This document shows, piece after piece, positions 1 through 64,000 of a stretch of DNA of 64,000 nt. The stretch spans positions 480,001 to 544,000 of the forward strand of contig CAWIIB010000001.1 in NCBI GenBank assembly GCA_963836075.1, written 5' to 3'. The DNA comes from an uncultured Acidobacteriota bacterium (GTDB lineage Bacteria; Acidobacteriota; JAQAZP01). The number at the start of each line of letters is the position of its first letter. Within the stretch, counting starts at the first letter, position 1. A program made the translations under genes and the position numbers. The notes under the pieces are model-generated. The model saw only the letters and a list, made by a program, of their open reading frames with translations. It had not been told where the DNA came from and searched no databases.

Positions 1-334
1 GCACCGCCTCGATCATTTCACCGGTAATCAGGGCGGACTCCGAGAAGCGCTCCGCACCATGCACCACCCGGTGGCCGATGCCGTCGATCTCGTCCATGCT
101 CCGCAGCACCCCGTGGTCGGCGTGGAGCAGATGCTCGAAGATCAGTGCGATGGCGGAGTCGTGATCCGCCACCTCGGTCTCGGTGCGGATCTCCGAAGCC
201 GCCTTGTAAGTCACGCGGGACACGGGCTCCCCGATCCGTTCCACGATGCCGCGGGCGATGGCCTGTTCTCCCTTCATTTCCAAAAGCTGAAACTTTACCG
301 AGGAACTTCCGCAGTTGAGAACCAGAATCTTCAT
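1..334 (-). CDS. ackA: Acetate kinase, 5' part (runs off the window start)
   Basis: Manual translation from ATG 334 gives MKILVLNCGSSSVKFQL...GHRVVHG, the acetate kinase signatures; GGAG RBS upstream. Not in the ORF track. Confidence 0.93.
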   Translation of the reverse strand, partial: MKILVLNCGSSSVKFQLLEMKGEQAIARGIVERIGEPVSRVTYKAASEIRTETEVADHDSAIALIFEHLLHADHGVLRSMDEIDGIGHRVVHGAERFSESALITGEMIEAV

Positions 335-617
335 TGACATCGCTCCGCAAAGAACATCCACCGGGATTCCCCAGCGGCCCAGGTCCCGGCCTCCGGGCCG
401 CCCGCAGGTTGGAGATCACCTTTCACCGCCCGCGGTGCGGCCATGACCGCCCCGCGGACCCGAGCAAGGCAGGCATTGTAACAATAGATACCTGCGAGTC
501 AAGTGCTTTCGTTCCATTGCCTGAATCTCGAGATTCGGTTATAACTAACAGCCTCCGCCGGCCCTGCTCAGCTGCGGACCGTGATGAAATTGGAAACCTA
601 ACTGAAAAGGTGAAGGC

Positions 618-2186
618 ATGATCAACCATCGTCCACTGACAACGCCCCTGGCGGCCGTTTTCCTTCTTTCCCTGCTGGCCCTCGGCGGGTGCAGCCAGAA
701 CCAGCTCTACGTGATCACCGACGAACCCGGCGGCACCTCCGTCGGCGGGGTGGCCCTCACCGACGCCGAAGTGAACATCCTGTCCTCCAGCGAGGCGGAA
801 GCGCGGGCCCTGCTGCTGGAAGGCCAGTATCTCCAGGCGGTGGAAGCCTACCGCCAGCAGCTGCCGATCCTGTCCGGCCACTTCATCACCGAATACAAGA
901 TCGGCGCGGCCTACGCCCACGCCGGAGATGTGGACCAGTCGCTGGACTGGCTGGAACAATCGGTGAAAAAGGGGTTCGCCAACGTTGGCAAACTGGACAC
1001 CGACCCGGCCCTGGTGGTTCTGCACGACGAGGAACGCGCGGTCCCCATCTACCGTGACACCCGGGAAAACATGATCGCCCTCCGTTCGAAGATCCAGCTG
1101 GATCCCTGGACCGGGACACCCGGGCCGGCGGCCAGCTTTGACGATCTGCCGACCCTGCTCGCGGCCTTCAGCAAAGAGGAAGAGCAACTGGCCAAGATTC
1201 AGGATGTCTTTTTCCCCCGTGAGGCCGCCCTGCGTAAAGTGCTGACCCACCGGGCCAAGGCCCAGGCGCTGGAAGCCTTCATCGCCTCCCCCGGCCGCGA
1301 TGCCGCGGAGGTTGAACAGGCCCAGGTGGAACTGCTGCGGGTCTATCGCGGACACACCCAGGGCCCCCGGCTCTCCGCTGTGGCCGAAGCCAGGCTTGAC
1401 GAAGGCTGCCGCAGCTACATCAATGAGTATCCCCAGGGCCGCTATCTGCCCGAAGTGCATTTAATCGATGCCGAGTATCGTTTTCTCAGCGGCCTGCGCA
1501 GCCTGGGCGGCCCGCGGCGGGAGGAGATTCCCCGAATCTGCGACGAGTTCCGCCGTGAGGCCGAAGCGATCATCGCCAGCGCGCCCCAGGACCCGGCGGC
1601 CGGCCTGGCCCTGGTCTGGCTCACCGAGCTCGATTTCGACCCGCGCTACGGCCAACGGGACCTGGACGGTGCGCTGGAAAAATACCGGCGGTTGGAAAGC
1701 GACTATTTCGCCATGCCCGCCGTGGCTCAGCAGGCGACCCGGATATCCGCCCTGGGGTTCTTCGACAAGGGCATTCCGGCATTCAAGGTGGCCGGCATCG
1801 ACGGCGAAACCATTTCCCTGGAGGACTACCAGGGTAAGATCCTCCTGCTCTATTTCTGGTCCACCACCTCGAATCCGGCCAAGGACGAGATGGCCAACCT
1901 GAAGTGGATCGAGGAAAAGTTCACTGACAGCGGTGTGGCCGTGGTGGGCGTGAGCCTGGACCAGGGCGATCTGCTCTCCATTGCCGATTTCTCCCGCTGG
2001 GTGGAGGCCAACAACATCTCCTGGCCCCAGTATTACGACGGCCGGGGCACGGACAACGAGCTGGCCCGTCTGTTCAACGTGACCACTGTCCCCTTTGTCT
2101 TCATCATCGACCGCGAGGGCACGCTGGCCGATGCCGGACTCACCGGCAAGGACCTGGAGCTGGCAGTTGCCGGCATCATCGACTGA
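618..2186 (+). CDS. Lipoprotein with TPR-like region and C-terminal TlpA/redoxin-like domain lacking CxxC
   Basis: Lipobox LALGGC. C-terminal ISLEDYQGKILLLYFWSTTSNPAKDEM...VPFVFIIDREG matches the TlpA fold pattern. Confidence 0.75.
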   Translation: MINHRPLTTPLAAVFLLSLLALGGCSQNQLYVITDEPGGTSVGGVALTDAEVNILSSSEAEARALLLEGQYLQAVEAYRQQLPILSGHFITEYKIGAAYAHAGDVDQSLDWLEQSVKKGFANVGKLDTDPALVVLHDEERAVPIYRDTRENMIALRSKIQLDPWTGTPGPAASFDDLPTLLAAFSKEEEQLAKIQDVFFPREAALRKVLTHRAKAQALEAFIASPGRDAAEVEQAQVELLRVYRGHTQGPRLSAVAEARLDEGCRSYINEYPQGRYLPEVHLIDAEYRFLSGLRSLGGPRREEIPRICDEFRREAEAIIASAPQDPAAGLALVWLTELDFDPRYGQRDLDGALEKYRRLESDYFAMPAVAQQATRISALGFFDKGIPAFKVAGIDGETISLEDYQGKILLLYFWSTTSNPAKDEMANLKWIEEKFTDSGVAVVGVSLDQGDLLSIADFSRWVEANNISWPQYYDGRGTDNELARLFNVTTVPFVFIIDREGTLADAGLTGKDLELAVAGIID

Positions 2187-2193
2187 TTCCCCG

Positions 2194-2820
2194 GTGCCGG
2201 CGGTCCGGTCAGGGCCGCCGGCTTTACTGCGGAGGCAGACCACAATCCGGATCCTCCACAAGCCATGCCGCAAGTTCGACGAGAGGCCGCCGGGTGTGCT
2301 GCCGGAGCTGATCGTCATCCATTTCTCGGCCACCAGGTCTGTGGGGGAGATCTTCGACATTTTCATCCACGGCCCCCACCCGGTCTCCTCCCACTACGTG
2401 ATCGACGACGACGGCACCGTTTTCCTGCTGGTGGACGAATCGAAACGGGCCTGGCATGCCGGGCGTTCGTCCCACCTCGGGCTCGTCGACGTGAACAGCC
2501 GCTCAATCGGCATCGAACTGCGCAATGCCGGGCGTCTCACTCCGGCCGGCGACGGCGCCCGGTTCTACACCGTCAACGGCCGGCTGTATCGGCCCCGCCA
2601 CCCGGCCCTGCTCGCCGAGGGGCACTGGTGGGAAAGCTTCGCCGATCAACAGTTGCTTTCCCTGGGCCAGCTGTGCCGGCAGATCTCCCGGCGCTACGAT
2701 ATTCCTGCCTCCGGTCTGGTGGGTCACGCCGAGGTGGCCACCCCTGCCGGACGAAAGATCGATCCGGGTCCGCTTTTCGACTGGGAGCGGCTGCGCGGCG
2801 ACGTCACATCTACCTGTTGA
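2194..2820 (+). CDS. N-acetylmuramoyl-L-alanine amidase (AmpD/Amidase_2 family)
   Basis: Motifs IVIH, SSHYVI, AWHAG, SIGIEL, GHAEV..RKIDPG. Start codon uncertain. Confidence 0.85.
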   Translation: MPAVRSGPPALLRRQTTIRILHKPCRKFDERPPGVLPELIVIHFSATRSVGEIFDIFIHGPHPVSSHYVIDDDGTVFLLVDESKRAWHAGRSSHLGLVDVNSRSIGIELRNAGRLTPAGDGARFYTVNGRLYRPRHPALLAEGHWWESFADQQLLSLGQLCRQISRRYDIPASGLVGHAEVATPAGRKIDPGPLFDWERLRGDVTSTC

Positions 2821-2877
2821 CCCGACACTTCTTTCTGCCGATAACATAGATGAGCAGCAGCTGCAGGGAGGAGATGT

Positions 2878-3678
2878 ATGGACGGGCAACGGCATGTGAT
2901 TATCGTCAGCGAGAATCCATACTACCGCGCTGTCTATCGCGAAACCCTGGCCGAAGCGGGTTTCACGGTGGACGACCAGGTGAGCCCGGAGCAGCTGGCG
3001 GAACACATCCAACAGACACAGAACACAAACCTCCTGCTGCTGGAACAGGACCTTTCGGAAACCAACGCGGTGCAACTGCTGCGGGAGTTGAACGATGCGG
3101 GGGTGAGCAACCCCAACCTGCGTACCGTTTGCCTGGTCGGCCAGTCGGTGGGCTCCCGCGCCCTGGACGAGTTGAAAGCCGCCGGCTTCTCCGGTGTCAT
3201 CCCGCTGGACGCCACGCCGGAGCTGATTGTCTTCCGGGTCAACGACCTGATCTTTTCCGAAGAGGTCAAACAGCGGAAGAACCTGCGCACCCCGGTTTCC
3301 ATTCCCGCCGAGGTGCGGCTGGGCAACCAGATCTCCGAGGGGCTGATCATCAGCCTCAGCAAACAGGGTCTGTTCCTCAAATCGAAGCGACCGCTGGCGG
3401 TCAACTCACTGATCGAATTGACCTTCATCCTGCCCGGCGACAGCCGGGACAACGGCACCCGGTTGCAGATTCCGGGTCGCATTACCCTGGTCAAGGGCAG
3501 CACCGGCCCCGTGGATATCTATTTCGGCCCGGGAATGGTGGTGATCTTCGAGGAAGCGGATGTCCGGATCGTGGAACTGCTGGACGACTTTGTCGCCGGT
3601 GAGCTGCGAAAGCTGCAGGGGCCCCGGGGTCAGGAAGAGGCGTTGCCCAACGCCTTGGAAACCATCTCCAGCAACTGA
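2878..3678 (+). CDS. Pseudo-receiver plus PilZ domain protein
   Basis: N-terminal REC-like fold; C-terminal RKNLR (RxxxR) and SLSKQG; GGAG RBS. Confidence 0.7.
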   Translation: MDGQRHVIIVSENPYYRAVYRETLAEAGFTVDDQVSPEQLAEHIQQTQNTNLLLLEQDLSETNAVQLLRELNDAGVSNPNLRTVCLVGQSVGSRALDELKAAGFSGVIPLDATPELIVFRVNDLIFSEEVKQRKNLRTPVSIPAEVRLGNQISEGLIISLSKQGLFLKSKRPLAVNSLIELTFILPGDSRDNGTRLQIPGRITLVKGSTGPVDIYFGPGMVVIFEEADVRIVELLDDFVAGELRKLQGPRGQEEALPNALETISSN

Positions 3679-4211
3679 CCCTCGTCAAAAGGTTTGAACA
3701 GCAACTGATCGGCTCCGGCGGCCAGGATCTCGTCCCGGTCGTCATCGTTGAGAAAACCGGTGATCACAATGATCTTGATCTGCCGGGTGTTCTCGTTGGC
3801 CCTGATCCGGCGGCAGATCTCCAGCCCGTCCACCCAGGGGATGTTGACGTCGAGCACCATCACGTGCGGCTGGAAAATACCCATTTTCATCAGCGCGTCG
3901 ATGCCGTCGTTGGAGAACTCGCAGATGCACTCCAGAACGCTCTCCTCGAGGGATTTCTGGATGAACCGGCGCACCACCATCTCGTCGTCCACCACCAGAA
4001 TGCGCGGGGTGGATATGCCCCCGGCAGTGTATCTGGGGAGGCCGTTATCTTCGATGAACTTGACCAGGTCCGTCTCGCGGATTCGGCGATGCCCGCCGGG
4101 AGTCTTGTATGATTCGAGACGGCCAGCCTCAATCCAGCGGATGATCGTCACCGGCGCCACATGGCATATCTTCGCTGCCTGAAACGTGGAAAAGACTTTC
4201 CCATCATTCAT
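3630..4211 (-). CDS. Response regulator with excisionase-type HTH plus receiver domain
   Basis: STFQAAKIC..TIIRWI..KTPGGHRRI, followed by VVDDE, LDVNIP, DG and FKPF; GAGGAGG RBS. Confidence 0.88.
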   Translation of the reverse strand: MNDGKVFSTFQAAKICHVAPVTIIRWIEAGRLESYKTPGGHRRIRETDLVKFIEDNGLPRYTAGGISTPRILVVDDEMVVRRFIQKSLEESVLECICEFSNDGIDALMKMGIFQPHVMVLDVNIPWVDGLEICRRIRANENTRQIKIIVITGFLNDDDRDEILAAGADQLLFKPFDEGQLLEMVSKALGNASS

Positions 4212-4484
4212 GCCGGTCGTACCTCCTCAAAACTGATGACACCCCATCCTGGTCAAGCCATCAAAGTTCCCAAAAGTAACTGCCCATCATCTTCAACTGG
4301 ATAATTTTATAATAATGCGGTTATTTTTTTAAACCTAACATCTTTTCGCAACGATTTCAAGTGATATGGTGATTATACTTCACATTACGCTCAAATCCCT
4401 CCATGGTTGTTTTAGGCTGTGGCGGAATGGTACACTTTGCATTGAACATCCTGCTTTGAGCTGGTGGGGAAAAGGAAAAGAGAC

Positions 4485-5228
4485 ATGGGTGAAACAAAAA
4501 AAGTCGTCCTGGTCACCGGTGGCGCCAGGCGCCTGGGAAGGCAGATTTCACTGGCCCTGGCCGAACAGGGCTATGCGGTGGCGGTGAACCACAGCGGCAG
4601 CGATGAGATGGCCCGCCGGACCGTTGACCAGATCCGCGGCCAGGGCGGCGATGCCGGTGCCTTCCGTGCGGATGTTTCGGATCTCTCCCAGGTGGCAGCC
4701 ATGGTGGCCGAGGTCGAAGAGACCCTGGGCCCGGTGACCCTGCTGGTGAACAATGCGGCGGTGATACCCCCTTCCTCCTTCGACCAGTTGGACGAGGAGG
4801 TCTGGTCCGCCACCCTGGGGGTCAACCTGGACGGCACGTTTCACTGCTGCCGTGAGCTGGGCCGCCGGATGCAGGAGCGCGGCGGCGGGGCTATCGTCAA
4901 CATCGCCTGTCTCGGCGCCTTTCAGCCATGGCACAAACACATCGCCTACTCGGTCTCCAAGGCCGGAGTGGTGATGCTCACCCGCTGCCTGGCCAAGGCC
5001 CTGGCCCCCGCCGTGCGGGTCAACGCGGTGGCCCCCGGCACCGTGGACGTGGCCGAGGAACCGTCGCCCACCGCCATCACCCCGTCCGCCGACACCATCC
5101 CGATGCAGCGCTACGCCTCCCCCTCGGACATCGCCGGTGCGGTGCTCTACCTCGCCGACGGCACATCATACGTCACCGGCCAGACCCTGCTGGTGGACGG
5201 CGGCACTTCCCTGCAATCCATCTGGTGA
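4485..5228 (+). CDS. SDR oxidoreductase (pteridine reductase/FolM-like)
   Basis: TGGARRLG, NNAA, YSVSK, VNAVAPG, VTGQTLLVDGG. Confidence 0.85.
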   Translation: MGETKKVVLVTGGARRLGRQISLALAEQGYAVAVNHSGSDEMARRTVDQIRGQGGDAGAFRADVSDLSQVAAMVAEVEETLGPVTLLVNNAAVIPPSSFDQLDEEVWSATLGVNLDGTFHCCRELGRRMQERGGGAIVNIACLGAFQPWHKHIAYSVSKAGVVMLTRCLAKALAPAVRVNAVAPGTVDVAEEPSPTAITPSADTIPMQRYASPSDIAGAVLYLADGTSYVTGQTLLVDGGTSLQSIW

Positions 5229-5354
5229 GCGTGGCGGCCTGGTCCGGCCTGAAATTGCAACCTACTGAACGGCTATGGTATCGTCCCTTTTTTCAAAGGA
5301 ACCGTGTATGTTCTGAACGACCGTTTTCAGAGAAATCATAGTAAGGAGAAGAGC

Positions 5355-6338
5355 ATGGGCGCAAAAGAAATCAAGAACATCCTGGTCACCGGGTCGGTGG
5401 GACAGATCGGGTCGGAACTCACCCTGGAGCTTCGCCAGCGTTACGGCGCCGACAATGTGGTGGCCTGCGGACGGAAAACCAAGCCGTCAAAGGAACTGGA
5501 GGAGTCGGGCCCCTTCGAGTACGCTGACGTCACCGATCCCGAAAAGCTGAAAGCGGTCTGCCAGAAGTACAACACGGACACCATCATCAACATGGCCGCC
5601 ATCCTCTCCGCCACCGGAGAGCAGAACCCGCTGCTGGCCTGGCACGTCAATGTCACCGGACTGATCAACACCCTCGAACTGGCCCGGGAACTGGAACTGA
5701 CCCAGGTCCTCTGCCCCAGCTCCATCGCCGTCTTCGGCGCCGGCTGCCCGCGGGAGAACACACCCCAGGAAACGGTGCTCAAACCGACCACGATGTACGG
5801 GGTGAGCAAGGTCACCGGCGAACTGCTCTGCGACTACTATGTCAGGCGCTTCGGTGTCGACGCCCGTGGGCTGCGCTACCCCGGCATTATTTCCGCCGAG
5901 ACGCTGCCCGGCGGCGGCACCACCGATTACGCCGTGGAGATCTACTACAAGGCCGTCTCAGAGAAGAAATACACCTGCTTCGTCAAGGAGGACACCCGGC
6001 TGCCGATGATGTACATGCCCGACTGCATCAAGGGCACCATCGACCTGATGGAAGCGCCCTTCGACAATCTGGAGCACCATGGCGACTTCAACATGTCGTC
6101 GATGAGTTTCTCGGTGGCCGAGCTGGCCGACTCCATCCGCAAGTACATCCCCGATTTCGAGGTGGTCTACGAGCCGGACTACCGCCAGGCCATCGCCGAC
6201 TCCTGGCCCCAGTCCATCGACGACTCCGCGGCGCGCAAGGAGTGGGGCTGGAAGCCGAGCTTCGACCTGGACACCATGACCCGGGACATGCTGGAGAAAC
6301 TGGGCAAGCGCCACGAGGCGGGCACGCTCTACCGGTAA
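5355..6338 (+). CDS. L-threonine 3-dehydrogenase (extended SDR type)
   Basis: GSVGQIG, AAILSA, PTTMYGVSK, PGGGTTDYA, RQAIADSWP, typical of SDR-type TDH; AAGGAG RBS. Confidence 0.85.
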   Translation: MGAKEIKNILVTGSVGQIGSELTLELRQRYGADNVVACGRKTKPSKELEESGPFEYADVTDPEKLKAVCQKYNTDTIINMAAILSATGEQNPLLAWHVNVTGLINTLELARELELTQVLCPSSIAVFGAGCPRENTPQETVLKPTTMYGVSKVTGELLCDYYVRRFGVDARGLRYPGIISAETLPGGGTTDYAVEIYYKAVSEKKYTCFVKEDTRLPMMYMPDCIKGTIDLMEAPFDNLEHHGDFNMSSMSFSVAELADSIRKYIPDFEVVYEPDYRQAIADSWPQSIDDSAARKEWGWKPSFDLDTMTRDMLEKLGKRHEAGTLYR

Positions 6339-6351
6339 CGACAGGACAGGC

Positions 6352-6398
6352 AAAAAAAGGGGACAGCCACCAAGGCGTGGCAGTCCCCATTTTTTTCC
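6352..6398. terminator. Bidirectional terminator-like hairpin (GGGGACAG family)
   Basis: A7-GGGGACAGCCAC...GTGGCAGTCCCC-A-T8 between convergent genes. Confidence 0.8.
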
Positions 6399-6405
6399 CT
6401 GTTTT

Positions 6406-9400
6406 CTACTCCGTAACCTTCTTCTTCACCGGATAGGCTGGGATGTCGGGCAGGCCAGCCGGCTGCTCTCTGATCTGCTCCATCAGCAGGTCGATGGCCG
6501 CCTGCAGCTGGGCATCGGTGCCGCGCAGCACGTCGCCCGGCATGTTCTGCACCTCCAGGTCAGGCTCCACGCCATGTCCTTCCACCAGCCAGGTGCGGTC
6601 GGTGCCCAGCAGGCCGAATTGCGGCGGCGTTGTGCCCCCGCCGTCCATGAAGCCCTGGTGCGGTTCGATACCCACCGTTCCGCCCCAGGTGCGCATGCCG
6701 ATGATGGTGGCCAGCTCCTTGCGCTTGAGCGCCTCGGCAAAGAACTCGCCGTTGGAGCCGGTGTCCTCGTTGATCAGCACGGCCAGCTTGTCGCTGCCCA
6801 CCCGTTCGGGGTTGCGGCCCGGGCCGCCTTCCCGGGGAACGGTGAAGCTCCAGATCTTCCGTTCCAGGCGGTCGATGATCATGTCGCCGACGAAGCCGCC
6901 GCCGTTGTACCGTTCGTCGATGATCATCGCCTGCTTGTCCACCTGGGGATAGAAGGCCCGGGCAAACTCGATCAGACCCCGCTCCCCCATGTCCGGAATA
7001 TGCAGGTACCCGATGGCGCCGCCGCTGGCCTGGTCCACCAGCGCCCGTCGTGACTCCACCCACTGGCGGTAACGGATCGACCGCTCGCTGCGCAGGGGAG
7101 TGACCAGCCACTGTTTTGCCCCGTCGGCGGTGGGCGAAGAGTTCCAGGTGAGGCGCACCGGGTTGCCCGCGGTGTCGAGGAATGCGGAGTAGATGTTGTC
7201 CGAATCGGTCACCGGCTGGCCGTTGACCGCGATGATGTAGTCGCCCTCCCTGATCGGGCAGCCCGGTTCGTCAAGCGGCGACCGCTCGGAGGAGCGCCAG
7301 GGGGTTCCGGGAATGATCCGCTGGATGCGGTGAAAACCCTTGCCGGACGATTCGGCATAGTCCACCCCCAGCAGCCCCACCGACACGGTGGGAGCGCCAC
7401 GGCCCATGTCCCCGCCGAAAATGTAGGTGTGGCCGATGTTCAACTCCCCGATCATCTCTCCGATGAGATAGTTCAGATCTCCGCGGTTGCCGCACCAGGG
7501 GAGCAGGACCCGGTATTTCTCGCCCATGGCCTCCCAGTTCAGACCGTGCATGTCGGGGTCGTAGAACCAGTCACGCTGGATCCGCCACGCCTCGTTGAAG
7601 ATCTGCAGGAACTCTTCACCGCGGTCCACCCGCAGCCGGATGGTGTCCAGATCCACACGCCCGTCACCCTCCTTGGCCTCCTCGCCGGCGTCGATGACGC
7701 CGAAGCGGTTGCCGTAGCGGTAGACCAGCTTCTCGCGGTCGGCCGAAAGGTGGTAGTTGCGGACACCGGTGAGCAGGGTTTTGGCCTCCCGGTCCTCGAT
7801 GACATAGCGCCGCAGTTCCAGCGCGCCGCCGGTGAGATCGCTGACGTTCTGATACTTGATGAACTCCCGCTCGGTTTTGTCGAGGAACAGGAAGCCGTCC
7901 TCCAGTGCCTCCAGGCGGAAGTAGTTGCCCGCGGAAACCCCCTCGGCGGCCACGGTGCGCCGTTCGAAATCGCCGGTGTCAATCACCACCGGCTCCGGCT
8001 CGCCGTCCGTATCGTCATCCCCGTCCTCTTCGCCCTCGTCCTCATCCCCGCCGTTCCCCTGCTCCAGAAACTCTTCCGGGGCAAAGGGCGACCGCAGGTC
8101 GTCCTGCAGCAGCAGCAGGTAGGGCCGGGCCATGTCGAGATAGATGTGGTTCTGGTCCACCAGGCCCATCTGCGGGGCAAAGGTGCGGTTGGAGAGAAAG
8201 TAGAGATACCGTCCCTCGGGGTCGAAGGAGGGGCTCCAGTCGGTGGTCATCTCGCCGGTCACCTGGTGTTTCTTGCCCGACTGCAGATCATGGAGCCAGA
8301 TGCTCTCGTGCAGGTTGCCCCCCATGCGGGTGTAGGCGATCCAGCGGCTGTCCGGGGACCAGGTGTAGTCCTGGATGCCCCAGCGCTCCCAGGCGTCGTC
8401 AAAGAGCCCCTGGTCGATCACCGACAGGCTGCCGCTCTCCACCTCCAGCAGGTTCAGCCGCATGAACTTGTCGGAGAAGAGCAGGTATCTGCTGTCCGGG
8501 GACCAGACCGGCTGCATGCGGAACCCCAGCCCGCCCCGGGAGACCTGGCGCCACTCGCCGCCCTTCTGGCTCACCAGGTAGATCTCCTCCTCGCCGCTGC
8601 GGTCGGAGATGAAGGCGATCCATTCCCCGTCCGGCGACCAGGCGCCGTTCTTTTCCCGCGAAGCCGAGGTGGCGGTGAGGTTCACCGGCAGCCCCTTCCC
8701 CTTCTCGTCGGCGGGCAGATTGACCAGTTCGCCCCGCACCTCCAGCAGCAAACGCGCCCCGGAGGGCGAGAGGCTGAAGGAACCGAAGTTGTCGTCGAGA
8801 GGGACGTATTCCGGCCTCAAAGGCACCCGGTCACTGGGGATGTTCACCGGCACCTGGACGGCACTCCCCTGCTCCAAATCGAAGAGATGCAGCGCCTCGC
8901 CGTACTGGTAGACGATGGCCCCGGGGCCGATGGAGGGATACTTGACGTCGTAGTCCTGGTAGTGGGTCAGCCGTGTGACGTTGTCGCCGGAGGGGTCGCA
9001 GCGATAGAGGTTCAGCGTCCCGTCCTCGCGGTCCGAGGTGAAGTAGATGGCGTCCCCCTGCCACATGGGGTAGTTGTCGGTGCCGGTCCAGTCGGTGACC
9101 GGCCGGTAATCCATCTCCTCCATGCTGCCCAGCCAGATGTTCTGGGCCATGCCGCCGCGATACCGTTTCCAGGTGCGGTCCTCGCGAGAGATCCGGTTGT
9201 AGGCGATGCTGGTTCCGTCGGGCGACACGGCACTGAGGCCGGCGCGGTCCACCGGCAGGGCTTTGGGCATCCCCCCATCCTTGATCGCCACGGTGTAGAC
9301 CCGCTCACCGCCCTGGGCCATCTCACGGCCCGAGCGGAAGTAGACTTCGCCCCCGCCGGGCATCCAGCCCAGCACCCGGTCCCGGGAGGGATGGAAGGTC

Positions 9401-9726
9401 AGCCGCTCCGGCACCCCTCCGCCGGACGGCATGAGGTAGACGTCGCTGCCCCCGTCGTAGCTGCCGGTGAAGGCGATCCACTGGCCGTCGGGGCTGAACT
9501 TGGCGTAGCGTTCAACACCGGGATGACGGGTGATCCTGCGGGCATCACCGCCTTCCGTGGAGACCAGCCACAGGTCATCCTCGTAGGTGAAAACGATCTG
9601 GTCTCCGTGGACATCAGCATGGCGCATCAGCCGGGCATCGCCGGCCAGCACCGGCAGTGTGGCGATCAGGAGACAGGCCGCGGCCAGCACCAGGGGCATC
9701 ACTCTTCTGTTCACGATATCCTCCAC
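6406..9726 (-). CDS. Tricorn protease homologue (S41B, beta-propellers plus PDZ), secreted
   Basis: Signal peptide; WD/TolB-like repeats; IGELNIGHTY, IIDERYNGGG, GSNGE, IGMRTWGG, EGHGVEPD. Confidence 0.93.
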   Translation of the reverse strand: MEDIVNRRVMPLVLAAACLLIATLPVLAGDARLMRHADVHGDQIVFTYEDDLWLVSTEGGDARRITRHPGVERYAKFSPDGQWIAFTGSYDGGSDVYLMPSGGGVPERLTFHPSRDRVLGWMPGGGEVYFRSGREMAQGGERVYTVAIKDGGMPKALPVDRAGLSAVSPDGTSIAYNRISREDRTWKRYRGGMAQNIWLGSMEEMDYRPVTDWTGTDNYPMWQGDAIYFTSDREDGTLNLYRCDPSGDNVTRLTHYQDYDVKYPSIGPGAIVYQYGEALHLFDLEQGSAVQVPVNIPSDRVPLRPEYVPLDDNFGSFSLSPSGARLLLEVRGELVNLPADEKGKGLPVNLTATSASREKNGAWSPDGEWIAFISDRSGEEEIYLVSQKGGEWRQVSRGGLGFRMQPVWSPDSRYLLFSDKFMRLNLLEVESGSLSVIDQGLFDDAWERWGIQDYTWSPDSRWIAYTRMGGNLHESIWLHDLQSGKKHQVTGEMTTDWSPSFDPEGRYLYFLSNRTFAPQMGLVDQNHIYLDMARPYLLLLQDDLRSPFAPEEFLEQGNGGDEDEGEEDGDDDTDGEPEPVVIDTGDFERRTVAAEGVSAGNYFRLEALEDGFLFLDKTEREFIKYQNVSDLTGGALELRRYVIEDREAKTLLTGVRNYHLSADREKLVYRYGNRFGVIDAGEEAKEGDGRVDLDTIRLRVDRGEEFLQIFNEAWRIQRDWFYDPDMHGLNWEAMGEKYRVLLPWCGNRGDLNYLIGEMIGELNIGHTYIFGGDMGRGAPTVSVGLLGVDYAESSGKGFHRIQRIIPGTPWRSSERSPLDEPGCPIREGDYIIAVNGQPVTDSDNIYSAFLDTAGNPVRLTWNSSPTADGAKQWLVTPLRSERSIRYRQWVESRRALVDQASGGAIGYLHIPDMGERGLIEFARAFYPQVDKQAMIIDERYNGGGFVGDMIIDRLERKIWSFTVPREGGPGRNPERVGSDKLAVLINEDTGSNGEFFAEALKRKELATIIGMRTWGGTVGIEPHQGFMDGGGTTPPQFGLLGTDRTWLVEGHGVEPDLEVQNMPGDVLRGTDAQLQAAIDLLMEQIREQPAGLPDIPAYPVKKKVTE

Positions 9727-9911
9727 GTCTGTGGGGTTGCGGCCCGGGTGTGGGCCGGTTCCGAGGTTCCATGTCCAGGGGCGGCTCGATCGCGGCCGCC
9801 ATTCTGTAATCTCAACGCAGGCCGCTGCCGCTTGTTCGCTGGTAAAATTCTACCTATACTTGATGCGACGTGCCAGCCCGGAAGTTTTCCAGCATTCACC
9901 ATGAGAGATTC

Positions 9912-11903
9912 ATGCCCGGCAAGCTCCTCATCGTCAACAGTTACCATCCCAGCGCCCGCTATGTTCCCATGGGCTCCTTCGGCATCTGCGACTACCTCGC
10001 CCAACAGGGCCACCAGGGGAGAATCTTCAACTGCGCCCTCTATCCCCCGCACCAGCAATCCCCTCTTCTCCAGCAGGAGATCCACCGCTTCCAGCCACAG
10101 GCCATCGGCCTGATCATGCAGTGGAAGGAATATACCGCCAGTGCTCTGCGGCTGGCCCGGGAGCTGAAGAAACTTTTTCCCGACATACCGATCATCGCCG
10201 GCGGCATGACCGCCGGCTACTTTGCCCGGACGCTGCTGCGGCGCCACCGGTCCATCGACGGGGTGATTCGTGGTGACGCCGAGGAGCCGCTGAACCTGAT
10301 CCTGGCCGGCCGGGCCTGGACCGCTATCCCGAACCTGCTCTTTATGGACAAGGGCAGTCTTCGCTCGGGCCGGGGCGTCTACCGGGCGGACTGCGCCACG
10401 CTGGAAAGAATCTCCTTTGCCGGCCTCGACCGGATGGCGGACGCCCGGAGCTACCTCCAGGCCGTGGAACCGGTGCTGGGGTTCCCCGTCTTCATCGGCC
10501 GCGGCTGCATCCACGACTGCCAGTATTGCGGCGGAAGCCGCAAGGCCTTTGCCGAACACAGCGGCCGGCAGCGTCCGGTCTTTCGCAGCACAGCCGCCGT
10601 TCTCCGGGACCTGCGGCTGATTGCCCGCCACACCGGGACGATCTACATCGGCTTCGAGAACAGCCCCCGCTACCTGGAAAAACTGTTCCGGCTGGTAGCC
10701 GAGGACCCGGAGCTGGCCGGCACCCTCACCTGCAATTACGGCTCCTGGGGCCTGCCGGACCGCCGGCTGCTGGAACTCTACGCCCGGGCCTTCCGCACTG
10801 ATGGCAAACCAAAGCCGGTTCTGGAAATTTCCCCGGAAACCGCCATCGACCGGCACCGCCGCCTGGTGCGCGACCCGGCCCTCTATTTCAGCAACCGGCA
10901 GCTGATCAACTCTTTGGAGACGGTCCGGGAACTTTTCGGCAGCAGTGTGCGGGTGGAGCTCTACTACAGCCGCTACCACCACACCCAAAACAGCCGGGAG
11001 ACTCTGGAAGAGGAACTGGAGGGCATCCACTTCCTCCACCAGCAGCTGCGGCGGGCCGGAATGAACCACGTGGTGGTCACCAATTACCACCTGGCCACCG
11101 ACGTGGGCAGCCACAACTGGGACCGGCTGATGGACGAAGGGGATGGCGCGGACGGCCTGGACACCCTGCTGCGGGGCCTGGTCCGCATGTCGTCCCCCGG
11201 CCCCGGCCGCCCACCCCTGGACAACCTCTGTCTCTACACCCCGCAGACCCTGGACCGCCGCACGGTGGAGAGCCACGACCGGCTGGTCTCCTGGCTCGAC
11301 CTGCTGCGCAAGCAGCGTTCCGACTGCTACTTCATCGCTGCCCGGGTCCTGGGATTCCGCGGCCTGGTGAGCTGTCTGCGATCGGTGATCGAGAAACGGC
11401 GGCTCGCCGGCTGGGGCGAGGAGGTGACCCTCGCCGGTTTGTCCCACCTGTTGCACGGTCTGGCCCGGGAACTGGAGGACCAGCTTCACGGCCTGCCGCA
11501 GGAGCGGCAGGATCTGGTGCGGGACCTGGCCCTGCTCCATGCCGGACACCTGGCCGTGCTCGCCGCGTCCGGGAGCTCAGACAGCGGTGGGCTGGTCAGC
11601 CGCCCGGTGATCGAGGAGCAGAAACTGTGCGTCACCGGCTGGGACCTCTCCGCCGCCGATTTCCTCGGCCGGCTGGAGGATACCGACCAACTGCCCTCCC
11701 GGGAACCCACACTGAATGTCTACTGCGGCCGCCGGATCGCCGGTTTCCCCCAGAAGCTGGAGCCCTGGTTCCGCCTCTTTGACGGGACCCGCACCGTGAC
11801 CGAGGTGCTGCAGCAGACCGGAGCGGACGGCACCATCGACCCGGCCGAGGTCAAGCAGCTGCTGGTCTTTTTCACCCGCCACCACACCACGTTCACCTGC
11901 TGA
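9912..11903 (+). CDS. B12-binding domain radical SAM protein with C-terminal wHTH/RRE-like domain
   Basis: N-terminal cobalamin-binding pattern (IIAGG..A, VIRGDAE), GRGCIHDCQYC, C-terminal LFDGTRTVTEV. Confidence 0.8.
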   Translation: MPGKLLIVNSYHPSARYVPMGSFGICDYLAQQGHQGRIFNCALYPPHQQSPLLQQEIHRFQPQAIGLIMQWKEYTASALRLARELKKLFPDIPIIAGGMTAGYFARTLLRRHRSIDGVIRGDAEEPLNLILAGRAWTAIPNLLFMDKGSLRSGRGVYRADCATLERISFAGLDRMADARSYLQAVEPVLGFPVFIGRGCIHDCQYCGGSRKAFAEHSGRQRPVFRSTAAVLRDLRLIARHTGTIYIGFENSPRYLEKLFRLVAEDPELAGTLTCNYGSWGLPDRRLLELYARAFRTDGKPKPVLEISPETAIDRHRRLVRDPALYFSNRQLINSLETVRELFGSSVRVELYYSRYHHTQNSRETLEEELEGIHFLHQQLRRAGMNHVVVTNYHLATDVGSHNWDRLMDEGDGADGLDTLLRGLVRMSSPGPGRPPLDNLCLYTPQTLDRRTVESHDRLVSWLDLLRKQRSDCYFIAARVLGFRGLVSCLRSVIEKRRLAGWGEEVTLAGLSHLLHGLARELEDQLHGLPQERQDLVRDLALLHAGHLAVLAASGSSDSGGLVSRPVIEEQKLCVTGWDLSAADFLGRLEDTDQLPSREPTLNVYCGRRIAGFPQKLEPWFRLFDGTRTVTEVLQQTGADGTIDPAEVKQLLVFFTRHHTTFTC

Positions 11904-11925
11904 AACAGGTGACCGTCACCACATC

Positions 11926-13164
11926 TCAACCGATCAGGTCAAAGGCGATCAGGCCGGTGAGCAGGGCAAAGTCCACCAGCTGGGCGATCTCCACCGACTC
12001 GTTGGCCACGTGGAAGGCTTCGTCATCCCCGGGTCCCCAGCCCACGGCCAGCACCCCTTCCAGGTTCAGGGTCTTGGCGTAGGTCCCCCCACCCATGCCG
12101 AACGGTTCCGGGGTGAACCCGAGGATCTCCCTGGTGTTGTCCTGGATCGCCCGCACCAGCTCGTTCTTCGGGTCGATGCCGTGGGGCTCGTTCCAGGACA
12201 GCACCACGAATTCGAAGACGCCGTCCTTGACCAGCGCCCCGCAGTCCTCCAGCTGAGCCAGCACCCCCTCGCGGGTCATCCCCGGGACGGTGCGGATGTC
12301 GAGGTAGATGGTGCAGCTGCCGGGCACGATGTTGGGGGCCGCACCGCCCTGGATCTCGCCGAGGTTCAGTGAAGGTGAACCAAGGACGTCGTGCAGTTCG
12401 TGCGCAAGCGTAAGCCGCTCGATCTCGCGCACCAGCGAGGCCATCATGAACACGGCGTTAATGCCCCGCTCCGGTGTGGACCCGTGGGCCTGGCGGCCGG
12501 TGGCGGTGATCTTGAACACCGTGCGCCCCTTCTCGGCCACGTCGATGCTCTTCATGTTCTCCCCGATGTCGGGGATCACGGCAAAGGTGGGAGCGATCAG
12601 CTTCTCCTCCATCAGGTAGCCGATGCCGTAGTCCACGCCGTCGGGGTCCTCGGCCTCCTCGTCGGCCAGGGCGGCCACCAGCAGTTCACCCTTCAGTTGC
12701 CGGTCCAGTCCCAGCTCCTTGAGGATTGCCGCCGCCACCATGGTGGCGGCCAGCGGCCCCTTGTTGTCCAGGGTGCCCCGGCCCACCAGCCGGCCGTCCT
12801 GCTCCACCGCCTCGAAGGGGTCGGTGTCCCAGCCTTCCCCGGCGGGCACGATGTCCATGTGCGCCGGCATCAGCAGTCGCCGGTCGCCCTCCCCTCGGCC
12901 CAGACGGCCGATGACATTGGGCCGGCCCTCCATCCGCGCGTGTACATCGTAGGGGATGCCCCAGCCGTCGAACTCGCGGGTGACGATCTCCGCCACACGG
13001 TATTCCTCGCCGCGAAACTCCAGCTCCGGGAAATCGGAAAGCTTCTCGGAGACCACGTTGATCGTCTTCTCGCGCACCATCTCAGTTGTCAGTTCGACGA
13101 TGCGCGCCGCCACCTGGTCCCGGTTCCTGTGGAAGTAGTCCTGCAGTGCGGCCTTGGCGTCCAT
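11926..13164 (-). CDS. M20 family metallopeptidase/deacylase (ArgE/DapE-like)
   Basis: AHMDIVP, GRGTLDNKG, ADEE, AHGSTPERG, FHVANE. Confidence 0.9.
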   Translation of the reverse strand: MDAKAALQDYFHRNRDQVAARIVELTTEMVREKTINVVSEKLSDFPELEFRGEEYRVAEIVTREFDGWGIPYDVHARMEGRPNVIGRLGRGEGDRRLLMPAHMDIVPAGEGWDTDPFEAVEQDGRLVGRGTLDNKGPLAATMVAAAILKELGLDRQLKGELLVAALADEEAEDPDGVDYGIGYLMEEKLIAPTFAVIPDIGENMKSIDVAEKGRTVFKITATGRQAHGSTPERGINAVFMMASLVREIERLTLAHELHDVLGSPSLNLGEIQGGAAPNIVPGSCTIYLDIRTVPGMTREGVLAQLEDCGALVKDGVFEFVVLSWNEPHGIDPKNELVRAIQDNTREILGFTPEPFGMGGGTYAKTLNLEGVLAVGWGPGDDEAFHVANESVEIAQLVDFALLTGLIAFDLIG

Positions 13165-13409
13165 GGTTCCTGTCCCCCAAAAATGCTTCCGATTAAAGTC
13201 CTGTTGATTCTCAGTCTTTCGGTCATAGTATGGCCAAGCGCCGTACAAATCAACGGCCCCTGAACGGAGCCGCTGTCAATTATTCCAACAATAGCTGTTG
13301 AAAACTTTGTTGAAAAAGGGTGCCGTGAAACCTCAAGCCGAGCCCGGTCAACAGCATCGGTCAGAGTGACCGATTTTTGCAACGCGGCCATCGACCCTCA
13401 GGCAAGGTT

Positions 13410-16400
13410 TTACGAACACCCCATGGAGTTTCCGCAGTTGAGGCACTTGTAACAGGCACCGTTGCGCACGGTGATGTGCCCGCACTGGTTGCAGAAGGGG
13501 GCATCGCCGGCCACCCGCGCCAGGTACTCGGTAAACGCGCCGCGCTTCTTCTCGCCAGTGCCCCGCTGCTGGTCCGCTGCCCTGGCGGCCCCGCGCACCC
13601 GGGCCGTCGGCGGCGAGGGCCGCTCGCCTCCGTCATCATCCACGTCTTCGTCGGGCTGGACCTGCAGGAACTCGGTGAGGCCGAGATACTCGAAGCCCAG
13701 CACCCGGAAGATATAGTCGATAACCGAAGTGGACCACTTGATGTTGGGGTGCCCGTTCACCGCCCCCTGGGGCTCGAACTTGGTGAAGGTGAAACAGTCG
13801 ACATACTCTTTCAGCGGCACGCCGTACTGCAGGCCGAGGGAGATGGCAATGGCAAAGCAGTTCATCATGCTGCGCAGGGCCGCCCCCTCCTTGTGCATGT
13901 CGAGGAAGATCTCACCCAGCGACCCGTCCTCGTACTGGCCGGTGCGCAGGTAGACCTTCTGGCCGCCCACCTGGGCCTCCTGGGTGAAGCCGCTCCGTTT
14001 CTTGGGCAACCGGTAGCGGTGCAGCGGCATGGCTTCCATGTCACCCACCGGCGAGGTGCCGTTGACGATCTCCTCGCCGGCGGCCACCCCGGCCGCCCCG
14101 CTCCCGCTGGAGGCGTTGAGCGGCTGTGAGCCCTTGCAGCCGTCGCGGTAGATGGCCAGGGCCTTGATCCCCAGCTTCCAACTATCGATGTAGATCTGCT
14201 TGATTTCTTCCTCGGTGCACTCGTGAGGCAGGTTCACCGTCTTGGAGATGGCGCCGGAGAGGAAGGGCTGGGCCGCGGCCATCATGCCGATGTGGGCCAT
14301 GGGGCTGAGCAGCCGCTCCCCGGTCTCGCCGCAGCGGCTGGCGCAGTCGAAGACCGCCAGATGCTCGTCCCGAATGTGCGGCGCCCCTTCGATGGTCAAC
14401 TGGCCGCAGATCCTGCTGTTGGCCGCCTGGATCTGCGCGTCGCTGTACCCCAGCCAGCTGAGCAGTTGAAAACCGTCAGCCAGCATATCTTCCGCCGGGA
14501 CCCCAAGTTCCTGCAGGGCCTCCTCCCCCACCACGTTCAGCGAGAAGGCCTGGCTGAGGTGGAAGACCGTGGCCAGGGCCGCTTCAACCCGGTCCACCGC
14601 CTCGCGGGAAAGACCGTGATCGAGCAGTTCAGTGTCGTTGATCGGGCCCGCGCCTCCGAGGGTCAGGGTGCCGCAGATGTGGGTGATAATGTCGTCGATC
14701 TGCGCGCTGCCGTATCCGAGGGTGGAGAGCGCCCGGGACAGTGACTGGTTGACGATCTTGAAGTGCCCGCCGCCGGCCAGTTTCTTGAACTTGACCAGGG
14801 CGAAGTCGGGTTCGATACCGGTGGTCTCACAGTCCATCAACAGGCCGATGGTGCCGGTGGGCGCCAGCACGGTGGTCTGGGAATTGCGGTAGCCGTTCTG
14901 CCCGCCCAGCTTCACCGCCCGGTCCCAGCAGGCCACCGCCGCCTGGCGCAGCTCCACCGGGCAGACCTCTTCGGGGATCCTGGCCGCCGCAGCCTGGTGC
15001 TGCCTCATCACCCGAGAGAACGGCTCTGCATTGACCGCGTATCCGTCGAAGGCCCCCTTCTCTCCGGCGATCTCCGCCGACACCTCGTAGGCCCGCCCGG
15101 TCATCAGCGAGGTCACCGCGGCGCAGATGCCCCGCCCCTCCTCGCTGTCGTACGGGACGCCGCGGCCCATCAGCATGGCCCCCAGCCCGGCAAAGCCCAG
15201 GCCCAGGGGACGGAAAACATGGCTGTTGGCAGCGATGTCACGGGTGGGATAGGAGGAGAAATCCACCAGGATCTCCTGGGCCGTGATCAACACCCGCACC
15301 GCATGCTCAAACTCGGCCACCCGGAAGGCGCCGTCCTCATCAACATACTTGAGCAGGTTGATCGAGGAGAGGTTGCAGGCGCTGTCGTCGAGAAACATGA
15401 ACTCGGAACAGGGGTTCGAGGCACGGATCGGCGCGGTGTTGGAGCAGGTGTGCCAGCGGTTGATGGTGCTGTGATACTGCAGCCCGGGATCGGCGCACTG
15501 CCAGGCGGCCCGGGAAATCTCGTCCAGCAGTTCGGAAGCCTGGAGTGTGCTGTGCACCTTGCCGTCGGTGCGGTGGCGGGTCTCCCAGGTGCCGCCGTTC
15601 AGTGCAGCCTCCATGAACTCGTCGGAGACCCGCACCGAGTTGTTGGCGTTCTGTCCGGCCACCGTGCGGTAGGCCTCGCCATTGAAGTCGGCCGGCCAGC
15701 CGGCGGCGATCAGGGCCCGGGCCTTGTCCTCCTCTTTCGATTTCCAGCGGACAAAGTCGAGGATCTCGGGATGGTCGGCATCCACGCAGACCATCTTTGC
15801 CGCCCGCCGGGTGGTGCCACCGGACTTTGTGGCTCCGGCCCCGCGGTCCAGCACTTCGAGGAAGCTCATCAGCCCCGAGGAGGTGCCGCCGCCGGAAAGA
15901 TTCTCGAAACGGCTGCGCAGGCTGGAAAAGTTCGTTCCGGTGCCTGACCCGTATTTGAATAGCCGGGCCTCGTCCTGTACCAGCTGGAAGATCGACATCA
16001 AATCGTCGTCCACCGACTGGATGAAGCAGGCCGAACAGAGCGGCCGGGCGTAGGCGTTGGATGTCTCCAGCGGTTCGGACCTGTCGAAGTCCCAGGCCCA
16101 GGTGCCGCCGCTGCCCTCGATGCCGTAGCGCTGGAAGAGACCGAGGTTGAACCAGACCGGCGAATTGAAGGCCGCTTTCTGATGGACAAGGAGGTGCGCG
16201 AGTTCAGCTTCAAAGACCTCGGCGTCCTCCGCGGTGCGAAAATAGCCGCCCAGCCACTCCCCCCCCTCGCGGAGGGTTTTGCTGACCCGGTGCACCAGTT
16301 GCCGGACACTCTTCTCGCTGCCGGTCTGCGGAACTCCGGCCTTGCGAAAATACTTGGAAACAACAACATCGGTGGCCAGCTGGGACCAGTCCACTGGAAC

Positions 16401-16616
16401 TTCCACGTCGTTCATGCGGAAGACTTCGCTGCCGTCCGGGTCGCGGATCACCGAGGACCGCTCCACGTAGGTCACTTCGTCGAGCGGGTTGATGCCGGGG
16501 CTGCTGTTCAGGCGGCTGAACGACAGGCCAACGGTCCCTGTCTCCTTCTTCTCCTCAGCGGCAGCAGTTGTTGGTTCTGTACGATTTTCGGCAACACTTT
16601 TCTTTTCCGGCCCCAT
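13410..16616 (-). CDS. nrdJ: Class II (adenosylcobalamin-dependent) ribonucleotide reductase
   Basis: FNSPVWFN, SACFI, SNPCSE, ACNL, APTGTIG, ISKTVN, TSCPD domain and C-terminal CxxC...CxxC..GCS. Start chosen at the ATG with a GGAGG RBS. Confidence 0.95.
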   Translation of the reverse strand: MGPEKKSVAENRTEPTTAAAEEKKETGTVGLSFSRLNSSPGINPLDEVTYVERSSVIRDPDGSEVFRMNDVEVPVDWSQLATDVVVSKYFRKAGVPQTGSEKSVRQLVHRVSKTLREGGEWLGGYFRTAEDAEVFEAELAHLLVHQKAAFNSPVWFNLGLFQRYGIEGSGGTWAWDFDRSEPLETSNAYARPLCSACFIQSVDDDLMSIFQLVQDEARLFKYGSGTGTNFSSLRSRFENLSGGGTSSGLMSFLEVLDRGAGATKSGGTTRRAAKMVCVDADHPEILDFVRWKSKEEDKARALIAAGWPADFNGEAYRTVAGQNANNSVRVSDEFMEAALNGGTWETRHRTDGKVHSTLQASELLDEISRAAWQCADPGLQYHSTINRWHTCSNTAPIRASNPCSEFMFLDDSACNLSSINLLKYVDEDGAFRVAEFEHAVRVLITAQEILVDFSSYPTRDIAANSHVFRPLGLGFAGLGAMLMGRGVPYDSEEGRGICAAVTSLMTGRAYEVSAEIAGEKGAFDGYAVNAEPFSRVMRQHQAAAARIPEEVCPVELRQAAVACWDRAVKLGGQNGYRNSQTTVLAPTGTIGLLMDCETTGIEPDFALVKFKKLAGGGHFKIVNQSLSRALSTLGYGSAQIDDIITHICGTLTLGGAGPINDTELLDHGLSREAVDRVEAALATVFHLSQAFSLNVVGEEALQELGVPAEDMLADGFQLLSWLGYSDAQIQAANSRICGQLTIEGAPHIRDEHLAVFDCASRCGETGERLLSPMAHIGMMAAAQPFLSGAISKTVNLPHECTEEEIKQIYIDSWKLGIKALAIYRDGCKGSQPLNASSGSGAAGVAAGEEIVNGTSPVGDMEAMPLHRYRLPKKRSGFTQEAQVGGQKVYLRTGQYEDGSLGEIFLDMHKEGAALRSMMNCFAIAISLGLQYGVPLKEYVDCFTFTKFEPQGAVNGHPNIKWSTSVIDYIFRVLGFEYLGLTEFLQVQPDEDVDDDGGERPSPPTARVRGAARAADQQRGTGEKKRGAFTEYLARVAGDAPFCNQCGHITVRNGACYKCLNCGNSMGCS

Positions 16617-16702
16617 GAGCCAACCTCCCCGGGAAGAACACTTTGCAACACCCGGCACCGTCTGGGGCGCGGATCGCTGCTCTCTTGTCATTTGTTCGAT
16701 TT

Positions 16703-16750
16703 ATACCAGATATAGTATAGGAAGAGAATCCAATACGCAAGATATAGTGC
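16703..16750. promoter_or_regulatory. Tandem NrdR boxes
   Basis: ATACCAGATATAGTAT (16703) and ACGCAAGATATAGTGC (16735) resemble acaCwAtATaTwGtgt, lie 32 bp apart and sit upstream of nrdJ. Confidence 0.85.
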
Positions 16751-16912
16751 CCAAACGAAGGGAGAGTTTCAAGATATTTTTGGACAAGATATTTATCCTT
16801 GGTATTGTCGAAACGCATCTCGCGACGAAAGCGCCCGGATGGAAACAAACCATGTCCGGACTTGTCTGCACACTGATCAAAAGAACATAATGTGGGGGAC
16901 GAAAGGAAATCG

Positions 16913-17971
16913 ATGAGCGAATCAACAAACAACATCTCCCCACCCTCCCGTGTCCAGGTAAAGCCCACATCAAGCTGCAACCTGCGCTGCCGCACCTGCA
17001 CCCTGTGGCACACCGATATCGAGAGCGGGGTCGAGACAGATTCCGGGGCTCGTCGGCTCTCCGACGCGGAACTGGGAACATTGATTGCTGATTTTGCGTC
17101 CTGGGGTGTGCAGCGTCTCGAGATTGCCGACGGTGAACCGTTTCTCCGCCAGGGCACACCGCAACTGATCAAGCAGGCCGCTTCCCTGGGCCTCAATACC
17201 ATGGCGATCAGTAACGGTACCTTGATCGACCGTGCACTGGCCGCCCGGCTGGTGCGCGACGGGCTGAACACCCTGATTGTCTCACTGGACGGCCCCCGGG
17301 AGCTGCACGACGAGATTCGCGGGGTGGAGGGCACCTTTGCAAAAATCAGCCGGGCCGTTGGCCTGATCAACGAGGAGAAGAAACGGTGCGGGAGCCCCTC
17401 ACCCACCCTGATCTTCCACACTGTGGTCAGCCGGCTCAATTTGCGCCGGCTGGACGAAGTGCTTGAGATCTCCGAAACGCTGGGAGCGGCGGCGGCCGCG
17501 TTCCGTTACCTTTCACAGGTGCCGCCCGAGGCGGTGACCCTGACCAACGAAGCACTTGGCGGAGAATACGCCTCTCCGGCCCACCACTACACCGTGGAGG
17601 AGGATCTGGGTATCCCCGCCGAGGATCTTCCGCAGTTGGGGGCGATGCTGGAGAAGCTGGTGCAGACCGGGAACCGCTGCACCGTGCAGCTGGCTCTCGA
17701 CCCGCTGCTCTTTGACCTGGCCCGTGAGAACCGACATGTACCGCGCAGTTTCCAGGGGCCGGGCTGCCCGCTGGTGGGTGACTTCCTGCAGATCTCTCCC
17801 CGGGGAGTGGTCCACCCCTGCCCCATGCTCACCGGCCGCGGCCTGGGCAGTGTCCGCAACAAAACGGTGCGTGAGATCTTCGAGGCGCCGGAGTCACAGG
17901 CCCTGATCCAGAGGATCCAGGACCTCTTCCCCCTGCCCATCTGTCCCCACTGCTGTTACCGGGAAAAGTAG
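16913..17971 (+). CDS. Radical SAM protein with SPASM/twitch domain
   Basis: CNLRCRTC, DGEPF, SNGTL, VSLDG; C-terminal C..ISPRG.V.PC...CPHCC. Confidence 0.88.
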   Translation: MSESTNNISPPSRVQVKPTSSCNLRCRTCTLWHTDIESGVETDSGARRLSDAELGTLIADFASWGVQRLEIADGEPFLRQGTPQLIKQAASLGLNTMAISNGTLIDRALAARLVRDGLNTLIVSLDGPRELHDEIRGVEGTFAKISRAVGLINEEKKRCGSPSPTLIFHTVVSRLNLRRLDEVLEISETLGAAAAAFRYLSQVPPEAVTLTNEALGGEYASPAHHYTVEEDLGIPAEDLPQLGAMLEKLVQTGNRCTVQLALDPLLFDLARENRHVPRSFQGPGCPLVGDFLQISPRGVVHPCPMLTGRGLGSVRNKTVREIFEAPESQALIQRIQDLFPLPICPHCCYREK

Positions 17972-19243
17972 TCAGGGCTGTTTGACCCAGCTGGTGAGAA
18001 TCCTGTGCACCCCCTCGCAGGCCCGGTCCCAGTCGTACTGCGCCACCCAGCGGATCCCCCGCTGCTGCCAGGCCTCCAGCGCCTCGGGCCGCTTTTCCCG
18101 CATCGACTGGAAATGCTCGATGGCCCTGGCGATGGCCGCATCGGTGAGTTTCTGGATCTCCCAGTCCTCGGGCCAGGCCTTGATGCGCACGGTCTCCATG
18201 CGGTGGGCGGCGTCGCCGCAGACCTCGCGGCGCACGTCGCAGCTGTCGGGGTGGGTCACCGGCGTGCCGCAGGCCATGGCCTCCACCAGAGGCAGGCCGA
18301 AGGTCTCCAGGTCACTGGGGTGGAGATAGAGGTCGGCAGCGCCGTAAAGCTGGGCCATGTTCATCTCCGGCTCCACCAGCCGGTGGCCCTCCCAGCGGCC
18401 CAGCACCTGGTGCACCCCCCGGGTCTCGTCCTCCAGCCCTCCGGTGAAGGAGACCTGGTCGGACACGCCCAGCCTGGCGGCGATGTCCGGCAGGTCGAAG
18501 CCGCCGGGGATCTCCGCGCCGTCGGGAAGCTTGAACGTCTCGCTGACCACCGGCCGGCAGTGGAAACAGCAACGGACGTTCTCCACGCCCCTCTCCTTAA
18601 GCAGGGCCAGGGCCCGCATCACCCGGTGGTGCTTCTTGTTCGGGCGGTTGCGCGAGATGTAGAGCACGCCGAAGGTCTCCCGGTCCCAGCCCAACCGCTG
18701 CCGATCCGCCTGCCGCCGCTCACCGGTGGGAGGCTGAAAGAGCTTGTGGTTCAGCCCGTGAGGCACCACGTCGCACTCCAGCCCGCTCATCTTGAGGATC
18801 GCCCGGCGGGCATACTCGGTGTAGGCGATGTTGCGGTCCACCAGGCCGAAGAGCCGCACGTCGTTGTCCGGCATCTCGTCCACCGCCGCGCCACGGTAGG
18901 CCAGCAACGGCACGTCCGGCCCCAGGGCCTCGCGGGCGATGGCGGCCCAGGTGCCCAGGGTGCGGTGTTCGTTGTTGAGCAGCACGATGTCCGGTGCACA
19001 GCGGAGCAGCTCGTCGCCCAGAACCTGTTCGCCGTAAGGCATCCGTCGGGGCATCTCCATCACCGGGAAGGGAAAAAGGTCCGGCGGGACGCTGCCCTCC
19101 TCGGCCAGGGCGCCGAAGACCCGCACCGACCAGCCCAGCCGCTGCAGGCCGGTGGTGAGGTAATATGCCACCGTGCCGAAACCGGTGGTCAGCGCCGGAT
19201 GGTCACCGATGTAGAAAACTGTTGGCAAACGCTTCCCCCCCAT
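17972..19243 (-). CDS. GT4 (GT-B) glycosyltransferase
   Basis: TGFGTV, VPHG, RNRPNK, ETFGLPLVEAMACGTP. Start at 19243 or 19282. Confidence 0.88.
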   Translation of the reverse strand: MGGKRLPTVFYIGDHPALTTGFGTVAYYLTTGLQRLGWSVRVFGALAEEGSVPPDLFPFPVMEMPRRMPYGEQVLGDELLRCAPDIVLLNNEHRTLGTWAAIAREALGPDVPLLAYRGAAVDEMPDNDVRLFGLVDRNIAYTEYARRAILKMSGLECDVVPHGLNHKLFQPPTGERRQADRQRLGWDRETFGVLYISRNRPNKKHHRVMRALALLKERGVENVRCCFHCRPVVSETFKLPDGAEIPGGFDLPDIAARLGVSDQVSFTGGLEDETRGVHQVLGRWEGHRLVEPEMNMAQLYGAADLYLHPSDLETFGLPLVEAMACGTPVTHPDSCDVRREVCGDAAHRMETVRIKAWPEDWEIQKLTDAAIARAIEHFQSMREKRPEALEAWQQRGIRWVAQYDWDRACEGVHRILTSWVKQP

Positions 19244-19277
19244 GTCATCGCAAGAAACGTCGAAGACGGCTCTCTTC

Positions 19278-19449
19278 GTCATCGTGAGGAGCAGGCGAAG
19301 CCTGCGACGTGGCGATCTCTCCGTCAGAGATATTGTCGCTTTGAGACTGCCGCGTCGCCCGCTTCGCGGGCTCCTCGCAGTGACAGTGTTGGCGCCGTTC
19401 CTTCAACTGACTTCCCGCGGCCCCCGAGGGTCGGGGGCTCACAATGACA
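19278..19449. repeat. REP/RPE-like palindromic element cluster (GTCA.TGCGAG...CTCGCA.TGAC type)
   Basis: 42-bp inverted copies at 19278-19319 and 19343-19384, plus a third degenerate copy ending CTCACAATGAC at 19449. Confidence 0.75.
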
Positions 19450-19554
19450 GATCGGCGTGATTATAGCCGATCTGCAGCCAGGTGGTAGGGCAAGGCTCAA
19501 TTGACTGAATTTGTCCGACTCTTTATACTTTCGAGCCTGACTCAAGGGAGCAAC

Positions 19555-21126
19555 ATGAGCATAGCGGAAGACTTGAAACAGAACCTGCCGCGGGAGTGGC
19601 CCAACCCGTCTCCGGATCCCGACCTGGTGATCGTCTCCCCCTATGTCGACCACATCGCCTACGGTGTCCGCTCTCTCTCCTCGGTGTTGCGCAGCCGCGG
19701 TTTTTCCACCAGACTTATTTTTCTGCCGCATCTGCAACCGGTGGAAAACCTGGAGTTCGATTTCTACCGCCCATACAGTGCGCTCGTCCTGGACCAGTTG
19801 GCCGATCTCTGCCGACAGGCGCCCTTTGTCGGCATCTCCTTGATGTCCAATAACTTCGCCCAGGCGGTTCAACTCACCCGCCACCTGAAATCGCACACGC
19901 CGTGCCAGGTGATCTGGGGCGGCGTGCACCCCACCGTCCGGGCTGAGGAATGTCTCGAACACGCGGACTACGTCTGTGTCGGCGAAGGCGAGGAGGCACT
20001 GTCCCGCTTCATGGAACTGCACCGCTCGGGGGGAGACCCAGCCGACGCACCAAATTTCTGGTCCCGCCGTGACGGTGAGCTGGTGCAGAACCCGGTGCTG
20101 CCCCTGATCGAGGATCTGGACAGCCTGCCGCTGCAGGATTTTACCCTCGATGACCACCACGTGCTCTCCCCTGACGGCGACGGGATCATCCCGGTGGACG
20201 AGCAGGTCTTCCGGGACATGTCCCTCCGCGGGCTTCACCTGGGAGGGGGAGATGCGGTCTTTCAGGTGATGTCCACCCGGGGGTGTCCCCACGCCTGCGC
20301 CTACTGTTTCAACTCGTGGCACAAGAGCCTCTACCGCGGGCAGCAGCAGCTCCGGCGACGGAAGGTGGCCAACGTGATTCACGAATTGGCCTATTTCCGG
20401 GAGCGCTTCCCCTACATCGGGATCATGGCGCTGACCGATGACAGTTTTCTCTCTGCCGACAGTCAGTGGCTCACCGAATTCACCCGGGAGTACAAGGAAC
20501 GGATCGGCCTGCCCTTCTACTGCCTGGTGAGCCCGGTAACCCTTGATGAGCAGAAGTTCGAGATGCTGCTGGATGCCGGGTTGAAAATCGTGGAGATGGG
20601 AATCCAGACCGGCAACAGCGATGCGCTGCGACGATACAACAGGCGCATCACCAATGAGCAGATTCTCGAGGCCGCCGGCACCCTGAACCGCTTCTCCGGC
20701 CGGTTCCTGCCGCCGATCTACGACATTATCCTTGATGACCCCCTGGGGGAATACGCCGAGGCGCTGGACACCATCGGCCTGCTGCGCCGGATGCCGCGGC
20801 CCTATGTCCTGCACATCTTTTCGATGACGCTCTTCCCCGGCACGGCACTCTATAAAAGGGCGGTGAAAAAGGGAATTCTCAGCGCCGACGATCTCGAGGA
20901 GCGGGTCTATCGCAAGATCACCAGCCTCTCGTCGGACCGCTACCTCTATTTGCTGATCAAGCTGTTCAATCGCCCCTACGTGCCGGTGAGTCTGATCGCC
21001 TTTCTCGCCTCGCCGCCGCTGCGGCTGATTTTCGACCACCTCTGGTTCCCCAGGCTCATCGCCCTGTCCCGCCGGCTGTTTCGGGGTCTTGGCTGGCGAA
21101 CCGTCAAACCGGTACAGGCGAATTGA
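19555..21126 (+). CDS. B12-binding radical SAM protein (class B methyltransferase-like)
   Basis: WGGVHPT, VGEGE, TRGCPHACAYC, DDSF, GIQTG, FPGT. Confidence 0.9.
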   Translation: MSIAEDLKQNLPREWPNPSPDPDLVIVSPYVDHIAYGVRSLSSVLRSRGFSTRLIFLPHLQPVENLEFDFYRPYSALVLDQLADLCRQAPFVGISLMSNNFAQAVQLTRHLKSHTPCQVIWGGVHPTVRAEECLEHADYVCVGEGEEALSRFMELHRSGGDPADAPNFWSRRDGELVQNPVLPLIEDLDSLPLQDFTLDDHHVLSPDGDGIIPVDEQVFRDMSLRGLHLGGGDAVFQVMSTRGCPHACAYCFNSWHKSLYRGQQQLRRRKVANVIHELAYFRERFPYIGIMALTDDSFLSADSQWLTEFTREYKERIGLPFYCLVSPVTLDEQKFEMLLDAGLKIVEMGIQTGNSDALRRYNRRITNEQILEAAGTLNRFSGRFLPPIYDIILDDPLGEYAEALDTIGLLRRMPRPYVLHIFSMTLFPGTALYKRAVKKGILSADDLEERVYRKITSLSSDRYLYLLIKLFNRPYVPVSLIAFLASPPLRLIFDHLWFPRLIALSRRLFRGLGWRTVKPVQAN

Positions 21127-21137
21127 GAGGAGTTGTC

Positions 21138-22547
21138 ATGTTCCCGGAAACGGCAGGTGTTGACCACGGACTGATGCAGAAACTGCTGCGCAGTTCGCTC
21201 TCCCGCGGCGGAGACTTTTCCGAACTCTATTTCGAGGAGAGCCGCTCCGGATCCATCGCCCTGGAAGAGGGGATCATCAAACATGCCGGCCGGCAGGTCT
21301 TTCGCGGGCTGGGTGTGCGGGTGGTGATCGGCGAGCAGACCGGCTACGCCTACACCGAGGACCTCTCCATGGCGGCCATGGAAAAGGCTGCGCTCACCGC
21401 CGCGGCCATCGCCCGCGGCACCACGGGCCGGGAGATCCCCGAGGTGTCGGTGGGCCGGGCCCAAGGCCGCTACCCGGTGGAGATCCCCCCCGCGGACGTG
21501 GACGTGGACCGCAAGATCGCCCTGATCCGCGAGGCCGAAGCGGCGGCCATGGCCCGGGATCCGAGGATCACCAAGGTCAATGCCAGCTTTGCCGAGACCA
21601 CCAGCCAGGTCACCGTGGCCACCAGCGAGGGGTTGCTGCTCAGGGACACCCGGCCGATGATGCGGATCAGCGTGGAAGCGGTGGCCGAGGACGGCGACAA
21701 TCTGCAGCAGGGACGCAGCTCCGGGGGCGGCCGGCTGGGCATGGAGTATTTTGACCGGGTGACCAGTGCCGTGGAGCACGGCAACGAAGCGGCTCGCCGG
21801 GCCCTGCTGCTTCTCGAGGCGGTTGACGCCCCGGCCGGACCGATGGAGGTGATCCTCGGGCCGGCGGAATCGGGGATCTTGCTCCACGAGTCGGTGGGCC
21901 ACCCGCTGGAGGCCGACTTCAACCGCAAGGGCACTTCGGCCTATGCCGGGCGGATCGGCGAAGTGGTGGCTTCACCGCTCTGCACCGTAATCGACGACGC
22001 CACGGTGGCCAACGACCGCGGCGCCCTCAGCTTTGACGACGAGGGGGTCATGGGCCAGCGTACGGTGCTGATCGAGAAGGGGGTTCTGCGCGGCTACATG
22101 CACGACCGGATCAGCGCCAGGTACTTCGCCACCGACCCCACCGGCAACGGCCGCCGTGAATCCTACAAGCACAACCCCATACCGCGGATGACCACCACCT
22201 ACATGATGGCCGGGGACCACGACCCCGAGGAGATCTTCGCCTCCACCGCCAGAGGCCTCTACTGCGTCTCATTTCTCGGCGGCCAGGTCGACATCTCCAA
22301 CGGCGACTTTGTCTTTGTCCCCTCCGAGGCATACCTGGTGGAGGACGGAAAAATTACCGTGCCGGTGAAGAATCTGACCCTCATCGGCAACGGCCCGGAC
22401 GTGATGACCCGGATCACCATGGTGGGCACCGACTTCGGCACCAGCGACGGCATGTGGACCTGCGGCAAGGGGCAGAGCGTTCCGGTGGGCGTCGGCCTGC
22501 CCACAGTGAAGATATCGGAGATTACCGTTGGCGGCAGCGCCTTTTAG
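21138..22547 (+). CDS. tldD: TldD metalloprotease subunit
   Basis: LLHESVGHPLEAD, TGNGRRES, PRMT, CGKGQSVPV..G.PT. Confidence 0.93.
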   Translation: MFPETAGVDHGLMQKLLRSSLSRGGDFSELYFEESRSGSIALEEGIIKHAGRQVFRGLGVRVVIGEQTGYAYTEDLSMAAMEKAALTAAAIARGTTGREIPEVSVGRAQGRYPVEIPPADVDVDRKIALIREAEAAAMARDPRITKVNASFAETTSQVTVATSEGLLLRDTRPMMRISVEAVAEDGDNLQQGRSSGGGRLGMEYFDRVTSAVEHGNEAARRALLLLEAVDAPAGPMEVILGPAESGILLHESVGHPLEADFNRKGTSAYAGRIGEVVASPLCTVIDDATVANDRGALSFDDEGVMGQRTVLIEKGVLRGYMHDRISARYFATDPTGNGRRESYKHNPIPRMTTTYMMAGDHDPEEIFASTARGLYCVSFLGGQVDISNGDFVFVPSEAYLVEDGKITVPVKNLTLIGNGPDVMTRITMVGTDFGTSDGMWTCGKGQSVPVGVGLPTVKISEITVGGSAF

Positions 22548-22557
22548 GGAGAACAGC

Positions 22558-23904
22558 GTGGATCTTGAACGTGGCAAACGACTGGCCCGGGACACGGTGG
22601 AACTGGCCAAGGCCAAGGGCGCCGACAGCGTCTCGGTGACCATGGCCCGCAACGAGGAGTTCAGCGTCTCGGTGCGCCAGGGCGAGATCGAGCTGCTGAA
22701 CCAGGCCGGGGCCAGCTACCTCGAAGCGGAGGTCATCGTGGGGCAACGATCCTCCACGGTGCACACCTGCGACCTGGGCGAGCCCTCCATCGCCGGACTG
22801 CTGGACGAGGCCCTGGCCCTGGCCCGGCACACCGAGCCCGACGAGTTCAACACCCTGCCCGACCGGGACGAGCTGGGCGCCGCCACGGTTGACCTCGACC
22901 TCTTCGACACCCGGGTGGAGCAGACCACGGTGGAGGAGAAAACCGCCGTGGCCCTGGAGATGGAAAAGGCGGCCCTGGCCGCCGACCCGCGGATCATCCC
23001 CGACTCGTCTTCGGTGGGCAGCACCCTGATCCTGCTGGCCCGGGCCAATTCACTGGGCTTCTGCGACGGCTACCGCAAGACGTCCGCCGCCCTGTCGCTC
23101 AGCTGCGCCGCCGAGGACCGTGGCAAGGGCGGTGAGCAGAACACCGGCCGCAAGCAGTCCGCTTCGTGGTACTCCGCCGACCACCACTGGGGCGATCTGG
23201 AAGCCCCCGGCGACGTGGCCCGCACCGCCGTGGAACGGGTGCTGCGCAAACTGGGTGCGGTGAAACCGAAGACCCAGGTGGTGCCGGTGGTCTTTGACCC
23301 GCTCACCGCCGCCTCCCTGGTCAGCACCCTGGCCTCGGCGGCCAGCGGCGGCCGGGTCTACCAGAAACTGACCTACCTCGCCGGGCGGCTGGGCCAGCGG
23401 GTGGGCTCGCCGGCACTGACCATGGTGGACGACCCGCTGATCCCCCGGGGCCACGGCAGCCGGCCCTTCGACGGCGAGGGCGTCCGCTCGCGCCGCAACG
23501 TGGTGCTGGAGGCCGGCCTGCTGAAACAGTATTTCCTCGGCACCTACTCGGCGAACAAGCTGGGGATGAAAACCACCGGCTCCAGCGGCGGCACCTCGAA
23601 TTTTCACCTGTTGCCCGGCGACCACTCACCCGAGGAGATCATCGCCTCGGTGGACAGCGGGCTCTACATCACGTCCCTCTCCGGCCAGGGCACCGACCTG
23701 GTCACCGGAGACTACTCCCGCGGCGCCCAGGGACTCTGGATCAGTGGGGGAAAACTCTCCCACCCGGTGAGCGAGCTGACCATCGCTTCCACCCTCGACG
23801 CCATCTACAACGGTATACTGATGGTGGGGAACGATCTGCGGTTTAACCGCAGCGTGGTCAGCCCCACACTGAAGGTCGAGCAGATGACCGTCAGCGGCAG
23901 TTGA
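22558..23904 (+). CDS. pmbA: TldE/PmbA subunit
   Basis: SRPFDGEG, TGDYSRGA, SPTL; no HExxH; follows tldD. Confidence 0.9.
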   Translation: MDLERGKRLARDTVELAKAKGADSVSVTMARNEEFSVSVRQGEIELLNQAGASYLEAEVIVGQRSSTVHTCDLGEPSIAGLLDEALALARHTEPDEFNTLPDRDELGAATVDLDLFDTRVEQTTVEEKTAVALEMEKAALAADPRIIPDSSSVGSTLILLARANSLGFCDGYRKTSAALSLSCAAEDRGKGGEQNTGRKQSASWYSADHHWGDLEAPGDVARTAVERVLRKLGAVKPKTQVVPVVFDPLTAASLVSTLASAASGGRVYQKLTYLAGRLGQRVGSPALTMVDDPLIPRGHGSRPFDGEGVRSRRNVVLEAGLLKQYFLGTYSANKLGMKTTGSSGGTSNFHLLPGDHSPEEIIASVDSGLYITSLSGQGTDLVTGDYSRGAQGLWISGGKLSHPVSELTIASTLDAIYNGILMVGNDLRFNRSVVSPTLKVEQMTVSGS

Positions 23905-23941
23905 ACCGGCTGGCGGCGCGGCAAAAACCAGGGGGCACATC

Positions 23942-25345
23942 ATGTTCCGATACCTCACAGCCGGAGAATCCCACGGCAAGGGCCTGACGCTGATCATCGA
24001 CGGTCTGCCGTCCGGCGTATCCATCGACCTGGACCGGATCAACCGCGAGCTGTCCCGCCGCCAGTGGGGCTATGGCCGCGGCGAGCGGCAGAAGATCGAG
24101 AAGGACCAGGCCCTGGTCTTCTCCGGTCTCCGTTTCGGCGAGACCATCGGCGCCCCCATCACCCTGCACATCCCCAACCTCGACTGGAAGAACCACCGCC
24201 GCACCATGTCCACCGAACCGCTGCCCAAGGGCAGCACCACCTCGCCGGAGATGACCGTGCCGCGCCCCGGCCACGCCGACCTGGCCGGCTGGTACAAGTA
24301 CGGCCGCCGGGACCTGCGGGACATCTGGGAACAGTCCAGCGCCCGGGACACCGCCGCCCACACCGCAGCCGGCGCCATCGCCCGGCAACTGCTGGAGCAG
24401 TTGGGCGTGCGGGTGACCAGCCACACCATCCGGGTGGGCAAGGCGGGCGTGGAGGCCCCCGACGAAGTGACCCTGGAGCAGGCGGAAGCCATCCCCTCCC
24501 GCTCGAGCTTTCGCTGTGCGGACAGCATCCTCGAGAAAGTGATGGAGTCCCAGGTGGACCGGGCCGCCAAGGCCGGGGACACCCTGGGCGGGGCCTTCCA
24601 GGTGCTGGCCAACGGGGTCTGCCCCGGCCTGGGCCGCATCTCCCGCGACGGCCTGGCCATGGACGCCCGTCTCTCCAGCGCGCTGATGTCGATCCCCTCG
24701 GTGAAGGGGGTGGAGGTGGGCTACGGTGTTCGCGGCGTCCTGGCCGGCCTCAGCGGCAAGCACTTCCACGATCCGATCACCCGCGAAGCGGGATGCAAGG
24801 CCATCACCCGCGGCTCCAACCACGCCGGGGGCATCGAAGGCGGCCTGACCAACGGCGAGCTGATCCGGCTCACCGCCTACGTCAAGCCGATCTCCACCCT
24901 GGGCCAACCGCTGGAATCCATCGACCTGCAGACCGGCAAGGTCAGGCCGTCGGAATCGCCGCGCTCTGACGTCTGTGTGCTGCCCGCCGCCGGCGTGGTG
25001 GGCGAAGCCGCGGTGCTGCTGGTGCTGCTGGAGGTCTACCTGGAGACCTTTGGCGGGGACACCATTGAGGAGATGGTGGGAGCGTATGAGGCGCACCTGA
25101 AAATGATCGAGGAGCGGTTGCCCTCAGCAGTGGTGGCGCCTGCACCTGAACCCGCAGCAGCAGTCCCGGCGGTGGAGCCGGTGGTGCAGAAGGAGCCTGA
25201 ACCTGTTCCGGAGGTGAAGCAGGGGGCGGCACCCGTTGTGGAGGAGACGAAGGCTACTCCGGTTGTGGAAGTTTTGCCGAAGCCGGAAGTGAAGCCGACT
25301 GGGCCATATTACCTGCCCACGGGCCGCCCGAAGCCTCACCGGTAG
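23942..25345 (+). CDS. aroC: Chorismate synthase with Pro/Glu/Val-rich C-terminal extension
   Basis: TAGESHG, RPGHAD, SSAR, GGIEGG..NG, RSDVC. Confidence 0.88.
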   Translation: MFRYLTAGESHGKGLTLIIDGLPSGVSIDLDRINRELSRRQWGYGRGERQKIEKDQALVFSGLRFGETIGAPITLHIPNLDWKNHRRTMSTEPLPKGSTTSPEMTVPRPGHADLAGWYKYGRRDLRDIWEQSSARDTAAHTAAGAIARQLLEQLGVRVTSHTIRVGKAGVEAPDEVTLEQAEAIPSRSSFRCADSILEKVMESQVDRAAKAGDTLGGAFQVLANGVCPGLGRISRDGLAMDARLSSALMSIPSVKGVEVGYGVRGVLAGLSGKHFHDPITREAGCKAITRGSNHAGGIEGGLTNGELIRLTAYVKPISTLGQPLESIDLQTGKVRPSESPRSDVCVLPAAGVVGEAAVLLVLLEVYLETFGGDTIEEMVGAYEAHLKMIEERLPSAVVAPAPEPAAAVPAVEPVVQKEPEPVPEVKQGAAPVVEETKATPVVEVLPKPEVKPTGPYYLPTGRPKPHR

Positions 25346-25360
25346 AGGCACAACGTTATA

Positions 25361-25726
25361 TTGAGTTCAGCGGCATCCAGACACAATCGGCAGGCGCCCT
25401 ACTGGGCGGCCGGTCTGTTCATCTTCTGCGCCACCGGCCTGGCCACCATCTGGGTCGATGGCGGGCCGTTCTGGAAGGGCTACGTGCTGGACATGGTGGG
25501 ACCGGCCTGGAACTACATCCTGATTCGTGGACTGTTCACCTCCTGGGTTGACAACGCCTGGACCCGCTTCTTCACACCAACCAGAACCGTGATCATCTTC
25601 CTGCTGGTCAGCTTCGCCATCGAGGGCGCCCAGTATTTCGAGCTGTATGACGCCACCTTCGACCCGTGGGACCTGGTGGCGTATGTCTCCCTGCTCGTCC
25701 CTCTTTATCTGCTCGACCGGACCTGA
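25361..25726 (+). CDS. Small membrane protein (DUF2809-like)
   Basis: Hydrophobic segments; IEGAQYF..TFDPWDLVAY pattern. Confidence 0.6.
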   Translation: MSSAASRHNRQAPYWAAGLFIFCATGLATIWVDGGPFWKGYVLDMVGPAWNYILIRGLFTSWVDNAWTRFFTPTRTVIIFLLVSFAIEGAQYFELYDATFDPWDLVAYVSLLVPLYLLDRT

Positions 25727-26037
25727 TCCGGGCCCGTTCATCACTCGTACGGCATTTCCGGATTGTTCGTTAACCCGCGCCTTTCCCCCTGATAGGGTCA
25801 CTATCAGCAACGTATAGCAGTGGTTTCCCAACACGATGGCTGACCGGAGATGAGGCACATGGCTCCTCCCTGCCCGGTGCAGGATGAGTTTGACTCCTCC
25901 CTGGTCAGGCCACCCTTTTCACTGGAAGTTCAGCACGAAGACACAACTGGTTTCTCCATCCGGAGTATCTTGATGCCAGGGGGGGTGGGTTGCCCTGTGG
26001 CGGGACTGACCTTGAAGGATGAGCAGGCAGGATCCGC

Positions 26038-26685
26038 CTATTGCTCTTCCCCCGGGTCAATGGTGGTGTAGTTGAAGTAGTTCGCTGTTTTCCTGGAAAA
26101 GAAAAGTGAGGTGACGGTTAGTTCGTTATTCTTGTTAATGCCGGGAAAATCAAGACAGAAGAAATTCTGGATCAGGTAGACGTACGCATCCATATTCCAT
26201 GTCCCGTTGTCGAGGACGATCCGGGCGTCTTCCTTCATCTTCTCCGCAACAAATTTACTGAATATCCCCCGGGGGATGACACGAGGGTTATTGTCGATGA
26301 CAACGTAGTCGCTTTCCCGGACACGATTGATGAACTCATCGTCACTGAAAATGGAATTGGGTTCATAGTGCCGCAAACAGACGTTATCGGGTATTTCATA
26401 ATTGCTGTTCAACTCGGTTACCCACTCGGTATCATGCTCATAACTGCAGACTTCCTTGAAGTGGGATGCCCAGTAGATGGTTGAATCCCCCGATCCGATT
26501 TCAAGCAGGGTCTTTCCACTCAGATTTCTGTCCGGATGGGTCAGATAGTCAACGAATCCATGAGTCAGCAGCGGGTATGGCTGGTCTCCCATTTCCTCCT
26601 CCAGTGCACATCGGGTAAGCGGCAAAAGCTCTCGCTCAATCGGGCGGGAAGTAATATAAATCATCATCGTCAAAAGATTGGTCAT
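26038..26685 (-). CDS. Putative class I SAM-dependent methyltransferase
   Basis: LLEIGSGDST, SYEHD..W, VIDN, IVLDN; lower-GC codon usage. Confidence 0.65.
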   Translation of the reverse strand: MTNLLTMMIYITSRPIERELLPLTRCALEEEMGDQPYPLLTHGFVDYLTHPDRNLSGKTLLEIGSGDSTIYWASHFKEVCSYEHDTEWVTELNSNYEIPDNVCLRHYEPNSIFSDDEFINRVRESDYVVIDNNPRVIPRGIFSKFVAEKMKEDARIVLDNGTWNMDAYVYLIQNFFCLDFPGINKNNELTVTSLFFSRKTANYFNYTTIDPGEEQ

Positions 26686-27628
26686 AGAACCGATTGCTCA
26701 TTGCGTTGGGTACGTTCCTCGCCTGGGTGACGCAATTGCAGTCCAGCACATTGAAGGAGTAATTTCTATCGATGACTTCCTTCATCAATTCTTCGACCAA
26801 CCCGCCATCATCCAGCATGATGTGTGAGGAATCCCCGGAGTAGAGGACTGCCGTGGGGTCGCTCTTTTTTATGGCCTGCAAGGTTTTTTCGTCCTGGATC
26901 TTGACCTGACAAAGATTGATATGATGCACGCCGATTTCTTCGGAAATCCGCAGCATTTCAAACAGTTTCTCCCTGTTCTTCGGCCAGACCGCGATTTCAA
27001 TGCTGACCGAATCGATGACCTTCGCGGCCTTTTCCATACGCTCGTACACCCTGTCGGAAAAACCATCCGCCGCGACATTGACTCGAAGGTCATCGATCCT
27101 GATGGCGGCAAGCCTTTCGATATACTGGTCACTGAGCAACGTGCCGTTGGTATAGACTTTCGCATACCCCCTGCGGTGAGTCACCCGGGGTTCAAGTTCA
27201 TTGATATAGAAATTCTGTGCCGCTTCTATCATGCCAATGTACAGTAAGGGTTCCCCATTGCGATAGTGATTGTAAATCATCGTGTGCCGGGAAAGATCAA
27301 AATGCTTTTTCTGGTGAAGATAGTCGAAGATCATGCGGTTCTTCCATTCCGCGGACAAGGTGTATTCCTCGATGGCTTCAAACTTTGAATCAAACTGCTG
27401 GACGACATCAAAGCAGTAGAGACACTTCCTGTTGCAGACATTCGGAAATTTGTTGTCTTCATATCCGAACACCATCTGTTTACTGCTGTAACAATATTTG
27501 CACGTTATATGAAGCGGTCCGATATGGGCCACGCCCCCGCCCAGGGACAGTTTGTATTTGTCCGAATAGCGTGACATTTCCAGTTGCCTGTTAAACTTTG
27601 CGATCAGTGCATCCTGCAGAGTATTCAT
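26636..27628 (-). CDS. Radical SAM protein (uncharacterised COG2108-like)
   Basis: CKYC and CNRKCLYC, NGEPL, YTNG, IDDLRVN; GGAGGAG upstream. Confidence 0.8.
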   Translation of the reverse strand: MNTLQDALIAKFNRQLEMSRYSDKYKLSLGGGVAHIGPLHITCKYCYSSKQMVFGYEDNKFPNVCNRKCLYCFDVVQQFDSKFEAIEEYTLSAEWKNRMIFDYLHQKKHFDLSRHTMIYNHYRNGEPLLYIGMIEAAQNFYINELEPRVTHRRGYAKVYTNGTLLSDQYIERLAAIRIDDLRVNVAADGFSDRVYERMEKAAKVIDSVSIEIAVWPKNREKLFEMLRISEEIGVHHINLCQVKIQDEKTLQAIKKSDPTAVLYSGDSSHIMLDDGGLVEELMKEVIDRNYSFNVLDCNCVTQARNVPNAMSNRFYDQSFDDDDLYYFPPD

Positions 27629-28089
27629 TGCAATTTTTTTGACTCCTCCCCGCCCATCGGTCGATGGTGGAGAGAAGTGGATCCTTCTGCTTGGCCGGCC
27701 GGCCGGCCGGTTGTTTTTATCGTGGTCACCGCGCCGTAAATAATCTGCCGGGTGTTGTCATAATCTACTGCGGCTCAAGGCCTGAATTTCGTTCGTGAAG
27801 TCATGGGCACAGAGACCTTCATGGATGCCCAGGCCCCAATACCAACGACTAACTCATTATACATCCAACATTTACTGCCGTCCAACCCTGTTGCCGGCGA
27901 CTGGAACAGCCAGGCACTCTGCGCTGATATGATCATAATTCACAGGGAGTTGATCTGATGCGTGTCTCGCAACCAGAAGAGTTCGTCGGGTGGTGGGAAG
28001 CCGTCTCCTCCATCAGGGACGGCAATCCCCGAGAGGTCGAGGGGCTGATCGAACGGATTCACCCCGACGGGCGGTCTGCTGTTTACTCC

Positions 28090-29100
28090 TCATTGCCGGC
28101 AGCGCAGTTCAAAGATGATCGTCGGCGCCATCAACCTCAGGGCGGCCGCGCTGAAGTTGTTCCCTGCCCTTCCTGACGGCCAGCCGTCGATGGTCAGGCG
28201 AACGATGCTGTTCGTGTCCAGCCGGCTGAATTCCCTGTTCAGCAAGGCTTTCAGTTCCAACTCTTCGAGACTGCTCACCTGCAGTTCAAGATCCACCATG
28301 GGGCTGGATGGCAGGGGAATGAAGCGCTCGCCGGTGATAAGCCCACGGCCGTCCTCCTTGCCCGCCAGGTCGAGCAGTATGTATCCCTTGGTCTCGTCCT
28401 TCTCGGCAAAGGCGGTGCGCTCGGTTGAACCGGGGTAGATCACCGGGGCGGGCAGGGGGCGTTCCTGCAGATCGTGTGTAAGGGTTTGCTGACGGTGAAT
28501 ATGACCGGAAAGCACCGCGGCAAACCCTTCCGGGATCATGCGGCCCGGGATGATGTCGTCGCCTCGGCGGAAGGTGTAGTTGTGCGGTCCAACCGTCGCC
28601 CCTTCCACGGACTGGTGCATGCAGAGCAGGCGGATGCCGGCCTCATGTCTGTCCCAGCCGGTTTCGGCCAGCAGACGGGGGAAGGCCTGCCGGATGCCGT
28701 TCCGCTGGCAGGGGAAGCCGGAGATGGCCAGCCGCTCCCCTTTCGCTTCGAAGATGAAGGTGCCGGGCTTGCGGAAGACATGGAGGTTCTCCAGGTCCCA
28801 GAGCAGGGGCAGCGGTGTTGCCGATCGCTCGTGGTTGCCGGGCACCAGGACGAAGGGGACACCGCGGTCGGTTACCTCGGCGATGATGTCCAGGGCTTTC
28901 TGCACCACGTCGGGCCGCACCTTGGAACGGAAGAAGATGTCGCCCCCGTGGATCACCAGGTCCACATCGCCTTTGCGGGCCGGTTCGAGGGCCCGCCTGA
29001 AGTTGTCGTAGAACTCGGGGCCGCGGCGGCGGCGCTCCACCCTGGGCCGCAGGGGGTCGTCAAACCCGAGGTGCGTGTCGGCAAGGAAGAGAACGCGCAT
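28090..29100 (-). CDS. SbcD/Mre11-like metallophosphoesterase nuclease
   Basis: ADTHLG, GGDIF, PGNHE, MHQ, SGHIH, YPGS. Confidence 0.88.
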   Translation of the reverse strand: MRVLFLADTHLGFDDPLRPRVERRRRGPEFYDNFRRALEPARKGDVDLVIHGGDIFFRSKVRPDVVQKALDIIAEVTDRGVPFVLVPGNHERSATPLPLLWDLENLHVFRKPGTFIFEAKGERLAISGFPCQRNGIRQAFPRLLAETGWDRHEAGIRLLCMHQSVEGATVGPHNYTFRRGDDIIPGRMIPEGFAAVLSGHIHRQQTLTHDLQERPLPAPVIYPGSTERTAFAEKDETKGYILLDLAGKEDGRGLITGERFIPLPSSPMVDLELQVSSLEELELKALLNREFSRLDTNSIVRLTIDGWPSGRAGNNFSAAALRLMAPTIIFELRCRQ

Positions 29101-30731
29101 CAGACAAGCTCCAGTATGCTTACAAGCTTATCACCGGCCAGTCCCCTGCCCTGCCTCAGTTGCACCTCGGGATTGCGGCCGTCGCGGATCAGGCGGCGCA
29201 GTTCGGTGGTCAGCACCCGCAGGAGGTCGTATTGCTCAAGGGTATCAGGCGGATCCTCAGGCAGGGTCACGCTGCGCCGGACGTCGCCATCACGCTGATC
29301 CCAGCTTACCTCGGCGCCGGCCAGCAGCGTGAGCCAGCGGCCCCTGCGCAGCTGGTGCCCCACATTCATGGTCAGGCCGGTAAGCCTCCCGGCCACGATC
29401 TCGGGAGTGAGTTCGATCTCTTCCTCGTCAGCCTCCACCGTCTCCTCTTCCTCGAGCTTGCCCGTAGCCCTCGCGTCCCTCTCCAGACGCTGCCGTTCCC
29501 TCATCTCGAGCCAGAGGTCGCGGCCCAGCGTGCGCAAAGCCCTGGCCAGAGCTGCATCCCTCTCCAATTCGTGCATCTCGAGAAACAGCTCTGTGCCCTC
29601 TGTAAAAAGCCCGGGGTCGCAGGGTGCATGGTGCTCGAGCCAGAGTGTCTGCCAGGTCCCCTCAGCCACGGTCTCTGACCATTCACCAGCTGCCAGCCCA
29701 CCCACCAGTCGGAACCAGTTGCCGGCAAGGACAGTGTCGGTCATTGGGCAGGGGCGGCCCAACGGATAACCGATCTCCGCCGCCAGTGCGGCCACCTCGT
29801 CCGTCGAGCCGAAAGCCCTGCCGGCATCTCGCAGCGCCGTGTTGTACGGCGGATCCAGCCGCTTGATCTCGGCGGTTTCGAGGAGTGCGGCCTCGAGGCT
29901 GGTCTCAGTGGGCTCGGTCTCGATCCGTAAGGCCTGGCTGACGATCTCCAGTTCCTTGTCCGCGCGCCTGCGCCGGCGGTAGTAGCTGTTGACCCGGGAT
30001 TTGAGCGATGTGGCCTTGCCGACGTAGATAACCTTGTCCGCAGCGTTGATGAAGCGGTAGACACCGGGGCCGTCGGAGAGGGCCAACCGCTCCTCCCGGG
30101 CCAGCGGCACCGTCCACTGCTTGCCTCGGGGTGGTTTCCTTTTCGCCAGGAACTCGTCAAGGTCCTCGTAGGTAGCCACACCTTCCACATCAAGCAGCTC
30201 CACCAGCCTGGACCAGATGAACAGCGTGGCCCGCACATGCTCTGCGGCACGCTTCAGCTGGGGCAGGTGGTGGCCGAAGTAACCGGCCAGGGCCCGCATC
30301 CCCCTTCGCGGCAGGTCGGGCAGCAGGCGGCAGGCGATGCGGTGGGTGCAGATGAAGTGCAGGGGAAAAGGCCTGGTGGAACCGGTGGAATCGTGCAGGT
30401 GGCGGTAGAAACGCTCCTCGAAACTGGCGAAGTGGGCCAGGCAGCGTGATTGGCCAGGCGCGGCCTGCAGTTCTTTCCAAATCGCCACTGGCGGACGGGC
30501 CTTGAGCATCATCTCCATGGTGACGCCGGTGAGGCGGGAGATGCGGTTGGGGATCACCTCGCCGTCGGGCAGCTGGGCCAGGGCGGATTGGACATCCAGC
30601 TCATCAGGCGGGTCACCCGCCCGGGCCACGACCCAGGCCGCTTCCAGCAGGTGGCCGCTCTGCGGGGTGGAGCTGGTGGTCTGGCAGTCGGTGACCAGGA
30701 CCTCGCTCGATGCCAGCTCACCGGCGGCCAT
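29100..30731 (-). CDS. DEDD-like (degenerate) exonuclease domain fused to GIY-YIG nuclease
   Basis: TDCQTT, AHFASFE and CT.R exonuclease-like motifs; GVYRF..IYVGKATSL.SR..E..LLE...IK..PPYN. Confidence 0.8.
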   Translation of the reverse strand: MAAGELASSEVLVTDCQTTSSTPQSGHLLEAAWVVARAGDPPDELDVQSALAQLPDGEVIPNRISRLTGVTMEMMLKARPPVAIWKELQAAPGQSRCLAHFASFEERFYRHLHDSTGSTRPFPLHFICTHRIACRLLPDLPRRGMRALAGYFGHHLPQLKRAAEHVRATLFIWSRLVELLDVEGVATYEDLDEFLAKRKPPRGKQWTVPLAREERLALSDGPGVYRFINAADKVIYVGKATSLKSRVNSYYRRRRRADKELEIVSQALRIETEPTETSLEAALLETAEIKRLDPPYNTALRDAGRAFGSTDEVAALAAEIGYPLGRPCPMTDTVLAGNWFRLVGGLAAGEWSETVAEGTWQTLWLEHHAPCDPGLFTEGTELFLEMHELERDAALARALRTLGRDLWLEMRERQRLERDARATGKLEEEETVEADEEEIELTPEIVAGRLTGLTMNVGHQLRRGRWLTLLAGAEVSWDQRDGDVRRSVTLPEDPPDTLEQYDLLRVLTTELRRLIRDGRNPEVQLRQGRGLAGDKLVSILELV

Positions 30732-30735
30732 GGTC

Positions 30736-32760
30736 TCAGCCCCCGGTGCGCTTGGCGCCGCGGCAGGCGTCCCAGTAGATGTAGCCGCAGAGCAGCAGCA
30801 CCAGCACGAGGCCCAGCCAGTTGCCGAAGGCACCGTTATTGGCAAGGTCGGGGATCAGACTGATGCCGAACTCGCTGTCGAGGTAGACGAAGACCGCACC
30901 CACCACTCCCATCAGCGCGCCGCCGGCGATGAAGCCCGAGGCGATCAGCGTGCCCCGCTCGTTGCGCTTGCGGCCCAGTTCCTCGTCATCCCCCCCGCTC
31001 TTCCTGACAAAGTGTGCCACCAGGGCGCCCAGCAGAATCGGGGAGTTGAGCTCGATGGGCAAATACATCCCCAGGGCAAAGGCCAGGCCGGAGATGCCCA
31101 GCATCTCCACGATCACCGCGATCACCGCGCCCACGCCGTAGAGCATCCAGGGCGCCGACTCGCTGACCATCAGGCTCTCGATCACCGCGGCCATGGCGTT
31201 GGGCTGGGGCGCCGGCATGGGGTTGGGGTGCAGCGGCCCGGGGGCGAAACCGTAGGTGTGGGCCAGCAGGATGATGGCGAAGCTCACCGCCACGCCGGAG
31301 ACGGCGCAGCCGAGGATGTTGCCCCACTGGATGGTGCGCGGTGTGGCGCCCAGCCAGTAGCCGATCTTGAACTCGGTGACCAGGGTGGCGGTCATGGAGA
31401 GCGCGGTGCAGACCACCCCGCCCACCAGCAGCACGGCCAGCATGCCGGCCTCGCCGCCCACGCCGGCCTTGATCAGCACGATACAGGTGACCACCAGCGT
31501 CATCAGGGTCATCCCCGAGATCGGCGTCACCCCGATCATGGCCACCGCCCGGGCCGAGACGCTGGCGAAGAGGAAGGAGATGACCAGGGTGATGGTCAGG
31601 GCAATGAGGCTGACGTAGGTGGCGTTGGGCAGACCGTCGAGCACCGAGAAGCGGAAGTAGAGCCAGAGCAGGACCACGGTGAGCGCCAGCAGGCCGAGCA
31701 CGGTGGACATCCTGATGTCGAGGTCGGTGCGCTGGGTGGAGGGCGCGGCGCCCTTGCTTCTGCTGCGGAAGATGTCGGCCATGCCGCTGGTCAGCGCGCT
31801 CCAGATCACCGGGGTGAGCTTGAGGATCCCGATCAGGCCGGCGGCGAAGATGCCGCCGATGCCGATGAAGCGCACGTGATCGAAGAAGATGTCCTCGGCC
31901 CCGAGGCCGGCGGCGGAGACCGGCAGCCCGTCAGGGCCCGGGGGCAGGCCGATGGCGGCCAGCAGCGGCACCAGCACGAACCAGGAGAGCATCGACCCGG
32001 CAAAGATGATCGCGGCGTAGCGCACGCCGATGATGTAGCCCAGGCCGAGAATCGCCGCCGAGGTGTTCATGGAGAAGACCGCCTTGGCCTTGTGGGTCAG
32101 CGGCCCGCAAAAGCCGATCATGGCTGTGGTGAAGTCCTCCTTCCAGGCGTGCATCGAAACGGCGAGGAAGTCGTAGATCCCGCCCACGAGCGCGGCGATC
32201 ACCAGCACTATGGCCTGGCGGCCGCCGCTCTCCCCGGCCATCAGGATCTCGGTGGTGGCCGTGCCCTCGGGGAAGGGCAGCTGGCCGTGCATGTCGGCGA
32301 CGAAGTAGCGTCGGAAGGGGATGAGGAAGAGCACGCCCAGCACGCAGCCGAAGAAGGGCACCACGAAGAGCTGGAACGGGCTGGTCAAATGGTCGATGCC
32401 CAGGACGTAGAGCGCGGGCAGGGTGAACACCGCGCCGGCCACAACAATACCCGAGGTGGCGCCGATGACGATGACGTTGACGTTCTGCAGCAGGGGTGAG
32501 CGGAGCTTGGCCAGGGTGGAGTAGCCGATGGCCAGAATCGCGATAGGTATCGCAGTTTCTATGCCTTGGCCGACCTTGAGGGCGAGATACGCGGCCGCGG
32601 CGGAGAAGAGCACGGCCATGATGATCCCGTAGGTGATGGTATATGGCGTCACCTCGCGGACCCTGGCATCCGCCGGCACCACCGGCCGGTACACTTCCCC
32701 TTCTGCAAGCTCTCTGAACGCGTTTTCCGGCAGTCCGGTCCCGCCCTTGTTCTCGTCCAT
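30736..32760 (-). CDS. OPT family oligopeptide transporter
   Basis: FTLPA, LPFPEGTAT, PISGM, KIGYWLGATP, APQ, G.YLP; many TM helices. Confidence 0.92.
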   Translation of the reverse strand: MDENKGGTGLPENAFRELAEGEVYRPVVPADARVREVTPYTITYGIIMAVLFSAAAAYLALKVGQGIETAIPIAILAIGYSTLAKLRSPLLQNVNVIVIGATSGIVVAGAVFTLPALYVLGIDHLTSPFQLFVVPFFGCVLGVLFLIPFRRYFVADMHGQLPFPEGTATTEILMAGESGGRQAIVLVIAALVGGIYDFLAVSMHAWKEDFTTAMIGFCGPLTHKAKAVFSMNTSAAILGLGYIIGVRYAAIIFAGSMLSWFVLVPLLAAIGLPPGPDGLPVSAAGLGAEDIFFDHVRFIGIGGIFAAGLIGILKLTPVIWSALTSGMADIFRSRSKGAAPSTQRTDLDIRMSTVLGLLALTVVLLWLYFRFSVLDGLPNATYVSLIALTITLVISFLFASVSARAVAMIGVTPISGMTLMTLVVTCIVLIKAGVGGEAGMLAVLLVGGVVCTALSMTATLVTEFKIGYWLGATPRTIQWGNILGCAVSGVAVSFAIILLAHTYGFAPGPLHPNPMPAPQPNAMAAVIESLMVSESAPWMLYGVGAVIAVIVEMLGISGLAFALGMYLPIELNSPILLGALVAHFVRKSGGDDEELGRKRNERGTLIASGFIAGGALMGVVGAVFVYLDSEFGISLIPDLANNGAFGNWLGLVLVLLLCGYIYWDACRGAKRTGG

Positions 32761-32763
32761 TTG

Positions 32764-34038
32764 CTACTCTCCAGATGGTGTGGTGTCCGCTGCCGGCGGC
32801 ACGGTGATCTCCCCGGCCAGGGCCGACGCCGCCACGGTTGCCGGGCTGGCCAGGTATGTCTCGCCGCTTCCCTGCTGTCCCCGGTGATTGCGGTTTGCCG
32901 TGCTGATCAGCACCTCCCCCTGTCCGCTGACCCCGGCCTGTCCCGGGGCGCATCCGCCGCAGCCGGGATTGCGGATCACCGCACCGGCGTCAAAGAGGGT
33001 GCGCAGGGTGCCGTTGGTCCATTGCCGGCCGAAGACGCCGGCCGTTGACGGGATCACGGTGAGCACTCCCCGGGTGTGGATCTTACGCTTCCCCACAACC
33101 CGGGCCGCCAGCTCCAGGTCCGAGTCCCGTCCGTTGGTGCATGAACCGATGAACGAGGAGTCGATGGGTGTGCCGGCCACCGATTCCACATCCACCACCC
33201 GGGCAGGACCGCCGGGCAGGGCGATCTTCGGTGCCAGTCCCTCCAGATCCACTTCGATGGTGTCAGCATGGGCGGCATCGGGGTCGGGTTCGAAAAGACG
33301 GGGGGTGCGGTCCGGCCCCGCTTTGCGGAGTTGAGCCAGCAGGCTGTCAGAAGGCCTGATCCAGGCGGTGACCCCGCTCATCTCGGTGGTCATGCTGGCC
33401 AGGGTGATCCGCTCATCGAGATCAAGCGATTCAACCGCCGCACCGCGATACTCGATGGCCCGGCCGGCGGCACCGCCGGCCCCCACCACCCGGACGATCT
33501 CGAGAGCGATGTCCTTGGCCGTGGCCCGGGGACCGGGACGGCCGTGCCCCTGTACCACCATGGTCTGGGGCACCGTGATCCGGGCCCTGCCGGTACGGAA
33601 GGCCACGGCCACGGCTTCGGGATCCAGCCCCAGGCCCAGCGCGCCCACGGCGCCGAGGATGTTGAGGTGACTGTCGGTGCCCACAACAGTGTCACCGGGG
33701 ATGACCAGCCCCTCGTCGATGTCGATGTGGGTGCCGATGCCGCGGTTGACGTCGAAGACAGTGATCCCCTGCTCCCGGGCGAAACGGCGGCAGAGCTGCT
33801 GGGCCGTGGGCTCCCCTTCCCCCCCGGAGCCGGAACAGTCGAAGGTAAAACAGGTGCGGGAGGCGTCGTCCACCTGCTCCCCGGGATACTCCCGCCGGAA
33901 ATACTCCACCACTCCGGCGCCGCCGGCGTCACGGGCGGTGCGCAGGTCGATGTCGATCCACACCTCGTCCCCCGCCCCTGCGTCCATTCCGGCGTGGGCC
34001 GTGATCAGCTTCTCGATATATGTCATCCCCATGGTCAT
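32764..34038 (-). CDS. Aconitase-family large subunit (LeuC/HacA-like)
   Basis: GTDSH, IGSCTNGR, PGCGGC, STANRN, YLASP. Confidence 0.85.
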   Translation of the reverse strand: MTMGMTYIEKLITAHAGMDAGAGDEVWIDIDLRTARDAGGAGVVEYFRREYPGEQVDDASRTCFTFDCSGSGGEGEPTAQQLCRRFAREQGITVFDVNRGIGTHIDIDEGLVIPGDTVVGTDSHLNILGAVGALGLGLDPEAVAVAFRTGRARITVPQTMVVQGHGRPGPRATAKDIALEIVRVVGAGGAAGRAIEYRGAAVESLDLDERITLASMTTEMSGVTAWIRPSDSLLAQLRKAGPDRTPRLFEPDPDAAHADTIEVDLEGLAPKIALPGGPARVVDVESVAGTPIDSSFIGSCTNGRDSDLELAARVVGKRKIHTRGVLTVIPSTAGVFGRQWTNGTLRTLFDAGAVIRNPGCGGCAPGQAGVSGQGEVLISTANRNHRGQQGSGETYLASPATVAASALAGEITVPPAADTTPSGE

Positions 34039-34086
34039 CTATCCTGGGGGAGATGATGCCCGGCGGTCAAGCCGCCGGCCGCCGGA

Positions 34087-36613
34087 TCACTGGCCGGCAG
34101 CCTTTGACATGTCCAGGTAGCGGTAGATATCCGCCTCGTTGCCCGCGATCTTCTCCGCGTATACCTTCATATATTCGTCGGGCGTGGGGATCCGCCCGAG
34201 CAGGGCGCAGACCGCGGCCAGTTCGGCACTGCCGAGGAAGACCTGGGCCCCGTCTCCGAGGCGGTTGTCGAAGTTGCGCGTGGAGGTGGAGAAGACCACC
34301 GCGTTGTCCTCCACCCGGGCCTGGTTGCCCATGCAGAGCGAGCAGCCGGGGATCTCCACCCGGGCTCCGCTCTGCTGCAGGGTGGCGAACACCCCCTCCC
34401 CTTCCAGCTGGTCGCGGTCCATGTATGTGGGGGGTGTGATCCAGAGCCGCTTCACCGCCGCGCTGGAGCCGCCGAGGATGCGGGCCGCGGCACGGAAGTG
34501 GCCGATGTTGGTCATGCAGGAGCCGATGAACACCTCGTCGATCTCCCGGCCGGCGATCTCGCTGAGCAGCTTGACGTCGTCAGGGTCGTTGGGACAGGCC
34601 ACGATCGGCTCGGTGATCGAGGCCAGGTCGATGTCGATGGTGGCGGCGTACTCGGCGTTGTCATCGCGGGAGAGCAGCTGCGGGTCGGCCAGCCAGGCAT
34701 TCATGGCATCCACCCGGCGCTGGAGCGCCTCGCGGTCCTGGTAGCCGTTGGCGATCAGCTGCTCGAGGAGCGCGGCGTTCGAGCGCAGGAAGGTCTGCAC
34801 CGGCTCGAGATCCAGGGCGATGGTGCCGGCGGCGGCCGATCGCTCGGCGGTGGCGTCGGTGAGCTCGAAGGCCTGCTCCACTGAGAGGTGCGGCATCCCC
34901 TCGATCTCAACCACCCGGCCGTTGAAGACATTCTTCTTGTTCTTTTTCGGCACCGTGAGCAGCCCCTGCTCGATGGCGAACCATGGAATGGCGTTGACCA
35001 CGTCGCGCAGGGCGATGCCGCGGCCCAGCTCACCGGTGAGCTTGACCAGCACCGATTCGGGCATCTCCAGCGGCATGAAGCCCAGGGCCCCGGCAAAGGC
35101 CACCAGGCCCGATCCGGCCGGGAAAGAGACCCCCATGGGGAAGCGGGTGTGGCTGTCGCCGCCGGTGCCCACGGTGTCGGGCAGGATCATGCGGTTGATC
35201 CAGGAGTGGATCACCCCGTCACCCGGCTTGAGCGCCACGCCGCCCCGCTCCTGGATGAAGCCGGGGAGGTTGGCGTGCATCTTCTTGTCGATCTCCCGGG
35301 GGTAGGCCGCGGTGTGGCAGAACGACTGCATGAAAAGGTCGGACTGGAATTTGAGGCAGGCCAGCTCCTTGATCTCGTCGGCGGTCATCGGCCCGGTGGT
35401 GTCCTGGGAACCCACGGTGGTCATCTTCGGCAGGCAGGCCGACCCGGGGTGCAGGCCCTCGGTGCCGCAGGCCTGGCCTACAATCTTCTGGGCCAGGGTG
35501 AAGCCGACACCGTCTTTTACGACGGTGGGAGCGGTGGCAAAGGTCTCGGCCGGGCCCATGCCCAGCGCCTGCCGCGCCCGTTCGGTGAGCTGGCGGCCGA
35601 TGATCAGCGGCACCCGGCCGCCGGCGCGGTATTCGTCCAGCAGGGTCTCGGGGCGGATGTCGAAACGGGAGATAAGCTCGCCGTTCTCACTGCTCACCGT
35701 GCCCTCTGCCGGCCGCACCACGATGACCTGGCCCGTGGAGAGGCCGGTGACATCGCACTGTAACGGCAGGGCGCCGGAGTCCTCGGCGGTGTTGAAGAAG
35801 ATCGGGGCGATGACGCCGCCGATGATCAGGCCGCCGGTGCGCTTGTTCGGCACGTGGGGGATGTCACGGCCGATGTGCCAGATCACCGAGTTGCAGGCCG
35901 ATTTGCGGGAGGAGCCGGTGCCGAGGACGTCGCCCACGAAGGCCACCGGCAGGTCGCCCTGGCGGAGGCGGGTGATCTCGTCGATGCCGCCGGGGAAGCG
36001 CGTCTCGCCCATGGCCATGGCGTGGAGCGGGATATCGGGGCGGGTGGGGGCGTGTTTGGCCGGGGAGAAGTCGTCGGTGTTGGTCTCGCCATCCACCTTG
36101 TAGACCACGGCCCTGATCTCGTCCGGCACGACGGGACGGCCGGTGAACCAGCGCGCATTGGCCCACGATTCGAATCACGCCACGGGCCAGGGCATTGCCC
36201 TTCCCGGAGAGGGCCAGCACCTCGTCGAAGGCGTCGAAGACAAAGAGCGTGCCGCCCAGGACCGCTGCCGCCGCGTCGCCAAGGGTGTCGCTACCAAGCA
36301 GGCCGATCAGCTGGGGCACGTTGTATCCGCCCAGCATGGTTCCCAGCAGGCGCACCGCCTCTTCGGGGGTAACCAGCGGTGAACTCTTCTCGCCCCGGGC
36401 CAGCTGGCCGAGATACGCGGCCTTGACCTGGGCTGCCGGGTCGACACCGGGCGGCACCCGGTCGCTGAGCAGTGACAGCAGGAGCTCTTCTCGACCGGAT
36501 GGCGGTGCGGCCAGCAGTTCACAGACTTCGGCGGTCTGCTCGGCGCTCAGCGGCAAAGGGGGGACTCCCAGCGATTTACGTTGTTCGACCTGTTCCAGAT
36601 ACTGCTCGATCAT
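34087..36613 (-). pseudogene. acnB: Aconitate hydratase B split by a +1 frameshift near 36173 (real or sequencing error)
   Basis: N-terminal HEAT-like domain (PPGVD.AA.VKA, LGTMLGGYN) is in one frame; SWANARWF...GETNTDD...GSCMTN...GCSLCMGNQ is in another. Confidence 0.88.
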
Positions 36614-36694
36614 TGTGCGCTTCTCCCGGCATATTGGTGTGCAAATAATGACCGGCCTATTATGATCTGCTGAGAAATTCAGTCAAGCCGCGAT

Positions 36695-36838
36695 GAAATT
36701 GGGGACAGCTACCTATTTCATTGGTACAATTTCATAAATCTGGCATTATGGCGGCCTGATGAAAGTAGGTACAGTTACTACTTCTTAATGGTGGTGCCCA
36801 TTGCATAAGCAATAACAGTAGCAACTGTGCCTAATTTC
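36695..36838. repeat. Degenerate GGGGACAG-type nested palindromic element
   Basis: Imperfect terminal inverted repeat GAAATTGGGGACAGCTAC / GCAACTGTGCCTAATTTC with internal inverted repeats. Confidence 0.55.
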
Positions 36839-36875
36839 CAAAAAACAGGTAAACGTCCCCAATATATGGTTCAGC

Positions 36876-37784
36876 ATGACCTACGACACAAATCTCATTG
36901 TCATTCTCGGTGCGACGGCCACGGGGAAGACTTCTGTGGCGGTGGCCGTGGCCCGTGCTCTGGGCGGAGAGATCATCTCCGCAGATTCGCGGCAGGTCTT
37001 CCGGGGCATGGACATCGGCACCGGCAAGGACATTGAGGAATACGGCGAGGTCCCCCACCACCTGATCGATATCGCCAATCCCGGAGAGGAATACAGTGTT
37101 TTCAGGTTCCAGCGGGAGTTTTTCGAGGCCTACGAGGCCCTCCGTGCGCGTGGCAGAATGCCGGTTTGCGCCGGGGGCACCGGGATGTATCTGGAAGCTG
37201 TGCTGCGTGGCTACCGGCTGGTGGAGGTCCCTGAGAACCCCACCCTGCGCACCGAGCTGGACCAGCTGAGCACTGAAGAGCTGGCCGAACGGCTGACCAG
37301 GCTCAAGCCGGAACAGCACAACACCACCGACCTGCTGCTGCGCCCGAGGCTGATCCGAGCCATCGAGATCGCCGAGGGGGAAGCCGCTGCCGGCGACCCG
37401 GAGCCGCTGCCCGACTTACGGCCCATGGTCTTTGGCCTCCGCTGGCCGCGGGAGCAGGTGCGGCAGCGGATCACCCGCAGGCTGAAGCAGCGGCTGGACC
37501 AGGGGATGATCGAGGAGGTCGAGCGGCTGCTGGCCGGCGGCGTCGCCCACGGCAGCCTGGAGTTCTACGGCCTGGAATACCGCTTCCTGTCGCGGATGCT
37601 GCGGGGCGAACTGACCCGCGAGGAGATGTTCAAGCAGCTGAACACGGCGATCCACAAGTTCGCCAAGCGGCAGGAGACCTGGTTCCGGCGCATGGAGAAG
37701 CGGGGGACGAAGATCTGCTGGGTGGATGGCAACCGCGACCCCTCAGCCGCGATCCTCGCCGCCCTGGGTGCCACCGGCCACTGA
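36876..37784 (+). CDS. miaA: tRNA dimethylallyltransferase
   Basis: GATATGKT, SADSRQV, DIGTGK, GGTG.Y, FAKRQ.TWFR. Confidence 0.93.
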   Translation: MTYDTNLIVILGATATGKTSVAVAVARALGGEIISADSRQVFRGMDIGTGKDIEEYGEVPHHLIDIANPGEEYSVFRFQREFFEAYEALRARGRMPVCAGGTGMYLEAVLRGYRLVEVPENPTLRTELDQLSTEELAERLTRLKPEQHNTTDLLLRPRLIRAIEIAEGEAAAGDPEPLPDLRPMVFGLRWPREQVRQRITRRLKQRLDQGMIEEVERLLAGGVAHGSLEFYGLEYRFLSRMLRGELTREEMFKQLNTAIHKFAKRQETWFRRMEKRGTKICWVDGNRDPSAAILAALGATGH

Positions 37785-37801
37785 CTCCTGGTCTCCCTCG
37801 T

Positions 37802-38950
37802 TTACGGTTTCCGCGGCAGAAACCAGGGATCGACATCACATCTGTCATACGGGTGGTTATCTTCGTGAGCGCAATAGGCCACGACGAAACTGATATCCCC
37901 GTTTGCCGTCAGGCTCGGCTCACCCACGCCCGCAATGAAGCCTGAATTGTCGGTGATGACTCCCGGGGCGATTACGAGTTCGGGCACGCCCCAGTTTTCG
38001 AATTCGTCCCTGGAGAGATGTTTGCTGCGGAATATGGACATCAGGCCCAACCTGTCCGAGACAAAGTATAGCCATTGATCATCGCCGTCCCGCCAGTAAT
38101 GTCCATGCATATCATGGGAGCCGGAGTTGATGGGTTTTTTAAAGTAACGTGGAAGATCCCAGGTCAACCCATTGTCATGGCTCATGGAATATTTGATCCT
38201 CGTCACCGGGTCATCCTGGCCGTGGTTGTCATAGATGAGCAGCAGTGTATTCGCATCCAATCTTTCCAGTTGCGGGTTGGCTTCCTGACCCATGGTGTTG
38301 ATTGGCGCCGGCATGGGGATATCCACACCGAACGGCGGGTTGTGCTTCACGCCCCTCGCCCAGAAAAGGTCATTCTGACTGTTCCCCATTGATCTCGAAT
38401 ATACGATATCAATCGTGCCGTCCTGATTGTCGATGGAATGAAAACCTCCGTCATAGCTGGCCGGGTTTGAAACGTTGGCGATCTGCCAGGGACCAAAAAC
38501 CCCGGTAACTGACGACCGGGTTGACCAGGCAATGTCGCTGTGGATAACAATGGGACAACCCCACGGATTCGTCTTGAAGTCCATCGTCATCTGGGGGCCT
38601 CGAAAAAAAGGCTGGATCTCCTCGACTTCGCGGCAACCGGGATTGACGGCTATGAACTCGATGTATTTGAACAAATCGAGAGGGACGTAGAAGGCGTAGA
38701 GGTGGAGTCCATCCCGGCTCATGAAAAGGCCGTCCTCCCACCCCAGCGTGTTGTTGCCCTGAATGTATGGCGTTCCATACTCATCAGGCAGGGCGACTTC
38801 AGGCATCGCGTTAGCCTTGATCGCCTCCCAGTCAGGACGGGCTGGTCCATTATCATCGGCGGCCCACACCGCGGCTGAAAACCCCTGCATTGCGCCCAAG
38901 GCGCCAAACACTGTCAGAATGCTGCAAGCCACAAATTGTCCTGATTTCAT
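37802..38950 (-). CDS. Secreted hypothetical beta-propeller protein (Asp-box/TolB-like)
   Basis: Signal-like N-terminus; Asp-box SHDNGLTW; LYFVSDR; lower GC than neighbours. Confidence 0.55.
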   Translation of the reverse strand: MKSGQFVACSILTVFGALGAMQGFSAAVWAADDNGPARPDWEAIKANAMPEVALPDEYGTPYIQGNNTLGWEDGLFMSRDGLHLYAFYVPLDLFKYIEFIAVNPGCREVEEIQPFFRGPQMTMDFKTNPWGCPIVIHSDIAWSTRSSVTGVFGPWQIANVSNPASYDGGFHSIDNQDGTIDIVYSRSMGNSQNDLFWARGVKHNPPFGVDIPMPAPINTMGQEANPQLERLDANTLLLIYDNHGQDDPVTRIKYSMSHDNGLTWDLPRYFKKPINSGSHDMHGHYWRDGDDQWLYFVSDRLGLMSIFRSKHLSRDEFENWGVPELVIAPGVITDNSGFIAGVGEPSLTANGDISFVVAYCAHEDNHPYDRCDVDPWFLPRKP

Positions 38951-38990
38951 CGACAAACCCTCCAGTGAAACCCTGCGCATCTTTGTGCCC

Positions 38991-39761
38991 TCAGCCGCTG
39001 GCCCCAGCAACTATCTTCCACGCCACCAGGGCCAGGGCGTGGTGCACGTTCATGGAACGCTTGAAGCCCTGCATGGGGATGGTGACGATCTCGCCGCAGC
39101 AACCCCGAACCTCACGGGCCAGGCCGTAGGTCTCGTTGCCCAGGACCAGGACGGCTGATTCGGGCGGGTTCCACAGGTGCAGCGGTACGGCATCCGGGTC
39201 GTTCTCCACCCCCACCACAGGACGATCAGCCTGCCGCAGATACCCGGGCAGGTCCTCCTCGCAACGCACCGGTATCCAGTGCTCGCAGCCCCGGGCGGCC
39301 CGGCGCAGCCTCGGGTGGTCCAGGCGCAACCAGGGCGAAGCGTGCACCAGCCCCTCCAGGCCGAAGTTGTCGATCAGCCGCAGCACGGAACCGACGTTGA
39401 ACGGGCTGCGCACCTGGTCCAGGGCCACCCCAACCGGAAAGCGCGGCTCCCAGGAGACGGCTCGTTCCACGTTTTCCAGCGGTCCCTCGTTTTCCTCCGG
39501 GGCCCCCAGACGGAGGTGAAAGCCGGCGTATTCATCCAGCGCCTCCAGCGGATTCAGCCATGACGGCGCAATGAAACTGTCCAGTTCGGACCAGGAGTGC
39601 ATGAGCCGGTAGCGCTGGTGAAAGTCATCGACGATCCCCGGCGTCCCCTCCCCTGCCGCTTTCTGGGCATCCACGGCCAACTCAGCCAGCAGGCGGTGCT
39701 GTGCGGCGGAGGAAAGCTTGCTGAATTTGCGCTGCCCCACTGTCCATGCCGATTTCTCCAT
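38991..39761 (-). CDS. TrmH/SpoU family RNA methyltransferase
   Basis: DQVRSPFNVGSVLR, VLGNETYGL, IPMQG..SMNV. Start at MEKSAW. Confidence 0.85.
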   Translation of the reverse strand: MEKSAWTVGQRKFSKLSSAAQHRLLAELAVDAQKAAGEGTPGIVDDFHQRYRLMHSWSELDSFIAPSWLNPLEALDEYAGFHLRLGAPEENEGPLENVERAVSWEPRFPVGVALDQVRSPFNVGSVLRLIDNFGLEGLVHASPWLRLDHPRLRRAARGCEHWIPVRCEEDLPGYLRQADRPVVGVENDPDAVPLHLWNPPESAVLVLGNETYGLAREVRGCCGEIVTIPMQGFKRSMNVHHALALVAWKIVAGASG

Positions 39762-39881
39762 CCCTGCTCCTCCGTCGATGCCTGCTGTGCTCCTCCGGGC
39801 CACCATACCACCTCTGTCCCAGGGGTCCAATATCCCGTTTGATTGACTCTCTCCGGCCCTCCTGCATATCATGGGCTCCTG

Positions 39882-41660
39882 ATGATTAATGGTAAAACCA
39901 TCATCGCCGGAGCCGGCCCGGCCGGTTTGACCGCGGCCCACCTTCTGGTGCGCAGCGGAAATCAGCCGCTGCTGCTGGAACAGCGTGACCGGGTGGGCGG
40001 TATCGCCTGCACTGAGGAGTACAAAGGGTTCCTTTTCGACATGGGCGGTCACCGCTTCTTCTCCCGGCGCGCCGCGCCGCAGGAGATCTGGGACGAACTG
40101 CTGGGTGACGACTTCCTGACCCGCGAACGGCTCTCCCGCATCTTCTACCAGGGCAGCTTCTTCGACTACCCGCTGCGCGCCTGGAACGCCCTGGCCGGCA
40201 TCGGCCCGGCAGGGGCCATGGCCGTGACAGCCAGCTATCTGCGCTGGCGCATCTTCCCCTACGAGAATGTGGAAACCTTCGAGCAGTGGGTCACCAACCG
40301 CTTCGGCCGCAAGCTGTTCAACACCTTCTTCAAGAGCTACACCGAAAAGGTCTGGGGCATCCCCTGCGACCAGCTGCAGGCCGAGTGGGCGGCCCAGCGG
40401 ATCCGCGATCTCTCGCTGCGCAAGGCGATCCTCGGCATGTTCACCCCGGAGCAGAACCGGGCGCGGACGCTGATCGACAGTTTCCGCTACCCCCGCCGCG
40501 GCCCGGGCATGCTCTGGGAGGCGATGCAGCGCTCGGTGGAGGCCGGCGGCGGCACGGTGCGGCTGGGCTCCCGGGTGGAGGCCGTCCACCACCACCAGGG
40601 CCGGGTCACCGGGGTGACGGTGCAGCGCAATGGCACCACGGAAGAACTGCCCGCGGAACAGCTGATCAGCAGCCTGCCGGTGACCTCGCTGGTCAAACGG
40701 CTACACCCTGCCCCGCCGCCTGAAGTGCTGGGGGCCGCGGACCGCCTGAAGTATCGCGATTTTCTCACGGTCTGCCTCATCGTGGACCAGGAGGACGTCT
40801 TCCCCGACCAGTGGATCTACGTTCACGATCCCGGGGTGCGCATGGGGCGGATCCAGAACTACCGCAACTGGAGCCCCGAGATGTGCCCCGAGACGGGACG
40901 CACCGGGCTGGGCCTGGAGTATTTCTGCAACAAGGGGGACGATCTCTGGTCCATGCCGGACGACGAGCTGGTGGCGCTGGGCACGACTGAGCTGGACGGT
41001 ATGGGACTGGTACCCGAGGAGTTGGTCAGCGACGCCACGGTCTACCGGGTGCCCAAGGCCTACCCGGTGTATGACACCGGATACGCCGGGGCGCTGGATG
41101 TGCTGCGCGTGTATCTCGAACGATTCCAGAACCTGCAGACCATCGGCCGCAACGGCCTGTTCCGTTACAACAACATGGATCACTCCATGCTCACCGCCAT
41201 GGTGGCCGTTGACCGGCTGGGCGACGGCGGCAGCGGAAACGTCTGGAGCATCAACGATGAGCAGACCTATCACGAGTCGGGCCCGCGGGAAGCGGATGAC
41301 GAGGGTGAGCAGTCCATGGCCATGGCCCTGGAATCGGTGTTCCAGCGGCTGGACAGCGTGGCCCTGGGCGGCGCCCTGGGCCTGATGGGCGGCGCACTGA
41401 TTTTTCTGCTGACGCTGCTACAGCTGATCCTGGGCGGCGGCGGTGAATTGGCCCCGCTGAACCTGCTGAGCCAGTATCTCCCGGGATTCAACGTGTCGGC
41501 CTTCGGGTCGCTGCTGGGGCTGTTCTATGGTGCGGTGGCAGGTTTCGTCCTCGGCTGGTCCGTGGCCACCATGAGGAACATCGTCACCGCCCTGGTCTGG
41601 ATGGGGCTGGGTTTCAAGGCCGGAAGACCGTTTGGCGGCACGTTTCTGGATTACATCTGA
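39882..41660 (+). CDS. FAD-dependent oxidoreductase (UDP-galactopyranose mutase/HemY-like) with C-terminal membrane domain
   Basis: GAGPAGL, DMGGHRFF, YTEKVWG, FRYP, AYP, GRNGLFRYNNMDHS. Confidence 0.8.
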   Translation: MINGKTIIAGAGPAGLTAAHLLVRSGNQPLLLEQRDRVGGIACTEEYKGFLFDMGGHRFFSRRAAPQEIWDELLGDDFLTRERLSRIFYQGSFFDYPLRAWNALAGIGPAGAMAVTASYLRWRIFPYENVETFEQWVTNRFGRKLFNTFFKSYTEKVWGIPCDQLQAEWAAQRIRDLSLRKAILGMFTPEQNRARTLIDSFRYPRRGPGMLWEAMQRSVEAGGGTVRLGSRVEAVHHHQGRVTGVTVQRNGTTEELPAEQLISSLPVTSLVKRLHPAPPPEVLGAADRLKYRDFLTVCLIVDQEDVFPDQWIYVHDPGVRMGRIQNYRNWSPEMCPETGRTGLGLEYFCNKGDDLWSMPDDELVALGTTELDGMGLVPEELVSDATVYRVPKAYPVYDTGYAGALDVLRVYLERFQNLQTIGRNGLFRYNNMDHSMLTAMVAVDRLGDGGSGNVWSINDEQTYHESGPREADDEGEQSMAMALESVFQRLDSVALGGALGLMGGALIFLLTLLQLILGGGGELAPLNLLSQYLPGFNVSAFGSLLGLFYGAVAGFVLGWSVATMRNIVTALVWMGLGFKAGRPFGGTFLDYI

Positions 41661-41681
41661 ACCACCGCACCGGAGGGACCG

Positions 41682-41996
41682 ATGCACGACAATCAATCCT
41701 CTGCCGGCAGGACGCTTGAACTGCGCATCTACCGTATGAACTCGCTGGTCAACGGTGTGGTCTTCGGCATCATCTGCGGCACCGCGCTGTTTTTGATGAC
41801 CGCGTGGCTGCTGCTCAAGGGAGGCGAGGTGGTGGGCCCGCACCTGTCCCTGCTGGGCCAGTATCTGCCTGGTTACGCCGTCAGCTGGGCCGGCAGCCTG
41901 CTGGGCCTCTTTTACGGGCTGCTGCTGGGGTTCATCATCGGCTTCGGCGCGTCCTGGCTCTACAACCTGATCTGCCGGCTGCGCCGGGGAGAATGA
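41682..41996 (+). CDS. Small membrane protein homologous to the C-terminal domain of the upstream oxidoreductase
   Basis: LSLLGQYLPGY.VS..GSLLGLFYG matches LNLLSQYLPGF.VS..GSLLGLFYG; GGAGG RBS. Confidence 0.8.
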   Translation: MHDNQSSAGRTLELRIYRMNSLVNGVVFGIICGTALFLMTAWLLLKGGEVVGPHLSLLGQYLPGYAVSWAGSLLGLFYGLLLGFIIGFGASWLYNLICRLRRGE

Positions 41997-42020
41997 CCGC
42001 CGGACAGGAACCGGAACACC

Positions 42021-42476
42021 ATGGACCGCAAAGCAAACCACAACCTGCCGGCCGGACGCCTGATGGGCCTCGATTACGGCGCAGCGCGCATCGGCGTGGC
42101 GCTCACCGACGAGCAGTGCCTGGTGGCCATGCCGCTGCTCACCATCGAAAGGATGAACCGCCGTCACGACCTGGACCGCATCCGCGAGCTGGTGGCCGAG
42201 CACCAGGTGGCCGCTCTGGTGGTGGGTGTCCCCTACCAGCTGGACGGCAGCACGGACCAGCAGGCCGAGCGGGCGCTGAACTTCGCCCGCCGCCTGGAGC
42301 GCCGCCTGGAGGGCGTGCCGGTGATCACCTGGGACGAACGGTTGACCACCAGGCAGGCCGAACGGGCCCTGCTGGAGGGCGGCGTGTCGCGCAAGGGCCG
42401 GCGTGTCGTGGTGGACCAGTTGGCCGCCACCCTTATTCTCAACAGTTATCTCGAAGCCAGGCAGAGCCATGACTGA
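42021..42476 (+). CDS. yqgF: YqgF/RuvX family nuclease
   Basis: GLDYG..RIGVA, VVG.P, DERLTT, VDQLAA..IL. Confidence 0.92.
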   Translation: MDRKANHNLPAGRLMGLDYGAARIGVALTDEQCLVAMPLLTIERMNRRHDLDRIRELVAEHQVAALVVGVPYQLDGSTDQQAERALNFARRLERRLEGVPVITWDERLTTRQAERALLEGGVSRKGRRVVVDQLAATLILNSYLEARQSHD

Positions 42477-43530
42477 TCCTTCGCCAGCTGACCGACCCCG
42501 CTCACGAAAAATGCTGCGCCATGTTGCGAACCTGCTGCTGCTGCTCCTGGTTGCCCTGGCCCTGACCTGGGCCTGGAACGACTTCAACGGCAAGAGGATG
42601 ATCAGCGCCCCCGGTGCGGAGGCCGTGGAGGTGACCATCCGGCCCGGCTCCTCGGCGGGGGCCATCGCCTCCACACTGCAGCGCCACGGCGTTCTGTCCC
42701 GCCCCTTCTGGTTCCGTCTGCTGGTGGAAGTGAAGGGCGTACAAGGACAGTTGAAGGCCGGCACCTACCACTTCCAGGGCGAAATGAGCTGCGCCGAGGT
42801 GCTGCAGGCCCTGCTGGCCGGCCCTCCATCAACCGACCGGCAGGTGACCATCCCCGAAGGCCTCACCGTCCGGGAGACCATCCACCGCCTCGCCCAAGCC
42901 GGTCTCGGAAGCACGGAGGGGTTCGAGCAGGCGATCCTTGAAGTGATGCCACTGGTTCATGGGTTTGATCCGGCTTCCGAAGATGCCGAGGGCTACCTCT
43001 TCCCCGACACCTACCGCTTTGCCGAAACCTGGACCGAACGCCTGATCATCCGCACCATGGTCTACCGCTTCCTGGACAGCGCAACGCGCACCGTGGGGCA
43101 AACACCCGGCGGGCCGGACCTGCGGCGGGCAGTGACCCTGGCCTCGCTGGTGGAAAAGGAGACCGGGGTGGACACCGAGCGGGCCCTGGTGGCCGGTGTC
43201 TTTGCCAACCGGCTGCGGCTGGGCATGCGGCTGCAGTGCGACCCCACGGTGATCTACGCCCTGCGCCGTGAGGGGCGCAGGGTCCCCCGGCTGCTCCGCT
43301 CGGACCTGGAATTCGACTCGCCCTGGAACACCTACCGCTACGCCGGCCTGCCGCCGGGCCCTATCTGCTGCCCTGGAAAGGCCGCCCTGCAGGCCGCCTG
43401 CCGGCCCGCCACCACCCGCTACCTCTACTTCGTGGCCAACGGACGGGGCGGACACAGCTTCTCGGCCACCATCGCCGAACACAACCGGGCCGTGGCCCGC
43501 TACCGCGCCTGGCAGCGGCAGAACAGCTAA
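42469..43530 (+). CDS. mltG: Endolytic transglycosylase MltG
   Basis: TIPEG, EGYLFPDTY, ASLVEKE, LQCDPT, SPWNTY...GLPPGPI. Confidence 0.93.
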   Translation: MTDPSPADRPRSRKMLRHVANLLLLLLVALALTWAWNDFNGKRMISAPGAEAVEVTIRPGSSAGAIASTLQRHGVLSRPFWFRLLVEVKGVQGQLKAGTYHFQGEMSCAEVLQALLAGPPSTDRQVTIPEGLTVRETIHRLAQAGLGSTEGFEQAILEVMPLVHGFDPASEDAEGYLFPDTYRFAETWTERLIIRTMVYRFLDSATRTVGQTPGGPDLRRAVTLASLVEKETGVDTERALVAGVFANRLRLGMRLQCDPTVIYALRREGRRVPRLLRSDLEFDSPWNTYRYAGLPPGPICCPGKAALQAACRPATTRYLYFVANGRGGHSFSATIAEHNRAVARYRAWQRQNS

Positions 43531-43533
43531 AAA

Positions 43534-43701
43534 TGGGGACAGTTACCTTTATCCGTAAGGCATTTAAATTGTTTAGGATTGGATTATTGGGGACAGCTGC
43601 CCGGCTAACTGATTCATTCATCATTCAGAAACAGGCAGCTGTCCCGGTAAATTTTATTGTCTTTATTTAAGGTGCCTTACGGATAGAGGTAACTGTCCCC
43701 A
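43534..43701. repeat. MITE/REP-like element with ~36-bp terminal inverted repeats and nested 12-bp inverted repeats
   Basis: TGGGGACAGTTACCTTTATCCGTAAGGCA pairs with TGCCTTACGGATAGAGGTAACTGTCCCCA; inner GGGACAGCTGCC / GGCAGCTGTCCC. Confidence 0.8.
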
Positions 43702-43710
43702 ATCCTTTTC

Positions 43711-43739
43711 TTGACATGGGGGGGAAGTGTTTATACTAT
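43711..43739 (+). promoter_or_regulatory. Sigma70-type promoter for ribBA
   Basis: TTGACA-N17-TACTAT. Confidence 0.6.
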
Positions 43740-43838
43740 CTCTCTCTTCTATAATGGTTTGACTCGTTTGCTGATCATTTGCCATTTTGCCGGTGGTTAC
43801 GGGACGGGTACTGGGAAACAACGGGACAGCACCGACCG

Positions 43839-45050
43839 ATGAAGGACAACGTTTTTGCTTCCATTGAAGAAGCCATCCAGGATATCCGCGACGGAAAGAT
43901 GGTCATCGTCTGCGATGACGAAAACCGTGAAAACGAGGGAGATCTGACCCTCGCCGCGGAAAAGGTAACTCCGGAAGCGATCAACTTCATGGTCAAGCAC
44001 GGGCGCGGGCTGGTCTGCCTGCCGATGACCGAGGAGCGCTGTGACGAGCTCGACCTGCCGCTGATGGTCCACGACAACACCAGCCGCTTCGAGACCGCCT
44101 TCTGCGTCTCCATCGAAGCGCGGCACAAGGTCTCCACCGGCATCTCGGCTGCCGACCGCTCGGCCACCGTGCTCACGGCCATCAACCAGGACACCAAACC
44201 CTCCGACCTCGCCCGGCCGGGACACATGTTCCCGCTGCGGGCCAAGTCCGGCGGCGTGCTCCAGCGCACCGGCCAGACCGAGGCCGCGGTGGACCTGGCC
44301 CGCATGGCCGGGCTCTACCCCGCCGGCGTGATCTGCGAGATCATGAACGAGGACGGCACCATGGCCCGGGTGCCCCAGCTCGACGTTTTCGCCCGGGAAC
44401 ACGGGCTGAAGATAATCACCGTGGCCGACCTGATCACCTACCGCCTGCAGCACGAATCGTTCATCCGCAAGGTGGCCGAGCCCAAACTTCCCACGCCGGT
44501 TGGCGACTTCAAGATCATCGCCTACGAGAGCGTGATCGACGGCGTCTACCACGTGGCACTGACCATGGGCGACATCCTTGCCGAAGAGCCGATCCTGGTG
44601 CGGGTGCACTCCCGTTGCCTCACCGGTGACGTCTTCGGCTCGCTGCGCTGCGACTGCGGCGACCAGCTGGAAACCGCCCTGGCCAAGATCGCCAAGGAAA
44701 AGCGCGGGGTCTTCCTCTACATGAACCAGGAGGGCCGCGGCATCGGCCTGCTGAACAAGCTCAAGGCCTACGAACTGCAGGACGGGGGCAAGGACACGGT
44801 GGAGGCCAACGAGTGCCTGGGATTCAAAGCCGACCAGCGGGACTACGGCATCGGCGCCCAGATCCTGCGCAAGCTGGGCCTGGGCAAGATCCGGCTGCTG
44901 ACCAACAACCCCCGGAAGTATATCGGGCTGGCCGGCTATGGCCTGGAGATCGTCGAGCGGGTACCCATCGAGATTCCGCCGTGCAGTGACAACGAAAAGT
45001 ACCTGCGGACCAAGAAAGAAAAGCTCGGTCACCTGCTCAAATCGGTGTAA
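43839..45050 (+). CDS. ribBA: Bifunctional DHBP synthase / GTP cyclohydrolase II
   Basis: [46 protein letters not shown]. Confidence 0.96.
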
Positions 45051-45092
45051 GCACCGAACCGGACCGGGCCGGCCTCAACCCAAGCGACTGCC

Positions 45093-45407
45093 ATGACCTC
45101 AGTTCCGGAGACCAGCCAGTCGATCGGTCCGTTCATCGAAGCGCCCTCTGCTTCGCTCCCTCCGAATCTCCGGCACATCGAGCCGATCATCTACGCCGAC
45201 ATCTTCGACTACCCCCTCACGCTGGAGGAGATCGTCGAGCTGCGGCAGCGACGCAAACAGAGCAGCCTGGAGATCTGGAAACGGGCCCGCCAGGGCCGGG
45301 AGCTGCGCTTCCACGGCCTGCACCACCGCAGGCTGATCCGTAAAGCCCTCGAGCGGCGGGTCGACCGGCTGAGCAGCCTGCTCTCCGTGCAGAGGGCCAC
45401 CGGATGA
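45093..45407 (+). pseudogene. Probable internally deleted remnant of an uncharacterised protein
   Basis: YADIFDYPLTLEEI and ELRFH resemble, from recall, the N- and C-terminal motifs of a longer family; here only 104 aa. Confidence 0.45.
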
Positions 45408-46225
45408 ACCGTTGCCCCACTGCCGGCGGATTCGACGCTCTGGCCCCGGGGTATGACGACGACTTCGGAGCCAACCCGGTGGGCCACTGGATGCGCCGGC
45501 GCACCTGGGAGCGGATGGACGCCTCTTTCCCGCCCTGCTCGTCAATCCTCGAGATCGGCTGCGGCACCGGCATCGACCTGGTGCGCCTGGCCGGTCAGGG
45601 GCACCGGGTCACCGCCGTGGACATCTCCCCGGCCATGGCGGCCGCGGCCAGGAAAAAAGCCGCCGAACACGGGCTTGAGGAGCGGGTCACCGTTCTCTGC
45701 GCCGACCTGAACTCCGGCCCCCTGCCCGAGGAACTGGACCAGGCCGGGCCGCACGACGGTCTGCTGTCCAATTTCGGCGCCCTGAACTGCGTGGAGGATC
45801 TGCCGTCCCTCTCCGCCCGCCTGCACCGCCTGGTCAAACCGGGGGCACCGTTCCTGGCCTGCCTGATGACCCGCCCCTGCCCCTGGGAAATGCTCTGGTT
45901 TCTGCTGCGGCTGCAGCCCGGCGAGGCCTTCCGGCGCTACCGGCGCGGAGGAGTGGAGGTCACCCTGGGCCAGTATGCGGTGCCAACGTTCTACCACAGC
46001 GCCGGCGGGTACGGACGGGTCTTCTCCGGGCAATTCCAGGTCCACCGCTTTCTGGGCCTGGGCGTGGTGCTGCCCCCGCCCTACCTGCAGGGCCTGGCCC
46101 ACCGCTTTCCGCGGCTGTTCCGCCTTGCCGCCCGCACCGAGACCAAGCTGGCCGGCCACTGGCCCTTCTCCCGGGCCGGCGACCACACCCTGCTGGAGAT
46201 GACCGCACTGGGGGCGGGGCCATGA
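45404..46225 (+). CDS. Class I SAM-dependent methyltransferase
   Basis: FD.LA..YD, LEIGCGTG.D, VDISPAM, SNFGALNC. Confidence 0.88.
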   Translation: MNRCPTAGGFDALAPGYDDDFGANPVGHWMRRRTWERMDASFPPCSSILEIGCGTGIDLVRLAGQGHRVTAVDISPAMAAAARKKAAEHGLEERVTVLCADLNSGPLPEELDQAGPHDGLLSNFGALNCVEDLPSLSARLHRLVKPGAPFLACLMTRPCPWEMLWFLLRLQPGEAFRRYRRGGVEVTLGQYAVPTFYHSAGGYGRVFSGQFQVHRFLGLGVVLPPPYLQGLAHRFPRLFRLAARTETKLAGHWPFSRAGDHTLLEMTALGAGP

Positions 46226-47439
46226 CCCGCGCCCGCCCTCAAACCTGGCACGGTGGGATGATCCTGCTTCCCGGCGGGCCGGCCAGGGCACACCTGGTGC
46301 TCCGCCGGGGACGGATCCGCAAGATCGTTCCCGGCAACAGGCCGGCCCCCGGCAGCAGGAACGAGTTCGGCATGGCCGAATTCCTTGTCCTCCCGGGCCT
46401 GATCAATGCCCACGACCACCTCGATTTCAACTGCTTCCCGCCCTGCGGACCTCGCCGGCCTTACCGCAACGCCGTCCAGTGGTACGAGGACGTGCGCTCC
46501 GCCGACTATGCCGCCACCCGGCGCGCGGTGCGGTCCCTGCCCCGCAAACTGCGCCTGCTGGCCGGGGGATTCAGGAACCTGCTCTCCGGGGTCACCACCG
46601 CGGCACACCACAACCCGCCGGTCCGTTACCTGCACCGCCGCCGGTTTCCGGTGCACGTGCCGCGCGGTATCGGCTACTGTCACTCCCTGGCCACTGACCC
46701 GCGTCCCACTGACTCTTTGCCCCGTGACCGTGGCCGGCCCTGGGTGATCCATGCCGCCGAAGGCACTGATCGGGCAGCCGCCGCCGAAGTGGCGCGGTTG
46801 CAGGAACTGGGCTGCCTGAGGCCCGGATCGGTGCTGGTGCACTGCCTGGGCATCGATCGGGCAACCGATCCGGAGATTCTCTCCGCCAGCGGGGCCGGCA
46901 TGATCTGGTGTCCGGGGTCCAATGATTTTCTCTACCAGGCCGTCGCGCCGGTGCGGCAACTGCTGCCGCAGACCACGGTGGCGCTGGGCACCGACTCCGC
47001 CATCAGCGGAGGCGGCACCATGCTGGACGAGCTGCGGGCGGCACGGAAAGCCGAACCCGGCCTGGCGCTGCGCATGCTGCTGGAGATGGCCACCATGGCC
47101 GGCGCCCGGCTGTTTCAGCTGGCCCCGGGCCGGGGTGAGATCACGGCTGGCTCCGTGGCCGACCTCGTGCTCTTCCGGCTGCCCGCGGACCCCGGCGCCG
47201 ACCCGCTGCTGGCGCCCTTCGAAGCGGTGCGGCCCTCGCTGGTGGTGCGGGACGGTATCCCCCTGGTGGGCGACGCTTCATTCCACCTGCTGATGGATGT
47301 CCTGGGCCTGTCGCCGGTGGAGTTCGAGCTGGACGGCGCACCCATGGTCATGCCCCGGCGGCTCCACCGGCGCTTTGCCAGGGTGGTCAAGGGCACCACC
47401 GGGCGGCCTCCGTTTTTCGATGCGGTGCGGATCCGTTGA
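46222..47439 (+). CDS. Amidohydrolase family protein
   Basis: PGLINAHDH, IHAAEG, VH, CPGSN, LGTDS, G..ADLV. Confidence 0.88.
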   Translation: MTRARPQTWHGGMILLPGGPARAHLVLRRGRIRKIVPGNRPAPGSRNEFGMAEFLVLPGLINAHDHLDFNCFPPCGPRRPYRNAVQWYEDVRSADYAATRRAVRSLPRKLRLLAGGFRNLLSGVTTAAHHNPPVRYLHRRRFPVHVPRGIGYCHSLATDPRPTDSLPRDRGRPWVIHAAEGTDRAAAAEVARLQELGCLRPGSVLVHCLGIDRATDPEILSASGAGMIWCPGSNDFLYQAVAPVRQLLPQTTVALGTDSAISGGGTMLDELRAARKAEPGLALRMLLEMATMAGARLFQLAPGRGEITAGSVADLVLFRLPADPGADPLLAPFEAVRPSLVVRDGIPLVGDASFHLLMDVLGLSPVEFELDGAPMVMPRRLHRRFARVVKGTTGRPPFFDAVRIR

Positions 47440-47512
47440 CACCCCGGCCGCGCCCTTCCCTGTAATATTGAACCCGGCGGCCGGCGCCGGCAAGCCAAGG
47501 AGTTTCCAGGCC

Positions 47513-48511
47513 GTGCCACAGACAGACCCGCAAATCTCGGTGGTCATCCCGGCCCACAACGCCTCCCATACCATCGTCCGGGTGCTGGAGGCCCTGCTGG
47601 CCAGCGTGGACGTTGCGCCGGAGGTAGTGGTGGTGGACGACGGCTCCACCGACCAAACAGCCGCCCTGGTGGAGCGTTTCCCGGTGACCCTGATCCTCCG
47701 CACCGTCTGCGGCGGTCCCGCGGCAGCCCGCAACCAGGGGGTGGCCGCTGCCGCGGGACACGTCGTGGTTTTCATCGACGCCGACGTGGAGGTGGGCTCC
47801 CACACGCTGGCCCGGATCAAGAGCTACATGGCTGAGCACCAGGAGGTGGACGCCATCTTCGGCTCCTACGACAGGTCCCCGGCGGGCCGGAGATTTATCT
47901 CGCGCTACCGCAACCTGATGCACCACTTTGTCCACCAGCGGGGCAGTGTGGACGCCGGGACCTTCTGGTGCGGCTGCGGCGCGGTGCGCCGGGAGGTCTA
48001 CCTCGAACTGGGCGGCCTGCGGGAGGACTTTGCCCGGCCCTCCATCGAGGACATCGAGTTCGGGGCCCGTTTGGACGCGGCGGGCCACACGATCCACCTG
48101 GTGAAGGAGATCCAGGTCAAGCACCTCAAGCAGTGGTCTCTTTGGCAGATGATCCGCACCGATTTCCGCGACCGCGCCATCCCGTGGACCCTGCTGTTAC
48201 TCAGCGGGAAATGCCGCCGGTGGGACCTCAACCTCCAGCTGCGGCACCGGGCGAGCGCCGCGGCCACCTTTGGCGGGCTGGCCTCGCTGGTGCTGGCCCT
48301 GGCGGTCCACCCGCTCTTCCTGCTGCCGCTCATGGCCTGCGCCCTGGTCTTCCACCTGGTGAACCGGGACCTTCTCCGCTTTTTCGTGCAGAGCGAGGGT
48401 CTGGGCTTCGCCCTGCTGACCCTGCCCTTCCTGCTGCTCTTCTATGTCTATTCCAGCCTGGCCTTCGGCACCGCTCTCCTGCTCCACCTCTTCGGCAAAC
48501 GTCTCGGGTGA
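47513..48511 (+). CDS. GT2 glycosyltransferase with C-terminal TM helices
   Basis: SVVIPAHN, VDDGSTD, ARN.G, FIDAD, IEDIE. Confidence 0.88.
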   Translation: MPQTDPQISVVIPAHNASHTIVRVLEALLASVDVAPEVVVVDDGSTDQTAALVERFPVTLILRTVCGGPAAARNQGVAAAAGHVVVFIDADVEVGSHTLARIKSYMAEHQEVDAIFGSYDRSPAGRRFISRYRNLMHHFVHQRGSVDAGTFWCGCGAVRREVYLELGGLREDFARPSIEDIEFGARLDAAGHTIHLVKEIQVKHLKQWSLWQMIRTDFRDRAIPWTLLLLSGKCRRWDLNLQLRHRASAAATFGGLASLVLALAVHPLFLLPLMACALVFHLVNRDLLRFFVQSEGLGFALLTLPFLLLFYVYSSLAFGTALLLHLFGKRLG

Positions 48512-48522
48512 CGGAGGTCCGC

Positions 48523-50811
48523 ATGCCGCTCACATCCCTGCTGCTGGTCCCGCTCTTTTGTCTCCTGCCCGGACTGGCCTTTCTTGTCCTCACCGGCCCC
48601 GCTTCGGCTCACAGTTCCACCGGGAGCCGGGACCGCTACGCCGGTCCGGCCGACTTGCTCTTCCTCTCGGTGGCGCTCAGTGGCTGGATGGCCCAGACCC
48701 TGGCCCTGGCCGGCTGGTTCACCCTGCCGGCACTGGCGCTCACGGTCACCATGCTGAGCCTGGCCGCCCTCTGCGCACACCGGGGGATCCGGTCCGGCTT
48801 TGTGCAGGCTCGCCGGTTGGCGTTGTCCGCTGTCCGGCCCCGGCCGGCGGCACTGGCGGCGGGGCTGTGCGTTCTTCTGCTGGCCGTGTTGCTCTACCAT
48901 CCGCCGGGGGTGGCCCAGCTGGACGGCCACCCCGCTCCGGCCATCAGCAGCCTGGGCATCCACCTGGCCCGCACCGGGGCTCTGCCCCGGCTGGCCCCCG
49001 GGAGCGGCCTGGACGGCGCCGCGGAGGCCATGCGTGCCGCAGCCGGTCCCGGCCTGCTCTTCCCGGCCTGGACCGGCCTGCTGCAGTTGCTGGGCGGCTC
49101 AGCCTGGTCGGCTGCCGCACCCGCCATCTTTGCCGCCCTGTCTCTGGCCGTGATCTTCGGTCTTGGCCGGCACGCCACAGGCAGTGCCTGGTTCGGCGCC
49201 CTCTTGCTGCTGGCCCTGGGCCTCAACTACCCCCAGGCCTGGCTGGCCCGGGTCAGCGTGCCCGAGTCGGCTGCCCAGTTTCTGGTGCTGGCCTCGGCCC
49301 GGTTCTATCTTCGTTCCCGGGACGGGCTCCCAGGAGTGGGGGCCGCGGCGGTCTGTCTGGGCGCCGCCCTGCTCTGCGCTCCCGCCCTGCTCTGGTTCAC
49401 CCCCCCCGCCCTGCTTTTGCTGCTGGCCCTGCACACCGCCGGATCGCCCGCCCGGCGGCGCCGGGCCGTGCTGTTCAGCCTGGGGGTCCTGCCCTTCCTG
49501 GCCCAGGGCTGGCTCCAGGCGCTCCTTCCGGGGATCGGCCATGCCGTGCTGCCGGCGCTGCCCGGCGGTTCGGCCCACTGGATGGTCTGGTACCTGACCC
49601 TGCCCTTTCTGGTGCTGCTGGCCTGCGGTCTGCTGCTGATGCTGGTCCGGCCGGCATGGTCGCTGCGGCTGGTCGGCGACCTCGGGCCGCTGATCCCGCT
49701 GGCCCTGGTCAGCCTGCCCGTCCTGCTCCGCTCCCCGGGCAGCGACGCGGTCCAGCCGTGGGCCGCTCGGCCGTTCACCGTGGCACTGATCCCATCCTCC
49801 CTTTTCGTGGGACTTTTCTTCTTTCACCGCACGTTGCAGTGGCTGCGCCACCCCGCGCTCCGTCTGATCTGGTGCTCCTTCCTCGCCGTTATGCTGGGCC
49901 TCAACCTGGCCAACCTACTGCCCATGGCCACCGGCCGGCCCGGGCAGGGGGCCGTCTCCCTGGTGTGGGAAACCGCCCGGCCCCTGGCCCACCAGGGCCG
50001 GCCGTTCACCGCCGTGGTGGAGGCCGGTCTCGGCAGGCAGGGTCTGCACAGCGCACTGACCGGTCTGCACGGCATCCGCTCCTTCTCCCTTGGCGGCCAC
50101 CACCCGGACCGCGAGCGGTTCCACGCCCTGGTGCGCGAAAATGCCGCGACCGGCCGCCGCACCGCCCTGGTGATCGAAAATGGGCTCTTCACCCCGGATC
50201 CCGCCGGGGTGACCCTGCGCCCGCTGGCCACCGCCGAAGGAACGCTGGTCCAGCTCCCCCCGCTCACCGACCACCTCCCCTCTTCGGTGGTCACCCGGCT
50301 CCGGCGGCTGCAGATCTTCGAGGCGTTGCCCGCCGCCCCCCAACAGCCAACACACCGCGCTCCCCTGACCGTGTGCTGTGGGGTCTACCAGGAGGACTGG
50401 CCCTGGCTGGACAGTGGTTTCCACGGGATATCCAGCGCCGGCGGCCGGCCCCATCGCTGGACCGCGAGCCTGGCCCGGCTCCGGGTGCCGTCCTGGGCTG
50501 CAGCTGTGGAACTGACCCTGGGCGGTTTCCGTCCTCCCGGCGCCCCTGATGCGTTTGTTTCGGCCGGTTTTGCCGGCCACCCCCCCACGGTGAACCGACA
50601 GCTGCCCCGGGTCGGCTTTGTCACGTTCCGCGTCTCCCGTCCTGTTACCGGCCGCGGCTCTCTTTCGTCCTTCCTTGAGCTTCACAGCACCGTTTTTGAC
50701 CCGCAATCCTGGTTCACCGAACTGGACGGAGATCAGCTGGGCCTGCAACTGGCCTCCATGACCTATTTCCCCGCGGACCGGTCCCCCCCGGTTCCCCCTG
50801 CCGTTCAATGA
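48523..50811 (+). CDS. Polytopic membrane protein, possible GT-C glycosyltransferase with periplasmic C-terminal domain
   Basis: More than 10 hydrophobic helices; soluble tail with a HRWT..A motif; follows GT2. Confidence 0.5.
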   Translation: MPLTSLLLVPLFCLLPGLAFLVLTGPASAHSSTGSRDRYAGPADLLFLSVALSGWMAQTLALAGWFTLPALALTVTMLSLAALCAHRGIRSGFVQARRLALSAVRPRPAALAAGLCVLLLAVLLYHPPGVAQLDGHPAPAISSLGIHLARTGALPRLAPGSGLDGAAEAMRAAAGPGLLFPAWTGLLQLLGGSAWSAAAPAIFAALSLAVIFGLGRHATGSAWFGALLLLALGLNYPQAWLARVSVPESAAQFLVLASARFYLRSRDGLPGVGAAAVCLGAALLCAPALLWFTPPALLLLLALHTAGSPARRRRAVLFSLGVLPFLAQGWLQALLPGIGHAVLPALPGGSAHWMVWYLTLPFLVLLACGLLLMLVRPAWSLRLVGDLGPLIPLALVSLPVLLRSPGSDAVQPWAARPFTVALIPSSLFVGLFFFHRTLQWLRHPALRLIWCSFLAVMLGLNLANLLPMATGRPGQGAVSLVWETARPLAHQGRPFTAVVEAGLGRQGLHSALTGLHGIRSFSLGGHHPDRERFHALVRENAATGRRTALVIENGLFTPDPAGVTLRPLATAEGTLVQLPPLTDHLPSSVVTRLRRLQIFEALPAAPQQPTHRAPLTVCCGVYQEDWPWLDSGFHGISSAGGRPHRWTASLARLRVPSWAAAVELTLGGFRPPGAPDAFVSAGFAGHPPTVNRQLPRVGFVTFRVSRPVTGRGSLSSFLELHSTVFDPQSWFTELDGDQLGLQLASMTYFPADRSPPVPPAVQ

Positions 50812-50851
50812 GAATTTGGCGTGGCGGCCTGTCCTGCCGGGCTTGATTCCA

Positions 50852-50944
50852 TTGACAACCAGTTGGTGGTTGTGATAATTCTAACCGTGAAAAATAAAAG
50901 GCTTATCGGTTTGAGCCGACCCCCGGGATCAACAACTTGTTGAT
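50852..50944 (+). promoter_or_regulatory. Putative promoter and palindromic operators of the cytochrome operon
   Basis: TTGACA-N16-GATAAT; ACAACCA-N5-TGGTTGT in the spacer; ATCAACAA-C-TTGTTGAT at 50928-50944. Confidence 0.5.
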
Positions 50945-51038
50945 TCCTCGGCCGGGCCGGCAGGAGCGGACCGAAATTACGGGCGCACCAGGGAGCGTCG
51001 ACCACCTGAATCATAATTCCATCAAGGAGACCCGTGCG

Positions 51039-52334
51039 ATGACCTTCAGAGGATCCAGACTGGGCGGTTTAACGGCTTTTATCCTGCTCGCCGTATTCAT
51101 CACCCTCCTCTCCCAGGTGAACGCCTCGGCCATTCCGGCATTTGCCCGGAAGTACGAGACATCCTGCACCACCTGCCACGTGATCTACCCCAAGCTCAAC
51201 GCCTATGGCGAGGGGTTCCGCAACAGCGGCTACCGCTTCATCGGCAATGACGAGGAGCTGGTGAAACAGGCGGACATCCCCATGGGCGCCGACGCCTGGA
51301 AGCATGTCTTCCCCCACGGTACCTGGCCCGGGGCCCTGCCCCGCTACGTGCCGCTGGCCATCCGCGGAGCATTCGGCGCGGCGTACTGGCCCGACGAGGA
51401 ACTGCGCAAGAGCAGTTTCCAGACTCCCTGGGAAGCGTCGCTCTACTGGGGCACCACCCTGGGCGAGAAGATCTCCACCTACGGCAAGATCAACCTCGAC
51501 GGCGGCAGCCTCGACCGGGCCTTTGTCCGCTTCAACAGCATCTTCGGCAACACCCTTGGCGAGAACTCGTTCAACATCAAGGTGGGCAAGATCGAGACGG
51601 CCATCATCCCCTGGTCCCTGACCCGCTTCATCGGCATCTCGGTGCCGCTGGTCTACGGGGTCAACCGCAGCCAGGGGGACTACACCTACGGCATGCGGCA
51701 GAGCGGCATGGAGGTCGAAGGGATCCTGGGACACCACTTCAAGTACGCCGTCGGCGCCGCCAACGGCAGCAACGGCTTCCGTGACGACAACAACGCCAAG
51801 GACTTTTACGGCCGCCTGGCCTACAAGTTCGGCGGCATCGGCTTCGACGGCTACAGCAAGGCCCTGGAGGAGGGCGGCGAACTGCCCCAGACCGACAACT
51901 GGACCGACACCTCCTTCACCCTCGGTATTTCCGCCTACGACGGGAGGGAGACGATCACCGACGAGGTGGACAACGACGTCACGCGCTATGCCCTGGACGC
52001 CCGGCTGCAGCTGGGCAGCCTCGACCTCTTCGGCATCTACATCGACGAGGAGGACAGCAATCCCTTCCCCGCTTCGACGGATCCCTGGGATTCCTCCACC
52101 TGGTTCGTCCAGGCCGACTACGTGTTCCTGCCGTGGATGGTGGGCTACCTGCGCTACGAGAACCTGGAGGACGCCATCGACCCGCGGGACGCCCCGCTGG
52201 AAGATCTGACGCGGTTCGTGCCCGGCCTGGTGATGGCCATCCGGGCCAACGTCAAGATCACCGTGGAAGCCCAGCTCTACCAGGACGATTTCAACGGGGA
52301 TGTCTACCAGGCGATGCTCGACCTGGCCTTCTGA
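51039..52334 (+). CDS. Cyc2-like fused monoheme cytochrome c / outer-membrane porin
   Basis: Signal peptide, then AIPAFARKY..SCTTCH...PKLN..G..F...GY; amphipathic beta strands; terminal Phe. Confidence 0.8.
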   Translation: MTFRGSRLGGLTAFILLAVFITLLSQVNASAIPAFARKYETSCTTCHVIYPKLNAYGEGFRNSGYRFIGNDEELVKQADIPMGADAWKHVFPHGTWPGALPRYVPLAIRGAFGAAYWPDEELRKSSFQTPWEASLYWGTTLGEKISTYGKINLDGGSLDRAFVRFNSIFGNTLGENSFNIKVGKIETAIIPWSLTRFIGISVPLVYGVNRSQGDYTYGMRQSGMEVEGILGHHFKYAVGAANGSNGFRDDNNAKDFYGRLAYKFGGIGFDGYSKALEEGGELPQTDNWTDTSFTLGISAYDGRETITDEVDNDVTRYALDARLQLGSLDLFGIYIDEEDSNPFPASTDPWDSSTWFVQADYVFLPWMVGYLRYENLEDAIDPRDAPLEDLTRFVPGLVMAIRANVKITVEAQLYQDDFNGDVYQAMLDLAF

Positions 52335-52338
52335 TCCG

Positions 52339-52366
52339 CCGCCGCCGGCCCGCGCCCCGGCGGCGG
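52339..52366 (+). other. Intercistronic GC-rich hairpin
   Basis: 10-bp stem CCGCCGCCGG / CCGGCGGCGG with no U-tract. Confidence 0.5.
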
Positions 52367-52412
52367 AGATCCCGACTCATTTTCAGCAAGGGGATGATCG
52401 ATGAGAAGAGGT

Positions 52413-53030
52413 ATGAACAGCCTGCTGAGCAGAACCCTGAAGCTGACCGCCGGCATCCTGCTGCTGGGCGCGCTGCTGGCCGCCGCGCCACCGGCACATG
52501 GCGGCGACCTGGTGGGCACGGTGACCGTCAGGGGCGTGCGCAGCCCGGAAGACGTGGTGATCTACCTGGGCCAGAAGCTCCCGGCGGACCAGCTGACGCT
52601 TCCCGCCGAGAACCCGGTGATGGACCAGCGCAAGCTGATCTTCATCCCCCACGTGATGTGCGTGTTGCGGGGCAGCACGGTGGACTTCCCCAACAACGAC
52701 GAAGTGCCGCACAATGTCTTCTCCCCCAGCCCGGTAAAGAAATTCAACCTCGGCACCTACAAGGTCGGGGTGGTCAAACAGGTGACCTTTGACAAGCCGG
52801 GGCTGGTGCCGCTGCTCTGCACCATCCACCCGGAGATGTCGGCGTTCATTCTCGTGCTGGAGACGCCGCACTACGCCATCACCGGCAAGGACGGCACCTA
52901 CCGCATCGCCGGTATCCCGGCGGGGTCGTACAAGATCAAGACCTGGCACGAAAAGCTGAAACCGGCGGTGGAAAACGTGGAGATCCCCGAGACCGGGGAG
53001 GTGACCCTCGATCTTTCGCTGAGGAAGTGA
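52413..53030 (+). CDS. Periplasmic cupredoxin (type-1 Cu) plus carboxypeptidase-regulatory-like domain
   Basis: Signal peptide; PHNVF and CTIHPEM supply His/Cys/His/Met ligands; G.Y.I..IPAG.Y. Confidence 0.82.
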   Translation: MNSLLSRTLKLTAGILLLGALLAAAPPAHGGDLVGTVTVRGVRSPEDVVIYLGQKLPADQLTLPAENPVMDQRKLIFIPHVMCVLRGSTVDFPNNDEVPHNVFSPSPVKKFNLGTYKVGVVKQVTFDKPGLVPLLCTIHPEMSAFILVLETPHYAITGKDGTYRIAGIPAGSYKIKTWHEKLKPAVENVEIPETGEVTLDLSLRK

Positions 53031-53037
53031 GGAAGAG

Positions 53038-53604
53038 GTGGACGCGCACGAAGAGCAACGGCCTGAGGAGAACGGGGCGCAGGACGGCGTGCCGGCGCCG
53101 GTCCTCAAGCGGCCCCGCCACCTCTGGGTCACCCGCCGTGATTTCTTTTCCATGGCCGGCTGGAGGCTCTTCTGGGCGGCGATGATCGTCTCGGCGGTGG
53201 GCCTGGTGCGCTTCTTCTTCCCCCGGGCGCTCTACGAGCCCCCCACCACCTTTTCCGCCGGCTCCCCCGACGACTACCAGACGGGGAAGGTGAGCCAGAA
53301 GTATCTCAAGACCGAGCGGACGTTCATCGTCAAGACCGAAGACGGGATCTACGCCCTGCACGGCAAGTGCACCCACCTCGGCTGCACCGTGCTCTGGAGC
53401 GCGGAAGAGCGCAAGTTCAAATGCCCCTGTCACGGCAGCGGCTTCCATGCCAGCGGGATCAACTTCGAGGGGCCGGCCCCCCGGCCGTTGGAACGGTTCA
53501 AGATTTCTCTGGGCCGCGACGGCGCCATCGTCGTCGATCGCGGCCGGATGTTTCGGGAGGAGCGCGGTGAGTGGGAGGAACCCGACGCGCTGCTGAATGT
53601 CTGA
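53038..53604 (+). CDS. Rieske [2Fe-2S] subunit of a Rieske/cytochrome b complex
   Basis: Tat motif TRRDFF plus TM helix; CTHLGC and CPCHGS; GPAPRPL. Confidence 0.93.
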
Positions 53605-54412
53605 ACGAACTGGAAGACAGAAGAGCCTCTGGAAGCGGTTCAAGGAGACCGAGCTCTGGAAGTCCGTCTTTCGCCACGGGTACGAGGATACCCGCCGTAA
53701 CCGCTTCCTGCAGATCACCAGCAACCTCTTTCTCCACCTCCACCCGCCAAAGATCCAGCCCCACGCCCTGCGGTTCACCTACACCTGGGGCATGGGCGGA
53801 ATCTCGTTCCTGCTCTTCCTGATTCTCACCGTCACCGGCGTGCTGCTGATGTTCTACTACTTTCCGGACACCGCCCGGGCCTACCAGGACATGAAGGATC
53901 TCAAATACGTGGTCCCCTTCGGCCGCCTGCTGCGCAACATGCACCGCTGGGCGGCCCACGGCATGGTACTCACCGTCTGGTTCCACATGCTGCTGGTCTT
54001 TCTCCACGGCGCCTACCGCGCCCCCCGCCAGTTCAACTGGTGTATCGGCGTGATGCTGCTGGTGATGACCCTGCTGCTCAGCTTCACCGGCTACCTGCTG
54101 CCCTGGGACCAGCTGGCCTTCTGGGCCATCACCGTGGGCACCAACATGGCCACCGCCACGCCTGTGATCGGGGCCGAGGGCCCCTTCTCCATCGCCAGCC
54201 CGGGGAATGACGTACGCTTTGCCCTGCTGGGCGGAAAATCGGTGGGGGCCAACGCCCTGCTCCGCTTCTACGTCTGGCACTGCATCGCCATTCCGCTCAT
54301 CGCCTCGGTGCTGATGGGTCTGCACTTCTGGCGCGTGCGCAAGGACGGCTTCTCCCGGCCGCACCAGCGGAGCTCCCGCTACTCCCGGGAAAAGAAAGGC
54401 AGCGCCCAATGA
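53597..54412 (+). CDS. Cytochrome b/b6 N-terminal subunit
   Basis: TG.LL..YY, MHRW..H.......[20 protein letters not shown]...H. Confidence 0.93.
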
Positions 54413-55125
54413 GCGATCACCAGGACACCAACGGACGGGCGCCGCTGCGCAAGGTGGAAGCCTGGCCCCACCTGGTCTCGCGGGAGATGCTGGCCGCCCT
54501 GGCGGTGCTGGCCGTGCTCCTCGCCTGGTCCTGGTTCATCGACGCTCCGCTGGAAGAACCGGCGAACCCCAACACCACACCCAATCCGGCCAAGGCGCCC
54601 TGGTATTTCCTCGGCCTGCAGGAGCTGCTGGTCTACTTCGACCCCTGGCTCGCCGGGGTGGTTCTCCCGTGCCTGATCGTGCTGGGGCTGCTGGCCCTGC
54701 CCTACGTGGACAACAACGTCCGGGACACCGGTGTGTACTCTTTCCACCATCGCCGGTATGTGATCTCGGGATTTCTCTTCGGCATGCTGCTCTGGACGGT
54801 ACTGATCATCATCGGGGTCTGGTTCCGCGGTCCGGGCTGGGCCTGGTACTGGCCCTGGGAGGACCAGAGCCTGCACAAACCGCTCTACGAGAAGGCCTGG
54901 AGCTTTCACCCCCTGCTGGGGCTGGCGACCCTCGCCTCCTACTTCGGCATCGGGTTCTACTTGCCCCAGCGAATGAATAAAAAACTGCTCACCGGCCTGG
55001 GCCGCTGGCGCTACTTCATCTCGGTGGGCCTGCTGCTGGTGATGCTGCTGATCCCGATCAAAATCGTCCTCCGGCTGTTGTTCGGAGTGAAATACATCCT
55101 GATAACGCCCTGGTTCAATCTCTGA
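54409..55125 (+). CDS. Cytochrome b subunit IV-like protein
   Basis: APL...[23 protein letters not shown]; extra TM helices. Confidence 0.88.
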
Positions 55126-55154
55126 CCACTGCGCAGGACTGGAGTTTGCTTTCC

Positions 55155-57647
55155 ATGATTCGCCGCTGGTTCTTCATCCTGATGGCCGTGAACCTGCTCT
55201 TTATCGGCCTCTTCTGCTGGGAGGAGTGGCGCCCGGAGTGGAAGGACCATTTCTGGCAGTACCGGGAGCTGAAGCTGGCCGCATTGCAGGGCGAGCTGGA
55301 ACAGGCCATCACCCGCCGGGATGCCGACGAGAACGGTCTGGACGAGCTGCGCCGGGCGCTGACCAGCGAGGAAGCCCGACTGGCGCACCCGGAGCAGAAG
55401 GCGGAGCTGGAGAAGATTACCGAAGCGCTGTCCGAGTCCCAGGAGCGGCTGGAAGACGCGGTGGACAACTACCAGAAGAACTACTCCCGCTACCAGACCC
55501 TGGAAATCCGCTACCACCAGATGAGCGACGAAAACCCGGACAAGGAACTGCGGGCGGCCGACCTGCGCAAGCTGGGCCTGCGGCTGGAGCACATGAAGTC
55601 CGAACAGGAGCGGATCATGGCCGAGGTGGAGGGCCATGACGGCCGGCTGGCCGGTTTCACCGGCGAGCAGCTCCGGCTGAACCGCCAGATCAAGCGTCTG
55701 GAAAGCGAAGTGGAGCAGTGGCAGAACAGCATCGTCAAGCTGGAAGCCCAGCGTCCGGCCATCGAGCAGATCAGCAACAAGGCCCTGGGCCGGGTGGACC
55801 GCTGCGTCACCTGCCATCTGGGTATCGACGATCCGCACTTCAACGACGCCCCTGAGCCGCTCCGCGCCCACCAGCCGAATTCCCTGAGCGACATCGGACT
55901 CTACCACCCGTTCAAGACCTACGGCTGCAGTATCTGCCACGAGGGTCAGGGCTTGGCCACCCGGCTGGCCGAGGCCTTCGGCCAGGAGGCGCACTTCCAC
56001 CAGCCGGTGCTGGGCAGGGACCTCTCCCAGGGCTCCTGCCTGCCCTGTCACCCGGAGCGGATCCCCCTGCCCGGCGTCCCGGCCCTGGACGCCGCCCCGC
56101 TGCTGGAGCGGGGGCGGCTGCTCTTCGCCGACAAGGGCTGCACCGGCTGCCACGAGACCAAACCGTTCAGCCACCTGACCCGCACCGGGCCCAAACTCAA
56201 CTCCCTCGCCCACAAGGTGCAGGGAGACTGGCTCTACCGCTGGCTGCGCAAACCGGACGACTATTTGCCCGGGACGCACATGCCCGACTTCCTGCTCCCG
56301 CCGGAGGAGATCCGGGAGATCACCGACCACCTGCTGCTGACCCTGCGGGAACAGCCACCGCAGCCTGCACCGCCCGCGCCGGGGGATCTGGACCAGGCCT
56401 ATGAAAACGGCAAGGCCCTGTTCCAGGTGGCCCGCTGCATCACCTGCCACGCCATCGAGGGTGTGGGCGGCACCATCGGCCCCGACCTCTACCGCTCGGC
56501 CAGCAAGCTCAACCGGGACTGGCTCTTCTCCTGGCTGGACAACCCGCCGGCCCACGACCCGCAGACCCTGATGCCCCACTTCCGCTTCACCGTTGAGGAA
56601 CGGCTGGACCTGGTGGAATACATCACCCAGGAGTTTATGGACTGGGACCTTCCCGACAGTCCCGACCCGGTGGAGGCAGCGGAACCGCTGGCGGAGAACT
56701 CTCCCCGCGGCGAGGCGCTGGTGCGCCGCTACGGCTGTTCCGGATGCCACGAGATGCCGGGCAGTGTGGACGGCCAGAAGGTGAGCACCGAACTGACCGA
56801 CTACGGGACCAAGACCGTGGACCTGCTCGATTTCGGCTGGGCCTGGGACGTGCCGCGCACCCGCCTCGACTGGACGATGACCAAGCTGCGCACGCCCCGG
56901 GTCTTTCGCGACACCCTGCTGATGCCCGACTACGGCTTTGACGAGGAGCAGATCCTCGCCCTGACCACCGTGCTGCTGGCGCTCAAGGGCTACACCCCGC
57001 CGGCGGACTACATCTACTACGTGAAACCGAAGTGCAGCCTCACCGGCCGGACCGATATACCACCGACCCTCTGGGGGCCGCGGATGGCCAGCACCCCGCC
57101 GGCCACCGCCTTCGACCAGCTGGTGGACGACCTGCGCTGCCGCTCCTGCCACCGCATCGGCACCTGGGGCGGTGACCTGGCCCCCGAGCTGGATCTCACC
57201 GGAAGCCGCTTCGAGGAGGAGTATCTGCGCTTCTTCCTCAAGACCCCGGAGGCCATCCGGCCGCTGCTGGTGGAACGGATGGTGCGGCTGAACCTCACCG
57301 ACCAGGAGGTGGACCAGCTGGTGCAGGGGCTCCAGTTCATGCTCACCGATCAGAACCGCGTACCCCCGGTGTCGCCTGACCCGGCCTGGTCCATCGCCCG
57401 GGGTGAAGAGCTCTACCAGACCCTCGGCTGCACCGGCTGCCACATGACCGGCTCCGAAGGCGGGACCTCGGGCCCCAACATGACCGAGGCCGGCCGCAGG
57501 CTGACTCTGGACTACCTGCACTCCTGGCTGCGCCACCCCCAGACGCTGGTGCCCACGGCCATCGAGCCGGACTACGGGTTGAGCGAGGAGGACGCCGGGC
57601 ACCTGGCCGTCTACATGAAGAGCCTGACCATGGAGGGCGGCGCATGA
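55155..57647 (+). CDS. Membrane-anchored octaheme cytochrome c with coiled-coil stalk
   Basis: Eight CxxCH motifs (CVTCH, CSICH, CLPCH, CTGCH, CITCH, CSGCH, CRSCH, CTGCH); N-terminal TM helix and long heptad-rich region. Confidence 0.9.
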   Translation: MIRRWFFILMAVNLLFIGLFCWEEWRPEWKDHFWQYRELKLAALQGELEQAITRRDADENGLDELRRALTSEEARLAHPEQKAELEKITEALSESQERLEDAVDNYQKNYSRYQTLEIRYHQMSDENPDKELRAADLRKLGLRLEHMKSEQERIMAEVEGHDGRLAGFTGEQLRLNRQIKRLESEVEQWQNSIVKLEAQRPAIEQISNKALGRVDRCVTCHLGIDDPHFNDAPEPLRAHQPNSLSDIGLYHPFKTYGCSICHEGQGLATRLAEAFGQEAHFHQPVLGRDLSQGSCLPCHPERIPLPGVPALDAAPLLERGRLLFADKGCTGCHETKPFSHLTRTGPKLNSLAHKVQGDWLYRWLRKPDDYLPGTHMPDFLLPPEEIREITDHLLLTLREQPPQPAPPAPGDLDQAYENGKALFQVARCITCHAIEGVGGTIGPDLYRSASKLNRDWLFSWLDNPPAHDPQTLMPHFRFTVEERLDLVEYITQEFMDWDLPDSPDPVEAAEPLAENSPRGEALVRRYGCSGCHEMPGSVDGQKVSTELTDYGTKTVDLLDFGWAWDVPRTRLDWTMTKLRTPRVFRDTLLMPDYGFDEEQILALTTVLLALKGYTPPADYIYYVKPKCSLTGRTDIPPTLWGPRMASTPPATAFDQLVDDLRCRSCHRIGTWGGDLAPELDLTGSRFEEEYLRFFLKTPEAIRPLLVERMVRLNLTDQEVDQLVQGLQFMLTDQNRVPPVSPDPAWSIARGEELYQTLGCTGCHMTGSEGGTSGPNMTEAGRRLTLDYLHSWLRHPQTLVPTAIEPDYGLSEEDAGHLAVYMKSLTMEGGA

Positions 57648-58204
57648 CCGGACGCCTGACAGCCTGGTGTCTCACCGCCCTGCTGCTGGCCGCCCTGCTG
57701 GCCTTCTGCGGCTGCACGGTGCAGGAAGAGACCGCTTCCGCACCGGCCGACGGCACCACGGTGCTCGACGGCACTGAAGCGCTGAACGGCACCGAAATGC
57801 TGTACGGGGACGATATCGAAGTGCTGGCGGTGGGCCCCGAGCTGACCCGCGGCGAGGAGCGGGGGCGGATGATCTTCCTCCACTTCTGCGCCCACTGCCA
57901 CGGCCCCTCGGGCGCCGGGGACGGCCAGAACTCCTACGGCCTGGAAACGGCTCCCCGGGACCTGCTGGCGGTGGAGATGGATGCCCTGAGCGACGAGCAC
58001 CTGAGGAGGGTGATCACCGATGGGGGCGCCGCCAACGGCCTCTCCCCGCTGATGCCGCCCTGGGGCCACACCCTGGAGCCCCACCGGATCAACGACCTGG
58101 TGGCCCTGATCCGTGTCCTGCCCGATCTGGAAGGATTCGAGGACGAGGATGCCGACATCCCCACCCTGGACGATGACGACGAGATGGACGACTTCAGCCT
58201 CTGA
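57644..58204 (+). CDS. Monoheme cytochrome c, probable lipoprotein
   Basis: LAFCGC lipobox-like; CAHCHG..G.GDG; MPPW distal Met; acidic tail. Confidence 0.85.
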   Translation: MTGRLTAWCLTALLLAALLAFCGCTVQEETASAPADGTTVLDGTEALNGTEMLYGDDIEVLAVGPELTRGEERGRMIFLHFCAHCHGPSGAGDGQNSYGLETAPRDLLAVEMDALSDEHLRRVITDGGAANGLSPLMPPWGHTLEPHRINDLVALIRVLPDLEGFEDEDADIPTLDDDDEMDDFSL

Positions 58205-58871
58205 CCGGTTCCACCCCCTGCCCCACCAGTTTTCCACCGGCATGGGCCTTCATGCGCAAGGCCGCATCGGCGGTGACCTTTTCCAGGTCGTCGCGGGCCA
58301 TCTCGGCCGGGGCAAAAAAGACAAAGAGGATATTGCGGGTCTCATCCCGGATACTGGTGCGCAGCGAGTCGGATGATGGGTTGCCAAAGGGCCCCTCCCC
58401 GTCGCTGAGGATCAGCCGCCCCTCCAGGTTCACCCGGCCCTTGTTGATCCCCTGGTAGCCGTCCCCGGGGCCGCCCAGACCGGCGGACAGCTCCCCGTGG
58501 AGCCGGTCGGTGTCGTAGAGCCCCACCGGCAGGGCCGCTTCCAGCGAGCAGATATTGGCCGTGTCCACCACGGTGTTGATGCGGTAGAGCGGCTTGCCGG
58601 TGATCACCCGGCGCAGCAGCGCCTCGGACGAGGGGCGGTACTTGGTGGGATCGATCCCCACCGCCCGGTAGAGGACCCGGGCCGGCCGGTTGCGGGGGCC
58701 CGCCTCGGCCGGAGTGGCGAACTTATGCTGCAAGCGGGTGCAGAGTTCGTCCAGGTCGAACTCCAGGGAATCCGGCGAGCATTGCGGGTCCACACCCTCC
58801 ATGCGGAACCAGCCCAGGCGAATGGTCCCGGCCAGGGACGGCTCGATGCGCAGCGCTGAGGGTTCACTCAT
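58194..58871 (-). CDS. B3/B4 domain protein (PheRS beta editing-like)
   Basis: GIDPTKYRPSSEALLRR, IN.VVD..N..S, G.YD, GPFG.P.SDS.RT. Confidence 0.88.
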   Translation of the reverse strand: MSEPSALRIEPSLAGTIRLGWFRMEGVDPQCSPDSLEFDLDELCTRLQHKFATPAEAGPRNRPARVLYRAVGIDPTKYRPSSEALLRRVITGKPLYRINTVVDTANICSLEAALPVGLYDTDRLHGELSAGLGGPGDGYQGINKGRVNLEGRLILSDGEGPFGNPSSDSLRTSIRDETRNILFVFFAPAEMARDDLEKVTADAALRMKAHAGGKLVGQGVEPVRG

Positions 58872-59058
58872 CCTCGCTCCTTTTCGTTCACCTCACTCTA
58901 GCGCATCAGTCCCCGGTCCGCCAACTGCCCGCTGCATTGGCGGTGTGAACCGTCTGTGCTAGACTCATCCGGTTCGTATCTGATTGCCGTGTACAGCTGG
59001 AGAGAGACAACCGTAATTGATCGCGACAGATACCAGGTTTGCCGGTGGCAGATGGCGG

Positions 59059-59763
59059 ATGGCGCTGCTCATCGCCATCATCGTCTGCTGCACCGCTCAG
59101 CCGGCCCCGGCCGGTGAGGACGCGGCGGTGACCCTGCTGCGCGACCTGCAGCAGCACCTGGGCGGCCTCACCGACTTCCGGGCCTCGTTCACCCAGCGGC
59201 TGCACACCCCCCACTCGGTCAACGAGCGGGAGGAGAGCGGCGTGCTCTACGTCATGATGCCCGGCCGGATGCGCTGGAACTACCTCGACCCGGAGCGCAA
59301 GGAGTTTATCTGCGACGGCCGGAAGGTCTGGTTCTACGAGCCGGAGGAGAGCGCGGTCACCATCTACAGCGCCGCGATCATCGGCGATAGCGGCACCCCG
59401 CTGCAGCTGCTCTTCGGTCAGGGAGACCTGCTGCGCGACTTCCTGGTCACCGCCGATGACACACCGGTGCGGGCCGAATCCCCGGAGGGGGTGATGGCCC
59501 TGGTGCGCCCCCGGGAGGAGGACGCCGCCTTTGTCCAGGCGCACCTGGAGATGGTGGCCAAGCCGGTGCCGCGGCTGGTACGGCTGATCGTGGTGGACCC
59601 GCTGCGCAACAGCACCGAATACCGTTTTTCCGATTTCAGGGAGAACACCGGACTGTCCGTGGACTATTTCAGTTTCGAACCACCGCCCGGCACCGAGGTC
59701 TGGGAGGAACGGGAAAAGACTCCGGAGACACCGGCGAGCGGTGCACCGGCAAATAGCAATTGA
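59059..59763 (+). CDS. lolA: Outer-membrane lipoprotein carrier LolA
   Basis: Signal peptide; A.FTQ, G......PGRMRW.Y..P, DG..VWFYEP. Confidence 0.85.
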   Translation: MALLIAIIVCCTAQPAPAGEDAAVTLLRDLQQHLGGLTDFRASFTQRLHTPHSVNEREESGVLYVMMPGRMRWNYLDPERKEFICDGRKVWFYEPEESAVTIYSAAIIGDSGTPLQLLFGQGDLLRDFLVTADDTPVRAESPEGVMALVRPREEDAAFVQAHLEMVAKPVPRLVRLIVVDPLRNSTEYRFSDFRENTGLSVDYFSFEPPPGTEVWEEREKTPETPASGAPANSN

Positions 59764-59832
59764 ATTTACGCGCCCCCGGTGATACTATTTTCACTCATTG
59801 CCGCCGGGCGTCGGCCTGCGATCAGTCACGGT

Positions 59833-60828
59833 ATGATACTGAAAGGAAAGATCTTGGAGCTTAGGGAAATATACGGGCTGATCGCTCCCAAGCTCGCTGA
59901 GGTGGAGGCGCGGCTGCTGAGCAATCTCGATTCGGACGTGCCGCTGGTTCCCGAAATCGCCAACTACATCCAGGAGAGTGGCGGCAAAAGGATCCGGCCG
60001 GCGGTCTTCCTGCTGTTCAGCGGTCTCTGCGGCTACCAGGGCGACCGGGACATCCTCTATTCAGCTGTTTTCGAGTGCATCCACACCGCAACCCTGATCC
60101 ACGACGACATCATCGACAGCGCCGAGCTGCGCCGCGGCCGGAACAGCGTCAACACCATCTGGGGCAACAACCTCAGCGTGCTCTTCGGCGACTATCTCTA
60201 CCTCAAGGCCCTCAACTGGTCCCTGGAGGACGAGAGCCTGCGGATCATCAAAATCCTCTCCTCCCTGACCACCGCCATGGTGGAGGGTGAACTGCTGCAG
60301 AGCACGCTCAACGGCAGGCTCGACATCTCGGAGGATGAATACCTGGACATCGTCACCCGGAAGACGGCCAACCTCTTTGCCGCCTGCGGCGACGTGGCCT
60401 CGATCATCGGCGAGTGCTCGGAGGAGCAGGTGGAGGCGCTGCACCACTACGGCCTCAACCTCGGCATGGCCTTCCAGATCACCGACGACCTCCTGGACCT
60501 GGAATCGGAGGCGGAGATCATCGGCAAACCGGTGAACCACGACGTGCTGGACGGCAAGCTGACCCTGCCGCTGATCCGTCTGCTCAAGGTCTGTTCACCG
60601 GAGATCCGGGAGAAGGTCGGCCAGGTGGTGAAGCGCAAACGCTTTGACGACCTGTCCCGCGAGGAGCTGCGCGGCCAGTTGAAAGAACACGGCGTCTTCA
60701 GCACCACCCGGGAGACGGTGGCCGAGTTCTGCCGCAAAGCCACCGAACGGCTGGACGTTTTCGACGACTCGCCCCAGCGCCAGGCCCTGTACACCCTGCC
60801 CGCCATCATTGCCAGCCGCCAGAAGTAG
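59833..60828 (+). CDS. Long-chain polyprenyl diphosphate synthase (IspB/HepT-like)
   Basis: GGKRIRP, LIHDDIID..LRRG, KTA, FQITDDLLD, GK.TLP. Confidence 0.92.
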   Translation: MILKGKILELREIYGLIAPKLAEVEARLLSNLDSDVPLVPEIANYIQESGGKRIRPAVFLLFSGLCGYQGDRDILYSAVFECIHTATLIHDDIIDSAELRRGRNSVNTIWGNNLSVLFGDYLYLKALNWSLEDESLRIIKILSSLTTAMVEGELLQSTLNGRLDISEDEYLDIVTRKTANLFAACGDVASIIGECSEEQVEALHHYGLNLGMAFQITDDLLDLESEAEIIGKPVNHDVLDGKLTLPLIRLLKVCSPEIREKVGQVVKRKRFDDLSREELRGQLKEHGVFSTTRETVAEFCRKATERLDVFDDSPQRQALYTLPAIIASRQK

Positions 60829-60829
60829 A

Positions 60830-60872
60830 AAACCCCGCCCCGGGAACACGATTGTGCCCGGATGCGGGGTTT
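60830..60872. terminator. Hairpin between convergent genes
   Basis: AAACCCCGC...GCGGGGTTT with inner CCGGG / CCCGG. Confidence 0.6.
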
Positions 60873-60888
60873 ATCACGTACGCCTGCA

Positions 60889-62808
60889 TCAGAACCAGCC
60901 GGCCGCAGCAGTGGCTCCGTGGGTCATCCCCTGGTCTCCGAAGGCCTCGAGGGAGAGCCACTCCGATGCCTGCGAACCACTGTACGTGTAAACCTTGACC
61001 CAGGTTCCGGCAGCAGGGTCAGGCCCCTGCCCCACCACGATGTCGTCCCGGCCGTCCCCGTCGAGGTCGGTTCCGGCGAAGACGCTGGCCCCGAACCGGA
61101 CCTCCGCGGACGGCCAGGCAAAGAGGTTGAGACCGGCCATGGCCGTGGCCGTACCGCCGTCCACGTTCCAACCCCGAACGTGCGCACCGAACACCGCCCC
61201 GGGACCCGCCCCGGTGACGATCTCGTCCATGCCGTCGCCATCGATGTCGCCGCAGGTCACGTTGACCCCGAACCTGTTGCTGCCGTATGCCAGGAAACTC
61301 ACGGCACTCATCGCCGCGGCCGGCCCGCCGTCGACGTTCCATCCGCGGACGTGGGGGCCGTATATGGCGCCGGGGCCGGCGCCGGTGACGATCTCGTCAA
61401 AACCGTCGCCGTCCAGGTCGCCGGCAGCCACATTCACGCCCCACTTTGGTGTACCGTAGGCGAAATAATTCACTGTCGCCAAGGCGGTCACCGATCCGGA
61501 TCCATCGTAGTTCCAGCCTCTGACGTGGGGACCGAAGACCGCCCCGGGTCCGGCGCCGGTGATGATCTCGTCAAAGCCGTCACCATCGAAGTCACCGGTC
61601 GAGACGTTCACGCCGTATTTGTTGGTGCCATAGGCCAGGAAGTTCAGCCCGGGGAGCGGCACGGCGTTGTTGTCGTGATACTTGAAACCACGAACGTGCG
61701 GACCGTAGATATCGCCCGGACCGGCACCGCAGAGAATCTCATCCCTCGGGTCGCCACCCAAGTCACCGCAGTTCACGTTGACCCCGTAACTGGACGCGCC
61801 GTATGCCGGGAACTCGTACTCGGGCTCCGCCATGGATTCCGGCGCAAACAGGCGGACCAGGGGCGGGTTGTCCTCCGCCGGGCCGGGACCAACCAGCAGG
61901 CGTGGCAACTCAGTCCGACCGCTGATATCGTAGCGGGAGAAAAAGGTCCAGATTTCCTCGGAGGCATCGATATCGTAGTTCGTTCCGGCGCCGCCGTAAG
62001 CGTTTCCCGGCCAGGTGTGGTCTCCGCCGATCACCTTGAAATGCTCAACGGCGACACCGTTGTCGCCATCGTAGTACACAATATGCTCGACCGTGCTGCC
62101 ATCTTCGGGATCGATATCGGGCAGGGCGGTGATCACAGGTAGCGGGTCGCAGTTGTCGTAGTCGACCCAGTACTCGATCACTTCATCGATCGATTTTGAC
62201 CATACCGTTCCTTCGTAGGGGACGACACTGTCGGCCGTGCCGTGAATCTGAAGGATCGGGGTTGGATGCTGCGGGTTGGCCTCGTCGTAAGTTTCGGGTG
62301 TCATCGAGCCGGTGACCGAGGCAATGGCCGCGAATCTCTCGCTCAGTTGACAGGCCAGCAGGAAACTCATGTACCCGCCATTGGACATGCCGGTGCTGTA
62401 CACCCTCGTCGCATCGATGTTGTACTCCAGCGAAAGAGCGTCGAGCAACGCCTCGGTAAACCCCACGTCGTCCACGGTGCTTCCCGTGGTCCACCCGCCG
62501 ACATTCCAGTGCGTGATGCCGGCAAACAGAGTTCCCTGGGGGTGGACCAACAAAAACCCTTCGCTGTCGGCTATCGGCCGAAAATCGCCGTAGGCCATCT
62601 GCTCACTGGCGGTACTGCCGAATCCGTGAAAGTTGAAGAGCAGCGGTACCGCCGTCGCACCCGTGTAGCCATCCGGGATGTAGAGGATATATTCCCGTTC
62701 GAGATCGTCATGCATGATCGACCCATAGACGGTTTCCTGTGCCGAACCTGGAACGGCTCCGCCGGCAAGCAGAAACATCATCACCACGGCCAGAATCGGT
62801 ATTCGCAT
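60889..62808 (-). CDS. Secreted PHB-depolymerase/LpqC-like esterase with C-terminal FG-GAP repeats
   Basis: FHG, GMSNGG, IHGTAD, GGDH.WP; repeats of AYG....GVNV..GD.DGDG.DEI.TGAGPG...GPHVRG. Confidence 0.88.
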   Translation of the reverse strand: MRIPILAVVMMFLLAGGAVPGSAQETVYGSIMHDDLEREYILYIPDGYTGATAVPLLFNFHGFGSTASEQMAYGDFRPIADSEGFLLVHPQGTLFAGITHWNVGGWTTGSTVDDVGFTEALLDALSLEYNIDATRVYSTGMSNGGYMSFLLACQLSERFAAIASVTGSMTPETYDEANPQHPTPILQIHGTADSVVPYEGTVWSKSIDEVIEYWVDYDNCDPLPVITALPDIDPEDGSTVEHIVYYDGDNGVAVEHFKVIGGDHTWPGNAYGGAGTNYDIDASEEIWTFFSRYDISGRTELPRLLVGPGPAEDNPPLVRLFAPESMAEPEYEFPAYGASSYGVNVNCGDLGGDPRDEILCGAGPGDIYGPHVRGFKYHDNNAVPLPGLNFLAYGTNKYGVNVSTGDFDGDGFDEIITGAGPGAVFGPHVRGWNYDGSGSVTALATVNYFAYGTPKWGVNVAAGDLDGDGFDEIVTGAGPGAIYGPHVRGWNVDGGPAAAMSAVSFLAYGSNRFGVNVTCGDIDGDGMDEIVTGAGPGAVFGAHVRGWNVDGGTATAMAGLNLFAWPSAEVRFGASVFAGTDLDGDGRDDIVVGQGPDPAAGTWVKVYTYSGSQASEWLSLEAFGDQGMTHGATAAAGWF

Positions 62809-63328
62809 GACTTTTCCCTTCCTGCTTTCCCGGTGTATCTCTCCTGTTACTCTATTCGTCACCTACCATCCCACAGAGACCCCCGGAAATGCAAATGCGG
62901 GGCGACACCGAGGCGCTCATCAACACGTAATCGGCTTCCCCGGCTCTCCGTTCAGCCCCTGAGCGGGATTGGTGGCCGTCGGGTATTGAGCCAAAGAATC
63001 CCTACTCAGGCACCTTGACTGAGGAATAGGTTTTCCCCTAATCTTGAGCAAAATTCCTCGATCAGCAGTTCGGTCAATTGACCATGCTCATATTTTGCGC
63101 ATGGTCCATACGTTATTTGTACAGTATTCGTGAGAAGTGAACAGTCCGGAAATTCGATAAATTTCATTAAGGCCAATTGTTTCATATATATATTACCGAC
63201 ATTAGAAGAATGGCATGGAAATCGCTTTACTGAGGTGATGTGATCGATCGAACGGGAGATGGCCGTGACGGCGGGCCCCCACCACACACCGGGAGGCGGG
63301 GATTGCCGGGGAATTGCAGGGAGGCATC

Positions 63329-64000
63329 ATGGAAGCGCTGCTGATCTTGTTCCTGTTCGCCCTTTTGGCCGTGCTTGTGGTTGGCGGAATCTGCGGGATC
63401 GTGGCCCTGCAGAAGGTGTCCACCCTTCGCCGGACGATCAGGATTATCGAGGGCGAAGTCGATTCCCAGGAGCACAAACTGCGCCGGCTGGCCCAACGGG
63501 TGGCCCACAACCATGATACTGCTGACACGGAACCCGCCTCCGAACAGGACGCCGGGCAGGTTCCTCCGTTCCGTCCTCCGGGCGAGCACGAAACCGCGTC
63601 TCCCTCCCCGGAGGATGTGAGCCCTGTCGGGGAACCGGTGGGGCCTCCTCCCCCGGAGCCGCCGCAACCGCCTTCAGCGGAAAGCCCGCGCCTCTCCCTG
63701 GAGTTCATCCTCGGCACCCGTTGGTTCGTCTGGGTGGGGGTAGTTCTGCTCCTCGTCTCCGCCGTGCTCTTCGTCAAGTACGCCTACGATAATGCATGGA
63801 TCGGCCCCCAGGGGCGGCTGGCCATCGGCACGGTGGCCGGAGTGGTGGCCCTGGTTCTGGGGCAGCACTTCCGCCGCCGGGAGTACCAGGTCCTCTTCCA
63901 GAGCCTCACCGGCTGCGGCATCGGCCTCTTCTACATCTGCATCTTTGCCGCCTTCGCGCTGTTCGGGCTGGCCGGCCAGTCCACCGCCATGGTTCTGGCC
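63329..64000 (+). CDS. DUF2339-like membrane protein, 5' part (runs off the window end)
   Basis: Manual translation from ATG 63329 (GGGAGG RBS): TM helix, Pro-rich linker, LEFILGTRWFVWVG...FVKYAYDN.WIGP..R. Confidence 0.8.
   Translation, partial: MEALLILFLFALLAVLVVGGICGIVALQKVSTLRRTIRIIEGEVDSQEHKLRRLAQRVAHNHDTADTEPASEQDAGQVPPFRPPGEHETASPSPEDVSPVGEPVGPPPPEPPQPPSAESPRLSLEFILGTRWFVWVGVVLLLVSAVLFVKYAYDNAWIGPQGRLAIGTVAGVVALVLGQHFRRREYQVLFQSLTGCGIGLFYICIFAAFALFGLAGQSTAMVLA

Follow-up and report, generated by a model that had tools for sequence, protein, structure and literature searches.

The locus described here raises the question of whether a Cyc2-like haem-porin, a blue-copper protein, a Rieske/cytochrome b complex and two c-type cytochromes form a single electron-transfer chain, and in which direction electrons would pass along it. 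An arrangement of this kind, conserved across several phyla, could show how Cyc2-type porins connect to respiration.

A compact predicted operon of seven genes

The window, that is, the whole stretch of DNA analysed, comprises 64,000 nucleotides from an uncultured Acidobacteriota bacterium. Its positions 51039-58204 hold seven co-oriented plus-strand genes, which abut or overlap with successive gaps of +66, +7, -8, -4, +20 and -4 bases. The features of the region are as follows:

50852..50879, plus strand: candidate sigma-70-like promoter (TTGACA, 16 nt, GATAAT, TG-extended), ~160 bases 5' of the porin start
51039..52334, plus strand: Cyc2-family fused monohaem cytochrome-porin, 431 aa (from motifs, AlphaFold2 model, Foldseek and published Cyc2 criteria)
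52339..52366, plus strand: GC-rich 10-bp hairpin directly 3' of the porin stop codon
52401..53030, plus strand: amicyanin-like cupredoxin, secreted or anchored, with a C-x2-H-x2-M loop and a C-terminal CarboxypepD_reg-like beta-sandwich
53038..53604, plus strand: [2Fe-2S] Rieske subunit containing a single membrane helix and the Tat-like motif TRRDFF
53597..54412, plus strand: cytochrome b6-like subunit (cytochrome b N-part) with four hydrophobic segments and the haem-ligand His pairs H116/H130 and H228/H243
54409..55125, plus strand: subunit IV-like membrane subunit (cytochrome b C-part), 238 aa, whose five hydrophobic segments comprise four strong ones and a weaker one
55146..57647, plus strand: membrane-anchored octahaem cytochrome c with an N-terminal helix and eight CXXCH motifs
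57644..58204, plus strand: monohaem class-I cytochrome c with one CAHCH, a signal resembling that of lipoproteins (..AFCGC..) and a C-terminal tail that is very acidic

Coordinates and motifs agree with the sequence-only reading, which had described seven closely spaced genes with these cofactors. Pfam and NCBIfam agree on genes 3-7, and the gene adjoining the 3' end of the operon (58194-58871) lies on the opposite strand. The promoter candidate matches 11 of 12 positions and is the sole such site in 50400-59100; since shuffled sequences contained a mean of 1.0 promoter-type sites, its position alone favours it. The porin ATG at 51039 has a Shine-Dalgarno sequence, AAGGAG, ahead of it. Between porin and cupredoxin, a 91-nt stretch that includes the hairpin folds at -38.7 kcal/mol (z = -1.72; 7/200 shuffles equal or better), and the hairpin may act as a stabiliser or attenuator.

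The porin and the cupredoxin

The porin has a signal peptide, the sequence A31-I-P-A-F-A-R-K-Y39, a single CXXCH (C43TTCH47), P51-K-L and a C-terminal Phe. Its sequence had no match in Pfam, NCBIfam or PDB sequence searches. The AlphaFold2 model is a 16-strand barrel (pLDDT 71.6, pTM 0.75), whose top Foldseek matches are OprP (2o4v) and OprO (4rjw). The yardstick was the set of Cyc2 criteria in PMC8406198. Acidithiobacillus ferrooxidans Cyc2, Mariprofundus ferrooxydans Cyc2PV-1 and Leptospirillum Cyt572 share with our porin the signal peptide, the single CXXCH, AxPxFAR[K/Q][Y/T] before it and PxL after it, together with a length of >365 aa and a 16-strand barrel whose closest resemblance is to OprO and OprP. 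Judged by sequence and model, the porin thus fits the published criteria, as its earlier description as Cyc2-like had anticipated. One difference concerns spacing: in 23/23 aligned members here there are three residues between the motif and CXXCH, whereas the same paper places it 5 amino acids upstream.

By sequence and model, the copper protein is a real cupredoxin whose type-1 Cu site is complete, in keeping with its earlier assignment as a blue-copper protein. The predicted ligands are H104, C140, H143 and M146; in an alignment of 29 homologues the last three do not vary, and conservation of H104 is 90% or higher. Profile scores fall slightly below cut-offs (Copper-bind 19.6 vs 21.2 bits; CarboxypepD_reg 31.7 vs 32.3). 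The structure model has a pLDDT of 94 and resembles amicyanin, pseudoazurin and plastocyanin, with TM scores of 0.7-0.8 on the target.

The Rieske/cytochrome b complex and its cytochromes

The Rieske subunit carries CTHLGC at 111 and CPCHGS at 129. Among PDB entries it matches 9rk3 best (E 1.4e-43, 152 bits, 69/117 aligned positions identical, ~59%), followed by 9rk4; the 9rk3 column in Table 1 of PMC12954380 is headed Kustd1480. The Kustd1480 Rieske protein has a measured potential of +335 mV and a Ser/Phe pair, which the operon protein shares (Ser134/Phe136). By analogy with this Kuenenia relative, the operon's Rieske head is probably high-potential.

The cytochrome b6-like subunit scores 130.5 bits against Cytochrome_B and 269.1 bits against the NCBIfam ExtP model (cut-off 290), and it has just two Cys residues, at 149 and 229. 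In the subunit IV-like protein (Cytochrom_B_C 28.6 bits; ExtQ 56.5 bits vs cut-off 150), A-P-W-Y at residues 63-66 occupies the place of the Qo motif PEWY. The octahaem gene starts with TTG at 55146, and the database form, from ATG 55155, has 830 aa. An N-terminal helix is followed by a ~190-residue stretch scored as coiled coil, a call that rests on weak SMC/Rad50-type matches, then by four CXXCH close together and by four cytochrome c domains of class I. The motifs lie at residues 220, 261, 298, 332, 431, 531, 665 and 762, and eight CXXCH occur in 112 of the 120 listed homologues. Against ExtS the protein reaches 77 bits (cut-off 100).

Conservation of the gene order

Distant porin loci were sampled as the best 80 of 578 confirmed matches. 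The cupredoxin was present in 77/80, immediately downstream of the porin in 71 and immediately upstream of it in 4; of the three loci lacking it, two have <160 bases of sequence downstream. Informative loci were those with 4.5 kb or more of downstream sequence (n = 53), and Rieske/cytochrome b genes were counted within 6 kb. Co-conservation of the porin-cupredoxin pair with these genes had been named in advance as the test of a common unit; the Rieske/cytochrome b-octahaem set was found in 26/53 informative loci, in several phyla, so this test does not refute the unit. A GltD-like NAD(P)/FeS subunit is added in 24 of these 26, as in anammox complexes, while the host of our operon has a GltD-like gene only elsewhere in its genome. 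ActB-type alternative complex III (ACIII) genes occur in 6 informative loci, 5 of them without Rieske/cytochrome b. The remaining 22/53 have neither the complex nor an ActB-type cluster, and in some of these, quinol-handling genes of other kinds are present: a fusion containing NrfD, checked on locus L074, and a NapH-like Fer4_5 membrane protein in two loci (L020 and L026).

The seven-gene arrangement is more than chance, because the same order is found in two more species of this genus and recurs in distant phyla; one other family of the phylum holds both cluster types. Rieske relatives (E <= 1e-25) were found in 150/401 genomes of the phylum. In a sample of such loci, 17/20 held a four-gene Rieske/cytochrome b-octahaem unit and 0/20 a porin. 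The Rieske/cytochrome b-octahaem part is therefore common in the phylum as a unit of its own and need not be linked to the porin. These counts, and the 22 porin loci with neither kind of complex, speak against a single chain and would suit a porin-cupredoxin pair that merely adjoins a housekeeping complex III operon, with the two units working separately. We regard such an accident of position as highly improbable: by record titles, the junction is repeated in Acidobacteriota, Ignavibacteriota, Bacteroidota, Myxococcota, one Glassbacteria and one Planctomycetia genome, only 7 bases separate the cupredoxin and Rieske genes, and the sequence scan listed no plus-strand terminator-like site within the operon. 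Moreover, the monohaem gene tracks the porin-linked form (23/26 porin-linked Rieske/cytochrome b loci vs 0/20 porin-less loci of the phylum).

The operon's complex is a specialised copy, and the host's complex III is not limited to it: elsewhere the genome has ACIII with an A-type oxidase, as well as another set made up of cytochrome b, Rieske and heptahaem genes; at least two cytochrome b matches were found in 24/26 other host genomes. The host also has a qNOR-like gene, futalosine genes, which suggest a low-potential menaquinone, and 29 ORFs with at least three CXXCH (maximum 37 in one ORF). The suggestion of a peptide-fermenting organism needs qualifying, since a host so equipped is not simply a fermenter.

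The proposed chain and its direction

From these sequence features, it is reasonably likely that the operon encodes one electron-transfer chain between the menaquinone pool and dissolved extracellular redox species. A b6-type Rieske/cytochrome b complex would exchange electrons with menaquinol at the Qo site, and its Rieske head with the membrane-anchored octahaem, which would stand in for cytochrome f or c1. The monohaem cytochrome c and the cupredoxin would carry electrons across the periplasm, the cupredoxin would dock at the periplasmic face of the Cyc2-type barrel, and the porin's single haem would meet in its narrow pore an Fe2+/Fe3+-ligand or perhaps a Mn-ligand.

For this connectivity and a net outward flow in this organism taken jointly, our confidence is tentative and somewhat short of even, direction being the weakest step. 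Menaquinol oxidation would conserve energy through a Q cycle and end on a soluble high-potential acceptor. Outward flow is favoured by the inferred low-potential menaquinone, the close resemblance of the Rieske protein to Kustd1480 with its Ser/Phe pair, the abundance of multihaem ORFs, the failure to find RuBisCO in searches of the host and 26 other host genomes, the near-ExtP score of the cytochrome b (ExtP being of metal-respiring Geobacter), and the occurrence of the cluster in Geothrix, a genus named in one paper as Fe(III)-reducing. Against it, by analogy, all Cyc2-family members characterised to date, according to PMC8406198, oxidise Fe(II) and carry electrons inward. In addition, the reported potential of PV-1 Cyc2 is +208 mV; if our porin is similar, transfer from a Rieske/cupredoxin level of ~+300 mV would be slightly uphill, and outward flow would need an acceptor above ~+0.3 V.

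The same chain might instead run inward, from Fe(II) or Mn(II) through porin, cupredoxin, c cytochromes and Rieske protein to quinone by a reversed Q cycle driven by the membrane potential, an uphill route like that proposed for Acidithiobacillus rusticyanin-CycA-PetI. Besides the shared activity of characterised Cyc2 proteins, the expected potentials increase from the outside to the Rieske protein, the porin pair adjoins quinone-handling complexes with no oxidase beside any of 90 loci, and single loci have Fe2+-transport-like and cation-efflux genes inside or beside the pair. We nevertheless consider this rather unlikely. With menaquinone and a Rieske centre near +335 mV the uphill step would be ~0.4 V, hosts in which RuBisCO, the sole fixation route searched, was not found have no evident need to drive electrons backwards to NAD(P)H as autotrophs usually do, and the anammox-style mechanism in the 24 GltD-containing relatives runs from quinol to Rieske.

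Haem-copper oxidases were found in 25/26 other hosts, so an oxygen-linked role is possible. The cupredoxin and monohaem cytochrome might form a shared high-potential pool reducing the A-type oxidase encoded elsewhere, fed both by a forward-running Rieske/cytochrome b complex and by an Fe(II)-oxidising porin, with zero transfer between porin and quinone. Each part would keep its textbook role, and a menaquinone-using heterotroph has no need of uphill flow. A cupredoxin-like gene also lies downstream in 7/20 porin-less loci, 5 of the 7 with the C-x2-H-x2-M loop; the copper protein therefore looks like a usual partner of such complexes. Yet a COX1 or qNOR homologue was found within ~10 kb in 0/90 porin loci (queries A-type COX1 and qNOR; cbb3-type subunits could escape), unlike in the Acidithiobacillus rus operon, one host (G421) has no COX1 match, and the porin-linked complex, being additional to other complex III equivalents, suggests a dedicated partner. 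Both the pool and its two-sided feeding seem unlikely to us. The same search upholds the earlier statement that the unit contains no terminal oxidase.

Comparison with known systems

Literature searches found no published description of the seven-gene operon, in line with the earlier impression that the architecture was uncharacterised. The claim that the unit was not already described stands for the whole operon and not for all of its parts, the Rieske/cytochrome b-octahaem unit being common in the phylum and the Geobacter sulfurreducens extHIJKLMNOPQS cluster being a close precedent.

In that cluster, too, an outer-membrane porin is clustered with such a complex; its inner-membrane part is presumably Cbc6/CbcMNOPQR. 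For genes 4, 5 and 6 the top or near-top NCBIfam models are ExtP, ExtQ and ExtS, all below curated cut-offs (269 vs 290, 56.5 vs 150 and 77 vs 100). In contrast to ext, however, the operon's porin has its own haem and zero NCBIfam match, and the described ext cluster contains, in place of a cupredoxin, genes for rhodanese-like proteins and seleno-cytochromes. According to a 2026 review, the role of Cbc6 is still unknown.

The Acidithiobacillus rus/pet pathway likewise combines a blue-copper periplasmic partner with a Rieske/cytochrome b complex. Here, porin, copper protein and complex share one oxidase-free operon, unlike the rus and pet operons; the complex is of split b6 type with an octahaem replacing cytochrome c1, and the copper protein resembles amicyanin and carries an additional beta-sandwich domain. 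The hosts differ from those of characterised Cyc2 systems in lacking RuBisCO and in having futalosine genes suggestive of menaquinone.

Kuenenia stuttgartiensis Kustd1480-1485 and Kuste4569-4574 share the b6-like four-helix cytochrome b and a subunit IV-like protein of enlarged size, and in them, too, a multihaem cytochrome c replaces cytochrome f; sequences were compared for the Rieske protein, while the cytochrome b and octahaem are likened by their described architecture. The Kuenenia complexes include a cytoplasmic NAD(P)/FAD/FeS subunit, also present in related 'type I' clusters, whereas our operon has no NAD(P) oxidoreductase subunit, adds the porin, cupredoxin and monohaem cytochrome, and involves neither an anammoxosome nor an HAO-like partner.

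A quinol-oxidising complex is also paired with a small type-1 copper protein in alternative complex III with auracyanin and in cytochrome b6f with plastocyanin, the latter sharing the b6-type His spacing and split cytochrome b. Unlike cytochrome b6f, the operon's cytochrome b lacks a cysteine for haem ci close to its N-terminus, the octahaem takes cytochrome f's place, and the chain is proposed to end at an outer-membrane haem-porin rather than at a photosystem or oxidase.

Layout of the operon

The seven genes under study are packed tightly on one strand, with intergenic gaps of +66, +7, -8, -4, +20 and -4 bases, and the gene that follows them is convergent. The operon and the two sites considered with it are as follows.

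51039-58204, + strand: operon of seven genes, in order encoding (1) porin, (2) cupredoxin, (3) Rieske protein, (4) cytochrome b, (5) subunit IV-like protein, (6) octahaem cytochrome c and (7) monohaem cytochrome c
50852-50879, upstream of the porin gene: sigma-70-like site, the sole such site in 50400-59100
52339-52366, directly 3' of the porin stop codon: 10-bp GC-rich hairpin, its folding compared with shuffles

Since shuffled sequence is expected to hold one sigma-70-like site by chance, it is only the position of this site that carries weight. The hairpin did not differ significantly from shuffles (z = -1.72; 7/200 shuffles fold equally well), and the site scan found no terminator-like site on the + strand within the operon. 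No RNA dataset was listed as matching 50800-58300; 20 DNA datasets from 9 studies matched parts of it, none with half or more of the words.

The porin as a candidate Cyc2 protein

The sequence-only reading had called the product of the first gene Cyc2-like, and the published sequence and fold characters of the family bear this out. As described by Keffer et al. 2021 (PMC8406198), Cyc2 proteins have a signal peptide, one CXXCH, a motif AXPXFAR[Q/K][T/Y] upstream of it that is called unique to Cyc2, and PXL four residues past it; they are at least 365 aa long and contain a 16-strand porin closest to OprO/OprP. The window's porin begins with hydrophobic residues 9-27, followed by ..VNASA/IPAF.., and its single CXXCH (C43TTCH) lies near the N-terminus, between A31-I-P-A-F-A-R-K-Y39 and P51-K-L. 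Three residues separate the motif from the cysteine here, whereas the same paper gives the Cyc2 motif as "located 5 amino acids upstream". The protein has 431 aa and forms 16 strands in its AlphaFold2 model (pLDDT 71.6, pTM 0.75), for which the top Foldseek matches are OprP (2o4v) and OprO (4rjw), with E about 1e-11. An alignment of 23 members has a strongly conserved N-terminus (AIPAFARKY-xTS-CTTCH-xxx-PKL) and a C-terminal Phe; in that N-terminus P33 and R37 never vary, and conservation of A31, A34 and F35 reaches at least 90%. By these sequence and model characters, the protein is best filed as a putative Cyc2-family member. One paper places Acidobacteria Cyc2 homologues near Leptospirillum Cyt572, which hints that this porin may belong to Cyc2 cluster 3.

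Sequence searches of the porin against Pfam, NCBIfam and PDB gave no match. Relatives numbered 686 proteins at E <= 0.001 among 5851 candidates, and the named ones among the matches listed were all "hypothetical protein". In the protein atlas, the three nearest clusters carried the same label, while the fourth had Porin_O_P on 12% of its members, a lead only, consistent with the OprP/OprO-like fold. An ExtI-like porin was considered and rejected, as no NCBIfam match appeared at E <= 0.01 in a library that may hold no ExtI model.

The cupredoxin

The second gene encodes a protein with the type-1 copper ligands H104, C140, H143 and M146, the last three in an amicyanin-type C-x2-H-x2-M loop. Across an alignment of 29 sequences, C140, H143 and M146 do not vary, and conservation of H104 is at least 90%; the loop is also found in 40/42 ORFs of the cupredoxin neighbour cluster. 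The leading fold matches of its model (pLDDT 94) are amicyanin 1id2, pseudoazurin 3paz and plastocyanin 7pcy, and its score against Pfam Copper-bind is 19.6 bits, under the 21.2 cut-off. A CarboxypepD_reg-like beta-sandwich lies C-terminal to the copper domain. A predicted complex of porin residues 28-431, haem and cupredoxin residues 35-209 scored 0.00 and was counted neither for nor against their pairing.

The Rieske/cytochrome b complex and its relatives

The Rieske protein carries a Tat-like TRRDFF motif together with CTHLGC and CPCHGS. In cytochrome b, His residues are paired as 116/130 and 228/243. The subunit IV-like protein (238 aa) has five hydrophobic segments, four strong and one weak, as read from hydropathy alone. 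Genes 3-5 together make up a predicted b6-type complex. Besides a membrane helix and a long stretch resembling coiled coil, the octahaem protein has eight CXXCH, a number also found in 112/120 of its homologues among the matches listed. Gene 7 encodes a monohaem cytochrome c whose signal resembles that of a lipoprotein and whose tail is acidic.

The best PDB match of the Rieske protein is 9rk3 (E 1.4e-43, 69/117 aligned positions identical), followed by 9rk4. According to Table 1 of PMC12954380, these are the Kuenenia proteins Kustd1480 and Kuste4569. The same paper reports potentials of +335 and +303 mV for them and describes their parent complexes as resembling b6, with subunit IV enlarged and with hexa-/octahaem cytochromes and an NAD(P) oxidoreductase. 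The operon shares with the Kustd1480-1485 kind a Rieske protein, a b6-like four-helix cytochrome b, an enlarged subunit IV-like protein and a multihaem cytochrome c in place of cytochrome f, and its Rieske protein has the Ser/Phe pair of Kustd1480. In contrast, the FAD/FeS NAD(P) oxidoreductase subunit of that kind has no gene at 51039-58204; the nearest matches to GltD-like genes lie elsewhere in the host genome. The inner complex is related to the Kustd1480-1485 kind and would work like it, less one defining feature, the NAD(P) oxidoreductase, a subunit that 24/26 related porin-linked loci (type I, below) do encode.

Two further families were compared. Against the Geobacter models NF040969-NF040971, the products of genes 4-6 scored 269.1 bits for ExtP (cut-off 290), 56.5 for ExtQ (150) and 77.3 for ExtS (100), respectively. 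They are, by these scores, relatives of ExtP/ExtQ/ExtS and not equivalogs; the complex has the same kind of relationship, short of equivalog level, to ExtOPQ(S). The Geobacter ext cluster also offers an earlier example of one cluster that holds both a porin and a Rieske/cytochrome b complex; Cbc6 corresponds to GSU2930-2935 and ext MNOPQS. A 2026 review gives the role of the inner-membrane part of the ext cluster as not known.

Scores for cytochrome b6f also fell below their cut-offs: 72.2 for PetC NF045928 (250), 177.3 for cytochrome b6 NF002990 (325) and 27.3 for subunit IV TIGR01156 (127). Cytochrome b6 has a haem ci cysteine near its N-terminus, whereas the window's cytochrome b has no Cys before residue 149.

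Conservation of the porin-cupredoxin pair

The porin scan, with one genome per species, returned at least 578 confirmed relatives, of which the 80 best-scoring loci were retained. Their records are labelled as Acidobacteriota (Thermoanaerobaculia; Holophagae, including Geothrix terrae SG184), Ignavibacteriota, Bacteroidota, Myxococcota (including Anaeromyxobacter), Gemmatimonadota, Zixibacteria, a Glassbacteria genome, Planctomycetes and others. A cupredoxin gene is present at 77 of these 80 loci, directly downstream of the porin at 71, directly upstream at 4 and further off at 2; two of the three loci that lack it have less than 160 bases of DNA past the porin. For gene content further downstream, 53 of the 80 loci, those with at least 4.5 kb of DNA beyond the porin, were taken as informative.

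Gene content at porin-anchored loci
Rieske, cytochrome b, subunit IV-like and octahaem genes within 6 kb: 26/53 informative loci
Monohaem gene as well: 23/26 porin-linked Rieske/cytochrome b loci
Type I, with a GltD/Nfn-like flavoprotein of ~600 aa (Fer4_20, Pyr_redox_2, Fer4_7) between the cupredoxin and Rieske genes: 24/26
Type II, flavoprotein-less as in the window: 2/26 (L080, L089)
Genes of alternative complex III (ACIII) type (pentahaem and molybdopterin/FeS proteins): 6/53 (Pfam check on L064)
NapH-like Fer4_5 protein with COX2-like cytochrome: 2/53 (L020, L026)

An NrfD-containing fusion occurs at some Myxococcota loci (check on L074). Two further species of the window's genus keep the same gene order up to their contig ends, and G011, a genome of the same phylum but a different family, carries one cluster of each type (L093, L095). 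No COX1 or qNOR homologue was found at any of the 90 loci searched for them. The sequence-only reading had proposed a synteny check of the seven-gene order and had noted that the unit lacks a terminal oxidase; the linkage of porin and cupredoxin with the Rieske/cytochrome b genes recurs at 26/53 informative loci in several phyla, and the lack of COX1 and qNOR homologues extends to those 90 loci. Set beside this recurrence, a lack of any coupling between the porin-cupredoxin pair and the complex is very improbable. Distance matrices of porin, cupredoxin, cytochrome b and octahaem compared over 27 loci gave Spearman values of 0.16-0.70, which were not taken as evidence of co-evolution because kinship confounds them.

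The taxa involved had raised the question of a nitrous-oxide reductase cluster; this was rejected, as the extra gene of the relatives encodes a GltD-like flavoprotein and not NosZ.

At 32 of the best 80 loci, L053:5475-9992 among them, a sensor kinase (a Cache/HAMP/PAS histidine kinase) and a sigma-54-dependent response regulator flank the porin-cupredoxin pair, often together with a single-domain receiver; no such genes adjoin the window's operon. Metal-related genes stand in or beside the pair at L087:8496-9590, L020:6236-6664 and L014:2517-3458, namely for a Fe2+-transport (PF10634) domain protein, a YtkA-like protein and a cation-efflux protein. In L041, from a MAG labelled Betaproteobacteria, the porin, cupredoxin and octahaem share 67-74% identity with their counterparts in L037, from an Acidobacteriota MAG; this points either to transfer of the whole cluster or to a mis-binned contig.

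Conservation of the Rieske/cytochrome b unit

Relatives of the Rieske protein at E <= 1e-25 occur in 150/401 sampled genomes of the phylum, a tally that includes the unpublished genome G025. At 20 high-scoring loci of the phylum (L132-L151), outside the window's genus and G011, the unit of Rieske, cytochrome b, subunit IV-like and cytochrome c genes is present at 17, and each of the 16 cytochrome c proteins checked carries eight CXXCH. Seven of the 20 have a cupredoxin-like gene downstream of the octahaem, five of them with the C-x2-H-x2-M loop. Neither the porin nor the monohaem gene is found at any of the 20. Thus, the Rieske/cytochrome b complex and a copper partner together form a unit that is common in the phylum; the additions to it are the Cyc2-type porin, the cupredoxin that goes with this porin, and the monohaem cytochrome.

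The host and its respiratory genes

The host genome (6.23 Mb, 10 contigs, 94.7% complete) encodes ACIII adjoining SCO1 and an A-type COX1, a qNOR-like protein and a second cytochrome b-Rieske-heptahaem set. Both the porin gene and that of its cupredoxin are single-copy. Two MqnA/D-family genes suggest that the host uses menaquinone, and a search of the genome for RuBisCO gave no match. ORFs with at least three CXXCH number 29, among them ORFs with 37, 20, 19, 16 and 16. The sequence-only reading had imagined a peptide-fermenting organism; with ACIII, A-type COX1, the qNOR-like protein and 29 multihaem ORFs, the host is not a plain fermenter but a respiring bacterium rich in multihaem cytochromes.

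Among the 26 other hosts of porin-linked Rieske/cytochrome b clusters, COX1 was found in 25, cytochrome b in 26 and at least two cytochrome b matches in 24, and RuBisCO in none (0/26), in genomes that may be incomplete.

The very large host ORFs (37, 20, 19, 16, 16 and 10 CXXCH; for example C1:1898137-1902957, C1:1543417-1546245 and C9:1679421-1682658 on host contigs C1 and C9) and an octahaem gene adjoining an Alginate_exp-type barrel gene (C9:679.8-682.6 kb) are likely further porin-cytochrome systems.

Proposed electron path and direction

The products have cofactor-binding sites, their genes are tightly packed, and the porin-cupredoxin pair is repeatedly linked with quinol-handling complexes and not with oxidases. 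We propose that the porin and cupredoxin would form the outer leg of one electron chain and the Rieske/cytochrome b-octahaem complex its inner leg, with the cupredoxin, and probably the monohaem cytochrome too, placed between them.

Our tentative preference is for net outward flow through this chain, from menaquinol to an extracellular acceptor. The points counted in its favour are the pairing of menaquinone with a Rieske protein that is probably of high potential, the absence of RuBisCO matches, hosts rich in multihaem cytochromes, and the ExtP-like cytochrome b. The first of these would make a reversal of flow costly. That cost weighs on inward flow through the same chain, from Fe(II) to quinone, which agrees with the known activity of Cyc2 proteins (PMC8406198) and with published uphill schemes, and which we regard as unlikely. 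Outward flow also fits the type I clusters, in which an anammox-style bifurcation would need a high-potential sink.

In a third arrangement, the porin and the complex would both feed the cupredoxin pool, which would pass electrons on to an oxidase encoded elsewhere. This is compatible with most of the data, but it leaves unexplained both an extra, dedicated, co-encoded complex and the constant absence of adjoining oxidase genes, and we consider it rather unlikely. By probability, outward flow ranks first, followed by inward flow, the shared cupredoxin pool and, last, the lack of coupling. The behaviour of Geothrix fermentans, which reportedly respires best on electrodes poised at very high potentials, was not counted as evidence.

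Novelty and significance

A literature search over listings and passages of papers returned no description of a Cyc2-cupredoxin-Rieske/cytochrome b operon or of the porin-cupredoxin pairing, in keeping with the sequence-only reading, to which no characterised case of this architecture was known; PMC12442345 yielded nothing pertinent. The operon is a real and conserved combination of known kinds of parts, apparently undescribed. Cyc2 homologues have been reported in Ignavibacteriaceae, Bacteroidetes, Aminicenantes and Krumholzibacteria.

A broader proposal, which we put forward as doubtful, takes these results together. A widespread undescribed module of a Cyc2-type haem-porin and a dedicated cupredoxin would plug into each lineage's own quinol-handling complex: the anammox-type Rieske/cytochrome b-octahaem complex with or without NAD(P) oxidoreductase, ACIII or the NapH-like protein. 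It would let heterotrophic bacteria of sediments and soils, cultured Geothrix among them, discharge electrons at high potential to dissolved metal complexes. In the forms with a GltD-like protein, it would allow a quinol-based bifurcation to NAD(P)H with the cell exterior as the high-potential sink. According to the literature, an "energetically favourable reaction" is still missing for complexes of the Kustd1480-1485 type; if the proposal is true, this bifurcation with an external sink would supply it.

Cyc2 is the most widespread candidate iron oxidase, and its respiratory link has been inferred mostly from co-occurrence among a handful of model iron oxidisers. Here one operon names candidate partners, a specific cupredoxin, monohaem and octahaem cytochromes and a Rieske/cytochrome b complex, with related forms across phyla. 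It also links two puzzles: Cyc2 homologues in Fe(III)-reducing taxa or taxa without known iron metabolism, and the unexplained multihaem Rieske/cytochrome b complexes of anammox bacteria and Geobacter. If flow is outward, genome-scale "iron oxidation" calls from Cyc2 matches would need revision for these lineages. A related cluster (L055) lies in a record labelled as a named Geothrix terrae strain, in which genetics may become possible.

Neighbouring DNA

Immediately 5' of the operon, an ORF of 947 aa (47968-50811) is rich in Pro, Leu and Ala and has many hydrophobic stretches; its region has a GC of 0.709 and an AT skew of -0.40. Further upstream, GC falls to 0.493 at 26001-28000, between flanks of ~0.65, where two minus-strand ORFs lie (26038-26685 and 26636-27628). 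An Rfam search of 24000-31000 gave no match, and the low-GC stretch may be foreign DNA.
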